Shown piece by piece: positions 1 through 64,000 of a stretch of 64,000 nucleotides of DNA; the first letter of the stretch is position 1, and each line of letters opens with the position of its first letter. Source of the stretch: Syncephalis fuscata S228 (taxonomy: Eukaryota; Fungi; Zoopagomycota); NCBI GenBank assembly GCA_025786725.1, contig JAHLTZ010000013.1, positions 124,001 to 188,000 on the forward strand. Reading direction: 5' to 3'. Both the position numbers and the translations under genes were made by a program. The notes below the pieces were generated by a model. The model ran no database searches. It saw nothing but the letters and a program-made list of their open reading frames with translations, and had not been told where the DNA came from.

Positions 1-1174
1 ACTAAACTCGTTAATTCAATTTTACTTACATCTCTCTGTTTTCTGTGCGTTATCTTAGTTTAATGTTGCTGCTGTTCTGGTCGCATCAGCAACAGCCAAC
101 TTTTGATAAATGCAGTCCAGCTTAGCATAGGTACAATGATTTGTTATAGGTCAAACCAGTAAGCCTTTGAGCTGCCAATTGTTTTTTCATTGGTTTCTGC
201 TTTGGCTTGTCCTTCTATATTCCATTTTGTTTAACTTGTTAGAAGTGGTTTCAAAAATGTAACCAGCACTTAGGCCTTAGATGATTATCAGCTGATGTAC
301 AATCCATAACCATCATGTACTCGAAATTACTGGTAATTGGTTAAAACTTTCTATTGTGTCTAGTCTAGTGTCTTCATATTGTATTGCGTGTAATTTAGTT
401 AATGAAATTTAGTTTACAGTTGAAAGACTGATAAAAATGATTTGTTAAAATATTCCATTGCTTAGAATGCCATGATGCATCATCCTACAAATAGTACTTA
501 TTGTATAGTCGGTTTCAGGTGGTTTGAATTAGTTGCCATCTGAATGATAGCAGTTGCACATGTGGCATGATATGCCTGGATGTGATGTATTTGTGAATTT
601 GAAACAATGATTGCCCCATAACAATGGGCATAGTGTCAAATGAAATATATGCATGTACCAATCAACACACTTTATAATTTAAAAAATTATACTTGATTTA
701 TGTATGGCAGTAAAAACCTGTATAAAATATCAATTTGATACATTAAGCTTGCTTTTGTATCAGTGTTGTGTGTTATTCTGTATGCAACAGATATTGAGGG
801 CAAAGTCGGTAGAAATGGCAAAGACATCATTATCATTTTACAAAGCCAAACAATATACTTGCTTTTACCAAATAGTTAGGCCGTGTAACAAAAAATACAG
901 ACGAATATGCCAATTTTTATTGCATATGTACTAGGTTATGAACATTTTACACCATTCGTGCAAATGGCTAGCATATTGGAGTAAAGACCGGGCAGGTTAA
1001 AAGCAAGACTGAGTAGATTGAAATTAAGCCTAGGCAGCATGCTATCACACCCTGAAACCATTGATGCATGCACACCTCAAACCATTATTTGGATTGCTTT
1101 ATTGGTTCATATTGCACATCAATAGTGTACCTCATATACTACAGCATACTAGTGTATCTCAGTATAACCGTAAG

Positions 1175-1182
1175 TATAAATA
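1175..1182 (+). promoter_or_regulatory. TATA box (TATAAATA) upstream of the secreted Cys-rich peptide gene
   Basis: TATAAATA ~140 nt upstream of ATG 1320. Confidence 0.5.
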
Positions 1183-1319
1183 GCCCACGAAATACACACA
1201 ACCAACTGCAATAGCATCATTACACTCTACTTCTTGCTATACACGCACTACTATACACTTTACACCAACCATACTCTATTGTCTGCTCTGTTTGTTTGTC
1301 TTAACAAATTAATATCAAC

Positions 1320-1541
1320 ATGAAGCTTTCTATTGCCGTCATTTGCACTGTCGTTGTGGCGCTTGTGGCCGTTACAACCATGGCGGGTGCTAATCCAGCT
1401 TTAGTTCGTCGCGCTCTAAAAGGGGAAAGTTGTCCTGATTGCATAAACAGATGCAAGTGGGGCATTTTTCGCACTAAGGAGTGGTGTGCTAGCGAGAAGG
1501 GATGGTGCTTTATTCCATGTCAATGTCCTACTTGCCCGTAA
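1320..1541 (+). CDS. Secreted cysteine-rich defensin-like prepropeptide
   Basis: Hydrophobic signal peptide, short pro-region ending VRR (Kex2-type site), 42-aa mature part with 8 Cys including CxxxC, GxC and CxC; good start context (caacATG). Confidence 0.8.
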   Translation: MKLSIAVICTVVVALVAVTTMAGANPALVRRALKGESCPDCINRCKWGIFRTKEWCASEKGWCFIPCQCPTCP

Positions 1542-4500
1542 TCGATGGTTCCAAGACATCTGCATTGGTAGTGCAATCAAGCCACTATTCCAATACACTT
1601 TAGGTATATATTCGGTGAAAAGCAAGACCATTTGACAACTACACCGTCCAGTCTATTTATATATCAAGTTTTGGCCAATGCTCCGGTTTATCTAGTCTTT
1701 AATCAATGGAATCACTATTTTAGCAACATATTTGCATCTAGTTGCTTCTATTCAACTTTGTAAGCTTATAATAATAAATCTATGGTTTCATCTTAGCTAT
1801 ATACAATCAAATTGCTATACCTATAACCATGTTCTATTTGCATTCAATAATGACAATTATCAATTAAATAATTAAATTAATAACAAAATGTGTATAGTTA
1901 TATCGCCTAAGCTATAGGCATAGATTGGTATGGATAGTAGCAAAGCTATTATTATCATATAGCCAAGTAATAGTATGCTGAAATTAGAATAAATACGCCT
2001 TTTAATAAAACACGACAATAAAGCATACAATATTATAAAACAAAATAAATAGACAAAACGAATACGTGAATAGTAATAACAAAACTATACTGTATGCAAT
2101 TAGCCAATAGCAATGAACGAAATGAATCAAGATCTGCTAAAAGAATACAGCTAGCAATAAACTTTTAGCTTTTATTAATATAATTTCTACAATTTACAAT
2201 ATTAATGATATAGACAGACATATAGTATGTGTATACAAGACAGATATGTACAGTACAACAATAATGATAAATAAATAGCTTAATAACCAATGACACTCAA
2301 CAGCCAGTTTCATCTTCAATAAAGCGGATATTTCGTTTAAATGTGTGGCTATTATAGCTATTTAACTGCCAAATCACACTAAACAACCAATAGCATGCTC
2401 AATATTGTGGAAAAAGTGATCTTTATTTAGTTAATAAAAATACCATAAGATTTGATACAAATCAAGTGGTTTAAATGATCCGTCACAGCACCCTCTTAAG
2501 CTTCTTTTGCCATGTCCCACGACTCTTTTAAATTAGAACATTGGAGCGACTACTGCGACATTTAAAAGGAATGTTACGAGTAGATTGTTCTAGTTTATCA
2601 ATGACAAATGCCATGTTGACGGTTTTATTTTGCACATCTTCACTCTTGCTTGATACACCAACTAATTAATTCAAGTTGATCAAAGCAATAACACTTTTAT
2701 GTAATTTGGAATTATTTAATTGCTATATCTGATATTCAAAATACTCTAAACCAATCTAATCTTATTTGTTGGTTAGATTTAAATCTAAAATATTTATTAA
2801 TTAAATTATTTTTGTTTGCATTACAGTTTATTCATTTTGATAGTTGCTTCATTAGTAGTTTGTATTTATTCAATAAAAACGTTTATTTCAATATTAACTA
2901 CTGTTTCAACACAATTGGTGTTAATCTTTACATAGCATGTTTTGTATTGTATTTTTTAAGTTGCATTTGCCACAAGTATATTGTCGAAAGTCTTTTAACA
3001 AATAAAATACGATTGGCATTGCCATTAATATTGCTACAATTGACTAAATTACATAAATAGGCAAAGTTTTAAATTAAAATACATTGTATTATTATGATTA
3101 ACTTTTTCTCATCAAGGATTTTAGCTTTGTAGCTTTTATTATCCAATAATATTATAAATACACAATACTATTAATCAAATAATAATAAAATGCCTTTTTA
3201 TAATCCAATCTATTTTGGCTTATTAATAGAATTTATACAGTTACAACTTTTGTTATAAATCTGCTAACTTGTTATTGTTACAAGTTAAAGTCATTTGATA
3301 CTAATAGTATTTTCATTAAATTGATATCAAATATTTAATTAAACTACTATTTATTTTTCTTTTTTGATTACTTGGTCAATGCTACATCATTTTATTACTG
3401 TTGTTGTAACATTGCCGTTTTTTAGCAAATTAAAGGCAAACCAAGCTTTTAATAAAAAATAATAGCATCTATTAAGCTATTACAATTGTTAGTGTATGTT
3501 AAATAATTAAATATCTACTTAATAATTTTATTTGTACATCTTTTGTTTTACATTTGAGAATGTAGCAACATCATTTGTAATATGTTTATTTCGTACTAAT
3601 TATAATAAAAGGAATTGATGACTTGATAGTTTTATTTATGCTTATTTGAAATCGTAATTTACTATGGTAAATAATTCTTCAAAATTCCGCATTTCATTCT
3701 GACTCCCAGTTTTTGAGTCCTCAAAGCAAATTCACTCCAATCAGAGTCATGTCGTTATCATATGCAATATAGTTATGTTACTTCCTATTGAAATATTGTT
3801 AATAAATTGATTTAAACAAATAATGGAACATACTATTTGATTTTGTTGAGACATTTGAGGCCAATCATTGTTGCTGTTGGTCATGTATAGAAAGATTGAT
3901 CAAATATTAATAGAAACCATATGATTGCAATTCCATATCATTCCTCATTGATTGTTATTGTATCTATGTACAGCATAGATTATTGCATCTGAATGGTCTT
4001 TCTATTTTCTAATATTCTAGTATTGCATTATGGGCATATTTTTAATGTAAGATCAAGATTAGTATAATTATTATAAAGTTGTTTATTAAACAGCCACTTT
4101 TCCTATAGCCAATCTGACTAAATATATGGCATTTTGAACAATTAATATCATAAATAACGATATATATATTAAAGCAATAATAAAGATAACTAATTAATTA
4201 CATTACTGTATTGATAATTACACATAAATCAATTAATGTTAGATGTAATATTATATATGGAATAATGATGAAATAGGTAAATGAAAATATGAAAATATTA
4301 AGAAAAAATGTAAAATGAGTAAACAAAAAATGTAAGAGTCAAAGTACAATAGCTCCTTCGTCCTAGAAGTAAAAATGTAGTTTTTAAAAAAATTACTATA
4401 ATTAGTAATAATATCGTGCCATATTATTTAAATAAAGAATAGCGCCTCGTTTAAAGTTTCAAATCAAATGGATATGGCAATGGATATTCGTTGATTGGCC

Positions 4501-4596
4501 ATAACAAAGTCTTCATATTTATGGCCATTATTTGTATTTGTAAAGAATTATCTCAATTTCTTCATTTTCTTTGCTAGTTATTGCCAATTTACGAAA

Positions 4597-5704
4597 ATGT
4601 TTAGTGTTTATACCAAAGTTACGATTACCAGTTGGATATGGATCTTTGCAATGTTTAGCCAATCTGCTATGGCATGGCCTAGTTTGTTTGCGAAAAGTAG
4701 TTTATTAATATCTGATTTGTGTAATACTAATGGTTGATTATGTAGAATTTTCACTTCAGGATCTTCCATACATTAACGTGAATTCATATAATGTACTGTA
4801 TCAGAAAGGCCTTAAGCTGGAAAGCCCATTTCAACCATCTAACGGAATCTATAAAACATCTGGAGCGTATATGGTAGAGAACCGTAAAGTAAAAGTTCAT
4901 ATAACATGTGCTGATGACACCGATGAAGCTAAAATGAGTAATTCTGTTAAAATTTATAAAGTATGTGCCATCGGTAACATTAGCAATCAATACTTACTAT
5001 TATAATTTGTACAAAAACAGAGTCTTAAATCTCTCAATCTGCCAGCTTATAACAACGCATATACGGCAGGGTCCTATGTTGCTATACCTCTGCGTCGTTT
5101 TTCATTAAGAAAAGGGCATTGCTATATTACGCCAGCAGAATGTGAAATGACACTGATGCAACACTGGTCTATGGTAGCTTCATTGCCTCAAAGAGATCAG
5201 CTTAGAATCGAATCTCTGGTGCTGTTTCGAATAATGCAAGGCAAGTGTTTAAAAGGTATTGTTACCTCTACTAATCTAATAACGCACTAGCTCTTGACTA
5301 TATGGCCTATACTGGTTGGATATACGATGTGGATGCTAATAGTGAGTGTTATACTTTTGTTTACTCATAATAGCACTTATTTACTTTCATTAGATATCTG
5401 TGTTAATCCCAATTCTATGATTTTACTTATGAATGTCGAGTCAGCTGAATATGTTCTTCCACCAGGCATGACAATACATTCACATGGCCGAATGCCTGAT
5501 TTAATAGTGGAAAAACTTGACATTGTGAAAGTCCGTTTACAACGAAAGTTTAGAGATTTTTTGCAACATCCAGAACATTATATGGACATGAATGGGTTAG
5601 ATCTGCTTCCTAGATATACAGAGCAATGGGAATCGTCAACCGGTGAATCTATATCACTTCCTGCTTACGAAAGTATTTTTCCCGAACTAAATAATTCCGA
5701 GTAA
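4597..5704 (+). CDS. Secreted degenerate protein-kinase-like protein (5 exons)
   Basis: Signal peptide MFSVYTKVTITSWIWIFAMFSQSAMA; introns ~4698-4745, 4961-5020, 5241-5290 (GC-AG), 5342-5393 give one ORF containing GHCYIT..ALDYMAYTGWIYDVDANNICV..ILLMNVESA, which resembles kinase subdomains V-VII with HRD and DFG lost. Confidence 0.65.
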
Positions 5705-6105
5705 TTATTACTTGTTAATTCACAATTTTACAATAAAACACCAGATAAATAATTATTTATAAATACGCACGTAAATTAATTTCGAATAAATAGATTTAAA
5801 TTTAATAAGTTAGATTGGTTTCATTCACAAATAGTATTAGTACAATAATCTCTTACGATATCCATACCACTAGTGTAAGTAGCAATCAATTAAATATATT
5901 TTTTATCAAGCTACATTCTATCTACTATAACAGTTGGCTTTTCTGCTAGCATTATAACTCAAATAAACATCGACGCCAGCAATATCTATTACAATACACT
6001 AAGGAGTAGCGTTGCCATCTATTATTTTTTTAACATTCAAACATTATCTTACATTATTTTTATGTAAATTTAATGTTTATAATACAATTACAATGACCAA
6101 TTAAA

Positions 6106-9100
6106 TTAAGCGGATTTTCGATAACTAAGAGCAATAACGACTATTGGATCCGCCACATTGTTTAAACTATTGTTAGTAGAGCTGTTATGGTTAGTGGTAG
6201 AATTGCTGGATTTAGAATCAGATTCAATTGATGTAGAATTGGTGTTCTTGTTTGGTGTATCTTTAAATATAGATAACATATCTACTGGTGTCGAGTCGCT
6301 GGATGATGAGTTTGGCGGTGATGATCCTCCTGGTGCTAATGATTTATTTGATCGATTTGTTTTTAGCTTTAATGCTACTCGTTCATCTCCTCGAGCGTCA
6401 AGAAATTCAAGAAATCGTAAATCAATTTCACAATAGCCCAAACAAGCTAATAATAATAATAATAATAGCATGTGTAAATAAATTAATGCAAACTATTATG
6501 CTTCTACTTACTGTCGCAAGAGAATCGATCATAAGTGTAGACAGCTACACGTAAAGCATCATCCAAATCGGTAATAGTAAATAGAAACGCTTGTTCCCAT
6601 CGAGCATGACTATTGGCGGATACGCTAGTCGTATTTGCATTCATATTAGCATTAACACCAGCAGCACTATTATTATTATTATTATTAATGACAGTGGTAT
6701 CAGTGTTAACTACGGCTGTGCGATAAGTTTGTCGTTGATTCAACGATACGGAACAGTAAACGCTCAACATAGAATGATCAAACTTTGAAGCGCCAGTAGC
6801 TAAATAACACATTATTAGTTAGATAACATTTATAGTACAGTAATAATAATAATTACTTGTCGTTAATCCAGTCACTTCGACAATCATTACTCGAATTGCC
6901 CATAATACTTTGCCCGTCAATTCACGTAGACTAGGTGCTAATAGCCAGTAATAAAAACATTATTGGTCTGTAGCTATATATTGGTTTAAAAGTAATTACC
7001 TTGAAGCCATCCATTCTCGTTACTGCGATGTGCTTCTCGACAACGAGCAATACATTCTCTAATTGTTTGTAGCCATTTACGCTTTGCACCAGCATTCTCC
7101 GCTTTAACATTAAGTGAACGTTTTTTGTGTACAATCTGAAATGTACTATCCTCTATTGGTTTGATATATGTATATTAATATCATTATCGACATTGCTCCT
7201 TGTTCAATTAAATATTTACCTAAACGTAATAGCGATCTTGTTCCACTGGTCTCGCGTACCTCCAATTCAAGTAAAGGAATAGGCTATACTCAAATGAGTA
7301 ATTAAATATTGCTATTATGACCCACTTACATCCAAATAAGGTTTGTACATGCCAATCTGTGCTCGAGCTGGCTCACATAATAATAGCAAATCAGTGAAAA
7401 GAAAGGCGGTAATCCGACGTCCTTGTCGTCCTTTTATCCATACACCTTCCATAACAAAGCGCCGCTGCCCCAAGTGGCGTGTACTGCCTGTCAAATCAAG
7501 TTGTTGCGCCTGACTGTCCATAATTAACGAAGCAGCAATCTCTTTCAAACGAGATAGATCTGCACGATCACGTGCTGCTTCATTACTACGTCGTAATAGA
7601 TCTTCGGCTAAATCGACAGCTTGTCGGATGGAGGTATGGTCGGCATGCTTCAATGGAGTATAGCTGCAAATCTATTTAATTGTCAGTATAGCAATATAAC
7701 TAGCTTTGCTGACTTACTTGGCGTAATAGCAGCGCATAGCGCGTCACACGCTGCATTGGTTGTAGTAGAAAACTAGCCAAATCCAAATTACGGCAAAGTG
7801 GATCCGATTGACGTCTCTAGTATCCATAAATAATGGTTAATAGGTAATTATAATTAAAAGTGAAAATCGCTAGCTATTTACTTTGAGCCAATGATTAAGT
7901 CGAGGATCAGTTTGTAAAAGTAATTGTAGTTTAGCTGTTGCTTCCATATGATTTGCACAATAAGCGACATAACATTCAAGAGATGGCATCTAATGACAAT
8001 CGATTACATTTGCATCAATCAATGATGTAATTTAATTGAGTCGATAGCCTACCTTTTCAATAAATAGATCGCCTATGGTTGCTACGTGAAATTGGCCCTG
8101 CCATTGACGTCGACGCAATACGTGCATCAATCGCTCGGTGGCTACTCGGATAGCATCCAAGTTGCTAAACACTGCTTCAAAGTCATTACGGCTTAGTAAC
8201 TTTTTCATTGGACGGTAGAACAGCTATAATTAACATTAATTAATAAATTATATTCAAATCTATAATCCAACATTATTTATATGCTTACTTCGTCTACAAT
8301 CTCCAAATCAGCCACATATGACTCCTCTGTAGCAATTAATTCGTAAATTGCTTCTTGTCGACGGCGTTCCATATTTGAAGCACGTTCAAATATATCTCGA
8401 TTGACCATCATGAACCAGCTACCGCCTTTGGCTGGCTATCAATTCCACTAAAACGTCAATATTGCTATTACATAACAAATAATTGTATTTACCGTTAGCG
8501 GAGTAGCTTCTGTGGGTCGCATGGCTAGCAATTGAAGTGATTGCAAATCGTCTAGATCCTTTTTACTTTTAGGCGACATAGCTTTATAGGGAAATCCTTG
8601 ATCGTTACTATCCAACGAGTCATTGCTAGCACTATGGCTACTAAGTCTATCTTCTTGCACTTTATAGATGGACTATGAGAATTTGGTGATACCGTATCTG
8701 GTAAAACAATTGATGCCATTACCATAGCCAATGGGCTTTTAGGACCGAATTTATTTCTAAATCCATCCATGACTGTGCTAAAGATGGCGAGGATGCTGCA
8801 GTGCCACTGTTGGTCACAGTTGCTGTCATTTGATCTTTAATCAATGGTGAATAATATGGCTTCATAGTTGTATATTTCAACGTATCTCGGTCAGATCCAC
8901 TTAGTGTCGATGCCAAACTGCCTCGACGTGCTAGTCGAGTTGTCTTCTTTCGCGTCAATCCTCCTTGTACTGGTCGATGGATTGATCTTGAGCGCATCAA
9001 TGGTGGCCGTAGAATAGTATCATCACTATCATAGCCACTATGGATTGTATGATACATATCGGCACCTTCTTCATGCTTTTCGTGTTCCAATTTATCTCGA

Positions 9101-11225
9101 TGCTCATTTTTAACACTTAAATTACTATCACCATTGACTTGTATAATAGGCCGTGACTGGATATCACTTGCACTATTACGTCTTAGACCTTCTGCATCTC
9201 GTTCATTCCATTGGACATCCTCATCGAGTAGCCATGGTTTTGGTACACTGTGAGAATTAATATCGGTTGGAGAGCTGCACGTATCCGTATTCAATTCCAT
9301 TACTGGATCCGCTTTATCTTCTGTCGAATTCAATAAACGTGGTTGAATTCGGTCTATTCTACGCAGCGTACGCTGATTATGCTCTATCGGCGATTCATTC
9401 GTATCTTTCAATGGTGATGGATGAATTGATGTTGACTTCAATGTCATTTTTGTACTAGACACCTTGGATGTAAAAGGCTTCGTTTCCATAACAGGAATAT
9501 GCAATCTTGATGGTCTTTGAGGCGGTATTTTTGAAGACTCAATTGGTAATGATGCTGAATCTACGGCATTTTTATCCAATGCTATAACTTTATTACTATT
9601 GTTATTAGTATTTTCGTTAAAAGATTGAATAGATTGTGTTGTGGATTGAGATGGTAATGCTAATGAAGACATATTATTGTCAGTATTCGTTTTCTTAATA
9701 GTGTTACTCGACAAATTACGTAATTCATTCACAGACTTTTCCTGTTTTGGCATTTTAAGCATCGCCGTTGAAAGCTCTTTTGTATCTGTTGATGCTAATT
9801 CTCGCTTTGGTGATAATAAAAATGTAGATGGCTGCAAAATCACCGGTCTAGATAATTCTTTAGTGGGCGTCATTCTGTATTCATTCTCATGTAAAGCAAT
9901 GGCTGTTGGTGTTAAATTAAGAATTACTGGAGATGTAGTAGTTTGCGGTTTTGTCAATGAATTTGATGCATGGTCGCTATTGGTATTTGGATTTGCGCTA
10001 CTTTCATGTTGTTTATCGTTATTTTTGACTGATAAATTCGACTGTTTAACCGGCGAAGATAATGGTAGCCAAGAGGCCGGTACATATACTTCTGACGATA
10101 TAGCCGTAGCATCAATAAATGTTTCTTTTCGTTTTGTGTTTTCCGATGAATATATTTTACTTTTGGCCTCTTCTTCAAATGCTGTCCACACAGCTCTTGC
10201 TGCTGATACATTTGCTATTTTTAAGGGTGATGCTGATGCTGATGATGATGCCACTTCCGCCACTGTGTCATCTCCCATATCCAGGATAGCATCGATATCG
10301 TGTAGATTGATACTTTGACGATGATCGCGTGGTAATAATGAAGCCACTGGCCCTCGACGTACAGTATTATCACGCTTTGACACTGTAGCAGCACTGCTGC
10401 CTTGAGTAACAACTGCTGCACCGCGAATTAGCCATTTCTTTACAGTGCCTTTCATTGTATTATTGATACTGGTATATGATGCTACATTGGCATTTAATTT
10501 GTCATCAATATGCTTGGGGTTTTCTTTGATTATTTCTTTTTGTAAATTCTCATCAACATATAACGTGGCAGCTGTATTAGTTGTGTTGGCGGCTACAGTA
10601 CTAGATGTGGACGATGAAGATGATGAAGAATAGGCTGAATTGAGAAAACGTGATGAAGGTAACGATGTTGGAGTATCATCAGTCTCTGCCAGAGTATCGT
10701 AACGTGAACGTCGGCTAGTCGTTTTTGAGCTGGCTGTGGTTGCACCGCCAAAAAGTGCGGCTCGTTCCAGCACATTGGGACCAGTACGAATACTTCCTAC
10801 GTTACGTGTAGAGCGATTATCATTATAAATGTTATGACTAACTCGGCGTAGTGCACGATCCTCGTGGTTCGCCAGTGTGCTATCAGCATCGTGACGTGTA
10901 AAATTGGTTGGCACAGCCGGCATACTTACTACCCGTGATCGTAATGGGCGTGGTGGTAGTGATGGTGCTAATGTTTGTGGATCACATTTTGGATCACGCT
11001 GATGTTCAGTAGCAGGCTGTGCAATTGTATCGCTGCTATTACTCAATGTTAAAGATTTGATGTTAGCAGCAGTGATTGCGTGAAGGCCAGTTGATACATG
11101 AAGTCCCGGTGAGGATGGAGTAGATTGTCGTGAATAGTCGCTGGATCCTTCCGATTGATTTGTTTGAAGAGGAAAGGCCCCAAAGCAGGCGGAGTTTTTC
11201 GAGTAGCAGGTCGGCGGTTTAGCAT
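6106..11225 (-). CDS. Rho guanine nucleotide exchange factor, DH-PH-C2, with long disordered N-terminus (multi-exon; one apparent frameshift in 8780-8835)
   Basis: Spliced exons give [49 protein letters not shown] (DH), [13 protein letters not shown] (PH), and a C2-like tail ([23 protein letters not shown]); the start exon at 11225 is uncertain. Confidence 0.85.
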
Positions 11226-11941
11226 GATAGGACAGGATTTATTGCTACAACTATTGTTACAAAAGTGTAGTAACAAACAGCTAAGCTGTCACGGTAGAAT
11301 AGCAAACAATAAATAGAACCGTCCCTTGTAGACTGTCGTAGTTATAATAAAAAGCAATTCAATAAAGCAAAAAAGAAGCAATGTAAGAAGTGTCGCCTTA
11401 GTGTAAAAGCAATGGTCTTGCCAGAAATATTGTTGTATTCCAAGTGGTTCCAAATAGACCAGGAATGCAGCAATAACACGGCAGTTTATGTGATATTCCT
11501 GCCAAGGAAAGCAGGCAAGGGACGGAGCAAGAAAAAGCAACAAATACTAGCCGCTTTAAAAGATAAACACACGTACAACGTACAAGCACAAATACAATAT
11601 ACACGAGAAAGGGGCTGGCTCGAGCTTGCCCCTCAAAGAAACAAACAAATAGTCAGATATGAATAAAAGTCAAATAGTACAGAAACGCAAAGGAGACGAA
11701 TGATTATTGTTGTCGAGTAACGAAAAGTAGTATTTGTCGACGACAAAGTCATGTGAACATGGCGACAAATCAGGCCAGTTCAGGCGAAATCAGCTCAGAC
11801 CAAAGAAGGTTTTATTGCATGTCACAGTAGTTGTTTCTTGGTAACATAAAATATATTAGTTAATTCGCAGATGTTTCAAATTAATTCACAAGTAAAGATT
11901 GCTTATTGGCCAATTATCCATGTTATAGATGGCTTGAGCAG

Positions 11942-11977
11942 ATTCTAGAAAGACATATTTCTAGAAGCATCTAGAAA
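11942..11977. promoter_or_regulatory. Heat shock elements (nTTCnnGAAn array), with TATA at ~11995
   Basis: aTTCtaGAAa ... tTTCtaGAAgcATCtaGAAa ~125-160 nt upstream of the HSP20 ATG. Confidence 0.8.
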
Positions 11978-12100
11978 ATAAAAAATTGGATTACTATATA
12001 ATGCTTAAGCAATAAGCAACGGGTAGCCTTTGTATTTACGTTTAATTGCCATTAGCAGACATTTTATTTTACATTTGAATTATTTTTAAGGCGCTACATC

Positions 12101-12790
12101 ATGTCATTTCGCTCGATATTCCCTGAACTCAATCGCGCACTGCGCACCTTTGAAAATGATGTAAGACAGTTGCAGAACCATGCCTGGCGTGCTTCTTCCA
12201 ACAGATTCATCTCTCCAGCTTCGTCTTCAATATTTCCCCTATGGAATCGGGTACACGGCTCGTCATCTGACATTACGGATTATCCAGCAACTAGCTCGCC
12301 CAATTGGCCAGCCATCGACATCTCCGAAGCTGATAACAACTATGTTTTGGAGGCTGAGCTGCCAGGTGTTGCCAAAGAAGACGTCTCAGTCGAAGTGGAC
12401 CATAATGGCGAAGTAGTAACAGTTTCGGGACAAGTACATCAAATGCGCTCAACTGGCCAAACACCGGCTTCAAAAGATGCTACCAATGACAAGAGTCCCT
12501 CAGAACAAACAGATAGCGCTGTTGTTAAGCCTGAGGATGATTCTGCTGTTTCTACTAAAGAAGATCAATCCGCTAAACCCGCTGGCACTTACTGGGCTCA
12601 AGAACGTTTCTATGGCTCATTCCGTCGTGCTTTTCAACTTCCAGCAGCCATCAATCCTGAAAATGTTCAGGCCAGCTTCCGTAATGGATTGCTACGTGTA
12701 ACGATGGCAAAGAAAGAACCAGTAACTACAGGCACGTCTGCTAATTATAAAGTAGAAATCAACGATGAAGACATTAAGGCCAAGTTGTAA
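12101..12790 (+). CDS. Small heat shock protein (HSP20/alpha-crystallin family)
   Basis: PAIDISE..EAELPGV..ERFYGSFRRAFQLP..ASFRNGLLRVT motifs; intronless; HSEs upstream. Confidence 0.95.
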   Translation: MSFRSIFPELNRALRTFENDVRQLQNHAWRASSNRFISPASSSIFPLWNRVHGSSSDITDYPATSSPNWPAIDISEADNNYVLEAELPGVAKEDVSVEVDHNGEVVTVSGQVHQMRSTGQTPASKDATNDKSPSEQTDSAVVKPEDDSAVSTKEDQSAKPAGTYWAQERFYGSFRRAFQLPAAINPENVQASFRNGLLRVTMAKKEPVTTGTSANYKVEINDEDIKAKL

Positions 12791-13434
12791 ATGTTTTTGG
12801 TATTCGATTTGCTGCTTCATAAAACCATAAACAAGTCAAAATGATGCAAAATTTGAATAAAAACATTAAAATTAAAAAATATTTGTACGCGCCAGTTGCA
12901 AAGAAGTATATACATTTTAGCTTTTAATGTGGGAAGTAATAGATAATTTACAGTTACCATATTTGGTAGTAACATAAATTAAACAAAATTGCTTATATCT
13001 TTCTACACTTTTATTGTTCATCAAGTAACTAGAAATGTAACAAAATAAGCTAGAATGTATTCAGAATAAACAACGGTAGCACCTTTTATTATATAGTATT
13101 TTATGATTAGCAATGTATTCATGCAACTAACATACATTTTAATAATTATAGCAATAATTCAAAACAGCATAATTACAACTGTAAATTTAAGTTTTTTGAA
13201 GAATCAAATATTCGAATTATTAGTATTGAGTGTTTATAGTCAATATTTTTATTTAAAGCTTATAGTTGCTATGTTTATAAAATATTCGCTATTTTTTGCT
13301 CATTTAACAAGTATGCTGCAGAAGATTGTTTCTTTATTTTATACATACTAAAAAAAAGAACAATAAAAGTGAGAACAGAACACTTAGTAAATAGTATAAT
13401 TAAACAGATTTGGTAACTTTGCTTTAAGAATGCA

Positions 13435-14865
13435 CTAAATCGCCAATTGAACTAACTCCTCATCCTTAACTGATGCGCTACCGTGAACAGGATGAGTTGG
13501 GCGCATGCCACGAATGTTACGCATTGGCGCCCCGACACCGACGCGCACCCCAGCAGACTCTGATGGGACACGATAGGATCTGTCGTTGGTGAATAGCGCG
13601 TGATCTGGATTACTACTTGAGGTTGAAGACCGAGTTGCAGTGGTAGAGACGCTGTCGCGCAAATATCGTCGTCCAGGCACCGCGACAGATGGCCTTTTCA
13701 GTCCCGCTTGAAAGCGATAATTTGTCGAGGTCATCTGTGGGTTGTCGTTAAATGATAATTTCGACATGTCAGGATATCCGCCAAACTGACGCGCATGCTC
13801 ATCTAAATCTTCGTGATATCGACGCAATGTCTCCTCGCGGCGGAATAGACAGCCGTATAAAGTTGATCCAAGCACCTGCCAGACATAATAGTCGGTTGAG
13901 ATGATATTGACAAAGATGAGCACATAGCGGGCAAATACAGTGTCAGATTGTCCGGTGAACAAAAATGCAGCTGTAATAATAAACGATGTTGCCTGGCTGT
14001 AGACGCCGTGGCAAGTTTCATTGTACTCTTTAAACAACTTGCCAGATGTACGAAGGCGTAGGAGAAATACCTGTGTTAAACATTGTAGATTAGCCATATA
14101 ATCGGTGGTTTATTTGCTATTTGTCCTACCATTAAAGTAATTAAAAGCATTGCGGCAATACCCATCGAGATGGTCAATTCGGTCACGCCAATAACACAGG
14201 TATTATTTTTATCGGGGATAATTTCGGAAAAATCGCTCACTCGATGGCGGCGTAAAATGCCCAAGGCAAAAACACTACCTACGACAACGTAGATGGCCAG
14301 CAGCGCAACCGTACTAATAATGACTGTTTTACGATTCCATGCTTTGTCGAGCTCTTTTTGTTGAACAAGTACTCGATGAAGTTTCAAAAAGCGATACAAC
14401 AATACACCAAGTACGGCGTGTAGACCAAGTGGATATTGCAGCCATACTATGGTATATTGTTAGAATAAACTGGATGAAACACTATACAACTTACTTCCTA
14501 CGAAAGAACACAATGGTGTTGCAGCACTTGTTTTGCCAAAAAATCCCAAAGAATACTAGATTGTGTCGAATACGTTTTAGTTTGCTGTTTCAAACAATAA
14601 CACTAGCCTAACTTACCGACATGCCAGCCCAGTATAGAAATGATGCTATATTCATTGGACAATGTTAGATGTGGTGATGCAATTAAATTAATGATTAGGC
14701 GGTATACCTACCAGCTACAGTAGCAGTGATTAGTGGTACATTCTTTGCCTTTAGTGGCGCATATCTGTAATTAAGCCACGCAAACACCACCGCACCAATA
14801 TCGGTGGCCCATAAAAAAGTGGAGCCAATAGCAAAGGGAAGCCATTCGGCCGTGGTTAGCGACAT
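13435..14865 (-). CDS. Seven-transmembrane GPCR-like membrane protein (5 exons)
   Basis: Spliced ORF MSLTTAEWLPFAIG..RYAPLKAKNVPLI..LCSFVGIWLQYPLG..LYRFLKLH..FKEYNET, with about 7 hydrophobic segments and a Ser/Arg-rich cytoplasmic tail. Confidence 0.7.
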
Positions 14866-16368
14866 GGCCAATACCGCCTACAATAATTAAAATTTATAAA
14901 GTGGTAGTTTGTATGATTAGTACATGCGTATCAGAAGGTAGATACGCCGTAGATGTAGCCAGTTGAGGGATATATGACTACAGTGTGTAACTTAACAAAT
15001 TAAATTTCACAAAGATATAAAATCGGTAATAACAGGGGTGAGGATAATAGGTATATGAAACAGTCTAACGGAAAATAAACAAGGCTGTGCTCCAGAAAGT
15101 ACAGCCACAGATCGGCCACGATTCTAGCGAATACGCGCAGCAATCTTGGATGAAAACAACACCAGCTATTTATATTATTTTAACTAGGTATTCAAATGGA
15201 ATGAATACAAGCCTGATATGTGTGTGTATAGGGGATAGGAATATTAATATTAAATCGACAAAAGGGATAGGAAAAGAACCGCAGCGAAACAAACGAGAAG
15301 GGAAGAGGAGGAAGAGCAGTGCCGATGCTTCTACTTGTACTGCTGAGCAGGCGGCCATCTTACAGGTTTTAACAATTTGCTTTAATCCGGTGGTAATACA
15401 TACAAGAAAGCATCTATATTACTGAACAGTTGCGGCCATGTGAATCGTCCACATGATATTCTGCATTGCCTGACTGTTTTGGGCTGCACATGTGGCGGCT
15501 AGAAACCAATCATATTTCAGATGTCCTGTTTATAAAAGTTTTTTTTGAGATAAAACACGTCATGTAGTTTGTCGGCTTTTTATATTTATACAATACGTGT
15601 TTATCTTTACTCATAACAACAATTAACAAAAGACTGTTATCATTTGTGTGCTAACAATTATGCAAATCAATCCCCTACAAAGCATAAAAATAACTTTAAG
15701 ACCATTAGTAAACTGTCAACTCTTAAGGCTTTAAATATAAACTACGCTAAAAAGCAGTACTTGGCCGTTTAATCAATGATTACTGTAGAAATGACTGTTA
15801 TGTATCATATAGATTATTCAATAATTAAATTATTTACATTGTAATACAGCGTATCTTTATTTAGACTATCAGAATTACATTGCAGAGCTTATAGCAATAG
15901 CAAAAAAATACTGATAAATTGCTAAAAGGTCATTTAAAAATTGCCAAACGTACAAAAAAGACAAGCATAGTTGTATTTAAAAAGCAATTTTTCAAACAAA
16001 AAAATGGATCCCTTTACATCCGATTCTTCCGTAAAAAAAGATGTTTATTCTTACAAAAAAATCACTGAAACTATCGTGGCTAATGATTTTAATAGTTTTA
16101 CGAATTCAAAACTGAAAACAACCACTCTCCTAATGCGAATGAGTACAAATATTTCGGAAATTAACACTTTCTTTGCATTTTTCTAAGTTATTCCTTTTCT
16201 TGGATAACTTGTAATTGGTTTTGCTATAAAACAATAGAAATGATAGCATAGATATAATTGACGTATTAGATACACGGCAATATACATAAAAATAAACTAT
16301 ACACACAATGACACGTAGGTGCAATACAAACTATATGCCAATTCAAAAAAATGCTATTTATATTATAA

Positions 16369-17158
<790 letters not shown>

Positions 17159-17266
17159 TTAATAATAGTGAAAACTTTCTCACAGAGTACTAGAAGTTAT
17201 TGCACTGTGCCATGTAGAGCAATGGCATATGGCAATGTATAGATTAAGAAATGTTTATAGTTCATT

Positions 17267-17516
17267 TTACATCATAAGACGATAGAGACCGGCTGCAATA
17301 AAGCCTAAACGGTCGCTGTTAGCATTGCTGCAGTTGTAAAGATTAGGCTAACGTACCAAGACCTGTGAGGCATAGTCCATTACGGCGGGCCGTCAGATGA
17401 CGCGGCAGTTGTCGGCTTTCCCAAAACAAATAGCCACCAATTCCCGCAAATGCACCTCCTCCAGTAAGACGGCAAGCAACACAATCCTGTTGAGATTTGG
17501 ACGAGGCTTCAGTCAT
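17267..17516 (-). CDS. Small DUF4536/DMAC1-like membrane protein (2 exons)
   Basis: DCVACRLTGGGAFAGIGGY..GFIAAGLYRL; CxxC followed by two Gly-rich TM helices. Confidence 0.8.
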
Positions 17517-18162
17517 TGTAGTTACGTAAAATGTTGAGCACGCAGTTGTAAAAGATACGAGTGCAAATACCATTATTATGGCACTGTGCCAATTTTGACA
17601 CAAATTTACAATATAGAATTTGATATTCGAGTGATATAGCTTGTATAAACTGTCTAGACTCAATATTGGATGCTTATCTAGCATTTCTACATATCAAATG
17701 TGTCATTTGTCCAGTTGAAATGTATCTAAACGATTTTCTCCGCATAAACAAAGGCCTCCATATCAATCTTTCTAAATAGCACGTTTATACTTATAAATAG
17801 ATCATTCAATATAACAGTTGATCAATAAATGCTTGTAATAAACAAACATGCATTAGTATGCTGTGGCCATAGTATAGTAAACAAAAGTTTAATCTACTTG
17901 GACGTTGCAATAAATGATTAAGCATAATGAAATAATAATATCTATTGCACTGATTTGATAACCACATAATTACCATTCAGATCTACAAATCAAAATATAA
18001 TTCATGTGATAATATCAGTGGTAATGATTATCGGACAGATCAGTAGCTTTACACAATCTGAAACAACATCGCTTATCAGTTGAACGATCAAAGACACGGT
18101 TGTTTCTTTCTTCTTCTCGATATTCACAACCCCACGGACAGTTATTCCACCCGTAAAGCACG

Positions 18163-20335
18163 ATGAAATATGCTAAGCAACTAGCGCTCCGGACAATACC
18201 GGCATGGAGTGTCGACTATATCGACTATAAAGCCTTGAAAAAGCAAATTAGCGCAAATATCACGCAACGCGATGGTAAGTAATACTAACACTTTGGCCTA
18301 TATCTCGGTTAAATATAATGTTAAATATAGAAAAAACCCTGGATGACGAAGATAGTAATCTGCTGGCTGACCAGTTTGAGCAAAATATTATAACAGAACT
18401 TGATAAAGTAAACCATCGATATGTGACGCAAGAAAAAGAATGTGCCATTAGACTCGAGGAATTGGATGAACAGGTAAATAGATTGCTATGCAAAAGTAAA
18501 ACTAACCATTTGTTGTTATAGTGGCACGATGATATGACATTGGATGAGCATGATTCATGGTAAGTTAGTTAATATTAGAGTGAATAGGAGATAAATACAA
18601 ATTGCCAGGAAACATTCATTCTCCAAATTATTGCAATCGCTGGAATATGTTGCCGGTAAGTATACGCTGTAGATGAGTGAATATCGCTTATTAACTTTAC
18701 TATTAGACTTTGTTCACACTAATATAACGGGCTTCAAGAAGATTTTAAAGAAATACGACAAGAATTTTCCAGCCATCCAAATGACCGATCGATCTGGCCA
18801 CTTATTCTAAATACACCATTTGCACAGGCCCATAACGATGAAAGACTATTACTACGTGCTCGCCAAGTAAGTTTATTAATATGTGTATTTACTTATATTA
18901 ATTATTTAATAGGTATGGCGACAACATGTACCGCCTGTGCCACACCCGTCAACTACTAAAAAACCTGAAGAATATGAAGAGGATGAAAGCATTGCAGTGG
19001 ATGGCACACCATCAAGATCAGTTTAGAGACAGAAGTTCCAAATATTGAGGATCTAGATTTGGATGCCATGTCCGCCGGCCGTATTACACGTTTATGGGTA
19101 GTTTTAGCGCAAAACGGTCTTGGTGAACCGATTAAAGTACCCGTTATTATAGCCAAAGTAAATAATGTGTTGTTATTAACTGCCACCAATCGTAACTGTC
19201 ATCTATTTGATCTACACTACAATACTTTAGGGAGTACGTCCTGGCCCTATTCTAGGCATTACTGCCGCACTCCATGGCAATGAACTTAATGGCATTCCAA
19301 TTATCCATCGACTACTATCGGAACTGGATTGTGCACAACTGCACGGTATTATACTGGCTGTACCGGTAGCTAACGCACCAGGTTATCTAAGTGGCCAACG
19401 TGGCTACACCGATGGCTCTGACTTGAATCGAATGATGCCTGGGTAGGAATGAATTGTCATGGTTATTCACTCTATACGCCAATTAACTAACTGGCTAATA
19501 TCAATGCTTCATTAGAAAGAGCAATGGTACAGTGGCCCAAGTCTATGCCTATCATTTAATGGAGCGTATTATTGACAAGTGTGACCATTTACTCGATTTA
19601 CACACGGCAAGTCGTGGTCGTATGAACTCGCTCTACGTACGGGCCGATATGAATAATCCACGCACCCACGCCATGGCCCGACTGCAAAATCCCCAGGTAA
19701 TAGCCATCATATAGCCCAAAAGGCGATCTACTAGCTTATCCATTTGTCATTAGATTATTGTTCACAATACTAGTCCTGACGGTTCTCTTCGTGGTGCTGC
19801 TATGGAACGCAATATTGCTGCCATTACTGGTAAATCAATACAATGAACACAAATAGCCACCGCCAAAACTGACAATAATCTAACAGTTGAAATCGGCGAT
19901 CCATCACAGCTTCAAGAACAGTATTTAAAGAGTGCACTACTTGGCGTCACCAATATTATGTCGCATCTTAAAATGATTTCAGCCGAGAAAGATCTACCTG
20001 AGTTTGAGCCAGTTATCTGTTCAAAAAGTGTAAGTCACCTATTAATTTATTTTAATTCTATTGATTTAATTTATTTAATACAGTTTTGGATATTTGCTCG
20101 TACTGGCGGTATTCTCACTGTATTGCATGATGTCAATACGTGGGTACGTAAAGGAGAACCTATCGCCACCGTCCATTCTATATTTGGTCATTTAGAATGC
20201 ACGTACCACTCACCGGAAGATGGTATTATTGTGGGTAAAAACGTCGATCCTGTCTGTCAAAGTGGCAATCGAATTATTCACTTGGGCGTTATTGGTGGCC
20301 AATTTGCTGGCGAATCAAACGATGGTCATTTGTAG
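18163..20335 (+). CDS. SPX domain fused to a succinylglutamate desuccinylase/aspartoacylase (M14-like) zinc hydrolase (about 11 exons; two apparent frameshifts)
   Basis: MKYAKQL..PAWSVDYIDYKALKKQI and NITGFKKILKKYDK (SPX); GVRPGPILGITAALHGNE, DLNRMMPG, LLDLHTAS, ITVEIGD, plus a C-terminal barrel-sandwich hybrid domain (ARTGGIL..VRKGEPIA..SPEDGIIVG). Confidence 0.85.
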
Positions 20336-20974
20336 TAGGTGGCCATTGTGATGATTACGGTTAATTACGGTTGTCAAGTTAAATGTCATTGACATGCAGC
20401 AATCATATGAATTTTTGACTATGTTCTACGTAATCCAATTATACTAATATGTTCACAATCAGTGCTGATAACACCAATAATGCTAATAATAAACTAAGAT
20501 CTTTATTCTTTGTATAATGCACGTGCAGTGAATTTTATTCGGTCTATCTAAAGGCCATTACAAATAAACAAGGGTCTAACTACAACAACAACAAATAACA
20601 AACAGGATCATCAAACCGTATGACCAACTAATTCGCCCGTCTTATATTTCCATCTTTCCTCCTCCAGTATATCCTTATCTTTCTCTTTCTTTTATTCCAC
20701 ACACACACGACAGTAACTAACTCTTTTTCTTCCATGATCGACAATAGTACACGCATAAACATTTGCTTTTATTATCGTCGTGTTTAGCTTCTTTGATTTT
20801 TGCTTCCTGCTGGTCAATTGGCCACTTTTTTTCACCTAGCGCCAGTTACTAGGCTAGTCTACAACAATATACAGCCATCTATTTGCTACTTGTTATTTTC
20901 TTAACACATCACATTTCTATCCACCGGTTTTTGCAGCTTCTCTTGATAACAGACAAATAACACCAATTGCAATC

Positions 20975-23572
20975 ATGGCTGCAGCCGTAGGATCTCCAAT
21001 GCAGATTACTCCTTATGAGCCTGCATCTTTGTTCGGCGTCCAGGCCATGGCCGAAAAGGCAGGCAAATAACCGTAACTACCAACAACTTTGAAATCACCA
21101 ATATGATGAAAGGCAACGTCATTCAATATGACGTATCGATCGAACCGGATGTGAAGCCGCTTATTAATCGACAAGTATTTCAAAGCTTTGAAGATATGAA
21201 CCGCAGTAGTTGGGGTACAGCACTTATGGCCTATGATGGTCGTAAAATTGCATATTCGCCAAAGGAAATGCCATTTGGTGCCGGTTTACGTACTGAGGTA
21301 AGAAATAACTAGTTATGCCATTTTACTTTGGCCCATAAACTGCTTATTTAGATCACGTTACCCGAAGCGGATGGCCGCCCATCACGTAAGCCACGTGTGT
21401 TCACGCTAACAATACGCCGAGTAAGCGAGATCAATCTGTATGAATTGAGCCAGTTCATAGAAGGCAAATGCAAGACGTCGCCGAATATCCACTCATCCAT
21501 TATGTTATATGATATTTTGTTTCGACATCAGCCGGCTCTTCGCTACACGACTGTTGGTCGTTCGTACTATATTGACGAACAGAGCTCATTTACATTGCCT
21601 GGTGGTCTAGTAGCACGTCAAGGCATTTACCAGTCAGTTCGTCCCAGTGCCAATCGCATGATTGTCAATGTCGATATCAGCTCAACGGCTTTTTTGCCCA
21701 CGGCCCTCTTATTGACATTATCTGTCGTGTACTTCACTTGCAGCATCCTGATCAACTACGTCGAGGACTACGTCCTAATGATACATCACGACTTGAGTCA
21801 TACATTAAAGGACTGTCATTCTATGTCACGCATCGTGGCTCTAGCAAGCGTAAATACCGTGCGGCCCGTTTTACAAAAACAGACGCACGTCGTACTACTT
21901 TTCCAATTGGCGATACTAACCAGCAGCAATCAGTTGCCGAGTATTTTAAAATCAAGTACAACATGAATCTACGTTATCCTGAATTGCCATGCATTGAAGT
22001 AAAAAAGAATATGTATTTTCCGCTTGAAGTATGTGACGTTGTTGAAAACCAACGCTGTTCACGTAAACTTACCCCCGAACAAACTGATGGCATGATCAAA
22101 TTCACTACGCATCGTCCCGACAAACGGTTAAATATGGTCCGTGACGGTATTCGTGAATTGAAATATCATCACAATCCACAGCTTCGCGCTTTTGGCGTTC
22201 GCGTTGATGATAGCCGTCCAATTGTGGCACGAGCACGTATACTTGATACACCACGTATCAACTACAATCCAAAGAGTCGCGAAGCTGTTGTGACACCGCG
22301 TGATGGTGTTTGGAATCTGCGCGACAAGATTCTACCAACTGGCGCTGTTTTAGGCAGCTGGGCCGTTTTATGTTTTGCTGATCGTGTCAATCGTGGTCAA
22401 GTAGAAAATTTTATTCGTGAATTGGGATCGGTTTGCCATCGTACAGGCATGAATGTAATTGCTCACCATCCGCCGGTTATGAGCTGCAACCGACAAACAA
22501 TGTTGAGCAAGCAATGCGCAAAGTAAGCGCTGAGGCCGAGCATAAGTTCCGTGCACCACCTCAAATTATTGTTTGTATCTTACCAGATACTTCAGTACCA
22601 TTATACGCAGAAATTAAGCGCGTATGTGAGACTGTTGTCGGTGTGCCTACTCAGTGTATTCTTGGTAAGCATACACAACGACCAGCAGTTCAGTATTGTG
22701 CCAATGTTTGCCTTAAGATGAATGCAAAACTTGGTGGCACGAATGTTACTCTATCGCGTGAACAACTTGGCTTTATCAGTGATAAGCCAACTATCGTCAT
22801 TGGTGCCGATGTATCGCATCCAGCACCTGGCGATGTTACTCGGCCATCAATTGCTACTCTTGTTGGATCGATTGATGCAAATCTAGCTCGATTCAGCTCT
22901 TGTATCCGTATTCAAACAGCCCGTGCTGAAATGATCGGCGATTTACGTGATATGATTGTTGAGCTACTGAAGGCCTTTTATCGTAACACTGGCCATAAAC
23001 CAGCTCGTATTCTCTTCTATCGTGATGGTGTTTCGGAAGGCGAGTTCCAACAAGTACTCGATACGGAAGTTATGGCAGTTAAAGAAGCTTGTTTACAGCT
23101 TGAGCCAAATTACTCACCAACACTAACTTATGTTACTGTGCAAAAACGTCATCATACACGTCTATTCCCAACTCGACGTGAACATTCTGATCGATCAGGC
23201 AATTGCGTGCCTGGTACAGTAGTCGATTCGGATGTCACACATCCATACGAGTTTGACTTTTTCCTTGTTTCGCATTCTGGTATCCAAGGCACATCTCGTC
23301 CTTCACATTACCAAGTACTTTATGATGAGAATGAATTTACGCCGGATAGTTTGCAAGAGCTTACCTACCGCATGTGCTATTTATACGCACGCTGCACTCG
23401 TTCAGTGAGTGTTGTACCGCCCATCTACTATGCTGATATATTGGCGGGACGGGCTCGGTTCCATGCTACTGGTGATAATTTTGGCGATCTTACTAGTCAA
23501 ACTTCGGATTCAACTGCGCCTAGCTATCGCCGCTTACACGAAAGACTACGTGACTGTATGTTCTACATGTAG
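20975..23572 (+). CDS. AGO1: Argonaute (N-PAZ-MID-PIWI); one intron 21298-21351; three apparent single-base frameshifts
   Basis: RRPGHGRKGR..NNF, PAZ (YFKIKYNMNLRYPELPC), NAKLGG, IGADVSHP, YRDGVSEG, QKRHHTR, QGTSRPSHY, YARCTRSVS, MFYM. Confidence 0.97.
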
Positions 23573-23616
23573 TTTACCTATTATATGTATGTATTTACTT
23601 GCATGAAGAAGTGTAG

Positions 23617-23648
23617 GAAGAAGAAGAAGAAGAAGAAGAAGAAGAAGC

Positions 23649-23697
<49 letters not shown>
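23617..23697. repeat. Compound microsatellite (GAA)10 GCA (GTA)16
   Basis: Read directly, ~45 nt downstream of the Argonaute stop. Confidence 0.95.
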
Positions 23698-24542
23698 ATA
23701 TGATAGATATCTACGTTTATAAAGCTTTGTTATGTTTATGGTCCGTTGTTGTCTTTTTCTTACAAATTCTAGTTATTAATTTTTGTTGTTGAATAATGCA
23801 AATGAATAGCTACTATTTAATATAATGAACACTCATTTAAACATCATTATCAATGACATGTACAATTTGCGATATATGACGAGATGCGTACAAAAGAATA
23901 ATTAAGCAATGATCACTATCCGCACAAATAGCTAAATGACTAAGTTTGCATGAATTTTTATTATTATTACAATTTTAATTCAATAGCGCCAAATATGTTT
24001 TTGAGTAATTATTACATTATGTAAGCATAATGTGCCACAAGTTTATCATTTGAATACGATATAGTACATGATTTAGTTCGACAATAGTAACCTTGTTCGG
24101 CATTTTAATTTATTTTACAGCTCCGACTTGTTAAATTAGATTACTTATTTATTGTATCTATGTATATCATTAATATTGATTATACAATTTATATGTTATT
24201 AAAAGTAACTTTACTAAAAAATTGTATTATTTAACAGTAGCTATTATTATTTGTATAATAGCATAAATTAAAAAAATAAATGACTAAGCCTTTACTATTT
24301 ATTTATTTATTCATTTTATGAGTTTGATTATAGGTCATTGTGTTGTTAATTGCTTGCAAGTTAAAACATTAATACCTTTTTGATTTAATATTATCTATTG
24401 CTATTATTTAATAAAATACTGCTACAATTACTTATTATTATATAGATTTTCAGCAAAGTTTTATTTCTATGGCAAACAATATCATGAGGAATTTCGTTTC
24501 AGCATTATACGACCAATCGCAGAATACATTCATAAAGTCAAT

Positions 24543-26078
24543 TTAAAAGGTTGGTAGACCAGCGGTAGCATCATTGGCTGGCAGACCACCAGCGGTAACT
24601 TGATCAGTAGCAGTTTTACCAGCAGTGGCTTTACCAGTAGCAGCTTTACCGGCAGTAGCTGAATCGGTTGGTAAACCATCAGCAGCAGCTTTACCAGTAG
24701 TAGCTGAACCAGCAGCAGTATCTTTGACAGTAGTAGCTGAACCAGCTGATAGACCACCAGCAGTTGTTGTGTCAGCTGGAAGGCCACTAGCGGTAGTCAT
24801 GTCAGCTGGGAGGCCACCAGCAGTAGTCATATCAGCTGGAAGGCCACTAGCGGTAGTCATGTCAGCTGGGAGGCCACCAGCAGTAGTCATGTCAGCTGGA
24901 AGGCCACCAGCAGTAGTTTGACCAGCTGGGAGGCCACCGGCGGTAGTTTGACCAGCTGGGAGGCCACCGGCGGTAGTCATGTCAGCTGGGAAGCCACCGG
25001 CCATGGTTGTGTCAGCTGGGAGGCCACCAGCAGTAGTTTGGCCAGCTGGAAGGCCACCAGCCATGGTTGTGTCAGCTGGGAAGCCACCAGCAGTAGTTTG
25101 GCCAGTTGGGAAGCCACCGGCCATGGTTGTGTCAGCTGGGAAGCCACCAGCAGTAGTTTGGCCAGCTGGGAAGCCACCGGCCATGGTTGGATCAGTTGCG
25201 AGACCACCAGTAGGAGACATACCATTAGGATTCTGGGCTTGCATATTTGCTCTATTGGCTTCTATCTGAGCCTTTTGCATATTCTGTGCACTGATAGTGG
25301 TTGCTGCAGTCACACCAATTGAAGCCGCATTTACGGCTGCATTAGTACCCACAGTAAACAGATCCACATTAGTTGCTCGTCTGTCGCTTCTATCAAGAGC
25401 ATTTACAGTACTAATGTCAGATACTTCGCCGCCATTGGGTGTATTTGCGTTAGACCTATTTCCAGGAGCGTTGGCATTGGTATTGCCTGTCGGTGTGTCT
25501 GGCTTAGTAGTTGGCGATCCCTTCAAACTATCTGGCTTGGCTGGAACAGGCGGTGGATTAGTATTCCTGGTTGAAGTTCCCTTGCCTGGAGCATTAGTTC
25601 CTGTACTAGGTACAGCAGGAGTTGTAGGTGTATCGGGCACTTGTCTTGAGCCATTGGGACTCTTGACTGGAGTAGTTACTTTGTTGGGTACCTTAGGAGG
25701 TGGAGGAATGGCCACTGTTCCGGGCATTTTAGAAGTTGGAGGAATGGCCACTGTGCCAGGCACTTTAGAAGTTGGAGGAATGGCCACTGTTCCAGGCCTT
25801 TTAGAAGCTGGAGGAATGGCCACTGTTCCGGGCATTTTAGAAGTTGGAGGAATATTGTTTACTTTGTTGGGTACGCTGGGAACCTTGCTTGATGCATTTG
25901 GCACATTAGCTGAGCCTTTAGATTTCTAATAAATAATATCAGTACTATTATTAAATTAAATATTAGTTGCAGTACTCACGAATGGATTTGACCATGGTGC
26001 GGCATCGACTGAAACTGCATTCGTAGACAATACGGCTAAAAGCAAGGCGGCGCTAAGAATCGTTGTGCTGGCACGCAT
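24543..26078 (-). CDS. Secreted Pro/Thr/Gly-rich repeat protein, paralog 1 (2 exons)
   Basis: Signal peptide MRASTTILSAALLLAVLSTNAVSVDA; GT-AG intron ~25927-25979; 12-aa repeats (KxPGTVAIPPxS) x4; central helix; 10-aa repeats (TTAGGLPADM/GQ). Confidence 0.85.
24750..25200 (-). repeat. Coding minisatellite, 30-nt unit, about 15 copies
   Basis: Repeated aggccaccagcagtagtcatgtcagctggg-like units. Confidence 0.9.
25700..25852 (-). repeat. Coding minisatellite, 36-nt unit, about 4 copies
   Basis: Repeated ggaggaatggccactgttccgggcattttagaagtt-like units. Confidence 0.9.
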
Positions 26079-26398
26079 GATGATAAACAAAAGTCACAAT
26101 AGCTAACTTGGTTTATAAAATCAGCTTATAACAGAATGTTATAGGTATTCAAGCGTGTGTTTAAAATGTATGACAAATCAATGTCACAGCAGTCGTGTAT
26201 AAGTTGCGTAGAAATGGATAAGATGGATTGTTTGCGGTATAAAACTTGAAGCAATAGCGTGAAATAATCAAAGGACCGGCCTTTATCAGCGTGAATTTAT
26301 AAGAAAAACTCAAGAGCTGTATCGTAGAAGAAAAGAAGCGTTCGCGTAACTGAAAATCGGTTAATAATGAACTGCAAAATACATTGCAAATCAGCTGG
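25991..26398 (-). repeat. Left arm of a 408-bp near-identical inverted repeat
   Basis: Reverse complement matches 34264-34671 with about 6 mismatches and no indels (by eye). Confidence 0.95.
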
Positions 26399-27028
26399 TT
26401 TATATGGAAATTGTTTGGAAGAACGTGTTATTGATAGCATCTACATTGGTAGAACAAAACCAGTTGGTTTAGATTGCACGTAGGGTAAATGTATCAAATT
26501 TGAAAGTATGTTTCAAATAGTAGTTACGGAGACGTTTATTGAACTATATTACCGTCATAATAAAATTCATCACAGGCCGTAAAAAGGAAATAATGAAACT
26601 GCCTGTTTTTAGCTGCCATAGCACACGACACGACTCAGACGCTGTTTGTAACGAAAATATATGAAACTAAACACGTTGTCGCATCATTACCGTTTGGTTA
26701 ATTGTTTTATTATAGTGGGCGCAGTTTCTTCTTTAGATGTTCTATCGCAATGCAATTACAATGTTACCGATCCAATAATGACATCAGTGTCATACAATAG
26801 CGTTTTAACACCATGCTATCCGCCAACGCTTGAGACAATACTGTGGAGCAGCTAACGTATAGGCCTAAACACTAGTTAGGTGTAATCTAGGTTGGGTAGT
26901 TGGCTACTACTGGTGCAATAATATCGAATGATTTTGATCATGCATTTTGAAAAGACCGCTGTCTATGAAAATACTGATCATCAATAATAACATTCAAACT
27001 TTTTATTTTTATTTTATTTTTAATTACA

Positions 27029-28500
27029 ATGAATTTTTCACTCTCGCCGTCAGCTGGCCGTCGCGGCCGCTTGCTGTTAGCCGGCAAACCGGCAATTGCA
27101 ACGCCAGGCTGTCTCCTTAACTGTGTCAAAGGGGCTGTTCCGCATCTAACACCCGACATGCTCAGTCGTACAGGACCACGTACCGTTCAGGTTCCGTTGG
27201 CTCATTTGTAGGTATTGACGTTTTTTGGTACACGGAACGCGTTATAATCCGACTTACTGATGCTTCTGTAGTGCTGATCGTTCACCCTCGGCGCCCGAGA
27301 CCTTTGATGGTACTTTGGCAAAATTTCTTAATGCGGAGGCGTACACCGTTATTGGCGACCTACTGGACGTTGCGGCCGAACAGCCCGAGGCGTCATGCTC
27401 AGACAAATTTGTTACTGTGCGCACATTGGCTGGTTTGCGAAAAGTAAGCTATTAATGTTGTATGCTTTATATAATTTAATAAAAGTAATACATTATAGGT
27501 GTCGACCAAAGATTATGCTGCCATGATGCATGGCTACAATCCGGATATCTGTGTCGCGCCTAGCGATCCGATCTGGGCGGCCGAGACACTGCCGTCGCGT
27601 AGTCGTGCCAACAAAGCATCCAGACGTACAATGCGGCTACTTGATCAATTTTTGGCCGAAATGCAGGTAATAGTTTGTCGGCGCTTATTGACATAGCTAA
27701 TTTAATCAGAGCAAACCTGTACTCGCTGTATTACAAGGCAGCCATTATCCAGAGGAGCGTGTCCAATCAGCAATTGAAAGCAGCAAACGAAATGTTGATG
27801 GTAATTGCTAAAGCACACCAATTGTTTGTTGCAAATAGCGCTAATTAGATTGTAGGCTTTGTTATGAATTTGCGTGGATTATCATCAACTGAAGCAAACG
27901 TCGATAATACTGTATCAACCCAACTTTCCGCTCTGCTGCTTCACTCGACTAGCAATATTCCAATGGACAAGCCACGCTTTGCTTTTGGTGTCTCATCAAT
28001 TGGTAATATTATACATTAACAATAACTGGCTATCTAAATTATAGTCATTAGATCAAGTGCTCGAAGCAATTCAAGCTGGTGTTGATTTATTTGACGCTAC
28101 ATTTATTCTATGGACGACTGAGAAGGGACATGCACTGCACATGAATTTAGGTGATAGCAAAGCTGGCTCGGCCAGCTATCAAGTACTCGATCTTTGGTCA
28201 ACCGATCGCCGTAGAGACTTCAAGCCATTTGTAGAAAGCTGCCAGTGCTTTGCTTGTACGAGGCATACACGCGCTTACTGCCATCATTTGCTACAAACAC
28301 ATGAAATGCTTGGCCATGTACTGCTAATGTGCCACAATGCCTATCAATACGATCAGTTTTTTGCACAAATTCGTGCTCACTTGGACGCTGATACTTTTGA
28401 TGATGCGTGCACTGCCTTTATGACAATTTATCAGAATACGCCTCAATTAGAGGCCACAGGCACAACAAAACCGCAAGTACGCCAGCGCTTTGAAATATAA
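27029..28500 (+). CDS. QTRT2: Queuine tRNA-ribosyltransferase accessory subunit (6 exons)
   Basis: TPGCL..GAVPHLTPD, AVLQG..EER..SA, DKPR, GVDLFD, CQCFAC..HTRAY.HHLL..HEML..LL..HN; all introns GT-AG and in frame. Confidence 0.9.
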
Positions 28501-31418
28501 TTAAGATGCTGACAGTTGATTATATTGTAATGATGATACAAGTCATCATACTAAATAAAAGTTGTTATAATTATTCTATGGATGTAATGTATATGAATGC
28601 ACATTGATTTTTACTATCAAAGACTCCCATTATAGCATTTGTCCCATAACAATATATATAGTCAAATTAACTAACAAAATAGCACTATTCTAATACCAAT
28701 ATAAAACCACTTTAATCATATTATGATGATGGCTTCCATAATGCTCACGCCATATTTACGAATGAATAAAAGCAGTTGTATTTCTAATGCATGTTGCTAC
28801 AGCTATGTTGATTTATGTTTGTAGTAAATACCGCGCAATTGTATATACATATTAGCACATTTGCTTAATCAGTTTTTGTTAATTGTTGAATGCGAATTAA
28901 ACAGAATAATCAATTTAATAATGTAAATATATATAATTAAAATGAAGCCATGTGTCTATTACTACAAGTTTGCATGATTGAATAGAAACAATTGAATTCA
29001 GACTTGCTGGTAATATAATAGTTTCATTGATTAAAAATTGCATAAATTGCAGCACTGTCTAGAGCTTAATATGTAAACGAGTTGAGCGGCAGTTTTTAAA
29101 TGGTCTTGCTTGCTGCCGAACGTATACCTAAAATATATCAAAGTAGCAGTTCAATCATACTAACAATGCTAATGCCATGGAAGACTTGGTTAAACTGTGG
29201 CTATAAACAAACGCAACGTATGTTGTTTAATTATCGCTTACAATGATAATATATAATACCACCCACTTTCTATTGGTATTGTTATTAGCATAGAAATGCA
29301 TAGCATGCAACTGGTACATAAATAACAATATTACTCACAACCTATCAATATAATTAACCAAGCACACACGGTGTATATCTTATGTTTACTGGCATAGTTA
29401 ATATTTAATAGCACGTATCGCCTATTATTATAAGGTTTTAGGCATGCATAGTGTATAGCATGTAATTATTTTCATTGTATTTTACTGTATATTAGTGTAA
29501 ATTTAGCATATTTATAGCACAATGTATTATTGATGTAGCATCTACTATGGATATACTGACCACAAAAACCATGAAGATAGTACGAACAATGGGAATAAAA
29601 AGTTTTATAGTAATGTTGATTTGCTAAAAGAAACAAGCAGAACAAAAAGTAAGTATGCTTAATATAAAATAGTGAGTGATGAGTATTTAGCAAAAAATAT
29701 AGTATGATAATATTATAGCTAATTAGCTGTGTGTATTACGTGGACTATTTGAGGTTACAGTTATGCTGAAATATCAACATGCTATGTTGTATGTTATATA
29801 TCAATATATCGATAATGTAATAGTATGCTGTCTAGCCTTTATCTCAACCTGCTTCGGCAATTGCACAGATGACACAGTAATGCTAATGATCCGGTATAAC
29901 GGTAATAAAATGCACTTATTACTATGTACTGTGCCGTTACATGCAGTCCAATCATGCGATACAAAACTGAATATACTAATTCTACAAAAATAATAATGAT
30001 GCACTACTATGCCTTTATTTCTGCTTCCGCTAACAATCTTAATTCCAATATCTGCATATATTGCAGACACCACTTAAAGCCGATGCAACAACATTAGCGC
30101 ATTAAGCTTGAATTTCTTTACAAATATTTACTGATGTGCATAAACTAGTTGTGGCTTTTTAGACCATGAAAGTGTGATGCCTGGTGTATGTGTGAATTTA
30201 ACTCAACATTATGGCGAATTTACAAAAATAAATAGCGCATTTAATTTACAAATGCAGTACATCTAAATATATTATAGTATATTCCGTGCAATCAATACTA
30301 GTCTAAATATCAGTTAGGTAAACTTGGCTGAAAATTGATTGTACAATAAGCAGTTTTTGCGGCGTAATTTATTGTGCATTTCCAGTAATAAATCATTCGA
30401 CACAGTCATTGATTTTTGTGATTTGAATTAAAGGTTTGATCGGTCATTAGTTTTTATAAAATATACAATAGTTTTATATTTAAAATACGCGTCTAATATG
30501 GACTCAACAAAAATACGTAAATAAATGCATATCCCGAATATAGCATTGGTATTTATGTTGCTAATGTTTGTCGCTATTTAATCAAGCCTTAGTGCAACTG
30601 CGTAGTTATGCATACGATGCGTACAGAACATCATTCGAAACCGTGGTTAAACCAGTGACGGAAGGCTGTTTCAAAGTGCACTTTGTATATGTTTAATCAT
30701 GGCAGCAACTTAAGCTGTAAAAATACTATTTAAGGCTTTGTTTTATTCTTAGCATTGCTAGTATATAGCTAGATGTATCCTCGATTTGCATAAACCATTG
30801 TGTATGATTTGCAGTATTCAATATTTTTATTTTTGTCTACAAAATTTGCATACTGTGCCCTATTACTACGTCATTTCCCCTGAATCTACAACAATTCATC
30901 GCTTTATAAATGTATGCCAATCTATAGAAAGCAAGTCTTTGTTGCTCTATAAATAACATTACAACATAACAATGTATAAGAGCAAATAATTCAAAGGCCG
31001 AGTAATTTCTTTGTTGCTGTTTCTGCTTTGAGTTTAAACTACTAAAATCTACATTAAGCGCAGACGATCAGCGCTATTGCTTAATGCGTAGATCAAATAT
31101 ATTTATTATAAAATCTCCTGTTACTTAGCATTTACTGTGAGCAAATAGAAATACTGTCATTATAGTTATCTAAGTGTTTGTGCTGAAATAAGGCATGCTG
31201 TGTCGGCTTTATTTGTAGATTTAAAAACAAAGAAACAAGCCAGCACTGGATTTACAAAGACTTGATTGTAATATTGCTATTTAAACGGCAATCAATTTTC
31301 TAAATCTACAGCGTGTATTTATAACTTTGAAACACTACTTATTAGTTATAGCATTTGTATTCCTAGTATTTTGCAATATCCAAGCGTTTTGTTTATGAGC
31401 ACTACAAGCATCTAGAAC

Positions 31419-32357
31419 ATGGTCAAACTGAACTTATTGACTGCGCTGGTTGTTGCCGCAATTGCTACGTTGCACGGTGCAGTAGCTATCCCATTCAATC
31501 CAGTACTCAAGATTGCTGGAGGTGACAGCACCACAGTCACTCAGTTTCCGTTTGCCGTACGCATCCTATTTGGCGCTGGCAGCGTATGTACAGGCTCTAT
31601 TATCAGCAGTCGTTGGATTTTAACAGCCGCCCATTGTGCGGTAGATGCTGAAAAATCAGAAGAAGCAGGAAAAGTAGTTTTGGAAGACCCATCAACATAT
31701 CGCATCAACATTGGACAAGACTCAAACATAACCTACACTCCAATTGTTCCAAAAACTATCTACGCACATCCCAAATATAACTGGACCGAGTTTATTAACG
31801 ACATTGCTTTATTGGAATTAGGTACTTCAATTCAATTCAATGCTGCCATTCAACCGGTCAGGCTAATAAAAGGTGAATCTAACCTATTGCTCAGACAAAT
31901 GTTTACGGTTGTTGGATGGGGCAGTGATACAACACAAAAGCTGGTATCAACACTAAATCGCGTCAATGTTCTTAAAGGAAGTTCAGAGTTTTGCGCCAAA
32001 GCTCTTCCAAGCTATCAGCCTTATTTTAACCAATTACTGTGCACTGAAAATGGATTTGGAAAAAATGTTTGTCATGGAGATTCTGGTAGTCCATTATTAA
32101 TCGAAATAGCGGATTCTAACGGCACTACTGGCATGCAAGCCGCTAAATCGTGGGTACAGGCTGGAACCACCAGCTTTCTCTACAATAGTATAAAAGAGGA
32201 CACAAAATTCTGTGGTTCAGATGGTAATGTTGGATTTTATGCGCGTATAGATTATTTTGTATCATGGATTGCCAAAACTACCGGTTTGCGTAAGAATCAA
32301 TTCACAGCACCGCTTCCGAAGGAATTTGAAGTCAACCGAAATAAGCTAAGCATTTGA
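31419..32357 (+). CDS. Secreted S1 (trypsin-fold) serine protease
   Basis: Signal peptide, K|IAGG activation site, TAAHC, NDIALL, GDSGSP triad; intronless. Confidence 0.95.
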   Translation: MVKLNLLTALVVAAIATLHGAVAIPFNPVLKIAGGDSTTVTQFPFAVRILFGAGSVCTGSIISSRWILTAAHCAVDAEKSEEAGKVVLEDPSTYRINIGQDSNITYTPIVPKTIYAHPKYNWTEFINDIALLELGTSIQFNAAIQPVRLIKGESNLLLRQMFTVVGWGSDTTQKLVSTLNRVNVLKGSSEFCAKALPSYQPYFNQLLCTENGFGKNVCHGDSGSPLLIEIADSNGTTGMQAAKSWVQAGTTSFLYNSIKEDTKFCGSDGNVGFYARIDYFVSWIAKTTGLRKNQFTAPLPKEFEVNRNKLSI

Positions 32358-34263
32358 ATAATTACAAACATCACACGAGCAAAGAATCTATGACCATATG
32401 TAAAAATAACACACCCTTTCAATGATCTGGACATCAATTATCTGAATTTAATAATGTCCTATTTTAATACGTTGTCATCTCATGCTCAATCTTATTTTTT
32501 TTCTACACATACTTATTTACAATGCTGTGCTATTAATTTGTTTACGCTTTTCAATTAGCTAAAAGCCAAGGGACTTTGATCAGTTCATTTCCTTCCCCAT
32601 TACACTTGGAAAATCGAATTATCAAGTACATTCTCTGTTCTTGTAAGTTATCCCTTCGCTAACTTTATGTTTCATCGTTTTAAATCTGCTCAGTCTAAAA
32701 TATTGTAAAAAGCCATGTTTTATTTCTCTTGTCTCTACCAGTTATTATTCTGTGCGATCCATCAAAACTTTAAAACGCCGCCTATAGTTACATTAACTGC
32801 CTTACAAGTCCTTATTTTCAGCAAATTGTTTTCCCTTATCCCGTTGTCACCAGCAGTAGATGTTGTTTCAGCACGCATATACATTTTATTAACTATAAGA
32901 TTTTGAAAATAAATAACTGAAATCATTCATTAAACAAAAGTGCATATAATAGTAGTAGTAGGGGGTTATAATTGGCCGTGTAAGGTAGCTGCACCTATGC
33001 ACCCAGCACTGATTGCTTTTTCTGTCGACTTGGATGGCAAAAAGGTCTTCACCTGTTTTATTGATTCAACCAATCTGCATCTGCTTTTGTCAATTTCCAA
33101 CACACAGTATTTCAAGGCTGTTTCAAATTGAACAAAGACATAGGAAAGCGTAGAAGATCTCTATGCAAACAGCAATGAGCAATTGTTGATACCTGATGAT
33201 GCGGTGCCCGTTCTATTGTTTAACTCGTCATTTTATAACATTGCTTTTAATGTTCTTGTATAAGGCAGATTTGATAATTATGCCAAATTATATTAAGCGA
33301 AAATGTCGCTATTCATAGCAGCCATCAACATGGATTAAAATTAGGCTGCAGTTTGACTAGTGGCAAATGTTGATTGTTGCCCTAAACCGATAGTAGCACC
33401 TGATGGCATTAATAACCGTATTCATTATGATAGTGTAGGCCTTGAAGGCGTGACATGTATGTAACCGATATATTTGTGACAAGTTACGCAAAATCGTAGA
33501 CAAATACATCAATATTAGTGATAGTTTTACCTTTGTATTGCTCTAACGATGCACACCTATGTTTGTAAAAAACGAGACCTTAAAACACTGTTTTATAACA
33601 TTGACATCATCATTGAATTGTCATTGTTGCTAATCAAACACTCATAGAATATTTAAGGATTTTTTGCCATAATAAAAATGAATAACTAGTAATAAGGGAA
33701 GTAAGATTGATCTAGTTACTAGTTTTGCTTTTCGGAGTCGATAAAGCCCCGGGTTTGATGTCAATCGAACCAATCCTTAAATAAAAACTTTTGTTGATGT
33801 AGCACATTGCTACATCCTAACTTACAGCGTGACTTCTGTCCTTACCCGTTCTCAACAGTCGGCCACCTTGTTGAACTGTTGAGACTGCAACAAGTTAAAG
33901 CAAGATTTTTTTATGTTATCGTTTGTTTAAATAAAGATTGCATTTTAATTTAAAAATAAATAACTAGCAACAATAGATGTAACCTGTTTAGTTTTATTTC
34001 ATTCCATTGCAAACGACGTCAAAGTTTTACCATATGAATTTCTAGCAACTAAAAACAGGTTGTTTCATTCCTTATTTCTTAAGGCCTAGAATGATTATTA
34101 ACATCCCAATAGTATGGTTTAATAACTGTCTCCTTAGCCGCTATTCAAAACATATTCGCAAATTTGATACACATAGTACACGTGTCCAGTAAAACTTGCC
34201 AATATCATTCTATTATTGCTGATATTATCAATAGCACTATTTTCCAAACAATTTCTATATAAG

Positions 34264-34671
34264 CCAGCTGATTTGCAATGTATTTTGCAGTTCATTATTA
34301 ACCAATTTTCAGTTACGCAATCACTTCTTTTCTTCTACGATACAGCTCTTGAGTTTTTCTTATAAATTCACGCTGATAAAGGCCGGTCCTTTGATTATTT
34401 CACGCTATTGCTTCAAGTTTTATACCGCAAACAATCCATCTTATCCATTTCTACGCAACTTATACACGACTGCTGTGACATTGATTTGTCATACATTTTA
34501 AACACACGCTTGAATACCTATAACATTCTGTTATAAGCTGATTTTATAAACCAAGTTGGCTATTGTGACTTTTGTTTATCATCATGCGTGCCAGCACAAC
34601 GATTCTTAGCGCCGCCTTGCTTTTAGCCGTATTGTCTACGAATGCAGTTTCAGTCAATGCCGCACCATGGT
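34264..34671 (+). repeat. Right arm of the 408-bp near-identical inverted repeat
   Basis: Matches the reverse complement of 25991-26398. Confidence 0.95.
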
Positions 34672-35420
34672 TCGGTCCATTTGTGAGTATTTTAACTAAT
34701 GTTTAATTTAATAATGGCACTAATATTATTTATTAGAAATCTAAAAAGCCATCGGGCGTGCCAAGTGCACCAAGCATCCCTCCAACCCCTGTACCTGCTA
34801 AATTACCTAGTGCATCAGGCATTCCAACTCCAGCTAGAAGTCCTATTGCACCATCAGTGCCACCTAAGCCAGGGCACTTAAGCGCACCACCAGTTGGTTT
34901 AAATGGCGGCGGAATCCCTTTAACTAGAAATCCTATTCCACCACCCATTCCATTTAAACCAGATCACTTAAAAGGACTGCCAATCACTCGACCAAGTATT
35001 CCGCCAATCACTCGACCAAGCATTCCGCCAATAATTAAACCTAATTTAGGCACTATTAGCAACACACCTGGTCGTCTTGCTGCAGACGCTCTTGATAAAG
35101 CGAACAAGCGACAGCATAGATTAGATATGATACGTTTGGGCGCTGATACCATCCTAGGCGCTGGCACACTTGTTTTAAATGGAATGACCGTGGTCAATGA
35201 GCTGGAACTACGGAAGGCCGAGCTAGAAGCCAAGGCAAGGGCGGCTTCACAAGAAACCAGTACTGATGATTCCTCAGATGATCAAAATAATACTGAGACA
35301 GAAGCCAATGAAAGTTCGACTTCACAAGGAACAAGTGCTGGTGGCATAGCACTTAATCTAAATATCAATAATCAAGCTAACAATGGTGGCACAGTATCTG
35401 CTCCAGCTACTACTAATTAG
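34584..35420 (+). CDS. Secreted Pro-rich protein, paralog 2 (2 exons)
   Basis: Near-identical signal peptide to paralog 1 (one substitution); intron 34683-34735 at the same position; shared PPPxPxKPDxLKG and ALD+..D..G...KA.IEA helix; homologous 3' flank. Confidence 0.85.
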
Positions 35421-36387
35421 CCTGCTGCTAATCAAGCTACTACTGGTTTACCGGCCGATCAATTTAACGCTGGCCTACCATCTACCCAAGCTACGTCTTA
35501 GGTATCTCGCTAATTGTGCTGACTCACCACACAGTGCAATGTTAAAATGACTTTATGAATATAGTCCACTATTAGTCGTATAATGCTAAAATAAAATTTT
35601 TGGTGCTATTGTTTGCAATAGAAATAAACCTTTATGCTTAAGTCGATGAAAATAATGAACAACTACAGCACTAAATATTATTAAACAATATTATTAAACA
35701 ATATTGAGCCAAGAAAACAGCAATAATCTTATTTACATGTTGTTATAATAATAACTTTGTAACCAAACTCACAAAATGTAAATAAAATAAAACAATTATT
35801 ATTATTTCAATCATTTCATTTTGAATTATTTTATGATTTTACTTTATTTTTACCAAATATAAATACAATAGTTTAGCCATTAGTTTAATGGAAATTCAAT
35901 ATAATTACCATAAAGCAATGCTAAACTTTTATCTTAAGCTACTAGCTAGCTAATCTATATGCTAAATATTGGCAAATTGCGTACTTTGATTAATAAAAAT
36001 GACATGTTAATAAAAAGGTAAAATTGATGGATTTGTTTGCAATTTAATGATGGCTATAGTGTGTCGATACATTAAATATCTACATTGACGCTGCTTTAAT
36101 TTATTAGCATAGTAGACTCCAAATAACGTGAAATCTTTGAACATCCTAATTTGCTACATTACACCTCATTATATCATAACAATATTGTTAATATTTTTGG
36201 GACACTCCCATTCTGTAGTTTATGCTCATAACACTGCAATTACCCATTAAGCAGAGTATAATCAAATACGTGCAGTAATATAACGTATTTTTAGATCAAT
36301 TGCTTATGATTATAACACATATCAATGAATAATGCTATTAAATAAAGATTGTGCTAGATTTAAACATCCTAGCTATTTTGCTATTTA

Positions 36388-39296
36388 TTACTTTATCCGA
36401 GGAGTACGATAGAGCGTACGTAGTAATAGTGAGCTTATAATTACAGGTAGCACCGACAGTATTGAGCCGGCGCTTGCAATAACTGGGGCAATTCGAAAAT
36501 GCTCTAAGGCATAGAACACACCTGCTGCGGACGGTATTAACGCTATATTGTAGGCAAATGCCCATACAAAATTGATACAAATACGCCACAGCACAGCACG
36601 GCATAAATCCAATAGTACGGCAATATCGGTCAGGTTATTGCGCATAAGCACTGCCCGTGCCGCCTGCATGCTAATTTCGGCACCGGAGCACAGCGCAACA
36701 CCAAGGTGACTTTGTGCAAGAACAGGTGCGTCGTTGACACCATCGCCCACAAACATTACAACGTGGCCCATATTTTGCAAACGTTCGATAGCTTTTACTT
36801 TATCGCTAGGTAGACATGCTCCATGTGCATGTTCAATGTCAATACCTACACGCAAAGCAAGACGATGAACTGCGCCGACATTATCGCCGCTCACCAAGTG
36901 TATTTGTTTGCCTAGAGAGTGAAGCCATTTAACGACCATTTCTGCATTATCCCGCGGCTTATCTTCAAGTGCATAAGCATGTAGAATATTTACAACTAAT
37001 GCTACTACAACTATTGTTGTATTAACATTAAACAGCTAAACTAATACATCAACATCTACTCACCAGTACTACCTCTCTTTTCGTGCTGAGCAGCCCATTT
37101 TCTTAAAGCATCAATTGCAATACAATCTTGACTATTGATCCAGTTGGCAATAATCCATTCAGACTTGCCAATTGCAATTAATTCACCATTGATTTTACAG
37201 GTGTAACCATCTCCTGGCACTTCTACCATGTCTACAACTCCGTTCTGTTCCGGGTCATCGTATTTGGCAAAATGACGTGTCAATGCCCGAGATACTGGGT
37301 GTCGGCTGGCCGTAGAGGCTGCACCGATTATTTCATGAAAACCAGCATGGTTATCTGTATTGTTTAAGCAATATACGCTAGCAGCTACTACACTAAATGT
37401 TCCTTCGGTAAGTGTGCCGGTCTTGTCGAATACGACAGCTGTTACCTTGGCGCCTTGTTCAAATGCATTTCCATCACGAACCAAAACACCAAGCTTTGAT
37501 GCAAGACCTGTGGCCACGACCAGCACAGTAGGAACAGCTAACAAAAGGTGAGATAAAGACTTGTTAATAATAGAGCACTTACCCAATGACACGGCGCATG
37601 GACATGCCACAACAAGTACAGCAATAAAGAAATTGAGCGAAAATATGACAGGTGGTAGATTTTCCGTATCAGTCACTACATTTCCAAGAGTCAGCCCCAG
37701 CCAAGTGAATAGGACAAGAAATGCAAATGCAATGGCCGCTGGGCAAAATATCATAGCAATACGATCGGCCAGTTTTTGCACCGATATTTTCGATGCTTGT
37801 GCCGATTCGATTAATCGCCCAATCTCGGCCAATGTTCCCTCAGTTGCAGCTTTTACGCAACGGATACGTAACTGTCCGGTCACTAAGATTGTGCCACCAG
37901 TAACTCGGATACCAGGATTTTTCTCAACAGGAACGGCTTCCCCTGTAACGAGCGACTCATCAGCTTCCCCTGAACCATCTAATACAAGTCCATCAACAGG
38001 AATTGATTCACCTGGCAGCACTAAAAGCTCATCGTGGCGCTGCACCAAACAAATATCTATAATCTTTGACTGGAGCGGTTCATCGATTACTGCTATTGTA
38101 GACTGTGGATTAGGTTCCATTGCTTTGACTCCATTAGAAGCATCAGCTATTGCCGGAAAGCCTGCTGGCTGTGTTGCACCAAATGAATAAACATCGGGTT
38201 TATTTAGAATAAGGTGTGCTGTGTTGGCTTGTAGTTCTTTCAACTCTGATAGTGCACGAACTGCTTTATATTTTCCAAAGTTGTGCAAATACCGACCTAA
38301 TAAAAAGAACATAACCAGCATGGCATTCATGTCAAAGAACATGGCTAAACGAACATCACCAAGAGTGACTGCTGTTATAATAATGGCGGCCAATGAAAAG
38401 CCATATCCAACTGTAGTCGAAAGAGTCAGTAAAGCATCCATTGTAACTTGTCGTGTATAGCGCAGTGAACGGTAGGTAGCCAAGTAGAACGGCCATACAA
38501 ATAATTGAACTATAGTGCCTAATACAAACATTAGCCAGTCACGGGGCATAAGTGCTCGATACATAGGATGCTGAAGAATATTTGGAAAAATCAGTTCAAT
38601 AACAATGGCTGGAATGGCAAAGAAAGAACATAGCAGTAACAGCATAAGCCGTCGATGCTGGTGCTTTCGCGTACGATCACTAATCGGCATTTGCTCTGGT
38701 AGTCCAGCATTTATATCGGCAAGCGATAAAGCGCGCAAAAGTGTACGTGGGCCAGTAATATCGAGATCATAAATAATATGGTAAATGTAAAGAGGATTCT
38801 TTGAAGAAGAAAGAGCACGGCCAGAATTGAATGATAGAGCAAAAGATTTTGTATCTCGACGTTCTTCTACTTGATGTACTCCAGGTTGCTTTTTTAATAC
38901 ATTGACTACCAACCCCGAGGATAATTGCTGTGAAGACGATAGATAGCCATAGATAATCAACGTTGTAGCAGAAGGTTCATCGTCTCCAGCCATTTCAGCT
39001 TCATAGCCCATAGTGCGTATTTGATTAATAATAGCTTCGTTATTTAATGTTGGCGTCGAGACATAGGAAACTTTGACTAATTGTAGCATCGAGCTGGCAA
39101 ATACCTTGCAAACACCCGGCAGCATTTCCAATCCGTTGGTTAAAGATGCTTCACAGCCTATCAATAGTTATTGTAGGCTATAGCTATTTAATAATCACGT
39201 ACTTGAACACATCATGCCATAAACGTGCATCTTTACTATGTTTAACGATTGTCCATTCGCATATTGGTCATGGCTATCAACGATAATATCAAGCAT
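36388..39296 (-). CDS. P1B-type heavy-metal-transporting ATPase (Pca1/Cu-ATPase-like; about 4 exons)
   Basis: GMMCSSC (split by an intron), DESLVTGEA, CPC, DKTGT, SRHP, SGD, GDGVNDAP, AYN. Confidence 0.93.
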
Positions 39297-41130
39297 TGGT
39301 CCAATTGATGCTGTGTTTCATTAATTGTACATTTCTGATTAGCATATAAATGTTTTACTACTAGCTTAATTACCTTTAAAGCAGTTATGAAATAGAGTGT
39401 AACTAAAATTATAAAGATTGGACGTAGCTATCGGTCTATTTGGTTGTTTTGACAATTAATGCGTTATTATTGCAGTGTTTAAAAGCCTACTATTGCTGTT
39501 ACCTTGCAAGCTGTATTTGATAAATATGAGCAATGATGTGCTATCTTGTTGAAGTTCAGTAAGATTTGATAGGCATTCAAAATGATGACTTTACTAGAGA
39601 GAGATGCTATGGCAATTCAGACTTTATTTATCGACAACTTTGACTGGTTTATCATAAAATAACTTGGTGCTGTGTATTTTGAGCAATTATTGCCATTGGT
39701 CACAAATTACTAAAAACAGTTTAATTAGGATATTGCGAGGGAATACGCTAGTTATACATGGTTACGCATGCATATAAGGGGAGAGAGAAATACGCCACAA
39801 GCCACCAAGACTGTATTAGATAACCAAATAACACAATGCGCAATTATTGCCTTTGAATAAGAATTTGTCATCAATAAAGTATAATTTCTGCTATTACTAT
39901 ATTTGCTCACTATAATTATCTAGATTTTCCCACGCTCAGAATTGTTAAATGCGCACTTTTTGCCACTCCTATTTATAAAGAAAATAGCTATCTAAATAAC
40001 TATTTCTATCGATAAAAACTATATATATGTATTATTTACTTTTTAGTTTTATTTATTAATAAAATGTGTACAGCATGAAATACTGTGTGTCATTTAACAC
40101 TATTTTACAATCTGTTGTTTATAAATAATCTATTAATCCTCAGTATGATTTGGGATCAAATGGATATATTTAATAATGTTCGCGCAACTAACTACACATT
40201 TGTTCTATGGAACATGGAGACGAGTAGTGAGTTATGTCGGCCGTCAAATTTATTACATGATAAATCTATTATCATGCTTATTTTATACAAATAGATATAT
40301 CGTTACATTCTCGCAGTATTGCAATATTGATACTTGCATTATAGTATTATTCAACCTTCTACAGTCCCATACAGATTTATTTGACATTGGCTAATCCAGC
40401 AATTAATAGACATAAACGAGCAGTCCAATACATATTTTTAATAAAGCATTAAGCTTATGTCTACTTATTTTATTTATTTTATTTGTACGTATGGCTCAAT
40501 AAGTAAGCTAAGCCGGGTTTATAAATAATAAAGCTAGATTTAAGAAAATAGCCGTTATAAACAAAGTGTAGTCACTATAGTATATATTTATATATATTAA
40601 AACGAATATACAATGGCAAAGCATATAACGCAATGAGTAGACTGAGTAAAGTATGTTGGAACATATAATAAACAATAAAGTGTGTTTAGTATAGCATATA
40701 ATAATATAAGATAATGTAGGATATAATAATAATAATGTAAGTAAATGGTGGATATATACGTACTGGATAATGAATCTATGATGATGAGTATTTCGATGAT
40801 TGATGTCATTCACCATTCATCACCATGTTCAATAGAACGAGTATTATTAAATATAGCCATTTGATCATCAAATCACAATAAATCATTGACAATTTACATC
40901 AAATTATATAATAGCATCAAATTACATACTATGCTATGCAATTGGCGCAGTTTAACTTAATAATAAATGTCAGGTTTACATACTTTTAAAGGAAGAGTAA
41001 AATTTAAATGGCACTGTTTTATACATGTGTTAGCATAATAAAAGTAACAAAATTAAGATAATTGACTAGAAAAATGGTTTTACTATTTAGCTGCTTCGAG
41101 GTACATTTCTGTTGCCCGACTCGACGTTGT

Positions 41131-43668
41131 TCAAGGCCTAACAATGTAATCATATACATTGTGCCAGAATGTTGGAGTCGCTGTCTTGGATATAAATCTT
41201 TTACCAAGTTTTGACTTTAACGCAGCTGTATTATGGGCAGTATCGGCTGACCAGCGACGATGTCGTTCGCACTCATTTGAATAGGATAGAATTGACAATC
41301 GGAACGTTGTGCCCGTTTCTTCAACCATACAAACTTGCGTTGCACAAACAGCCAATTGCTCCGTGCTTAGTAATGGCCAACGTTTAGGCAAACGCACATC
41401 AGATAGCGCGCGACCAGCAGCCATATCAATAAGACAATACTGTCGATCCAACAATGAAGACGATGACAATGACGCTGTTGATGACGATGATGCTGCTTGG
41501 CGACGATAATTTAAGTCACCAACTGCACGATTATTTATTGTAAGCATAGCAGCAGGTGCCGTGGCGTGCGGCAATAAAGCAATTGGTTGTGTTGTCACTG
41601 GTGTTAATGACGATCGAGATCGACGCCGCAATCCCAGCGAACGAAAGCGCCAAGAATGAGATTGATGTTCAGAATTATTTGCTGTATTTAACATTGTTTG
41701 TGTTGGTATTAATGGCGATGGCTCAGCTGTTTCTTCGGATGTCCACGCCGATACATCGTGGGCTGATCGTGGCCGATGTGTAAAGCAAATACTACCAATT
41801 GCACGCCAAATGCGCGATGGCGGTTGACGATAATCATGCGCTGCGCTGAGTTGATAGCCATCATAGGTAAGATCAAAATGTACGCTACGTGACTGCCCAA
41901 CTGGTAGTAAACGTGGAGGTATGTCACGAAGGCCATGCGATCGATAAGGGCCGCAGCCAATACTTAGCGGTTGCTCAGGCACAACGGTTGAGTGCGCAAT
42001 ATAGTGCCGATAATGAGTTGCGGGTGGTTGAGCCTCAACTCGAACATTGTACCGATCGAGCCGACAGCTATGCCATTCGCCATTAAGCATTTCAACCGGT
42101 GCCGTATATCGACCACGACGACGACGACAACGACGAACAATTGGTAATGATAAATCGTATGCAGGCTTAAACGTAGACTTTTCATTACAACTGTCTTTAC
42201 CGTTGTCTCTATTTTTATCATTATAATTATAATGATATTGATGTGATTCCACTGTAGCAATTGCAGCGGCTGTTTGATCAGCCAACGTCATTGGAATCAT
42301 TGGCACGGCCCATAATTCCCATTCAAGCTGTGCAGGTTCGTTTATCGCTGCATTGTGATCAGCAGATTTACTATTTTTCTTATTACTATTATTATTATTA
42401 CTGTTACTGCCATGATTATTATTATTGGTTGTATTGTCGATAAGTCGGGCACAATAAACATGAATAGTTGTCACAATTCGAGGCCAAACACTGCCTCGTT
42501 CTTCAACTTCCTCGACATGTTCGCTTAATGATTGAATATGACATGTAGCATATCTTCCTGGTACACTAACCGTACGGCATCGTCCTGTTGCCAAATGTAA
42601 TAAAGCAAATTCACGATGATGCTGCCAGGCAGCCATGGCATGCTGAATAAGTAGCCAGCCACGTCGTAGCTCTGCTGGATATCGAGTATTATCCCGTAGT
42701 AATGGAACATTAAGCGGCGGTAATGACACCACATCACTGTTTTTAATCCATGGTGATGCGGTAGCTGTAGTTGTCACTGGAGTAAATCCTCCTGCAGCTG
42801 GATACCATACAAATACTGTATGTTTACCCCAGCCACTCGGCCAACTAGCAACAACGTGTCGTGCATCCATAAATATCTTCACCTTTTCGCCCGCCAGTTT
42901 GCCTGCTGTATTTAATTCAAATACACTTGGTATTGGTACATGTTTACCGGAAGGTGTTTGTGTCAACAGCACTTGACCCGTCACCTTGGCAATAGGTTGT
43001 AGTCGTGTGTAGGCAAAGGCATTTGTATGGCTAACCACCATTAACTGGCGCGTCGGATGTAGCATTAATACAGTGCGCCATCGACAGGTTGCCAAAATAG
43101 TCACATTATCGATCGAACGTGTAGAAATAGGTAGGTTTATACGACGTGTACGATATCGACTAGCACGCCAGTGTGATTCTAAACGGGCCCGTGCCCAAAA
43201 TGCTGTGTACCAATCTTGTTCGCGCAGATGTACAGGATCAGTAATGACGATAGAGGCGGGTCCACTACACCCAGTTGGTGTAATGGTACGTGAACGTCGC
43301 GGCGATAACGACAGCGTAACGGCCTGCCAGTCAATCCAGTCCCATTCCTCCCAAGCAAGGCCATAAACACGTTCTGCAACTGTGCGCCATAGCCAGACAT
43401 CGTGGGCGATAGCTACGTAAAGTGTATGACAAGTACAGGCAAGTGCAGCCATCGTTTGCGCACCAATTAACCCGGCTAGGCGGTCGAATTCGCCTCGAAA
43501 GGCAAGCGGCTCGTTAGGTGAATAAGCATCTGATGTTTCTTCTAATAAACTATTATTACTCCTATATTTTTTATATGGTGGCAAATGATAGACATTTGGC
43601 AAGAGTAAATCAAGTAGGATGTGGCGGCGTAGCTCAATGGGCAGTTCAAGCCAACGGTTAGGCTGCAT
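41131..43668 (-). CDS. F-box-like protein with uncharacterised C-terminus
   Basis: LELPIELRRHIL..LACTCHTLY..DVWLWR; WYTAFWARARLESHWR; long intronless ORF. Confidence 0.7.
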   Translation of the reverse strand: MQPNRWLELPIELRRHILLDLLLPNVYHLPPYKKYRSNNSLLEETSDAYSPNEPLAFRGEFDRLAGLIGAQTMAALACTCHTLYVAIAHDVWLWRTVAERVYGLAWEEWDWIDWQAVTLSLSPRRSRTITPTGCSGPASIVITDPVHLREQDWYTAFWARARLESHWRASRYRTRRINLPISTRSIDNVTILATCRWRTVLMLHPTRQLMVVSHTNAFAYTRLQPIAKVTGQVLLTQTPSGKHVPIPSVFELNTAGKLAGEKVKIFMDARHVVASWPSGWGKHTVFVWYPAAGGFTPVTTTATASPWIKNSDVVSLPPLNVPLLRDNTRYPAELRRGWLLIQHAMAAWQHHREFALLHLATGRCRTVSVPGRYATCHIQSLSEHVEEVEERGSVWPRIVTTIHVYCARLIDNTTNNNNHGSNSNNNNSNKKNSKSADHNAAINEPAQLEWELWAVPMIPMTLADQTAAAIATVESHQYHYNYNDKNRDNGKDSCNEKSTFKPAYDLSLPIVRRCRRRRGRYTAPVEMLNGEWHSCRLDRYNVRVEAQPPATHYRHYIAHSTVVPEQPLSIGCGPYRSHGLRDIPPRLLPVGQSRSVHFDLTYDGYQLSAAHDYRQPPSRIWRAIGSICFTHRPRSAHDVSAWTSEETAEPSPLIPTQTMLNTANNSEHQSHSWRFRSLGLRRRSRSSLTPVTTQPIALLPHATAPAAMLTINNRAVGDLNYRRQAASSSSTASLSSSSLLDRQYCLIDMAAGRALSDVRLPKRWPLLSTEQLAVCATQVCMVEETGTTFRLSILSYSNECERHRRWSADTAHNTAALKSKLGKRFISKTATPTFWHNVYDYIVRP

Positions 43669-44728
43669 GTTAAACAAGCTTAGAATAAAGAAGCGACAAA
43701 GTTCGGATCGGTAGTTCAAAAAAGATTAAAAACCAAAAAACGATGACTATAAGATATATTTATAGCTTAGCTGACTACTACTACTACTAATCGTCAGCTG
43801 AATATGGATGACGGAACGATATGTGTGAATGTCGGCCAGTCGGTGAAACTTAGTGAACGACCAGGTCTTGTTGAACCAATAGAACAACATAGCGACACTG
43901 CCGCTATCTATCCATAAACGGGCTGTACTTTCCAGGTCACTTGATAATCACGAGCTGTAAATAAAAGCTATGTTGTCAGTGCTATGCATTAACAATGGAC
44001 ACAAAAGGATCAACTATCCTACCGATAGGCTGTGCAACATGAATATACAAATTTATTTGCTTTTAGAATTAATGAGCTAAGGCAAAAGGAACATTTGCGT
44101 CATTTGTATGAATTGAATTAATAATCAGGCTGCTATAGCTGGGTACCAATTGATTGGTATCGATGCTAGTGCTTAAAGATATTAATGGTCAACCAGCACA
44201 AATATAATTACGATGATAATAATTGTAATTTAAACTACGTAATATCGTTTAAATATGCACCTAAATATCGTGTGTGTGCAATCGACAAAAGGAACTAATT
44301 AATAAAAATGCTAATTGGACACTAATCATAGTAGTCATTTAATTATGGTAGAATAAAACGAAAGGAATAGATAGAAAGCAGGGACCAGCCCTTGTACAAC
44401 CGAAATACATAATAATCGATGAAATAAAGTCATGAGAATGTGCAAGTAATCGTGGTAATAGCGAGAGAGAAAAAAGGCAACAAATACAAAATTAAAGAGG
44501 CGGTCATGGTTACTAAACAGGTATGTCAATGGCCTGGCGTACCGAGTCCAATTGAGGATTCTGTAAATCACCAAAGGCTCGCATTGAATCGTCGCTAAGA
44601 CGCTTTTCGATACGTTTTTTATGGCATATCACTAGAGAAGAGGAAGAAGAAAGAGCAAAGCGCAAAGGTAAACGTAAATAAAGATATTGTCGCGTGCAAT
44701 ACAGGTATATCCATCTATACATAGCTAG

Positions 44729-46879
44729 TTATCGTCGCTTACCACGTGCCTCTGAGGGTATTAGCGCTTTTGCATCGTAAATAAGCTGAGCCCAAGTACA
44801 AAAGCTTGCATAATCAGCTGTTTTTAACATAACGCTATCCTCGGCCGTGCCAAGCCGCACTAGATTCTCCTGGGTTACCGGATCGCTTGCCGCTGGTGCT
44901 AGACGAATGTCGGCCAGCATAATTGTGCGGCGATGTTCAAATACCCGTGGATCCTCTGTTTTATCGGCCAGCACAAGTCGATCGCTTAGTAGATAGCATT
45001 GAACTGGATATTCGCGCGTTTCCGAGCTATGGCTTGTACGATAGATAACCGCGCCTTCATACACAAGCTTTTGCGCAGCTGAAAGTACGGCATTTGGTAG
45101 TCGTGTTACCTTCATATGAATCTTGGCCGCCTCTTCTACATCTTCAACTTGGGCAAGAGCCGAAGCAGAGCGCTCAAGTAGGCGTTCAAGGCTTGCGTGG
45201 CATTCAACGGCATCGCGTTTATCAAAACTGTCATTTGGGCACAGCTCACTAATCTTCGCCATAAAGTGCATGTAACGACGTAGCTGCTCTTTTGGCGTAC
45301 CAAGGAATGCACGTATATTAACATGACCTGCTTCAGTCTCGCATACTTTGACCGCCTTGCGGAATCGACCATCGTGGAAACAGAGATTTTCAAAAGTTGT
45401 AAGTGCTGCTGGATATTTGCGCAAATAGTCGACATCAGCCTCAAAGCCTTGCAAACGCTTTTGGAAAAGCCCAACGACCGCACGGACCGATGTAGCCAGT
45501 GCTAATTTGTCAAGTGTACGTAGTTTGCCTAAAAAGTCATCGTGGAATTCAAGTAATACGACTACTTGGCCAAAAATACGTGCCAATAAATTCATACGCT
45601 CAGTCCGTGTACCAGTACCATTAGCATTAAAGGTAATCCATCGACGTACGGCACCATAACGGCGTTTTAAAGGCTCGTAAAACTGATCGCGTAGAGTTTG
45701 AAGCCGACGAACGTACAGGGCCTCAGCTTGTGTCTGAATCTTTAATAAATGTGCCAGTTTATGTCGGCGATCTTCGTTTAATACCGAAGGTGATGACTCT
45801 TTTGATAGCAACGTCTTTTCAACCGCCGAATGAGAACGGAATAATGGTGCAGCCATTAATTTTCCGGCATCCATTGTTGAATCCTCTGCCATACTCACTG
45901 CTGGCTGACGTAAAGGCAGTATTTTTTTATGCTGACTAACATTTACCTCCGAATAAGGTCGAATTATACTCGATAATAAATGTCTATACTTTTCATCATG
46001 TAATGCGCTCAATTCCACTTCAGTTTTAGGACGTATTGGTAGATTAGGTGGTGGCAATGGCTTATGAGATGGTGGCGGCATAACAATCATTGCCGACGTC
46101 ATTGTACGATTCCGTTTGTGACCAGCCTGTGTAATACTGTCCGTCGATTCGAATTGTTTGTTTTTCTCTTTTTGTGCTTGAATAATAATATACGAATCCG
46201 ATAACTTTTTAGCATGTGATACTCGTGGCCGATTTGCGCAAATTGGCGTTTTTTGTACTTTTGGTGGTTGATTCGTTGTTTTATCAGCATTTTCAAAATT
46301 ATTCTCCGACGATGTTACAGAAACACTCGATGAAACTGCATTCCTTGTGGTTATTGACTTTTCCGAATCGATTGTGACTGCTGGTTCTGAGGCCACCTTG
46401 TCGTTCAGTTTTGGCTGTGAACGATAAAGACGAGCAAATGTACTTGTTTTATTAGACCCATGTATTTGTGTCGGTTCTTGTTGAGATGTTTTATCATTGG
46501 GTATGTCATATTTTAACATAGTTTCGATGCTAGTCGATCCATTGGCTGCTGTTGATACCGTTGGCTTTATGGTACCTGTCAATGGCGGGGATAAAAGTTG
46601 TGCATTTTCTTCAACTAAGCGTAATAATTCTCCCAAATGCTGTTGATTTGATACATCGGCCGGCCTCACTGCTGCTGTATAACGTAGAGATACGCGACTA
46701 TGGCTGCCTTGACTGGACGAGCGTCCCATTCTACCACCACTATCGGCTCTTCGATGGCCTTGTTTCGTTGTAGTAGCTGATAATGAACGGCGTTTGACAT
46801 TAAATTCTGAGTTAATATCATCAAATGATGCTACAGCCTTAGCGATTGCATATGGCATAGTTGATTGATGTGCAATCAT
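44729..46879 (-). CDS. Divergent DH-PH RhoGEF-like protein
   Basis: AEALYVRRLQTL..FYEPL, IFGQV..LLEFHDDFL, FLGTPKEQLRRY, CYLLSDRLVL..WAQLI; intronless. Confidence 0.8.
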   Translation of the reverse strand: MIAHQSTMPYAIAKAVASFDDINSEFNVKRRSLSATTTKQGHRRADSGGRMGRSSSQGSHSRVSLRYTAAVRPADVSNQQHLGELLRLVEENAQLLSPPLTGTIKPTVSTAANGSTSIETMLKYDIPNDKTSQQEPTQIHGSNKTSTFARLYRSQPKLNDKVASEPAVTIDSEKSITTRNAVSSSVSVTSSENNFENADKTTNQPPKVQKTPICANRPRVSHAKKLSDSYIIIQAQKEKNKQFESTDSITQAGHKRNRTMTSAMIVMPPPSHKPLPPPNLPIRPKTEVELSALHDEKYRHLLSSIIRPYSEVNVSQHKKILPLRQPAVSMAEDSTMDAGKLMAAPLFRSHSAVEKTLLSKESSPSVLNEDRRHKLAHLLKIQTQAEALYVRRLQTLRDQFYEPLKRRYGAVRRWITFNANGTGTRTERMNLLARIFGQVVVLLEFHDDFLGKLRTLDKLALATSVRAVVGLFQKRLQGFEADVDYLRKYPAALTTFENLCFHDGRFRKAVKVCETEAGHVNIRAFLGTPKEQLRRYMHFMAKISELCPNDSFDKRDAVECHASLERLLERSASALAQVEDVEEAAKIHMKVTRLPNAVLSAAQKLVYEGAVIYRTSHSSETREYPVQCYLLSDRLVLADKTEDPRVFEHRRTIMLADIRLAPAASDPVTQENLVRLGTAEDSVMLKTADYASFCTWAQLIYDAKALIPSEARGKRR

Positions 46880-49554
46880 AGTGTAAATAATAGTATTAAT
46901 GTTGCTATTATTGCCAGATGACGGTGTTGTTGTTGTTATTGCTGTTACAAATAAAGTAAACTTATTGTTACAGTGCAACAATTTCAAATGTAAAGTAAGA
47001 AGTAGTAATAATGGCTTGAAATCCACTAGCCTGGTTCTATAGCAATATATTTAGAATAATTGGTAAATAACAAAGATGCCAAGTAATAAAATGGATAAGC
47101 AGCCGATAAATGGCTACTGTCGTTTATTTCCCGAAGCCAGTCGGTTACTATAAACGATGTAAATAATAGTTTGTAGTACTACTTTAAAAACTTCGTAAAG
47201 TAAAAAGAGAAGACTGCAGCAAAATGCTTTCTTGTTCGTACTAGCGTGCAAACAACTGCCTATCCAATAGACGGCAAATATAAAGAAGGGAAATGAGGAA
47301 TGTAGAAGAGGAGAAGTAGAAGTAGAAGATAAGGACCTAAGTCGCAAAGATATATAAATTGTGTTACTGGAAGAAATAATCTGGTTGAACAAGTCGTGAG
47401 ACGCGTGGAGCAATGGCCATAATAACGGCCATAAGTTACATCTCTATATTTGTCCATTGCCATGCAAGTGCTACTCCCTCTTACGCTTTCTATTTTTCTT
47501 TACGTCCTCCATCTCATATTTCTCATACCGTGCACGCGTCTATCGGCCTAGGTATAGATATGTTTTCCAGCGTACATACAAGCGATACTCGCTTGCTCCT
47601 CACCTGAAAGCCAAGGTTCTTCGACCGTTTGAGCCAAAAAAGAAAATGAATGATACACAGGGCAGTGTCGAGGTTACAAAGCGTGGAACAAGGGAGGAAG
47701 AAGGAGGAAAGGACTTGTTAACCGGTTACAACAGTATTCAGTGCCATTTGATGCACATGGTAATTATTCTGTCTCTGTCCTTTTTGCGTCTGCGTCTGTG
47801 TATACGTCTATATCTATGTCTGCGTACACGTCTATGTCTATGTGTACGCATGGCCAGGTTTTCTTGGCGAATACAAGTTACTATTGCTACTATAATTATG
47901 CGTTTTACTATTATTCTTCTTGTCGTCATTATTACGAATTTCATTGTTATTGTTGTATTGTCTAGCAAGTCAGCTGATTTTTTTTTCAAAAAAAATGCAT
48001 TTTAAAGTAAACATTGTATCACAATACGAACAATATCTATATTTATTTTAAATGTATATAGTAAAGTAGCTACAAAAGTTATAACTGAGCAAAAAGTGTA
48101 GCAGCTTATTTTACCGCAGTTCTAGTTGTGCAAAGTAATTTAGTTTTAGATATTTGCAGCTATTTGCATCATATTGTTTGTGCCTGAAAATAACATGGCA
48201 AATCCAATAAATTGTGGCGACAATTGTTTACGAATCTTGGGAACTGATGCATGTTTAAAACGCAAATTGATAAGCCGGAACTGGAAAAATACCCAACCAA
48301 CGACCAGCCACAAGGTCTAATGTTGTCTACAATACCGGTTCAGTGCATGCAATACAATAATAAAGAATTGACGTAATACCAGATTGGTTACCACGGGCCA
48401 CACACCAAGAAGTACTAATGAATTAGATTGGCTAGGCAATGAAAAAGAATAAAGCTAATGGCAATTGGTAAAGAAATAACAGTGGATACAGCCACTGAAC
48501 TATTGTACGGGAAATTGTATGCATGCAATAGTGGCGATATAGGCTGTGTTACTATTATGATTAGTGAGCAAAATTATTGTGTCAGTACAGTAGTGCGATC
48601 TCACACAACGTATCAACTCCTTTGACAAACTAGTCGAATATATGACATTGTTTTATATGCAAATATACATAACATAAGCAATAATAAAATATAGATAGGT
48701 TTGTAAAGTTATTTTTTAAATTACTTTGATAATAAAATATATGAAGAATTTATTACAATTTACTAAATCAATGGAATATATCGATTAAAATATAATCGAT
48801 TAGAAAAGCGTAAAAGTATAAACATTTACACTTATTTATTTAGCAATTGTATTATCGCATTTAGTAACTTGCTCTGATATTTCTAGTGATATATAACCTT
48901 TAAATACTATTTTTACGCTTATATAATTACTTTATACCATCAATGGCATTCTTTTATGCATTATATTCCACTTAATAGTTTTAATGACTAGAATGTATGT
49001 TATTACCAAGTATGGTAATTATAAATTACACTCTTTTCCCACGCTAAACATTGTAATTGCCTGCTTTTTATCGCGCTCAAGTCGCTACTTTACACTTACC
49101 CAAAAAGTAGCTATATAGCTGATTAGTTTTTATTATTAGCAACCACTGTCTAAAGCCTTTAACATTACGTTTTTGTGCATTTTTATATGCTTGCAATTGT
49201 TTTTATAATATCATTGCAATTTATTACAAAATGTCATTAAATTTAAATGTGAAAGCAATACTATCTTTCTCTCTTATACGACTAACTATAACTTTTTACA
49301 TTTCTTTGAGCATATGCTATACATGTATATCTTTAATATATATTGTGTAACCTTCAAAGGCCATTAAGCCTTTGAACTGATGGTCTATTCTTAAGAATAT
49401 GAAAATGATTATTGCTATAATCCAATCATTGTTTATTTATTCTCAAAACAGTTTTATTTAATTATAATTTTTATTTATTGCAATACTGTTTTTGCTCCTT
49501 TAGCTCTTTCTTTTTCTTTTCTTTATTGCTATTATTGTGATACAGACAAAAAGC

Positions 49555-50846
49555 ATGGAGAATAAACGGGATAAAATATTCATTTCAATACGACCATTAA
49601 TAAGAAATATGGCCATTACACCATTACCGATCGGTAATAATGATAATGATAACGATAATAGCTATGATGGTATAACTACAGTAACTGCTAGTTGCCCAAG
49701 TCGAGAAGGTTATTTGCCAGAAAATCTACTTCAATCGCTACAATCTAATTTGTGTAATGATATCCAGCAAGCATATCAACACCACACTACAAGCTGGATG
49801 GCAGATACATTTGTAAGACCACCAGTAGAATTAAGTTTTAAATTTAGGTAACTACTTGGTATTCATCACTTTCTTTATTTTACTAAACATGGCTACGCTT
49901 ATGGATATCATTCAATAGACATTCTGTAGAAATAATGGCGGTTGTAACAGGCACGGGTGTAGGTAGGCATACTATAAAAAGCATGCAACTATCGACGCGT
50001 TATCGGCATAGTCAATCATCTTCATCGGCCAAATCAAAACTTGCTTCAAAAATAATGGGTCGTATTGATATACCATTGGCAGTTGCATCGTTAGAAGCGT
50101 CAACGTCATTAGAACCATCTAGATCACAGCAAGATTATCATTCAAAGGTACGAATAAGTGACTATAGCTTTTATTATTCATTTATATCTATATTATTATT
50201 AGTCTGTGCTATTTAACTTTGATCCAAGTGTGCTATCTATTAATAACATACATGAGTATCTACCACCAACATCTCGACTTGTATCAACAACAATAAATAC
50301 ACCTATAATAGTTAATTGTCCACAAAATCGCCGATTATTTGTCGATCAACTTTCGTTAACATTGTTGTCAAGTAAGCAGCTTATATATATATGTGTGTGT
50401 ATCTATTTATTCACATTGGTAGTGTATGATGCTGCCGTCCCATCTTTACCATTTATCGAAATATGGGCATTACCCGGTCCTGAATGGTCATTAAATGAAT
50501 GGTCAGCGGCATGCACAATATATAAAGATTCAAATATAAATCATCATAATCATAATCACAATAATCCTGAACGCTTTATAGATCCAATTACGCATGAAAT
50601 AATGCGAGATCCAGTTCAATTACCATCAGGTCATTACTGTGATCGATATACAAATATCCTTTTACTTTTAAGAAGAAGAATAATAATAATACAGATTATA
50701 TTATTAACTAACTAAAAGTACTATTTAGACATTTGGAGCAATATCAAACAAATCCATTTACAGGACTTTCCTTATTTATTGAAGATATCAAAGACGCTAC
50801 CGAACTACGACAGGCCATCGCTCAATGGCGTAATGTACATAAATAA
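49555..50846 (+). CDS. U-box E3 ligase, UBOX5-like (5 exons, last intron AT-AC)
   Basis: EGYLPENLL..WMADTFVRPPVEL; U-box PERFIDPITHEIMRDPVQLPSGHYCDRYTIFRHLEQYQTNPFTG..ELRQAIAQW after splicing. Confidence 0.85.
50654..50721 (+). other. U12-type (minor spliceosome) AT-AC intron
   Basis: 5' ATATCCTTT, branch-like TTATTAAC ~13 nt before the terminal AC; removal restores the U-box in frame. Confidence 0.9.
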
Positions 50847-50936
50847 TTGATATTTATTATTAATAATAAAAACAATGATTATTACCGCCAAAGCACTAAT
50901 AAAATACAAATTAATAGTTTGTCGAGGTGGCAAAGT

Positions 50937-53900
50937 TTATTCACGCGGGACAGTCTCGGTATTAGGTGGTGGTGTTGTTTTGGACGGCAATTCAACAATA
51001 TTGCTATGATTAGAATGATTTGTAATTGCCAATGGCTGCTGTTTACGGAATGGATGTTGCGGGTACATTTCTCGCCATGCTTGTCTAAGCATCACCGGTG
51101 GTCGATTGCGTAATACACGAGCATTTAATAATTTGAATTTACGACCAAAATGAGCAACGCCCTATCAAATAAATATAATCAATAATTTAATCTTTGTACA
51201 TTTTATATTAGTTACCTTGCGTAGCTTTTCTTCCTCTTCAAGTGAGAGTGCTTTAACACGCATTAGATGCCAATCTTTAACCGGATTACTTGGATAGCGA
51301 CGTGATTTTAGATTACTAAATCGCGTGGCTAATTGCTTGGCTGTCATATTTGGCAATAGATGTGATCGTATACTATGCCAGTCATCGCCGTAAGCGTGTA
51401 ATCCGATAAGTAGCAGTGCATCTTGTGCCGGAAAGAAGGATGTACGTGCTCGAGTATTAGCTAATTAATAACAAATTAAATTAGATTAAAGCAATATTAG
51501 CTTAATTGTTCGATTACTTACCACAAATAATCTGTGGTACAAGTGCCTTATCAAATATGGTAGAAAAGGCTCGATTGAGTTCTTGTAAGCTTTTAGGTAG
51601 ACATAAAGGCTTATTCTCATGGGCTTCCCAAAAGAATTGTGCCTTATCGCCATCTTTACCAACCGGGATTCGACGACGACGACGTACTGGCTTGCCCATA
51701 TCACGTACAAACTGCATATCATCAGGGCCTTGTGGTAGTGGTGCCGTGATCCATTCGGTAACTATATCAAGACCAATTGTATCGTGAAGGGAAGGAAAAG
51801 CCACAGTACGCTCTTTATTCTCCGCAGCCGGTGTTGTTGTTGTTGTTACTAATGTTGTCGATGTTGTTGCTTGTTCCTTCAATCGAACTAGCGTCATGAG
51901 CTGATGACGCCAATGATCAAGCATTTCATTATTGTTCTCGCCACGCATTTGTCGTTCAACCGTATATGACTGCATCAACAATTGCAAATTATTCTCTTGC
52001 TGACGACGAAGCAACTGCAATTGATCAATGGTAAATAAATAGTTGTCAGCCCGGGCATAACACGCCTCAAGTGTTACACGGCCAGTAGCTGTAACATCTT
52101 CATCATCTGAACCAACATCCATTACAAGATCTTGATATTCTCGCTTAGAGATAATGGCATTGCGATCACGGCGAAACTCTTCGCTTTGATCGTTTAATAC
52201 CTGGGCATCAGCTGTAAACTCACAATCTTCATCGGCATCATCCAGTAATTGTTGACTATTCGAGGTAACTGGCAAATCATTAGGGGTCATTAATGATTCA
52301 AGAAATTGTAAATATTCAATATTGTCTGGATCATCAGCCAATACCGACGTAGTAGCCGTATTATTACTATTAGCCAAATTACCGTTAATACTAGTGACAT
52401 TTTCTGTAAGTTGATCTATTTCTAATAGATTGGGTATATCAATATCATCAGTAACCTCGTCCAACTCTTCACCAGGTGCCATTATCATATCAGGAGTAAG
52501 GCCGATTAATGAAGGATGAGCATTAGAGTCCATATTTGTCAACGGCTGTTGAGCAAGAATATAATTTGACAAATCATCATCAATACCTCCTAAATCTCCC
52601 AAATAAAATGGATTAGCAATTGAATCAAAAGGCAATAAAGGAGAATCCTCTTCAATTGATGTACATGGCTTCATTGATTGTTGTTGTTCATTATTATTCT
52701 CTTCTACGCTTCCTTCCTCTTCTTCCTTTAATTTATGACCTTGTATCGCCTTTGTCTTATCTTGTATCGATACCGTTGCATTTAATGTATCCATAGCTGC
52801 TGTAGATTGTAGATGAGTCATACTGGTTAGTAGATCGAATAAAGCACGAGATGTATCATTATTAGAATTGGTATTAGTATTATCCGTGGTAGCTAATAAT
52901 GCATTCATTGTAGTAAGTTGTGATTTAACTAGATCATCAGTTAACATAACATCTCCACAAGATTGATGTTTAAAATGCATATCAGTTGCATTTGGTGAAT
53001 GTTGATGTGACTGTTCCGACTCAGATACAATTGGATCAGTGGCCATGTGTGATGGATCAGTGGCAGTTGATAGATTATCTGGATCAATAGACTTTAACAT
53101 ATCGGCTGTAGTTGGTGCCAATCCCAGTGCTGTCAATAGTTCAAGCTGTGTATTTAATGTATCTGTTAATGTAGCCGTTTCAGTTGATTGGTTAGTATCA
53201 TCATTGGGTATAAATGCGCTGGTCAACATGGTTGGTAGCATTGATCGAGAAGTATTATCTACAGTTGGATTGGCCATCAATGGCTGATGACTAGTAGTTT
53301 GTGTGTTGTTGTTGCTGTTACTATTATTACGTTGTTCACGAGCCTCCATTACTTTTGATATAACCTTTCCCATAATATCCCAAGTACTTGACCCCATATG
53401 AATATCGCCTTTATCAAAAAGATCATTGGCTACTGCAGCATAAACAGTTTCTCTATCTAACAAATAACCATCAACCAAAAGTGTGTTGCTATTACCACTG
53501 TTACTATTGCTGTGTTGTTGTTGTTGTTGTTGTTGTTGTTATAATTTAACGATGGGTCATTCAATGATACAGTTGGTAATAGTGAATTAGATTCAAAATA
53601 CTCTCCAGGTAAATCAGATAATGTATGTGGATCGGTCAATTCAATAAAATCATTAAAATCATCTTGTTGACTATCCTGGTTATAAAAGTATTGATCAGGA
53701 TCGGTCATAATACCAAAATCATCTTCACGAGTTAAACTACGTTTACGGTTGGATTGTTTATAAAGTGTATCAACTCGTGTTGTATCGATTGAAGTGGCTG
53801 AAGTTGTTATTGCTGTTGTTGTCGTTGTTGGTGAATCAATAGGAAATGTACAGTCACGCGGCGATACACTTGATAGTGGTGTTGAATAGCGTTCGGTCTT

Positions 53901-55612
53901 TAGGCGAAGATCATGTATACGCTTGGTACGTTTACTGCCACTATAATTAGATCCAATACTATCAGATCGACGAACAGGTGAACTAAGTATTTGGCGACCA
54001 GGTAGAGTTAATGTTGAAGTTGCTGAAGTAGGTGCCCGTGTATAATTCGACTGATTCTGTTGCTGTCTATTACGTTGAATATCCATAGCAGGTGGCAATA
54101 TAAGACCACCATCATTAGCATCATAACTTGTACGGCCACTCTTTCTACACTCATGGCCAATGTCGTCGAGTCGAACATCGCTATTGGAACGGGAAAAAGT
54201 ACCAATAGGTGGATATTTAATTGATCGGGTATTTGACCGTCCACTATCACGCTGCTGTCCCTCTGTATTCAGTGTAGCTGCATCCATGTTCTTTGATTTA
54301 TACAATGGAGGAAAAGCAAGTTTGGCAGCATGATTTGCATTAGTAGGCAGATTGGCTTGTGAAGATGATGAATTAGACATCGCCCGTTTAGTGCTTGATT
54401 TTGTTTCAGGTGATCGGTACAATTTAGCTGGTAGCGGTTGCTGAGTGGATAAACGTAATAGTTGCTTTGATGTCTCAGATGCACCTGATTGACGAGAGGT
54501 GAAATTGGCCATTTGAGCATTTAATGTGGCCAATGTACCGGCTGGTGCCACTGGAACTGCGTCATTTAATCGACGAGTAGCACCACCAGCCCGCATTTTA
54601 ACCAATTGAGAGGCAAGAAATTCATCGGCTCGTCTAAATAATCCTGCTGGTATAGGAGCACCTGTTTCAGTAGATAAGGCCAGTTCATTACGGGTAAGCC
54701 GTTGCTGCTGTTGCTGTTGCTGTTGCTGTCGGCGCCGTTGAGTAGCACGATGACTATTGCCATTCGTACTAACATTACTATGTATGCTAGATAGTCGATT
54801 AACTGACGATGGAGGCGCGGGAACAATTGGTCTAGTCGATGAAGTAGAAGTGGGGGCAGGAGCAATAAATGCCAGTTCACTTGATGTTGTTGTCGATGTA
54901 TTTGTACTATTGTATTTCTTTGACATTGGCAATAATGGTGGTAAATGCGATGATTGTCGTGGCATATTTGATCGATTAATGGGCCGTACAGTATTATCCA
55001 GATAATAATGAGCCACTTGGTTCCAACGACGTTGACATTGTAATGCACTGCGTCCTGGCATTTGAGAGGCAATACTAATCCAATTCTCACCGTGCGACTC
55101 ACATATTCACGTAGTTTATTATCTTCTTCAAATGACCAGCGCCCACGTCGATTGCCATTTGTACTAGTACTGGTGGCGGTAGTAGTAGCAGTAGTAGTAG
55201 TAGCTGCAGCAGTAGTAATATGACCACTATTACTGCTCTCAACTATAGGCATTGGCAATAAGCAATGAGATGGTTTGGACCTTATAGCGCTTGTTATGGA
55301 TGCATGTACAGTATTATCGCATTGATCATTCTTGCTATAAAGGCGTGATGTTGCCATAGATTCACCATTTGTATTTGTCCGTATATTGCTGTTATTACGA
55401 TGCATAGTACTGATATCGCCCAAGGGCATTTGACGAGCTACACGCGATGCTGTCGGTGAAGATAAAAGCATTGAATCGGGCGTAAGACGGTTAAGGTGAT
55501 TGTCCTCCAATGTTGGATCATTTTCGACATCTTCATCGACGACCATACTTGTAGGTGGAAGCATCAGCGCTGTAGCCATGGATGCTGTGTTCTTTTGAGA
55601 AACAGACGACAT
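50937..55612 (-). CDS. Large Myb/SANT-domain protein with GON4L/YY1AP-like C-terminal region (two apparent frameshifts, two 3' introns)
   Basis: RGRWSFEEDNKL..HGENWISIASQMPGRSALQCQRRW; acidic region with ISKRE..L and FTIDQLQLLRRQ..QLLMQ; FFPAQDALLLIGL..LLPNMTAKQL..NPVK; LSLEEEEKLRKGV. Confidence 0.8.
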
Positions 55613-56941
55613 GTTACATGTGCCTGTTTATAATATCAATTAAGAATCAACAATCTCGTACAATCTGGCTATAATTAAGCAAGTAGCAGTCCAATAGCTA
55701 TTGATTAGACGTGCATATATCAAAGATTTATCGCTTACAATAGATGGCTAAACGTAATACCAAAGATGACCATGTAGTAAGATAATAGTTTGCACAGAGT
55801 AGAAACGCGTCAATCCACCAATATAGACAATCTTAATAACACCGTCAACTACTGATATACACGAATAGCTACACAACAATTGGTGTGCAGCTATGTGTTG
55901 ATCAAAAAGAAAAAGAGTTGAAAGAAAGAAGGTGTCGTTTGTTTAGATTAGACAGATAAAAGGTGATAAAAGACGTAAAAGAGTAGTGGCAAAATAGCCA
56001 ATCCATTGAATATAAATGGATAACGCGTAACTCTCGCGTTTCTACACTCCATTCCACACAAATACACAAATACACAAATAAAAATCATTTTTACGTTCAC
56101 TTTATTAATTATTATTAATCAGTTAATTATTTGATAGATTTTCTTTTTATCTATTAATACGTATGTTGATTACTCTTTTAACAAAAAAATTGTCAAATTA
56201 AATAATTATTACACTATCTATTATTTGTATATTTATATACACATATACATTGTTTAATAATGGTATTATTTAGACTGTCTATATAAAATTTTAGTCTAAT
56301 ATGTCCAGCCAATTTGACTGTTTAATAGCAAAGTATTACACCACGAATAATCATATATGTAATTATACTAATTCATGATAATACTAATATAAACAATTTA
56401 TTATAAATTACATTGAAACTCTAATATTAAATCCAGTAACATTAATACCTTTCAAATACGTGCTATGAATCTATAGATTAATAATATTATTTATAAAATC
56501 TAAATAACAGTATTCGGATTATTACATGGCTATTTAAAATATGACGGTGTTTTAATTGTTATTTATTATTCCATAGTGGCAGGCTAACGGAGATTTAAAT
56601 ATTAATGCAGCCCCATAATTTATATGCAGGCAAGTAATAATAATTTAAAACAAGCCTATTTTAATAACTATCCTGTCTACACTGTCAGTCATGTTTGCTG
56701 TAATACAGGCCCCACACACGGCCACATAAAAGTCAAACACAAACATGCACACATATAGAATAAAGAAAGTCATAGGCAGCGTGAGTGTGGACTAGAATGA
56801 ACACACGCCAAACAACAATGTGTACTTGTCCCTTTTCAGGCCTTACAAAGATACAACACTTTTCGGTCCTTCCTTCTCCTTGTGGGCTTCTTATTTTATT
56901 TACTCCTTCTCCTTCTCCTACTTCTCCTACCTCTTTACATC

Positions 56942-59746
56942 ATGCTGTTTGCCTTAATACTATTCATCTTTGTACTTTTCTTTGAGGCACAAGTCGGTGT
57001 TGAAGCCTCACTGCCATTACTACAATGGATAAATTATAATGCCTATATTGTAGGCGATCGACCACCACCTCGTTATGATTTTGCTATGGGCTACGATGCT
57101 CGGCGTAAATTTGTCTATATATTTGGTGGACGTACCGCGGCCAATGTTCCACTCGACGATACTTGGATTCTTGAAGTGTCGTCGTTTACGTGGCGCCGTC
57201 CCGTCGCTACACTAACTACTCGTCCACCCGCCCGCTATGCCGCCGTTGCTGGTATGGATCAGCCGGGTGACCAGAGCCGCGATTCATTCGTCGTTGGTCT
57301 CGGTGAAGGCCAGGCAGGCGCATTTGACGACATCTGGTCGCTTGACCTTAACAATGAACAGTGGTTTGCCGTCACAGTTAATGGCACTGGACCAGGTCGG
57401 GTAGCCGGTGCTGTTGGCGGCGTTGATATTACAAACAAAGATCCAACGCAAAGTCTCGTTGTAGTTGGTGGTGTCGGCACCAATAATGGCGGTGGTATTG
57501 ACGGCGATGAACGTATTAGCGGTACTATGAATAAAGTGTATTCACTTACACTGACCGGTAACTGGGTAAGACAGCAGTTTTATGGTCAATGGACAGAAAT
57601 GCCATTAGCAGCTGGATCAGAATTACCATCATGTAAGTTAACTATATATAATAAAATACTAAATATATTAATTGCTAATATATTAATATCGATAGTACGT
57701 AGAAATATGGGTGGTGCAGTGACATCCAACTCCAGAGTGGCTGTATTTGGTGGCTGTACAAGTAAAGCGCTGGTTGATTGTCCCATTCAAGCAGCGAGTA
57801 TTCTTTCTTTTCACGATCAAATAACAGAGGTTGCTAAACGTGGCGCGCCTACTTGGAGTCCAGCCAACGACTGTTTTGCTCCGCGTTTCAGTCCCACCGT
57901 GGTTAAATCGCCTAATACTAATTATCAAAACCAATTTTTTGTCTATGGCGGCGCCGGTTCTCCATTAAATGGCAACGGGGCCAATGGTGAAGTAGGCCTA
58001 TTGGACGGCGATACAGGCATGTGGTCTATATTAAAGCCGGCACCTAGTAAAGATAATAGCGGATATCCATCTACGCGCTATGGTGCACGAATGATCACCA
58101 CAACAGGTGTTGTCACTCTACATACATCAGTTAGCGGCAGTGATATTATTCTATTCGGTGGCTATTCATTAGATCCTAATAAGCAAGGCGTGGCATTGCA
58201 AGATACATGGATTCTACGCGTATTTGACAAAAGTATAGAATCATCTGCTGGACAAGTAAAAGCACAAGCCACCGATACAACCGATGGTGTGGCAAACGCA
58301 GCAGCTACAAATGCCACCACAGCTGCTGGACCGCCACTAAGTGGGCCCGCTGTTGATGGTGGCCGTTTATTGGATCAGACAGATGGTTCAAACATTAATA
58401 CACAAATACTTGGCTGTCCATATGTACGTAATCCAGTGGCTGAACATGCTATTTGGATGACTAGCGGTGTAGCTTTATTACCTATTGCTATTTCAGTTAT
58501 GCGATATACAAAGCCTATTGGTGTATCACCTCGACGTTATTACATCATCTATGGCTTATTGATGCTTGCTTCACTGGGATTCACCGCTTATGGTATTATT
58601 ATTGCTATACTTATGCTCGGTGGATCCAATAGCCAACAGCCATTTGGCCATTTACGGGTTATCCATTCAATTGTTGGTCTAATCCTACTTATTCTAGCCT
58701 GGATATTTATTCCACTATTCTCGGCTCTGCTTAGTGTAATTATAGGGGCTATGCGTCGTCGAGCTGCACTCATTGCCGGCCAAGATGTACATGAGATCAA
58801 CTTTGATGAATATTCACAGCGTCATCTTGGTCATGGCGAATGGACACGTAATAGTATAGACGAGGATACCCATTCATCAACCAGTGCCAATAACGACTAT
58901 AACAATAACAATAATAATAGACCAAATGGCGACAATGACAATAATGAAGATAATGAAGATGGCGGTGGTGGATTCCAAGTATTAAATCGACCAGGTTCAC
59001 AGCGATCACGTCGGTCAATTCCTAGTGCTTATGGCGGCTTTGCACGCACATCTATTGAATTACGACGTGATTCGTATCGATTTAATCCAGTCAATACACT
59101 TGCTGCCCTTTATGCTCAACAACCAGTGCCCGATGCCGTACCCACTTTTGGTCCTGATAATCCACATCCCGGTACACTTGCTGCCTTGCAGATTGTGACA
59201 CGGTGGCGACGTATTCACCATCTTTACTCGCACTTGGTCTTTTTAGCATTGCAACTAGTAGTGTTGGTTGCACTTTTTGTCTATGTACCATCCCTTGGCT
59301 ATTTCGGCGGCTATTTAGGCTTTGTTCTAGCCTTCTATGTAGCATGGATTGTCGCCGCTTGGTTTGGCTACCCACGTCGTAGCTTACTCGCCAGTCTACT
59401 GCATATGGTAGGTGGTCGTGGTCATCCACCCTCGCGCACTACCGAACACGACCCACACGGCACGATTGATCCCTATGGTGTGGCCGGGCTTTACGCCGAC
59501 AACGACAAAGCGATGGCCACTGCTACTTATGGCCGACCATCTGTTGCGGGTAGTGGACGGGCCCGTCTCTCGGTTGATCCTATTACGGCTGCAGCAATGG
59601 GACTTGGTTCTCTTCAATCGCCACTTACAGAAGACCAGGACGAGGATGATAGCCGGCGTCAAGAACGCATGGAACAAGAAATGGCCGGTCGTGACGTCGT
59701 TATCATGACGATTCCTAAACGCCGACTAACCGTTGTCAATGCATAA
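56942..59746 (+). CDS. Membrane protein with extracellular Kelch repeats and a cytochrome-b561-like TM region (probable in-frame intron ~57633-57695)
   Basis: Signal peptide; repeated PPxR..(F/Y)GG..D.W Kelch motifs; about 6 TM segments with EHAIWM, IHSIVG, WRRIHH. Confidence 0.75.
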   Translation: MLFALILFIFVLFFEAQVGVEASLPLLQWINYNAYIVGDRPPPRYDFAMGYDARRKFVYIFGGRTAANVPLDDTWILEVSSFTWRRPVATLTTRPPARYAAVAGMDQPGDQSRDSFVVGLGEGQAGAFDDIWSLDLNNEQWFAVTVNGTGPGRVAGAVGGVDITNKDPTQSLVVVGGVGTNNGGGIDGDERISGTMNKVYSLTLTGNWVRQQFYGQWTEMPLAAGSELPSCKLTIYNKILNILIANILISIVRRNMGGAVTSNSRVAVFGGCTSKALVDCPIQAASILSFHDQITEVAKRGAPTWSPANDCFAPRFSPTVVKSPNTNYQNQFFVYGGAGSPLNGNGANGEVGLLDGDTGMWSILKPAPSKDNSGYPSTRYGARMITTTGVVTLHTSVSGSDIILFGGYSLDPNKQGVALQDTWILRVFDKSIESSAGQVKAQATDTTDGVANAAATNATTAAGPPLSGPAVDGGRLLDQTDGSNINTQILGCPYVRNPVAEHAIWMTSGVALLPIAISVMRYTKPIGVSPRRYYIIYGLLMLASLGFTAYGIIIAILMLGGSNSQQPFGHLRVIHSIVGLILLILAWIFIPLFSALLSVIIGAMRRRAALIAGQDVHEINFDEYSQRHLGHGEWTRNSIDEDTHSSTSANNDYNNNNNNRPNGDNDNNEDNEDGGGGFQVLNRPGSQRSRRSIPSAYGGFARTSIELRRDSYRFNPVNTLAALYAQQPVPDAVPTFGPDNPHPGTLAALQIVTRWRRIHHLYSHLVFLALQLVVLVALFVYVPSLGYFGGYLGFVLAFYVAWIVAAWFGYPRRSLLASLLHMVGGRGHPPSRTTEHDPHGTIDPYGVAGLYADNDKAMATATYGRPSVAGSGRARLSVDPITAAAMGLGSLQSPLTEDQDEDDSRRQERMEQEMAGRDVVIMTIPKRRLTVVNA

Positions 59747-60758
59747 CTGTATTGTTGATCGATCCATTAGTATATTATATCAGTTCCCCTTTACACTATT
59801 TAACTATTTAATTCTAATGTACAATTATAACTATTTTACATTAACAGTTTTATTTATCTTCTCGTCTTTCTTTTTATTTCTCTCGTTTTATTATAAATAA
59901 ATTGATTTATTTAGTTTAATTGATAATACGTTATGATCAAATGTAATAACATGATTGACACCCAGTCACTTTGCAATCACATGGCCCATTCCCCTCTTCA
60001 TCCATCTATCCATCTATATCTAACTATCCTTATCAGTCAATTGATCAGCCACGTGTACTCCACTCATTTACACACACACACATATAAAATATGCCCACAA
60101 AATACGCCCATTCTAACTAGCTTTTTACAGCACCGTATTATTAACAACATGCTATTATTTAACTAGTTCATATCATGATGACATAGAAGTATAAACACAT
60201 TGATAATACCGGTAATACTTGTGGTCGTGCCTCCTTTTAACACTCGTTTTGTAGTTTACCAAGACAAGTACCTTCTCTTTTCTCTTTTACTCTGTGCCCT
60301 CTTTAGTATATGGTTTGTTGGCTATTCTATTGTCTAATACTTGTTAACCACTTTTATTTACGTATTTACGCTTCAATAGTCCACACTTGAGAGTGAAACA
60401 GCTATACAAAGCGAAGAACAATTATTGCTTTCTTTTGTTTTAAAACTTTTTTGGTTTATTTGGGTTTTTGTCATTACTGTTATTACTATCTACAAACGTT
60501 CTTTTGTAACAACAATACACTTATAGAATTGTTGACATTTATTGGGCTGCTATCTGTTGCAGTAAGCTATTCCTACTTTACATACTAAGACCCATATTCA
60601 TAGGACTTGGCATAGCTAGATTAGATACACGGTTACTGACGATACTAGCAGTATACGCTGTATAAAGCGCTCTCTTCCTGACAACTACTACTCTATTGGT
60701 GCTATTACCTCCACTGCTATTACTGTTTGCAGCTACAAGCAATCTATCTGTAGGCACA

Positions 60759-62765
60759 ATGTGGCGTTCTATGTATATGAGTGGTAGCAGCGGCAGTAGT
60801 AATGGCCGAACTATTCTATCAACACCATATCATCGTATTATGGCTCGTCCAGTGCAACGTGTTATGTTGCAACATGTCCATCGAGCCAATTTAGCCCGTG
60901 TTTCCCTACGTGGCTCGGTCATTGATCGTAATAATGGGTCTGATGATTATGTCGACTCGGTATTGCCACCCATGTCAGCATTTACTTCACAGCAAGTAGT
61001 GGCAAAACCAAACAGCAATCATGATGATCGTCGTTGTACAACAAATAACCAGCATAGTAGCTGCAATGATAGCAATGGTAATAACAGTAATAACAACAAC
61101 AATAACAATCCATATGCAACATCGTCTTTACTTGGATGGGATGGTACTGGTGCAGATACTATAACCAATATGAATACACATAATCCTAGCACTTCTACAG
61201 CCACAACTAGTAAAGGTACAGAACTAGTTTCACAAACGAATAACAGCACAATGACCAATGAACAACGACAATGGAGCAATTTGGCGGCAGAAGCTGCTGC
61301 GGCCGATTCGGCAGCACGCCAACACTTTTATCGCAATCGTGTACTTGAACGCTATGCCGATCGACCTGTGCATCCAGTTACTATTCGTCAGCTGGTCTTC
61401 TTTGGACGCACACTTGATGACGACAAGCTAATACGGTCGGCTAATTATGTACGCACAGAGATTCCTGTTCGTTTAGCACATCGTATTCGTGATTTCCAAC
61501 GCTTACCGTATATTATTGGCGTGAATCGACATATTGCTACCGTTTACGGCCTTTACTGGAAAGCATTTGATGCATTACGCCGTATACCACCCATCCGTAC
61601 ACTGGCCGATAACGAACTATTCTGTCAACAAGTGGAAGAATTAATACAAGAGCATCTAATTGTTATTCCTCAATTGGCCATGGGTGTACGTGAATCACGT
61701 AGCTATTTCCTGCCTGGTGATGCTGATCGATTTATGAATGCATCATTACGTAGTCGTGTATCAAGACGGGTACTGGCTGAACAGCATTTAGCACTCACCC
61801 GACAATTTAACGAAGAAGGTCGGCCAGCACCTGATGGTCGCTATATTGGCCTAGTGGATACACGGTGTCGAGCTGGGCAATTGGTCGCTCGATGTGTACG
61901 TACAGCGGGTATGCTTACTCGACAAGAATTTGGCTTGCCACCTGCACCGATGATGGCCAATGGATTTGGCATCGATAGTCAAGGGGTGGCCGACGAAGAT
62001 ACCGACGGCTTTATCTACGAGAGAAATACACCATTTACGCATACGATTCGTTATCGTAGTGCACTAGGCGGTCTAGTTGGTGTTAGTGCCGCAGATATGG
62101 CTGCTGCCGATGCAGCCGCTGAAGCTAAAGAAGCATCCCGATTTGCCTGTCGTAATGGCATGCTACTTACCGATGCTGCCGATAACACGAACGATGGCCA
62201 AGTCCCTTCAGTCATTGCTGATGGTCATCTAGCCACAGTATTTGCCTGTATTCCCGATCACGTTGAATATGCACTTCATGAACTATTACGCAATGCTATG
62301 CGGGCCTCACTTCGACAACGACGCTGTGCCGCTGAGGCTAATCCATCGGCTGCCGAGTCACCTTTTCCACCTATTCGCGTTACGGTGGCTGAAGGGCCGG
62401 CCGATCTTATCTTCCGTGTATCTGATCAAGGTGGCGGTATTAGCAGCCGTGACTGTGCACGTCTCTGGCATTTTGGCAGTGATGGATTTAGAGCATTTGA
62501 AACGGTACCCGAATTGGCCGGCAAAGTTGGTGAAGAAGCAGCCCGTCCTCACGTCCGTCTTGGTATTGGTCTATTAATGGCGCGTGTCTACGCCGAATAC
62601 TGGGGTGGCGGTCTTGATCTACAAAGTATGCCCGGTTGGGGAGTAGATGCTCATTTACGAGTAAGTAAATTGGGCAACCGTATGGAGAATTTAGGCGAAG
62701 TAATGCCATCACCAGATACAGCACAGCCATCACTTCAACATCACAATTCTTCTCGGCTATCCTAA
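60759..62765 (+). CDS. Mitochondrial PDK/BCKDK-family (GHKL) protein kinase
   Basis: Arg/Ser-rich presequence; SANYVRTEIPVRLAHRIRDFQRLP, SRVSRRVLAEQH, ELLRNAMRA, SDQGGGI, RLGIGL..YAEYWGG, GWGVD. Confidence 0.93.
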   Translation: MWRSMYMSGSSGSSNGRTILSTPYHRIMARPVQRVMLQHVHRANLARVSLRGSVIDRNNGSDDYVDSVLPPMSAFTSQQVVAKPNSNHDDRRCTTNNQHSSCNDSNGNNSNNNNNNNPYATSSLLGWDGTGADTITNMNTHNPSTSTATTSKGTELVSQTNNSTMTNEQRQWSNLAAEAAAADSAARQHFYRNRVLERYADRPVHPVTIRQLVFFGRTLDDDKLIRSANYVRTEIPVRLAHRIRDFQRLPYIIGVNRHIATVYGLYWKAFDALRRIPPIRTLADNELFCQQVEELIQEHLIVIPQLAMGVRESRSYFLPGDADRFMNASLRSRVSRRVLAEQHLALTRQFNEEGRPAPDGRYIGLVDTRCRAGQLVARCVRTAGMLTRQEFGLPPAPMMANGFGIDSQGVADEDTDGFIYERNTPFTHTIRYRSALGGLVGVSAADMAAADAAAEAKEASRFACRNGMLLTDAADNTNDGQVPSVIADGHLATVFACIPDHVEYALHELLRNAMRASLRQRRCAAEANPSAAESPFPPIRVTVAEGPADLIFRVSDQGGGISSRDCARLWHFGSDGFRAFETVPELAGKVGEEAARPHVRLGIGLLMARVYAEYWGGGLDLQSMPGWGVDAHLRVSKLGNRMENLGEVMPSPDTAQPSLQHHNSSRLS

Positions 62766-63020
62766 TTTGATTTAGTTATAACAACGATATGACAATGACA
62801 ACTCTATTATTATTATTATTGCTATTACTATTATTCTTGCTATTATTATAATAGTATCACAGTCATATCGTTATTTTTTATTATTCAGTCCTTTTCTTTC
62901 TCATGTCTCTAATGTTTATTGTGTGCCCACATTTCTTTCATTTTTGTCTTTCTAATAAATCAATTTTATTCATTTTATTGAATCGATACATATCCTTTCA
63001 TTATTATTGGTAATGCTTAT

Positions 63021-64000
63021 TCAACTAGGCTTCTCTGCTAATATGCAACCAATATTAGGTGTGCATACAAAACGTGCAGCTACTGTGCCCAAAATACTAA
63101 TTGTTTTTGATGATCCATCAATGGCGGCAATTTCTTGAGGAAAAGCACAATCAGCACCGTCCGTTACCTAAAACGATCATATTTGTATTAATAAACCATT
63201 AACGTTTGTTAATCATTTGTTAATTAACTTTACTTACATCCATTTCAATGTTACCAAGACGTAGTCGCATACGCCCTGATTTATACACAACTAGTTTACC
63301 AACTAATCCTTCTACACCATTGGATGTTACTTTATCCGTATCTTTAGTAGCATCACTATTTGTATTGGCGGTAGCACTTGTTGTATCTTCTTGTTTAACA
63401 TTATTAAAATCATGCTCAGTTGTTTCTTGTTTAACTTTAATTGAATCGGATTCTAATACCGCCTCATTCATAGCAGTATCAGCGGACTCATTCTTGATTG
63501 GAGCTGTTGGTTCTACATCCACTGCCATAGCGTCACTTGATTGAGATGTGTTGGCTGGCGCATTGAATTTAGGCAATACAGTTGGAAATTGAAAAAAAAA
63601 CAAATTTTCTTCACGGGCCGACTATTATTCAATTTAATAAATACAATTGAAATAAAACAATAATACAACAATATATATATAACTTACATTCTGTGGGAAT
63701 ACCTGTGTATTGTCACGGAATACTGGATACATAAGATTACGTGCTGGCAATGGTACACTTTCTTCGTCTTGGCCAGTCTCTTCTTCCTCTTCTTCATGAG
63801 TATTGTCGGTGTCCATTGCTACGGCTGGCTCACTTACTTCCTGCTTTAACATAGCAAGAACATCTTTTTCTTGTTTAACTACTACATTATCTTCATCTTC
63901 ATCCTCCATCTTGACAGCAACTAATAATACATGCCATTAATAATAGGCTATTTGGCTATTTACATTTTATTACTTACTAGATGATACTGATGTACCTGCT
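63021..64000 (-). CDS. RPC53: RNA polymerase III subunit RPC4/RPC53, C-terminal part (5' end outside window)
   Basis: LFFFQFPTVLP, EGLVGKLVVYKSGRMRLRLGNIEMDVTDG..FPQE..LGTV..RFVCTPNI. Confidence 0.92.

What the first reader, a model, noticed from the sequence alone, without database searches (positions are those of the whole stretch)
18163..20335. SPX phosphate-sensor domain fused to a bacterial-type AstE/AspA zinc deacylase
Seen (not visible in the ORF track because of ~10 introns): a minimal SPX domain with intact ligand-binding residues (YIDYKALKK; GFKKILKKYDK), joined to a complete M14-like hydrolase with zinc ligands HGNE and DLH, the DLNR motif, catalytic Glu in ITVEIG, and a hybrid-barrel tail. 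Known: SPX domains bind inositol pyrophosphates and control Pi transporters, VTC polyphosphate polymerase, Pho81, Gde1 and RING ligases. I know of no characterised SPX-deacylase. Similar bacterial AstE/AspA-family genes often neighbour RimK glutamate ligases. Inference: a new output of PP-InsP signalling that couples phosphate status to deacylation or deglutamylation of an amino-acid metabolite or protein tail, possibly built from an anciently acquired bacterial enzyme. Caveat: two single-base shifts lie in the linker, but only ~300 nt separate the domains and I see no separate promoter.
Basis: partly seen in the sequence, partly recalled or inferred. Interest (0 to 1): 0.85.

Follow-up and report, generated by a model that had tools for sequence, protein, structure and literature searches.

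The report
Phosphate-sensor domain fused to zinc deacylase
A fungal gene really does join an SPX phosphate-signal receptor to a bacterial-type zinc amide hydrolase in one expressed protein; the fusion is old, widespread and unstudied, and it travels with an equally unstudied ATP-grasp-like ligase that may make its substrate.

Summary
An RNA-derived contig covers window 18025-20430 and removes exactly ten GT..AG introns. It also carries one extra base at each of the two frame breaks in the genome, so it gives a single 536-codon ORF: SPX domain, short linker, then a full AstE/AspA (DoeB-like) zinc hydrolase with its C-terminal barrel. The breaks are most likely run-length errors of the assembly.

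The fusion is not unique. More than 100 database proteins share it, from chytrids, Zoopagomycota, Mortierello- and Glomeromycotina, Pneumocystis, Saitoella, Balamuthia and Spongospora. All are named only "hypothetical" or "SPX domain-containing", and I found no paper on them. All six PP-InsP-contact residues and all catalytic residues are conserved across 98 fused orthologs.

The nearest bacterial relatives lie in a three-gene cluster: an unnamed ~480-aa protein "A" (no Pfam match; predicted fold resembles ATP-grasp amide ligases), a GshB/RimK-like ATP-grasp ligase, and the deacylase. This genome keeps A but no RimK/GshB ligase was found. A sits beside the SPX-deacylase in Balamuthia and in one other eukaryotic contig.

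My reading is a PP-InsP-gated hydrolase of a small amide made by ligase A. The regulation and the substrate are both untested. I class it as a new variant of a known kind.

The parts
18025..18162 (+). 5' untranslated region, at least as far as the RNA contig reaches
   Evidence: Record 2 of run X1 starts at 18025. The first Met, at 18163, aligns with residue 1 of the orthologs.
18163..18274 (+). Exon 1. SPX N-terminus (aa 1-38), with Y22 and K26 of the phosphate-binding cluster.
   Evidence: Pfam SPX E 5.9e-8, above the cut-off. Joint 18273/18330, cut +1. Residue roles from PMC9911596.
18331..18473 (+). Exon 2. SPX helix 3 region (aa 38-85).
   Evidence: Pfam SPX E 0.005, partial. Joints.
18522..18559 (+). 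Exon 3 (aa 86-98)
   Evidence: Joints 18471/18520 and 18558/18608 in the RNA contig.
18609..18655 (+). Exon 4 (aa 98-114)
   Evidence: Joints. The frame is continuous in the model.
18707..18866 (+). Exon 5. SPX helix 4 with K125, K128, K129 and K132, then the last SPX helices (aa 114-167). Contains the first assembly indel.
   Evidence: Pfam SPX E 8.4e-5. The RNA contig has +G after 18790 and a synonymous A>T at 18771. The corrected frame reads ...IWPLILNTPFAQ..., which matches the ortholog consensus LWPxVxxxxFA.
18790..18791 (+). Single-base gap of the genome sequence relative to the RNA (G versus GG)
   Evidence: table 4. Without the extra base the spliced ORF stops at codon 148.
18913..19157 (+). 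Exon 6. Conserved W-R-x-x motif at the end of SPX, a poorly conserved linker (about aa 173-206), and the first strands of the hydrolase domain (aa 168-249). Contains the second assembly indel.
   Evidence: Joints 18866/18913 and 19157/19231. W168 is nearly invariant in orthologs. Linker conservation is 0.04.
19022..19024 (+). TTT run that reads TTTT in the RNA contig (second frame break)
   Evidence: table 4 (+T behind 19021). The corrected frame gives ...EDLDLDAMSAGRITRLWV..., matching the ortholog consensus LDLxxLPxGxISRxWV.
19231..19442 (+). Exon 7. Zinc ligands H264 and E267 (HGNE) and the substrate-carboxylate motif DLNR (aa 250-320).
   Evidence: Pfam AstE_AspA_cat E 2.4e-14. These residues are conserved in 98-99 of 99 aligned sequences, 98 fused orthologs plus the model.
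19516..19696 (+). Exon 8. Third zinc ligand H349 (DLH) and the invariant S352 and G354 (aa 320-380).
   Evidence: Pfam AstE_AspA_cat E 3.2e-7. Conservation.
19754..19829 (+). Exon 9 (aa 381-406), the most conserved block of the enzyme
   Evidence: Joints. Mean conservation 0.85.
19887..20029 (+). Exon 10. Catalytic E407 (VEIG) and the helix leading to the C-terminal domain (aa 406-453).
   Evidence: E407 is invariant in 99/99. Joints.
20084..20335 (+). Exon 11. C-terminal beta-barrel domain and the stop codon (aa 454-536).
   Evidence: Open to the stop at 20333-35. The equivalent part of ortholog P0157 overlays the C-terminal domain of DoeB and 3na6.
20336..20430 (+). 3' untranslated region, as far as the RNA contig reaches
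   Evidence: The contig ends at 20430 and runs into adapter sequence (tables 7 and 8).

Best explanation
Shown:
- Window 18163-20335(+) is one expressed, 11-exon gene for a 536-aa cytosolic-type protein.
- It has an N-terminal SPX domain (aa 1-~170), a short flexible linker, and a complete AstE/AspA-family (DoeB-like, M14-related) zinc amidohydrolase with its C-terminal beta domain.
- The two frame breaks in the genome are absent from the RNA and are most likely assembly run-length errors.
- The gene belongs to an old, widespread and uncharacterised eukaryotic family.
- All SPX-bearing sequences form one clade. Its nearest neighbours are ~324-aa bacterial-type enzymes encoded next to two genes: a GshB/RimK-like ATP-grasp ligase and an unnamed ~480-aa protein 'A' with no Pfam match.
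- Eukaryotes, this genome included, also keep A. In two lineages A lies next to the SPX-deacylase.

Inferred:
- Protein A is an ATP-grasp-type amide ligase, from a moderate-confidence model and consistent but weak fold matches.
- The enzyme hydrolyses a small N-acyl or isopeptide amino-acid compound with a free alpha-carboxylate, probably the product of ligase A.
- Binding of inositol pyrophosphate or InsP6 to the SPX basic surface (Y22, K26, K129; K125, K128, K132) switches that hydrolysis. This would couple turnover of the compound to cellular phosphate status, as SPX does for VTC, Pho81, Gde1 and XPR1.
For: Transcript:
- A single 1866-nt spliced contig covers 18025-20430. It has all 10 introns removed and carries +G (18790) and +T (19021).
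- This gives a 536-codon ORF with no internal stop.

Domains:
- Exon-wise Pfam gives SPX and AstE_AspA_cat.

Orthologs:
- The model aligns end to end (1-536) with annotated fused proteins: Basidiobolus 57% identity and Neoconidiobolus 59%.
- Most of the 120 listed proteins (of 1956 hits) carry both Pfam domains. Ten re-scanned here all had both.

Conservation over 98 fused orthologs plus the model, 99 sequences:
- Y22 82/99, K26 87/99, K125 90/99, K128 88/99, K129 95/99, K132 87/99.
- H264 and E267 98/99; R316, H349 and E407 99/99.
- The residue roles come from PMC9911596.

Structure of ortholog P0157:
- Mean pLDDT 88, with a helical SPX, residues 175-188 disordered, then the hydrolase.
- Foldseek top hits are DoeB 6twm (TMt 0.81), 3cdx, 3na6 and 2qj8. 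The dipeptidase CphZ scores 0.66.
- PDB sequence hits match XPR1 and Vtc4 SPX domains.

Tree:
- All 42 SPX-bearing rows fall in one clade of 57 rows (SH-aLRT 99). The bacterial short forms lie outside it.

Bacterial cluster A + ATP-grasp + deacylase:
- Found in Saprospiraceae-like contigs, another metagenome lineage and a cyanobacterial MAG.

Protein A in eukaryotes:
- A full-length copy in this genome at G000:C57:404217-406103, 45-58% identical, plus a paralogue.
- Adjacent to the SPX-deacylase in Balamuthia, and in ENA eukaryotic contig L027.
- A is present in 17 genera that also have the fusion, Pneumocystis among them.
- A's model matches only ATP-grasp amide ligases among the top 50 listed hits. 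The language-model neighbours are GshA, GSP_synth and YheCD/TTL.
Against: - No biochemical datum exists for any member. PP-InsP binding, the direction of regulation and the substrate are all inferred.
- The RNA evidence is an assembled contig, not raw reads. It cannot exclude an additional internal start, and it could come from another strain (one synonymous SNP, at 18771).
- The only DNA run (X2) does not cover the two indel sites, so 'assembly error' versus a true strain-specific frameshift is not formally settled.
- The fold assignment for A is moderate: mean pLDDT 71, TM 0.3-0.43.
- A is adjacent to the fusion in only 2 of 6 eukaryotic loci examined, and not in this window. The co-occurrence lists are truncated at 120 hits each.
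- Mucorales appear in the A list but not in the truncated deacylase list.
- NCBIfam scores sit far below every equivalog cut-off (DoeB 66 vs 402.7 bits), so no known substrate can be transferred.
Confidence: 0.62

Rival explanations
1. Two separate genes: a small stand-alone SPX protein that ends at the TAA at 18808-10, and an independent deacylase starting at the Met in ...DAMSAGR... The reader merely read them together.
For: The genome sequence alone has a stop after codon 147 of the spliced frame and a second frame break at 19021-24. A Met lies just upstream of the hydrolase domain.
Against: - One spliced RNA contig runs across both parts, including the intron inside the linker region (18866/18913). 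It carries the two extra bases that make a single ORF.
- The corrected frames reproduce conserved ortholog motifs on both sides of each break.
- Over 100 orthologs are annotated as single fused proteins.
- Neighbouring transcripts lie on the opposite strand (table 8).
Confidence: 0.03
2. A recently decayed pseudogene. The two frameshifts are real in this strain, the RNA contig comes from another strain or haplotype, and the protein is not made here.
For: The RNA contig differs from the genome by a SNP at 18771 as well. The DNA run X2 does not cover the indel sites (table 8). Stop-bearing copies of other genes exist in this genome.
Against: - All three indels seen in 4 kb, including +C at 21026 in the neighbouring Argonaute gene, are one-base undercalls of a base run. 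All fall in expressed exons.
- 164 first-reader notes on this genome mention frameshifts, which fits a systematic assembly artefact.
- Apart from the two indels the coding sequence has no stops or substitutions at invariant positions.
Confidence: 0.07
3. The fusion is real but acts on proteins. It would be an SPX-controlled carboxypeptidase or deglutamylase trimming C-terminal Glu or Asp tails written by a RimK-like ligase, rather than a small-molecule deacylase.
For: Bacterial relatives neighbour RimK/GshB-type ATP-grasp genes. The fold is M14-related, and distant Foldseek hits include the tubulin deglutamylase CCP5 and the carboxypeptidases.
Against: - No RimK or GshB-type ligase was found in this genome.
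- The close structural relatives all act on small N-acyl or isopeptide amino acids: DoeB, AstE, ASPA and CphZ, at TMt 0.66-0.82. CCP5 and the carboxypeptidases reach only about 0.35-0.5.
- The retained partner A resembles glutathione and glutathionylspermidine synthetases, which are small-molecule ligases.
Confidence: 0.12
4. The SPX domain here is a structural or oligomerisation module, or a plain Pi/polyanion binder, that does not convey PP-InsP status. The hydrolase would be constitutive.
For: No binding data exist. The AlphaFold model gives no confident SPX-hydrolase interface (pTM 0.62, linker disordered). Linker charge is only weakly conserved.
Against: All six residues that contact InsP6/PP-InsP in Vtc4 (PMC9911596) are present. 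They are kept in 82-95 of 99 aligned sequences over very deep divergences. That is hard to explain without ligand binding.
Confidence: 0.15

Closest known systems
SPX-controlled enzymes of the INPHORS pathway (Vtc4 SPX-TTM polyphosphate polymerase; Gde1 and Pho81 SPX-ankyrin-GDPD)
   Same: An N-terminal SPX domain with the Y22/K26/K(i+4) phosphate-binding cluster and the K(i)/K(i+3)/K(i+7) lysine surface cluster, placed in front of a catalytic or regulatory output on one polypeptide.
   Different: The output here is a soluble zinc amidohydrolase of the AstE/AspA family. It is not a phosphate-handling enzyme, transporter, CDK inhibitor or RING ligase. No link to phosphate chemistry is evident from the catalytic domain.
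DoeB/EutE N-alpha-acetyl-L-2,4-diaminobutyrate deacetylase (PDB 6twl, 6twm) and structural-genomics relatives 3cdx, 3na6, 2qj8
   Same: Best structural match over the whole hydrolase, including the C-terminal beta domain (TMt 0.79-0.82). Same HxxE...H zinc site, NR carboxylate clamp and catalytic Glu.
   Different: Only about 20% identity. The NCBIfam DoeB equivalog score is 66 bits against a cut-off of 402.7. There is no ectoine-pathway context. It has an added SPX domain and is eukaryotic.
Bacterial three-gene cluster: protein A + GshB/RimK-like ATP-grasp ligase + ~324-aa AstE/AspA-family deacylase (e.g. P0254, P0258, P0260, P0082)
   Same: The catalytic domain is about 51% identical. Partner A is 45-58% identical to a gene in this genome. 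The A-deacylase adjacency is kept in Balamuthia and in contig L027.
   Different: The bacterial enzymes lack SPX. Eukaryotes appear to have dropped the GshB/RimK-type ligase. The cluster itself is uncharacterised.
CphZ cyanophycin-dipeptide (beta-Asp-Arg) hydrolase, aspartoacylase ASPA, succinylglutamate desuccinylase AstE
   Same: Same superfamily and the same chemistry on small N-acyl or isopeptide amino acids with a free alpha-carboxylate.
   Different: More distant: TMt 0.54-0.68. The NCBIfam AstE and ASPA models score far below their cut-offs.

Membership tests
SPX domain (Pfam PF03105) | Profile match at the N-terminus of the protein | tested here: met
   Exon 1 scores 33.6 bits against a cut-off of 27.8. 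Exons 2 and 5 give partial hits. The genome search gives 51.1 bits for the frame neighbours combined. Full-length orthologs score 36-71 bits.
SPX domain (Pfam PF03105) | Phosphate-binding cluster (Tyr22, Lys26, Lys on helix 4) and lysine surface cluster (three Lys at i, i+3, i+7 on helix 4) | tested here: met
   Y22, K26 and K129, plus K125, K128 and K132, are present. They are conserved in 82-95 of 99 aligned sequences. The pattern is as given for Vtc4 in PMC9911596.
SPX domain (Pfam PF03105) | Helical hairpin plus long three-helix bundle fold | tested here: met
   Tested on ortholog P0157, which is 59% identical and colinear. Its AF2 model has helices 3-171 at pLDDT about 90. Sequence matches to the solved XPR1, Vtc3/4 and PHO1 SPX domains. 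The joined window protein itself was not folded.
SPX domain (Pfam PF03105) | Binds InsP6 or PP-InsP and transmits this to the fused output | not testable with these tools
   Needs ITC or MST and enzyme assays.
AstE/AspA zinc amidohydrolases (Pfam PF24827; M14-related) | Profile match of the catalytic domain above the gathering score | tested here: met
   Exon 7 scores 53.8 bits and exon 8 scores 30.5 bits, against a cut-off of 25.
AstE/AspA zinc amidohydrolases (Pfam PF24827; M14-related) | Zinc ligands HxxE and a downstream His; catalytic Glu; Asn-Arg carboxylate clamp | tested here: met
   H264, E267, H349, E407 and N315-R316 are present. They are invariant or nearly so in 99 sequences and align with the same motifs of 3cdx and 3na6.
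AstE/AspA zinc amidohydrolases (Pfam PF24827; M14-related) | C-terminal beta (hybrid-barrel) domain | tested here: met
   The ortholog model overlays the full length of DoeB, 3cdx and 3na6 (aligned 327-337 columns, TMt about 0.8). Window exon 11 aligns with that region.
DoeB (NCBIfam TIGR02994 equivalog) | Score above the equivalog cut-off (402.7 bits) | tested here: not met
   Orthologs P0157 and P0153 score 66 and 65 bits. This is not a DoeB ortholog, so the substrate cannot be transferred.
AstE (TIGR03242) / aspartoacylase (NF002601) equivalogs | Score above the equivalog cut-offs (305.65 / 180 bits) | tested here: not met
   21 and 30 bits.
RimK-linked deacylase module | A RimK/GshB-type ATP-grasp ligase partner in the same genome | tested here: not met
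   PF08443 gives only weak hits in unrelated long ORFs: 24 bits in a 1240-aa frame, and one below the cut-off. PF02955 gives none. The bacterial neighbour protein gives none. This is 'not found with these queries' in a 371-contig assembly, not proof of absence.
Ligase-A + deacylase module (defined here) | A homologue of the ~480-aa protein A in the same genome | tested here: met
   G000:C57:404217-406103(-) covers A residues 2-505 at 45-58% identity. There is a paralogue on C198.

The most novel reading that the evidence does not exclude
The SPX-deacylase and the unnamed ATP-grasp-like ligase A are the two halves of a synthesis/hydrolysis cycle, taken over from a bacterial operon, for a still-unknown amide metabolite. 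One candidate is a conjugate of a basic amino acid or polyamine. Inositol pyrophosphates would gate the hydrolytic half, making this a new metabolic output of eukaryotic phosphate signalling. It is retained even in the reduced genome of Pneumocystis. One possible role is supplying or removing organic counter-ions in step with polyphosphate synthesis.
Probability: 0.25. Interest if true: 0.8.

Novelty: new variant of a known kind. Interest (0 to 1): 0.62.

Why it matters
SPX domains are the receptors through which eukaryotes read inositol-pyrophosphate (phosphate-status) signals. The known outputs are transporters, the VTC polyphosphate polymerase, Pho81, Gde1, PHR-binding SPX proteins and RING ligases.

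An SPX-gated zinc amidohydrolase would add an output in amino-acid or amide metabolism that nobody has studied. It is conserved across chytrids, Zoopagomycota, Mucoromycota, Taphrinomycotina (including the pathogen Pneumocystis), Amoebozoa (Balamuthia) and Rhizaria.

This work makes it testable. It supplies a verified gene model and the residues to mutate. It also supplies a candidate partner enzyme, ligase A, which has no Pfam family and whose product is the obvious first place to look for the substrate.

Tried and rejected
- **Alternative splicing to bypass the frame breaks.** No GT donor lies between 18765 and 18810. The RNA contig uses the 18866/18913 joint and simply has an extra base at each break.
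- **Two-gene model and pseudogene model.** See the rival explanations.
- **RimK-type partner in this genome.** Searched with PF08443, PF02955 and the bacterial neighbour protein. Nothing convincing was found.
- **Ligase A or an ATP-grasp gene inside the 64-kb window.** None.
- **Conserved A adjacency.** Absent within 10 kb in Neoconidiobolus, Pneumocystis jirovecii and Fonticula.
- **Acidic linker as an intramolecular pseudo-ligand for the SPX basic surface.** The window linker is net -5. Across 94 sequences the median is only -2, and 63% are net negative. This is too weak to claim.
- **Literature.** 'SPX domain' combined with succinylglutamate desuccinylase, aspartoacylase, deacylase or PF04952; SPX + inositol pyrophosphate + carboxypeptidase + domain architecture; and RimK + succinylglutamate desuccinylase. 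Zero relevant papers; the one hit concerned the GPI inositol deacylase Bst1.
- **Pfam and NCBIfam on protein A.** No hit, even at E = 5.
- **Handling of the joined model.** Those searches were run exon by exon by reference, or on orthologs returned by the searches. The joined model was built only inside local scripts, for alignment with fetched proteins and for the tree.
Full report
**1. What is in the sequence**

Reading 17600-20900 in three frames gives an 11-exon gene on the + strand. The exons are:
- 18163-18274
- 18331-18473
- 18522-18559
- 18609-18655
- 18707-18866
- 18913-19157
- 19231-19442
- 19516-19696
- 19754-19829
- 19887-20029
- 20084-20335

All ten introns are 46-74 nt long and GT..AG.

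Exon-by-exon Pfam scans gave SPX (PF03105) on exons 1, 2 and 5, with exon 1 above the gathering cut-off. They gave AstE_AspA_cat (PF24827) on exons 7 and 8, both above the cut-off.

The genome sequence alone breaks frame twice, near 18790 and at 19021-24. The spliced genome-only frame therefore stops at codon 148. The gene is single-copy in a 29.4-Mb, 371-contig assembly.

**2. Transcript evidence**

The look-up of sequencing runs returned two runs of the same organism. When laid on 17400-21400, run X1 behaves as RNA.

One 1866-nt contig covers 18025-20430 and skips exactly the ten predicted introns. Its 3' end runs into adapter sequence. Relative to the genome it has:
- +G after 18790
- +T in the TTT run at 19022-24
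- a synonymous A>T at 18771

With these two bases the spliced model is a single 536-codon ORF with no internal stop. The corrected frames reproduce motifs that are conserved in orthologs on both sides of each break: IWPLILNTPFAQ versus LWPxVxxxxFA, and LDLDAMSAGRITRLWV versus LDLxxLPxGxISRxWV.

A third insertion of the same kind, C to CC at 21026/27, appears in the neighbouring, oppositely transcribed Argonaute gene. In addition, 164 first-reader notes on this genome mention frameshifts. I therefore read the breaks as run-length undercalls of the assembly.

Two caveats apply:
- The evidence is an assembled contig, not raw reads.
- The only DNA run does not cover the two sites.

**3. The architecture is real, old and widespread**

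Only exons were searched by reference; the joined model was never sent to a search tool.

Exon 7 against 1.84 billion cluster representatives returned many long proteins in which the match lies 180-560 residues from the N-terminus. Ten of these were re-scanned, and all carry SPX + AstE_AspA_cat.

I then took the Ambispora protein P0004 as query. Most of the 120 listed proteins (out of 1956 hits) have both Pfam domains. They come from:
- Glomeromycotina
- Mortierellomycotina
- Basidiobolus
- Neoconidiobolus
- Massospora
- Kickxellomycotina
- many chytrids
- Saitoella
- four Pneumocystis species
- Balamuthia
- Spongospora

A Symbiodinium-like sequence (P0007) also carries a below-cut-off SPX match. 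None of these proteins has a functional name.

In local scripts the transcript-based model aligns 1-536 with full-length orthologs, for example 59% identity to Neoconidiobolus 1-518 and 57% to Basidiobolus 1-517.

Conservation over 98 fused orthologs plus the model, 99 sequences in all:
- SPX contact residues are kept in 82-95 of 99. They are Y22, K26, K129 (phosphate-binding cluster) and K125, K128, K132 (lysine surface cluster), with roles as given for Vtc4 in PMC9911596.
- H264, E267, R316, H349 and E407 are invariant or nearly so.

An IQ-TREE 'quick' tree of 108 catalytic domains puts all 42 SPX-bearing rows in one clade of 57 (SH-aLRT 99). The non-SPX rows inside that clade are mostly partial fungal gene models. 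The window protein sits next to Neoconidiobolus, Massospora and Basidiobolus, which suggests a Zoopagomycota-like host. Short bacterial-type forms lie outside the clade.

**4. Fold**

The AF2 model of ortholog P0157 has mean pLDDT 88. It shows:
- an all-helical SPX domain at residues 3-171
- a disordered stretch at 175-188
- an alpha/beta hydrolase plus C-terminal beta domain at 205-504

Foldseek places the hydrolase on DoeB (6twm, TMt 0.81), 3cdx, 3na6 and 2qj8 over their whole length. More distant matches are the cyanophycin-dipeptide hydrolase CphZ (0.66) and AstE (about 0.57).

Sequence searches of the PDB match the N-terminus to the SPX domains of XPR1, Vtc3/4 and PHO1.

The NCBIfam equivalog models for DoeB, AstE and aspartoacylase are all missed by a wide margin. 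The family is certain; the substrate is not.

**5. Context that bears on function**

The closest bacterial-type enzymes are about 51% identical to the window's catalytic domain. They sit in a recurring cluster with two other genes:
- a GshB/RimK-like ATP-grasp ligase (PF02955/PF08443, below every equivalog cut-off)
- a soluble ~476-508-aa protein, here called A, which has no Pfam or NCBIfam hit

The cluster is seen in Saprospiraceae-like contigs, in another metagenomic lineage with a different gene order and in a cyanobacterial MAG.

In the window's own genome I found no convincing RimK- or GshB-type ligase. I did find a full-length homologue of A at G000:C57:404217-406103(-), covering residues 2-505 at 45-58% identity. 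There is also a paralogue on C198 and two stop-bearing copies.

A is adjacent to the SPX-deacylase in two eukaryotes:
- In Balamuthia, A lies immediately downstream on the same strand.
- In a 629-kb eukaryotic metagenome contig, A lies head to head with the fused gene.

It is not within 10 kb in Neoconidiobolus, Pneumocystis or Fonticula.

A search with a eukaryotic A exon lists A in 17 genera that also appear in the fusion list, Pneumocystis among them. It also lists Rozella, Mucorales and Endogone. Both lists are truncated at 120.

The evidence on what A is:
- Its AF2 model is of moderate quality (pLDDT 71, pTM 0.75).
- Foldseek matches only ATP-grasp amide ligases among the top 50 listed hits: a putative gamma-Glu-Cys synthetase 3k1t, eukaryotic glutathione synthetases, glutathionylspermidine synthetase, and YjfC/YgiC. 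E-values go down to 4e-8, but TM-scores are only 0.3-0.43.
- Language-model neighbours point the same way.

**6. Mechanism**

Shown:
- The gene encodes one expressed fused protein.
- Both domains are under purifying selection.
- The enzyme shares ancestry, and sometimes gene adjacency, with ligase A.

Inferred:
- The hydrolase cleaves a small N-acyl or isopeptide amino-acid compound. The N315-R316 clamp implies a free alpha-carboxylate, as in DoeB, AstE, ASPA and CphZ.
- That compound is most simply the product of ligase A.
- PP-InsP binding to the SPX surface sets the activity.

The direction of control, the oligomeric mechanism and the physiological role are open. A counter-ion role alongside polyphosphate is pure speculation.

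**7. Novelty and score**

The sequences are already in public databases with both Pfam domains, so the architecture is not a discovery of this window. However, five targeted literature searches found no description of it. The ligase-A link appears to be unannotated everywhere; every hit is 'hypothetical'.

I class the finding as a new variant of a known kind: an SPX-controlled enzyme with a new output. I score interest at about 0.6. The reasons:
- It is confirmed, conserved and testable.
- It has a concrete partner gene.
- It has no functional data.
- A further SPX architecture is not in itself a great surprise.

Noticed in passing
window 21026-21027 (gene at about 20711-23572, minus strand): The RNA contig of the neighbouring Argonaute gene has an extra C here relative to the genome.
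   Followed up: partly
G000:C57:404217-406103(-) (L021 3718-5604) and G000:C198:9224-11098(-) (L022): Two apparently intact genes for an unnamed ~480-aa protein with no Pfam hit. Its predicted fold resembles ATP-grasp ligases. They are 45-58% identical to the bacterial operon partner of the deacylase. The ORF holding the first exon of the C57 copy stays open for about 176 codons upstream of the match, with no Pfam hit.
   Followed up: partly
G000:C57:367230-368152(+) and G000:C81:3328-4244(+): Further copies of the ligase-A family, at 30-45% identity, with several in-frame stops in the six-frame matches. They may be pseudogenes, intron-rich paralogues or assembly-damaged genes.
   Followed up: no
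proteins P0028, P0038, P0050, P0094: Relatives of the same deacylase carry an N-terminal HutD domain (PF05962) instead of SPX, in proteins of 676-817 aa. They form their own clade. This is a second, different fusion of the enzyme. Their organisms were not identified.
   Followed up: partly
L023 12740-13847 (Neoconidiobolus thromboides): A spermine/spermidine synthase gene lies directly downstream of the SPX-deacylase ortholog. This may be coincidence, but it is worth recalling because ligase A resembles glutathionylspermidine synthetases.
   Followed up: no
window 17343-17698, minus strand: A separate expressed gene on the opposite strand: an X1 contig of 1014 nt covers 17400-17698. It bounds the SPX-deacylase locus upstream. 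It contains a 113-aa ORF with a hydrophobic, Gly-rich stretch.
   Followed up: no
P0246 / L026 (Fonticula alba): The Fonticula homologue (771 aa) has a 450-residue N-terminal extension without a detectable SPX match. It groups inside the SPX-bearing clade, so it is either a very divergent SPX or a replacement.
   Followed up: partly

Follow-up and report, generated by a model that had tools for sequence, protein, structure and literature searches.

Probable recent gene conversion between inverted genes for an orphan secreted protein of the fungus Syncephalis fuscata

Organization of the locus

The window analysed here is a 64-kb stretch of the Syncephalis fuscata genome. All coordinates refer to the whole of it, and negative values denote positions to its left on the same contig. 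It harbors two head-to-head genes, A and B. Together with a third copy, C, located 16 kb to the left of the window, they form a three-member paralogous family coding for an orphan secreted protein with strong expression. The family has a common layout: the signal peptide is followed by a disordered region rich in proline, then by one long helix and finally by a tail of Thr/Gly/Ala/Pro repeats. The features are collected in Table 1.

Table 1. Features of the locus in window coordinates.
Feature	Position	Strand	Description and evidence
3′-flank homology	24455-24546	.	82% to 35542-35633; outer limit of the ~2.3-kb unit of the old gene A duplication
Gene A exon 2	24543-25925	-	mature protein, 460 codons + stop; ORF, repeat arrays, RNA splice joint, homology to C
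Left inverted-repeat arm	25886-26454	.	569 nt, 93%
Gene A intron	25926-25979	-	54 nt, GT..AG, phase 0; 87% identical to B intron
Gene A exon 1	25980-26078	-	signal-peptide exon of 33 codons ending in ...APWSNPF; matches B and C at 93/99 positions
Gene A transcribed 5′ leader	26079-26564	-	~486-490 nt; RNA contig
Perfect A = B block	26105-26338	.	minimum tract 26151-26323; wholly within leader
QTRT2-like gene (queuine tRNA-ribosyltransferase accessory subunit)	27033-28561	+	five confirmed introns; spliced RNA contig, GT..AG; PF01702
Right arm of ~10.2-kb inverted segmental duplication	30271-40511	.	protease, gene B, copper-type P-type ATPase; self-blastn, 250-bp identity profile
Secreted trypsin-family (S1) protease	31419-32357	+	single exon, 312 aa; PF00089, E 8.8e-36
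Protease divergence island between arms	31756-32222	+	135 mismatches, no gaps, dS 0.66
Hairpin-rich repeated element	33741-33990	.	~250 bp, upstream of B; missing in copy C
Right inverted-repeat arm	34208-34776	.	includes perfect block 34324-34557
Gene B exon 1	34584-34682	+	signal-peptide exon of 33 codons ending in ...APWFGPF; no difference from copy C
Gene B exon 2	34737-35420	+	227 codons + TAG; translation

In all three genes, a phase-0 intron after codon 33 lies between the signal-peptide exon, conserved at the nucleotide level, and a mature exon which has diverged. A, B and C share the first 72 nt of exon 1 without a difference, and the first 28 residues, up to the A-P-W sequence, differ between A and B at one position (D/N). 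The mature parts share 29% of their amino acids between A and C (E 5e-15) and 64% between B and C, the latter pair with a dN/dS of about 1. Exon 2 of gene A encodes, in this order, proline-rich repeats of 12 amino acids, a conserved PPPxPxKPxxL motif, the long-helix region, about 15 decapeptide repeats and a GLPA..AGLP tail; its nucleotide repeat arrays are of 36 nt and 30 nt. Gene B stops at a point where copy C continues, and the conserved C-terminal tail lies in frame beyond this stop (35421-35501).

A genome search for further copies of the shared leader and signal exon on other payloads, as recommended by the first-pass annotation, did add copy C, but the 29.4-Mb assembly contains only these three, all clearly homologous over their whole length. 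Searches with the protein sequences, using spliced gene models exon by exon, place the family on its own: Pfam yielded no domain in A, B or C apart from a sub-threshold decapeptide-repeat match for A, a word-based protein search with C came back empty and nothing usable emerged from an ESM Atlas feature search. A lone HMMER profile match among 1.84 billion representatives (E 1.6e-5), to a 775-aa protein of helix-turn-helix-like repeats, was dismissed as spurious, the query being a secreted protein. For the conserved part, AlphaFold predicts a disordered region plus one long helix and nothing else, which did not warrant a fold search.

Between the two genes lie a QTRT2-like gene and a secreted protease, as first annotated. 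The assignment of the former is backed by its best PDB matches, which favor QTRT2 (E 8.5e-20) over QTRT1 (1.4e-6). It is divergent from gene A, and the intergenic promoter region between them measures ~470 bp. The genome contains 10 or more paralogs of the protease; exact-product look-ups for it and its sister copy found no independent contigs on record. The remainder of the interval is AT-rich DNA without long ORFs.

Transcription of gene A

The RNA data consist of short de Bruijn contigs from three small runs, placed on the left arm over 24301-30300. The splice joint of gene A (25925/25980) is seen directly in a contig which skips 54 nt, with CT..AC on the + strand, at a depth of 1691. The spliced B/C-type mRNA appears as a loose end at 25991. 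Another contig, continuous with exon 1, spans 26007-26564 at a depth of 531 and carries A-specific variants; farther upstream the depth falls to ~4. It is identical to the A leader at 557 of 558 positions, the difference lying at 26411. In this de Bruijn contig the block sequence and the flanking variants of A match, while the interior of the block is not phased to one copy. Since the RNA contigs are unstranded, we infer the strand of the leader.

Because RNA covers 26007-26564, the sequence previously labelled a proximal promoter is mostly transcribed 5′ leader. Upstream of the presumed transcript start, A and B are about 45-65% identical. The proposal that homogenization enforces co-expression is not supported as worded, since the homogenized block is mainly leader and signal exon. 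The leader of gene A contains a 47-codon uORF which is specific to this gene. Rfam and tRNA scans of 24000-36000 returned no matches, and the consensus of the promoter/terminator scan is bacterial and thus uninformative here.

Geometry of the inverted repeat

The inverted repeat itself is real. The arms given in Table 1 show 93% complementarity and lie 7753 nt apart, and within them the 408-bp core arms (25991-26398 and 34264-34671) are identical at 402 of 408 positions (98.5%). The announced perfect block of over 200 bp measures 234 bp (26105-26338 = 34324-34557). From this block, A/B identity descends in steps, upstream to 85% and then 64%, downstream to 94%, 87% and below 50%. Diverged homology farther out is likewise borne out, both upstream (26477-26616 versus 34045-34184, 71%) and in the 3′ flanks. 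The first-pass annotation placed the loss of identity directly after the APW residues. This has to be corrected: the rest of exon 1 is 94% and the intron 87% identical, exon 2 opens with 9 identical nt, and the collapse occurs at about 25916.

A probable conversion tract within the leader

Copy C makes the history of the block legible. Around the 234-bp block, within a 586-bp stretch, B and C are identical at 352 of 352 positions; they differ at seven sites (four substitutions and three one-base indels), all inside the block, and at all seven A equals B. The flanks unite B and C against A at 14 and at 7 or more sites, and the tract unites A and B against C at seven contiguous sites (26323-26151), without interleaving and without any site at which A and C agree against B. 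The probability of such contiguity among 12 core sites is 6/792 = 0.008, and that of all seven differences landing in the block is (234/586)^7 = 0.002, or 0.01 when they are counted as five events. As the seven sites represent 5-6 mutational events in one assembly, these statistics are modest (p about 0.002-0.06 by test).

Since all B-C differences fall inside the A = B block, we conclude that this is a non-reciprocal conversion tract of 173-234 bp, and of the mechanisms proposed at first, gene conversion is the one which the data uphold. The tract is sharp-edged and lies far above the flanking paralog identity, its tree conflicts with that of the flanks once C is added, and the exchange left both partners with the same alleles. 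It is wholly non-coding leader and therefore cannot be explained by protein-level selection, a point which the mosaic dS of the larger arms described below also makes. The seven in-block differences amid 352 of 352 identical positions fit a transfer from A to B: A is likely the donor and B the recipient. In principle, the seven sites could also be changes private to C.

We accordingly read the A/B near-identity as recent, ectopic and non-reciprocal conversion, added to older, decayed tracts, with the same process acting across the 10-kb arms; from the sequence comparisons we assign this reading a probability of roughly 0.8. Gene A would be an old duplicate of the B/C lineage (29% amino acid identity in the mature part, about 45-82% DNA identity in the flanks). 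In the latest event, 173-234 bp of the A leader would have been copied into B after the last B-C homogenization. Older, partly decayed tracts may have produced the shoulders of 85-96% identity in the outer leader, exon 1 and the intron; we infer the recurrence, as well as the donor direction, from the pattern of shared sites. Constraint on the leader and signal peptide may help to retain the homology which seeds new conversions. In the shoulders, constraint and conversion are inseparable with three near-identical sequences.

Could purifying selection suffice? On this account, the leader and signal exon never diverged between A and B/C, owing to translation control, mRNA targeting or secretion, and the seven changes of C are recent private decay. 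The three copies are indeed at least 97.5% identical over 408 bp, all retain a 7-codon uORF (26384-26361 in A) and short conserved motifs survive in the diverged upstream DNA. The leader also folds somewhat better than shuffled sequences (z = -2.5), a value too weak for a structure claim, and copies as alike as these three lend no power to a covariation test. However, 234 non-coding bases would have to be conserved near-absolutely in A and B yet changed by 3% in C, and B and C show no difference at all over the adjacent 352 bp although A and B are less conserved there. The sharp steps from 100% to 85% to 64% match no functional boundary, and selection cannot yield the 30- to 160-fold jumps in synonymous divergence at this locus. 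We regard constraint alone as quite improbable. Strong constraint on the leader could nevertheless add to the identity.

An artefact of assembly or polishing, in which cross-mapped reads of A and B created false identity or allelic contigs were wrongly joined as the two 10-kb arms, appears very improbable. The assembly is a single one in 371 contigs, and small errors or variants do occur, as at 26411, where RNA and genome disagree, and in the left protease copy, which lacks 1 bp. Against such an origin, A-specific and B/C-specific variants are retained directly beside the block on both sides, and spliced transcripts of both the A type and the B/C type are recovered independently in the RNA contigs, with a single mismatch over the 558 nt of the A leader. 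The arms, set apart by islands with dS values of 0.13-0.66, by indels and by the insertion of a repeat element, do not resemble collapsed or allelic copies.

Mosaic divergence of the 10-kb duplication

Gene B is embedded in a large inverted repeat, which the first-pass annotation had not described. The left arm occupies -22233 to -12229 (about 101768-111772 of the contig), and the spacer of 42.5 kb includes gene A. The arms are about 99% identical, with a background mismatch of 76/7982 (0.95%), but synonymous divergence between them is strongly mosaic: dS is 0.004 in the ATPase and 0-0.012 in the ends of the protease, versus 0.66 in the protease island and 0.127 in the mature part of B/C. The protease island spans the C-terminal barrel with the S1 pocket. 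The hairpin-rich element corresponds to a 225-column gap in the arm alignment, and two further copies (72-77%) reside on other contigs.

The two protease copies are mutually nearest (60% amino acid identity versus at most 54% to others). Import of the island from a present paralog was considered and rejected: an assembly search found no sequence closer than 68-71% to either copy. With no closer donor, old divergence with homogenized flanks is the preferred account. Conversion on a larger scale would keep the B and C arms about 99% identical and spare islands of old divergence, namely the mature part of the secreted protein and the specificity half of the protease.

Does the interval invert?

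The other mechanism put forward at first was a flip-flop, in which crossovers between the A and B arms repeatedly invert the 7.75-kb QTRT2-protease interval and swap upstream regulatory DNA, in culture or between strains. The geometry is suitable: inverted repeats flank the segment twice, as the A/B arms and as the nested 10-kb repeat, homologous recombination could act on a repeat whose perfect core is 234 bp long, and conversion tracts are sometimes resolved with crossover. In Saccharomyces, homogenized inverted repeats on chromosome XIV provide a parallel, with both orientations among strains (PMC9731477). However, these repeats are 4 kb long and orientation is stable on laboratory timescales.

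Gene B shares its distal leader, upstream DNA, body and protease and ATPase neighbors with C, collinear over 10 kb. This common gene order indicates that the assembled orientation is ancestral, and we see neither a derived orientation nor the footprint of a reciprocal exchange. Two reciprocal crossovers (flip and re-flip) would have swapped alleles and yielded A = C; the tract instead has A = B, hence the exchange was non-reciprocal. No strand-changing joint was reported on 24301-30300, where the contigs, built from k-mers and thus prone to break at a 234-bp repeat or to collapse it, could hardly reveal one. The interval ORFs include no recombinase, in agreement with the first annotation, nor any other candidate for a recombinase-driven switch. 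Repeated inversion between the A and B arms is therefore decidedly improbable.

A broader variant, in which nested recombining inverted repeats (0.4-0.57 kb with a 7.75-kb spacer, inside 10 kb with a 42.5-kb spacer) undergo some crossovers and generate inversion isomers in the population, is improbable. Were it true, isomers would re-pair the promoter which A shares with QTRT2 and the element-bearing promoter of B with differently built secreted proteins. It would further represent a flip/flop of the Saccharomyces chromosome XIV type in an early-diverging mycoparasite, with selection on host-facing parts keeping the divergence islands.

Implications

The mechanism is ordinary, well-known gene conversion and no new one is revealed. 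The value of the locus lies in an internally controlled case of ectopic conversion, with a donor direction legible from the third copy, in a barely studied lineage, the Zoopagomycota, here an obligate parasite of other fungi. Secreted-protein genes in this genome would have a mosaic evolution, in which homogenization recurs in leaders, signal exons and flanks, and the mature protein and the substrate-pocket half of the protease stay or become divergent. Such evolution bears on the choice of candidate host-interaction proteins. It matters for annotation, since reads map to the shared leader and paralog-specific expression is not measurable from them, and for the dating of duplications, because identity reflects the last conversion and not age.

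Comparison with known systems

A secretory cassette joined to a hypervariable mature peptide is found in the conotoxin superfamilies of cone snails and in the precursors of frog-skin antimicrobial peptides. As in S. fuscata, a separate signal exon conserved even at silent sites accompanies a rapidly diverging mature part. In contrast, the peptides there are small and their families large, whereas the three genomic copies here encode low-complexity proteins of 260-490 aa, and their conserved block runs ~400 nt into the leader, with a demonstrable conversion tract.

On chromosome XIV of Saccharomyces, both flip/flop orientations occur across strains and species, between almost identical repeats of 4 kb (Salzberg et al. 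2022, PMC9731477). There, too, continually homogenized inverted repeats of fast-evolving, strongly expressed paralogs flank a multi-gene interval (PMC9731477). In S. fuscata, however, one orientation is known and the core of the A/B repeat is 0.23-0.41 kb long; the nearer analogue is the 10-kb repeat of the B and C arms with its 42.5-kb spacer. The mating-type flip/flop of Ogataea polymorpha and Komagataella is induced, reversible and directly observed, and moves MAT genes to centromeric silencing (PMC4238957, PMC5720833). Inverted repeats flank the segment in these yeasts as well, and inversion would alter the regulatory context of a gene. The S. fuscata locus, known here from sequence, differs by its non-reciprocal exchange signature.

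The closest counterparts are cases of interlocus conversion with islands of retained divergence, such as the primate red/green opsin genes, RHD/RHCE and paired immune receptors. In these, non-reciprocal copying homogenizes one part of a duplicate while another remains divergent, with sharp tract edges, conflicting trees for tract and flanks, and silent and non-coding sites involved. Further examples of interlocus conversion are CD300A/C and CEACAM (PMC12447643, PMC8860441). What sets S. fuscata apart is that homogenization affects the 5′ leader and signal exon of a gene for an orphan secreted protein of a fungus, that 7.75 kb separate the two inverted copies, and that a third copy reveals the likely direction of transfer.

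Inverted repeat between genes A and B

Genes A and B, which encode secreted proteins and lie in opposite orientations, share with a third paralog, copy C, a cassette comprising the 5′ leader and the signal-peptide exon. Their gene models were treated, and searched per exon, by reference. A repeat search of the window recovered the inverted repeat between the two genes and two weaker inverted pairs (see the table). The 408-bp near-perfect inverted repeat described in the first-pass annotation is real: pairwise and three-way alignments of A, B and C gave 402/408 identical positions in these arms, which include a perfect block of 234 bp, far above chance.

Coordinates of the features (window positions; negative values lie left of the window; C35 is the contig holding the window and copy C)
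Feature	Position	Strand	Remarks
Gene A start ATG	26078	minus	
Gene A exon 1	26078-25980	minus	33 codons
Gene A intron	25979-25926	minus	54 nt, GT..AG
Gene A exon 2	25925-24543	minus	
Gene B exon 1	34584-34682	plus	
Gene B intron	34683-34736	plus	
Gene B exon 2	34737-35420	plus	
A/B inverted repeat arms	25886-26454 / 34208-34776		569 nt, 93% complementary, 7753 nt apart
Perfect block	26105-26338 = 34324-34557		234 bp
Weaker inverted pair	26477-26616 / 34045-34184		71%
Second weaker inverted pair	24455-24546 / 35542-35633		82%
Cassette in copy C	C35:107568-108133		16 kb left of window
Duplication arms	-22233..-12229 (C35:101768-111772) / 40511..30271		spacer 42.5 kb, about 99% identical
S1 protease island	31756-32222		467 bp

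Probable gene conversion versus inversion

Copy C served as the reference for informative sites across the leader. These sites are strictly ordered: B and C agree against A down to 26339, A and B agree against C at seven sites (26323, 26298, 26295, 26158, 26154, 26152 and 26151), and B and C agree against A again from 26104. The contiguity of the seven among the 12 core sites has a chance probability of 0.008. Around the block B and C are 100% identical over 352 bp (distal leader 111/111, outer core 116/116, leader end 26/26, exon 1 99/99), and all B–C differences (7/7) fall inside it, where A equals B; the probability of this by chance is about 0.002, or 0.01 if the differences are counted as five events. 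This is the pattern expected from a transfer from A to B. Such a transfer would postdate the most recent state in which B and C were alike; its tract spans 173-234 bp. The shoulders of 85-96% identity (outer leader, exon 1 and intron) look like older tracts, possibly aided by constraint.

The first-pass annotation had proposed either gene conversion or a flip-flop inversion, in which ongoing recombination between the A and B arms inverts the interval with QTRT2 and the protease. The ordered sites and the A-to-B tract support the former and make it more precise. The inversion is unsupported and seems unlikely. A flip followed by a re-flip, thus two reciprocal crossovers, would swap alleles and generate sites where A equals C, but the three-way alignment contains no such site within the tract. 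Furthermore, the arrangement around B matches that of C along the entire arm, which identifies the assembled orientation as ancestral.

Copy C and the segmental duplication

A search of the 29.4-Mb assembly found three copies of the cassette. Self-comparison of 108 kb placed B and C in opposite arms of a ~10.2-kb inverted segmental duplication, each arm carrying a trypsin-family protease, a secreted gene and a P-type ATPase, with gene A and QTRT2 located in the spacer. This arm pair is a much better inversion substrate than the A/B pair originally flagged.

The arms differ at 0.95% of background positions (76/7982), but their divergence is mosaic. Between-arm dS is 0.004 in the ATPase and 0-0.012 at the protease ends; the mature parts of B and C differ by a dS of 0.127, with dN/dS about 1 and additional repeat indels. 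An island in the S1 protease, covering the C-terminal barrel, shows 135 mismatches between arms (29%) and no gaps (dS 0.66, dN 0.30) and is sharply bounded by flanks that are about 99.6% identical. No closer relative of either island was found elsewhere in the assembly (best 68-71% at the nucleotide level), and the two are mutual nearest relatives (60% amino acid identity versus at most 54% for others). On these comparisons, the simplest reading would be an old duplication kept alike by conversion, except in the mature, presumably host-facing, coding parts.

Six residues before the catalytic serine, at the trypsin-like specificity position, the residue is N in the window protease and D in the left copy. 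The left copy also lacks 1 bp at the site corresponding to window 31688; this is a frameshift or an error in the assembly, and the public 295-aa model seems to skip it. Secreted S1 proteases form an expanded family of at least 10-12 loci genome-wide, several of them in tandem on the contigs C113, C4 and C306; in-frame stops occur in some.

Upstream of gene B, a hairpin-rich element of ~250 bp (33741-33990) is missing from copy C; contigs C307 and C68 carry two further copies at 72-77% identity. The element probably represents a small non-autonomous repeat that inserted into the promoter region of B.

Transcripts and leader

The public run X1 is RNA: splicing at GT..AG is seen in its contigs for QTRT2 and for the gene A intron, and one contig terminates in adapter sequence. 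Word depth is ~1000-5600 for gene A versus ~300-400 for QTRT2; being contig depths, these values allow a rough comparison only. A spliced B/C-type message is seen as a 255-nt loose end at 25991. A 558-nt RNA contig (depth 531) with A-specific variants runs from exon 1 (26007) to 26564, upstream of which depth falls to ~4; most of what had been called the proximal promoter is thus transcribed leader of ~490 nt, whose strand was deduced from its continuity with exon 1. The promoter proper of A occupies ~470 bp between the transcript start and the QTRT2 5′ end (27033), where A and B are only ~45-64% identical save a few short conserved motifs. The wording that conversion enforces co-expression is weakened, as the shared block is largely leader and the promoter regions differ.

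Two short motifs, near reverse complements ~50 bp apart, are kept in A, B and C (26590-26680 / 33980-34070) amid upstream DNA otherwise ~64% identical; they lie immediately 5′ of the inferred transcript start and are candidates for promoter elements. A 7-codon upstream ORF (26361-26384 in A) is conserved in 3/3 leaders, and a 47-codon one (26440-26297) is private to A, its ATG missing in B and C. At 26411 the RNA contig has G versus T in the genome (plus strand), where A, B and C are identical; this reflects different strains, an error in the assembly or a change at the RNA level.

The secreted proteins

A and C share 29% identity over 173 aa (E 5e-15) and a common GLPA..AGLP tail, and by these similarities are true paralogs; the B and C proteins are 64% identical. 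At the point where copy C reads on through Ala/Pro repeats, a TAG terminates gene B (window 35418-35501); in frame behind this stop lies a conserved C-terminal tail that C shares and whose motif also occurs in A. Gene A contains coding repeat arrays (24623-25280 and 25669-25848), one of 30-nt units in about 15-22 copies, encoding a motif related to the C-terminal tail of copy C, and a second of 36-nt units in 4-5 copies. Pfam, word, Atlas and full HMMER profile searches assigned A, B and C to no protein family. The conserved part is predicted to form a single ~64-residue helix (pLDDT about 80) after a disordered, proline-rich stretch. S. fuscata belongs to the zoopagalean fungi and parasitizes other fungi. 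We infer that A, B and C are secreted proteins that the parasite makes in abundance, probably wall-associated or adhesive ones.

Comparison with known systems

Mechanistically, this is ordinary ectopic gene conversion in which islands of divergence have been retained. The analogy with the Ogataea MAT locus fails on every checkable feature. The best structural parallel is the flip/flop region of Saccharomyces chromosome XIV, where a segment lies between homogenised inverted repeats made up of fast-evolving genes; strains differ in its orientation, yet in the laboratory it is stable (PMC9731477). Whereas both orientations are known there, one is known in S. fuscata, from the assembly. The S. fuscata locus adds a case of a known process, ectopic gene conversion.
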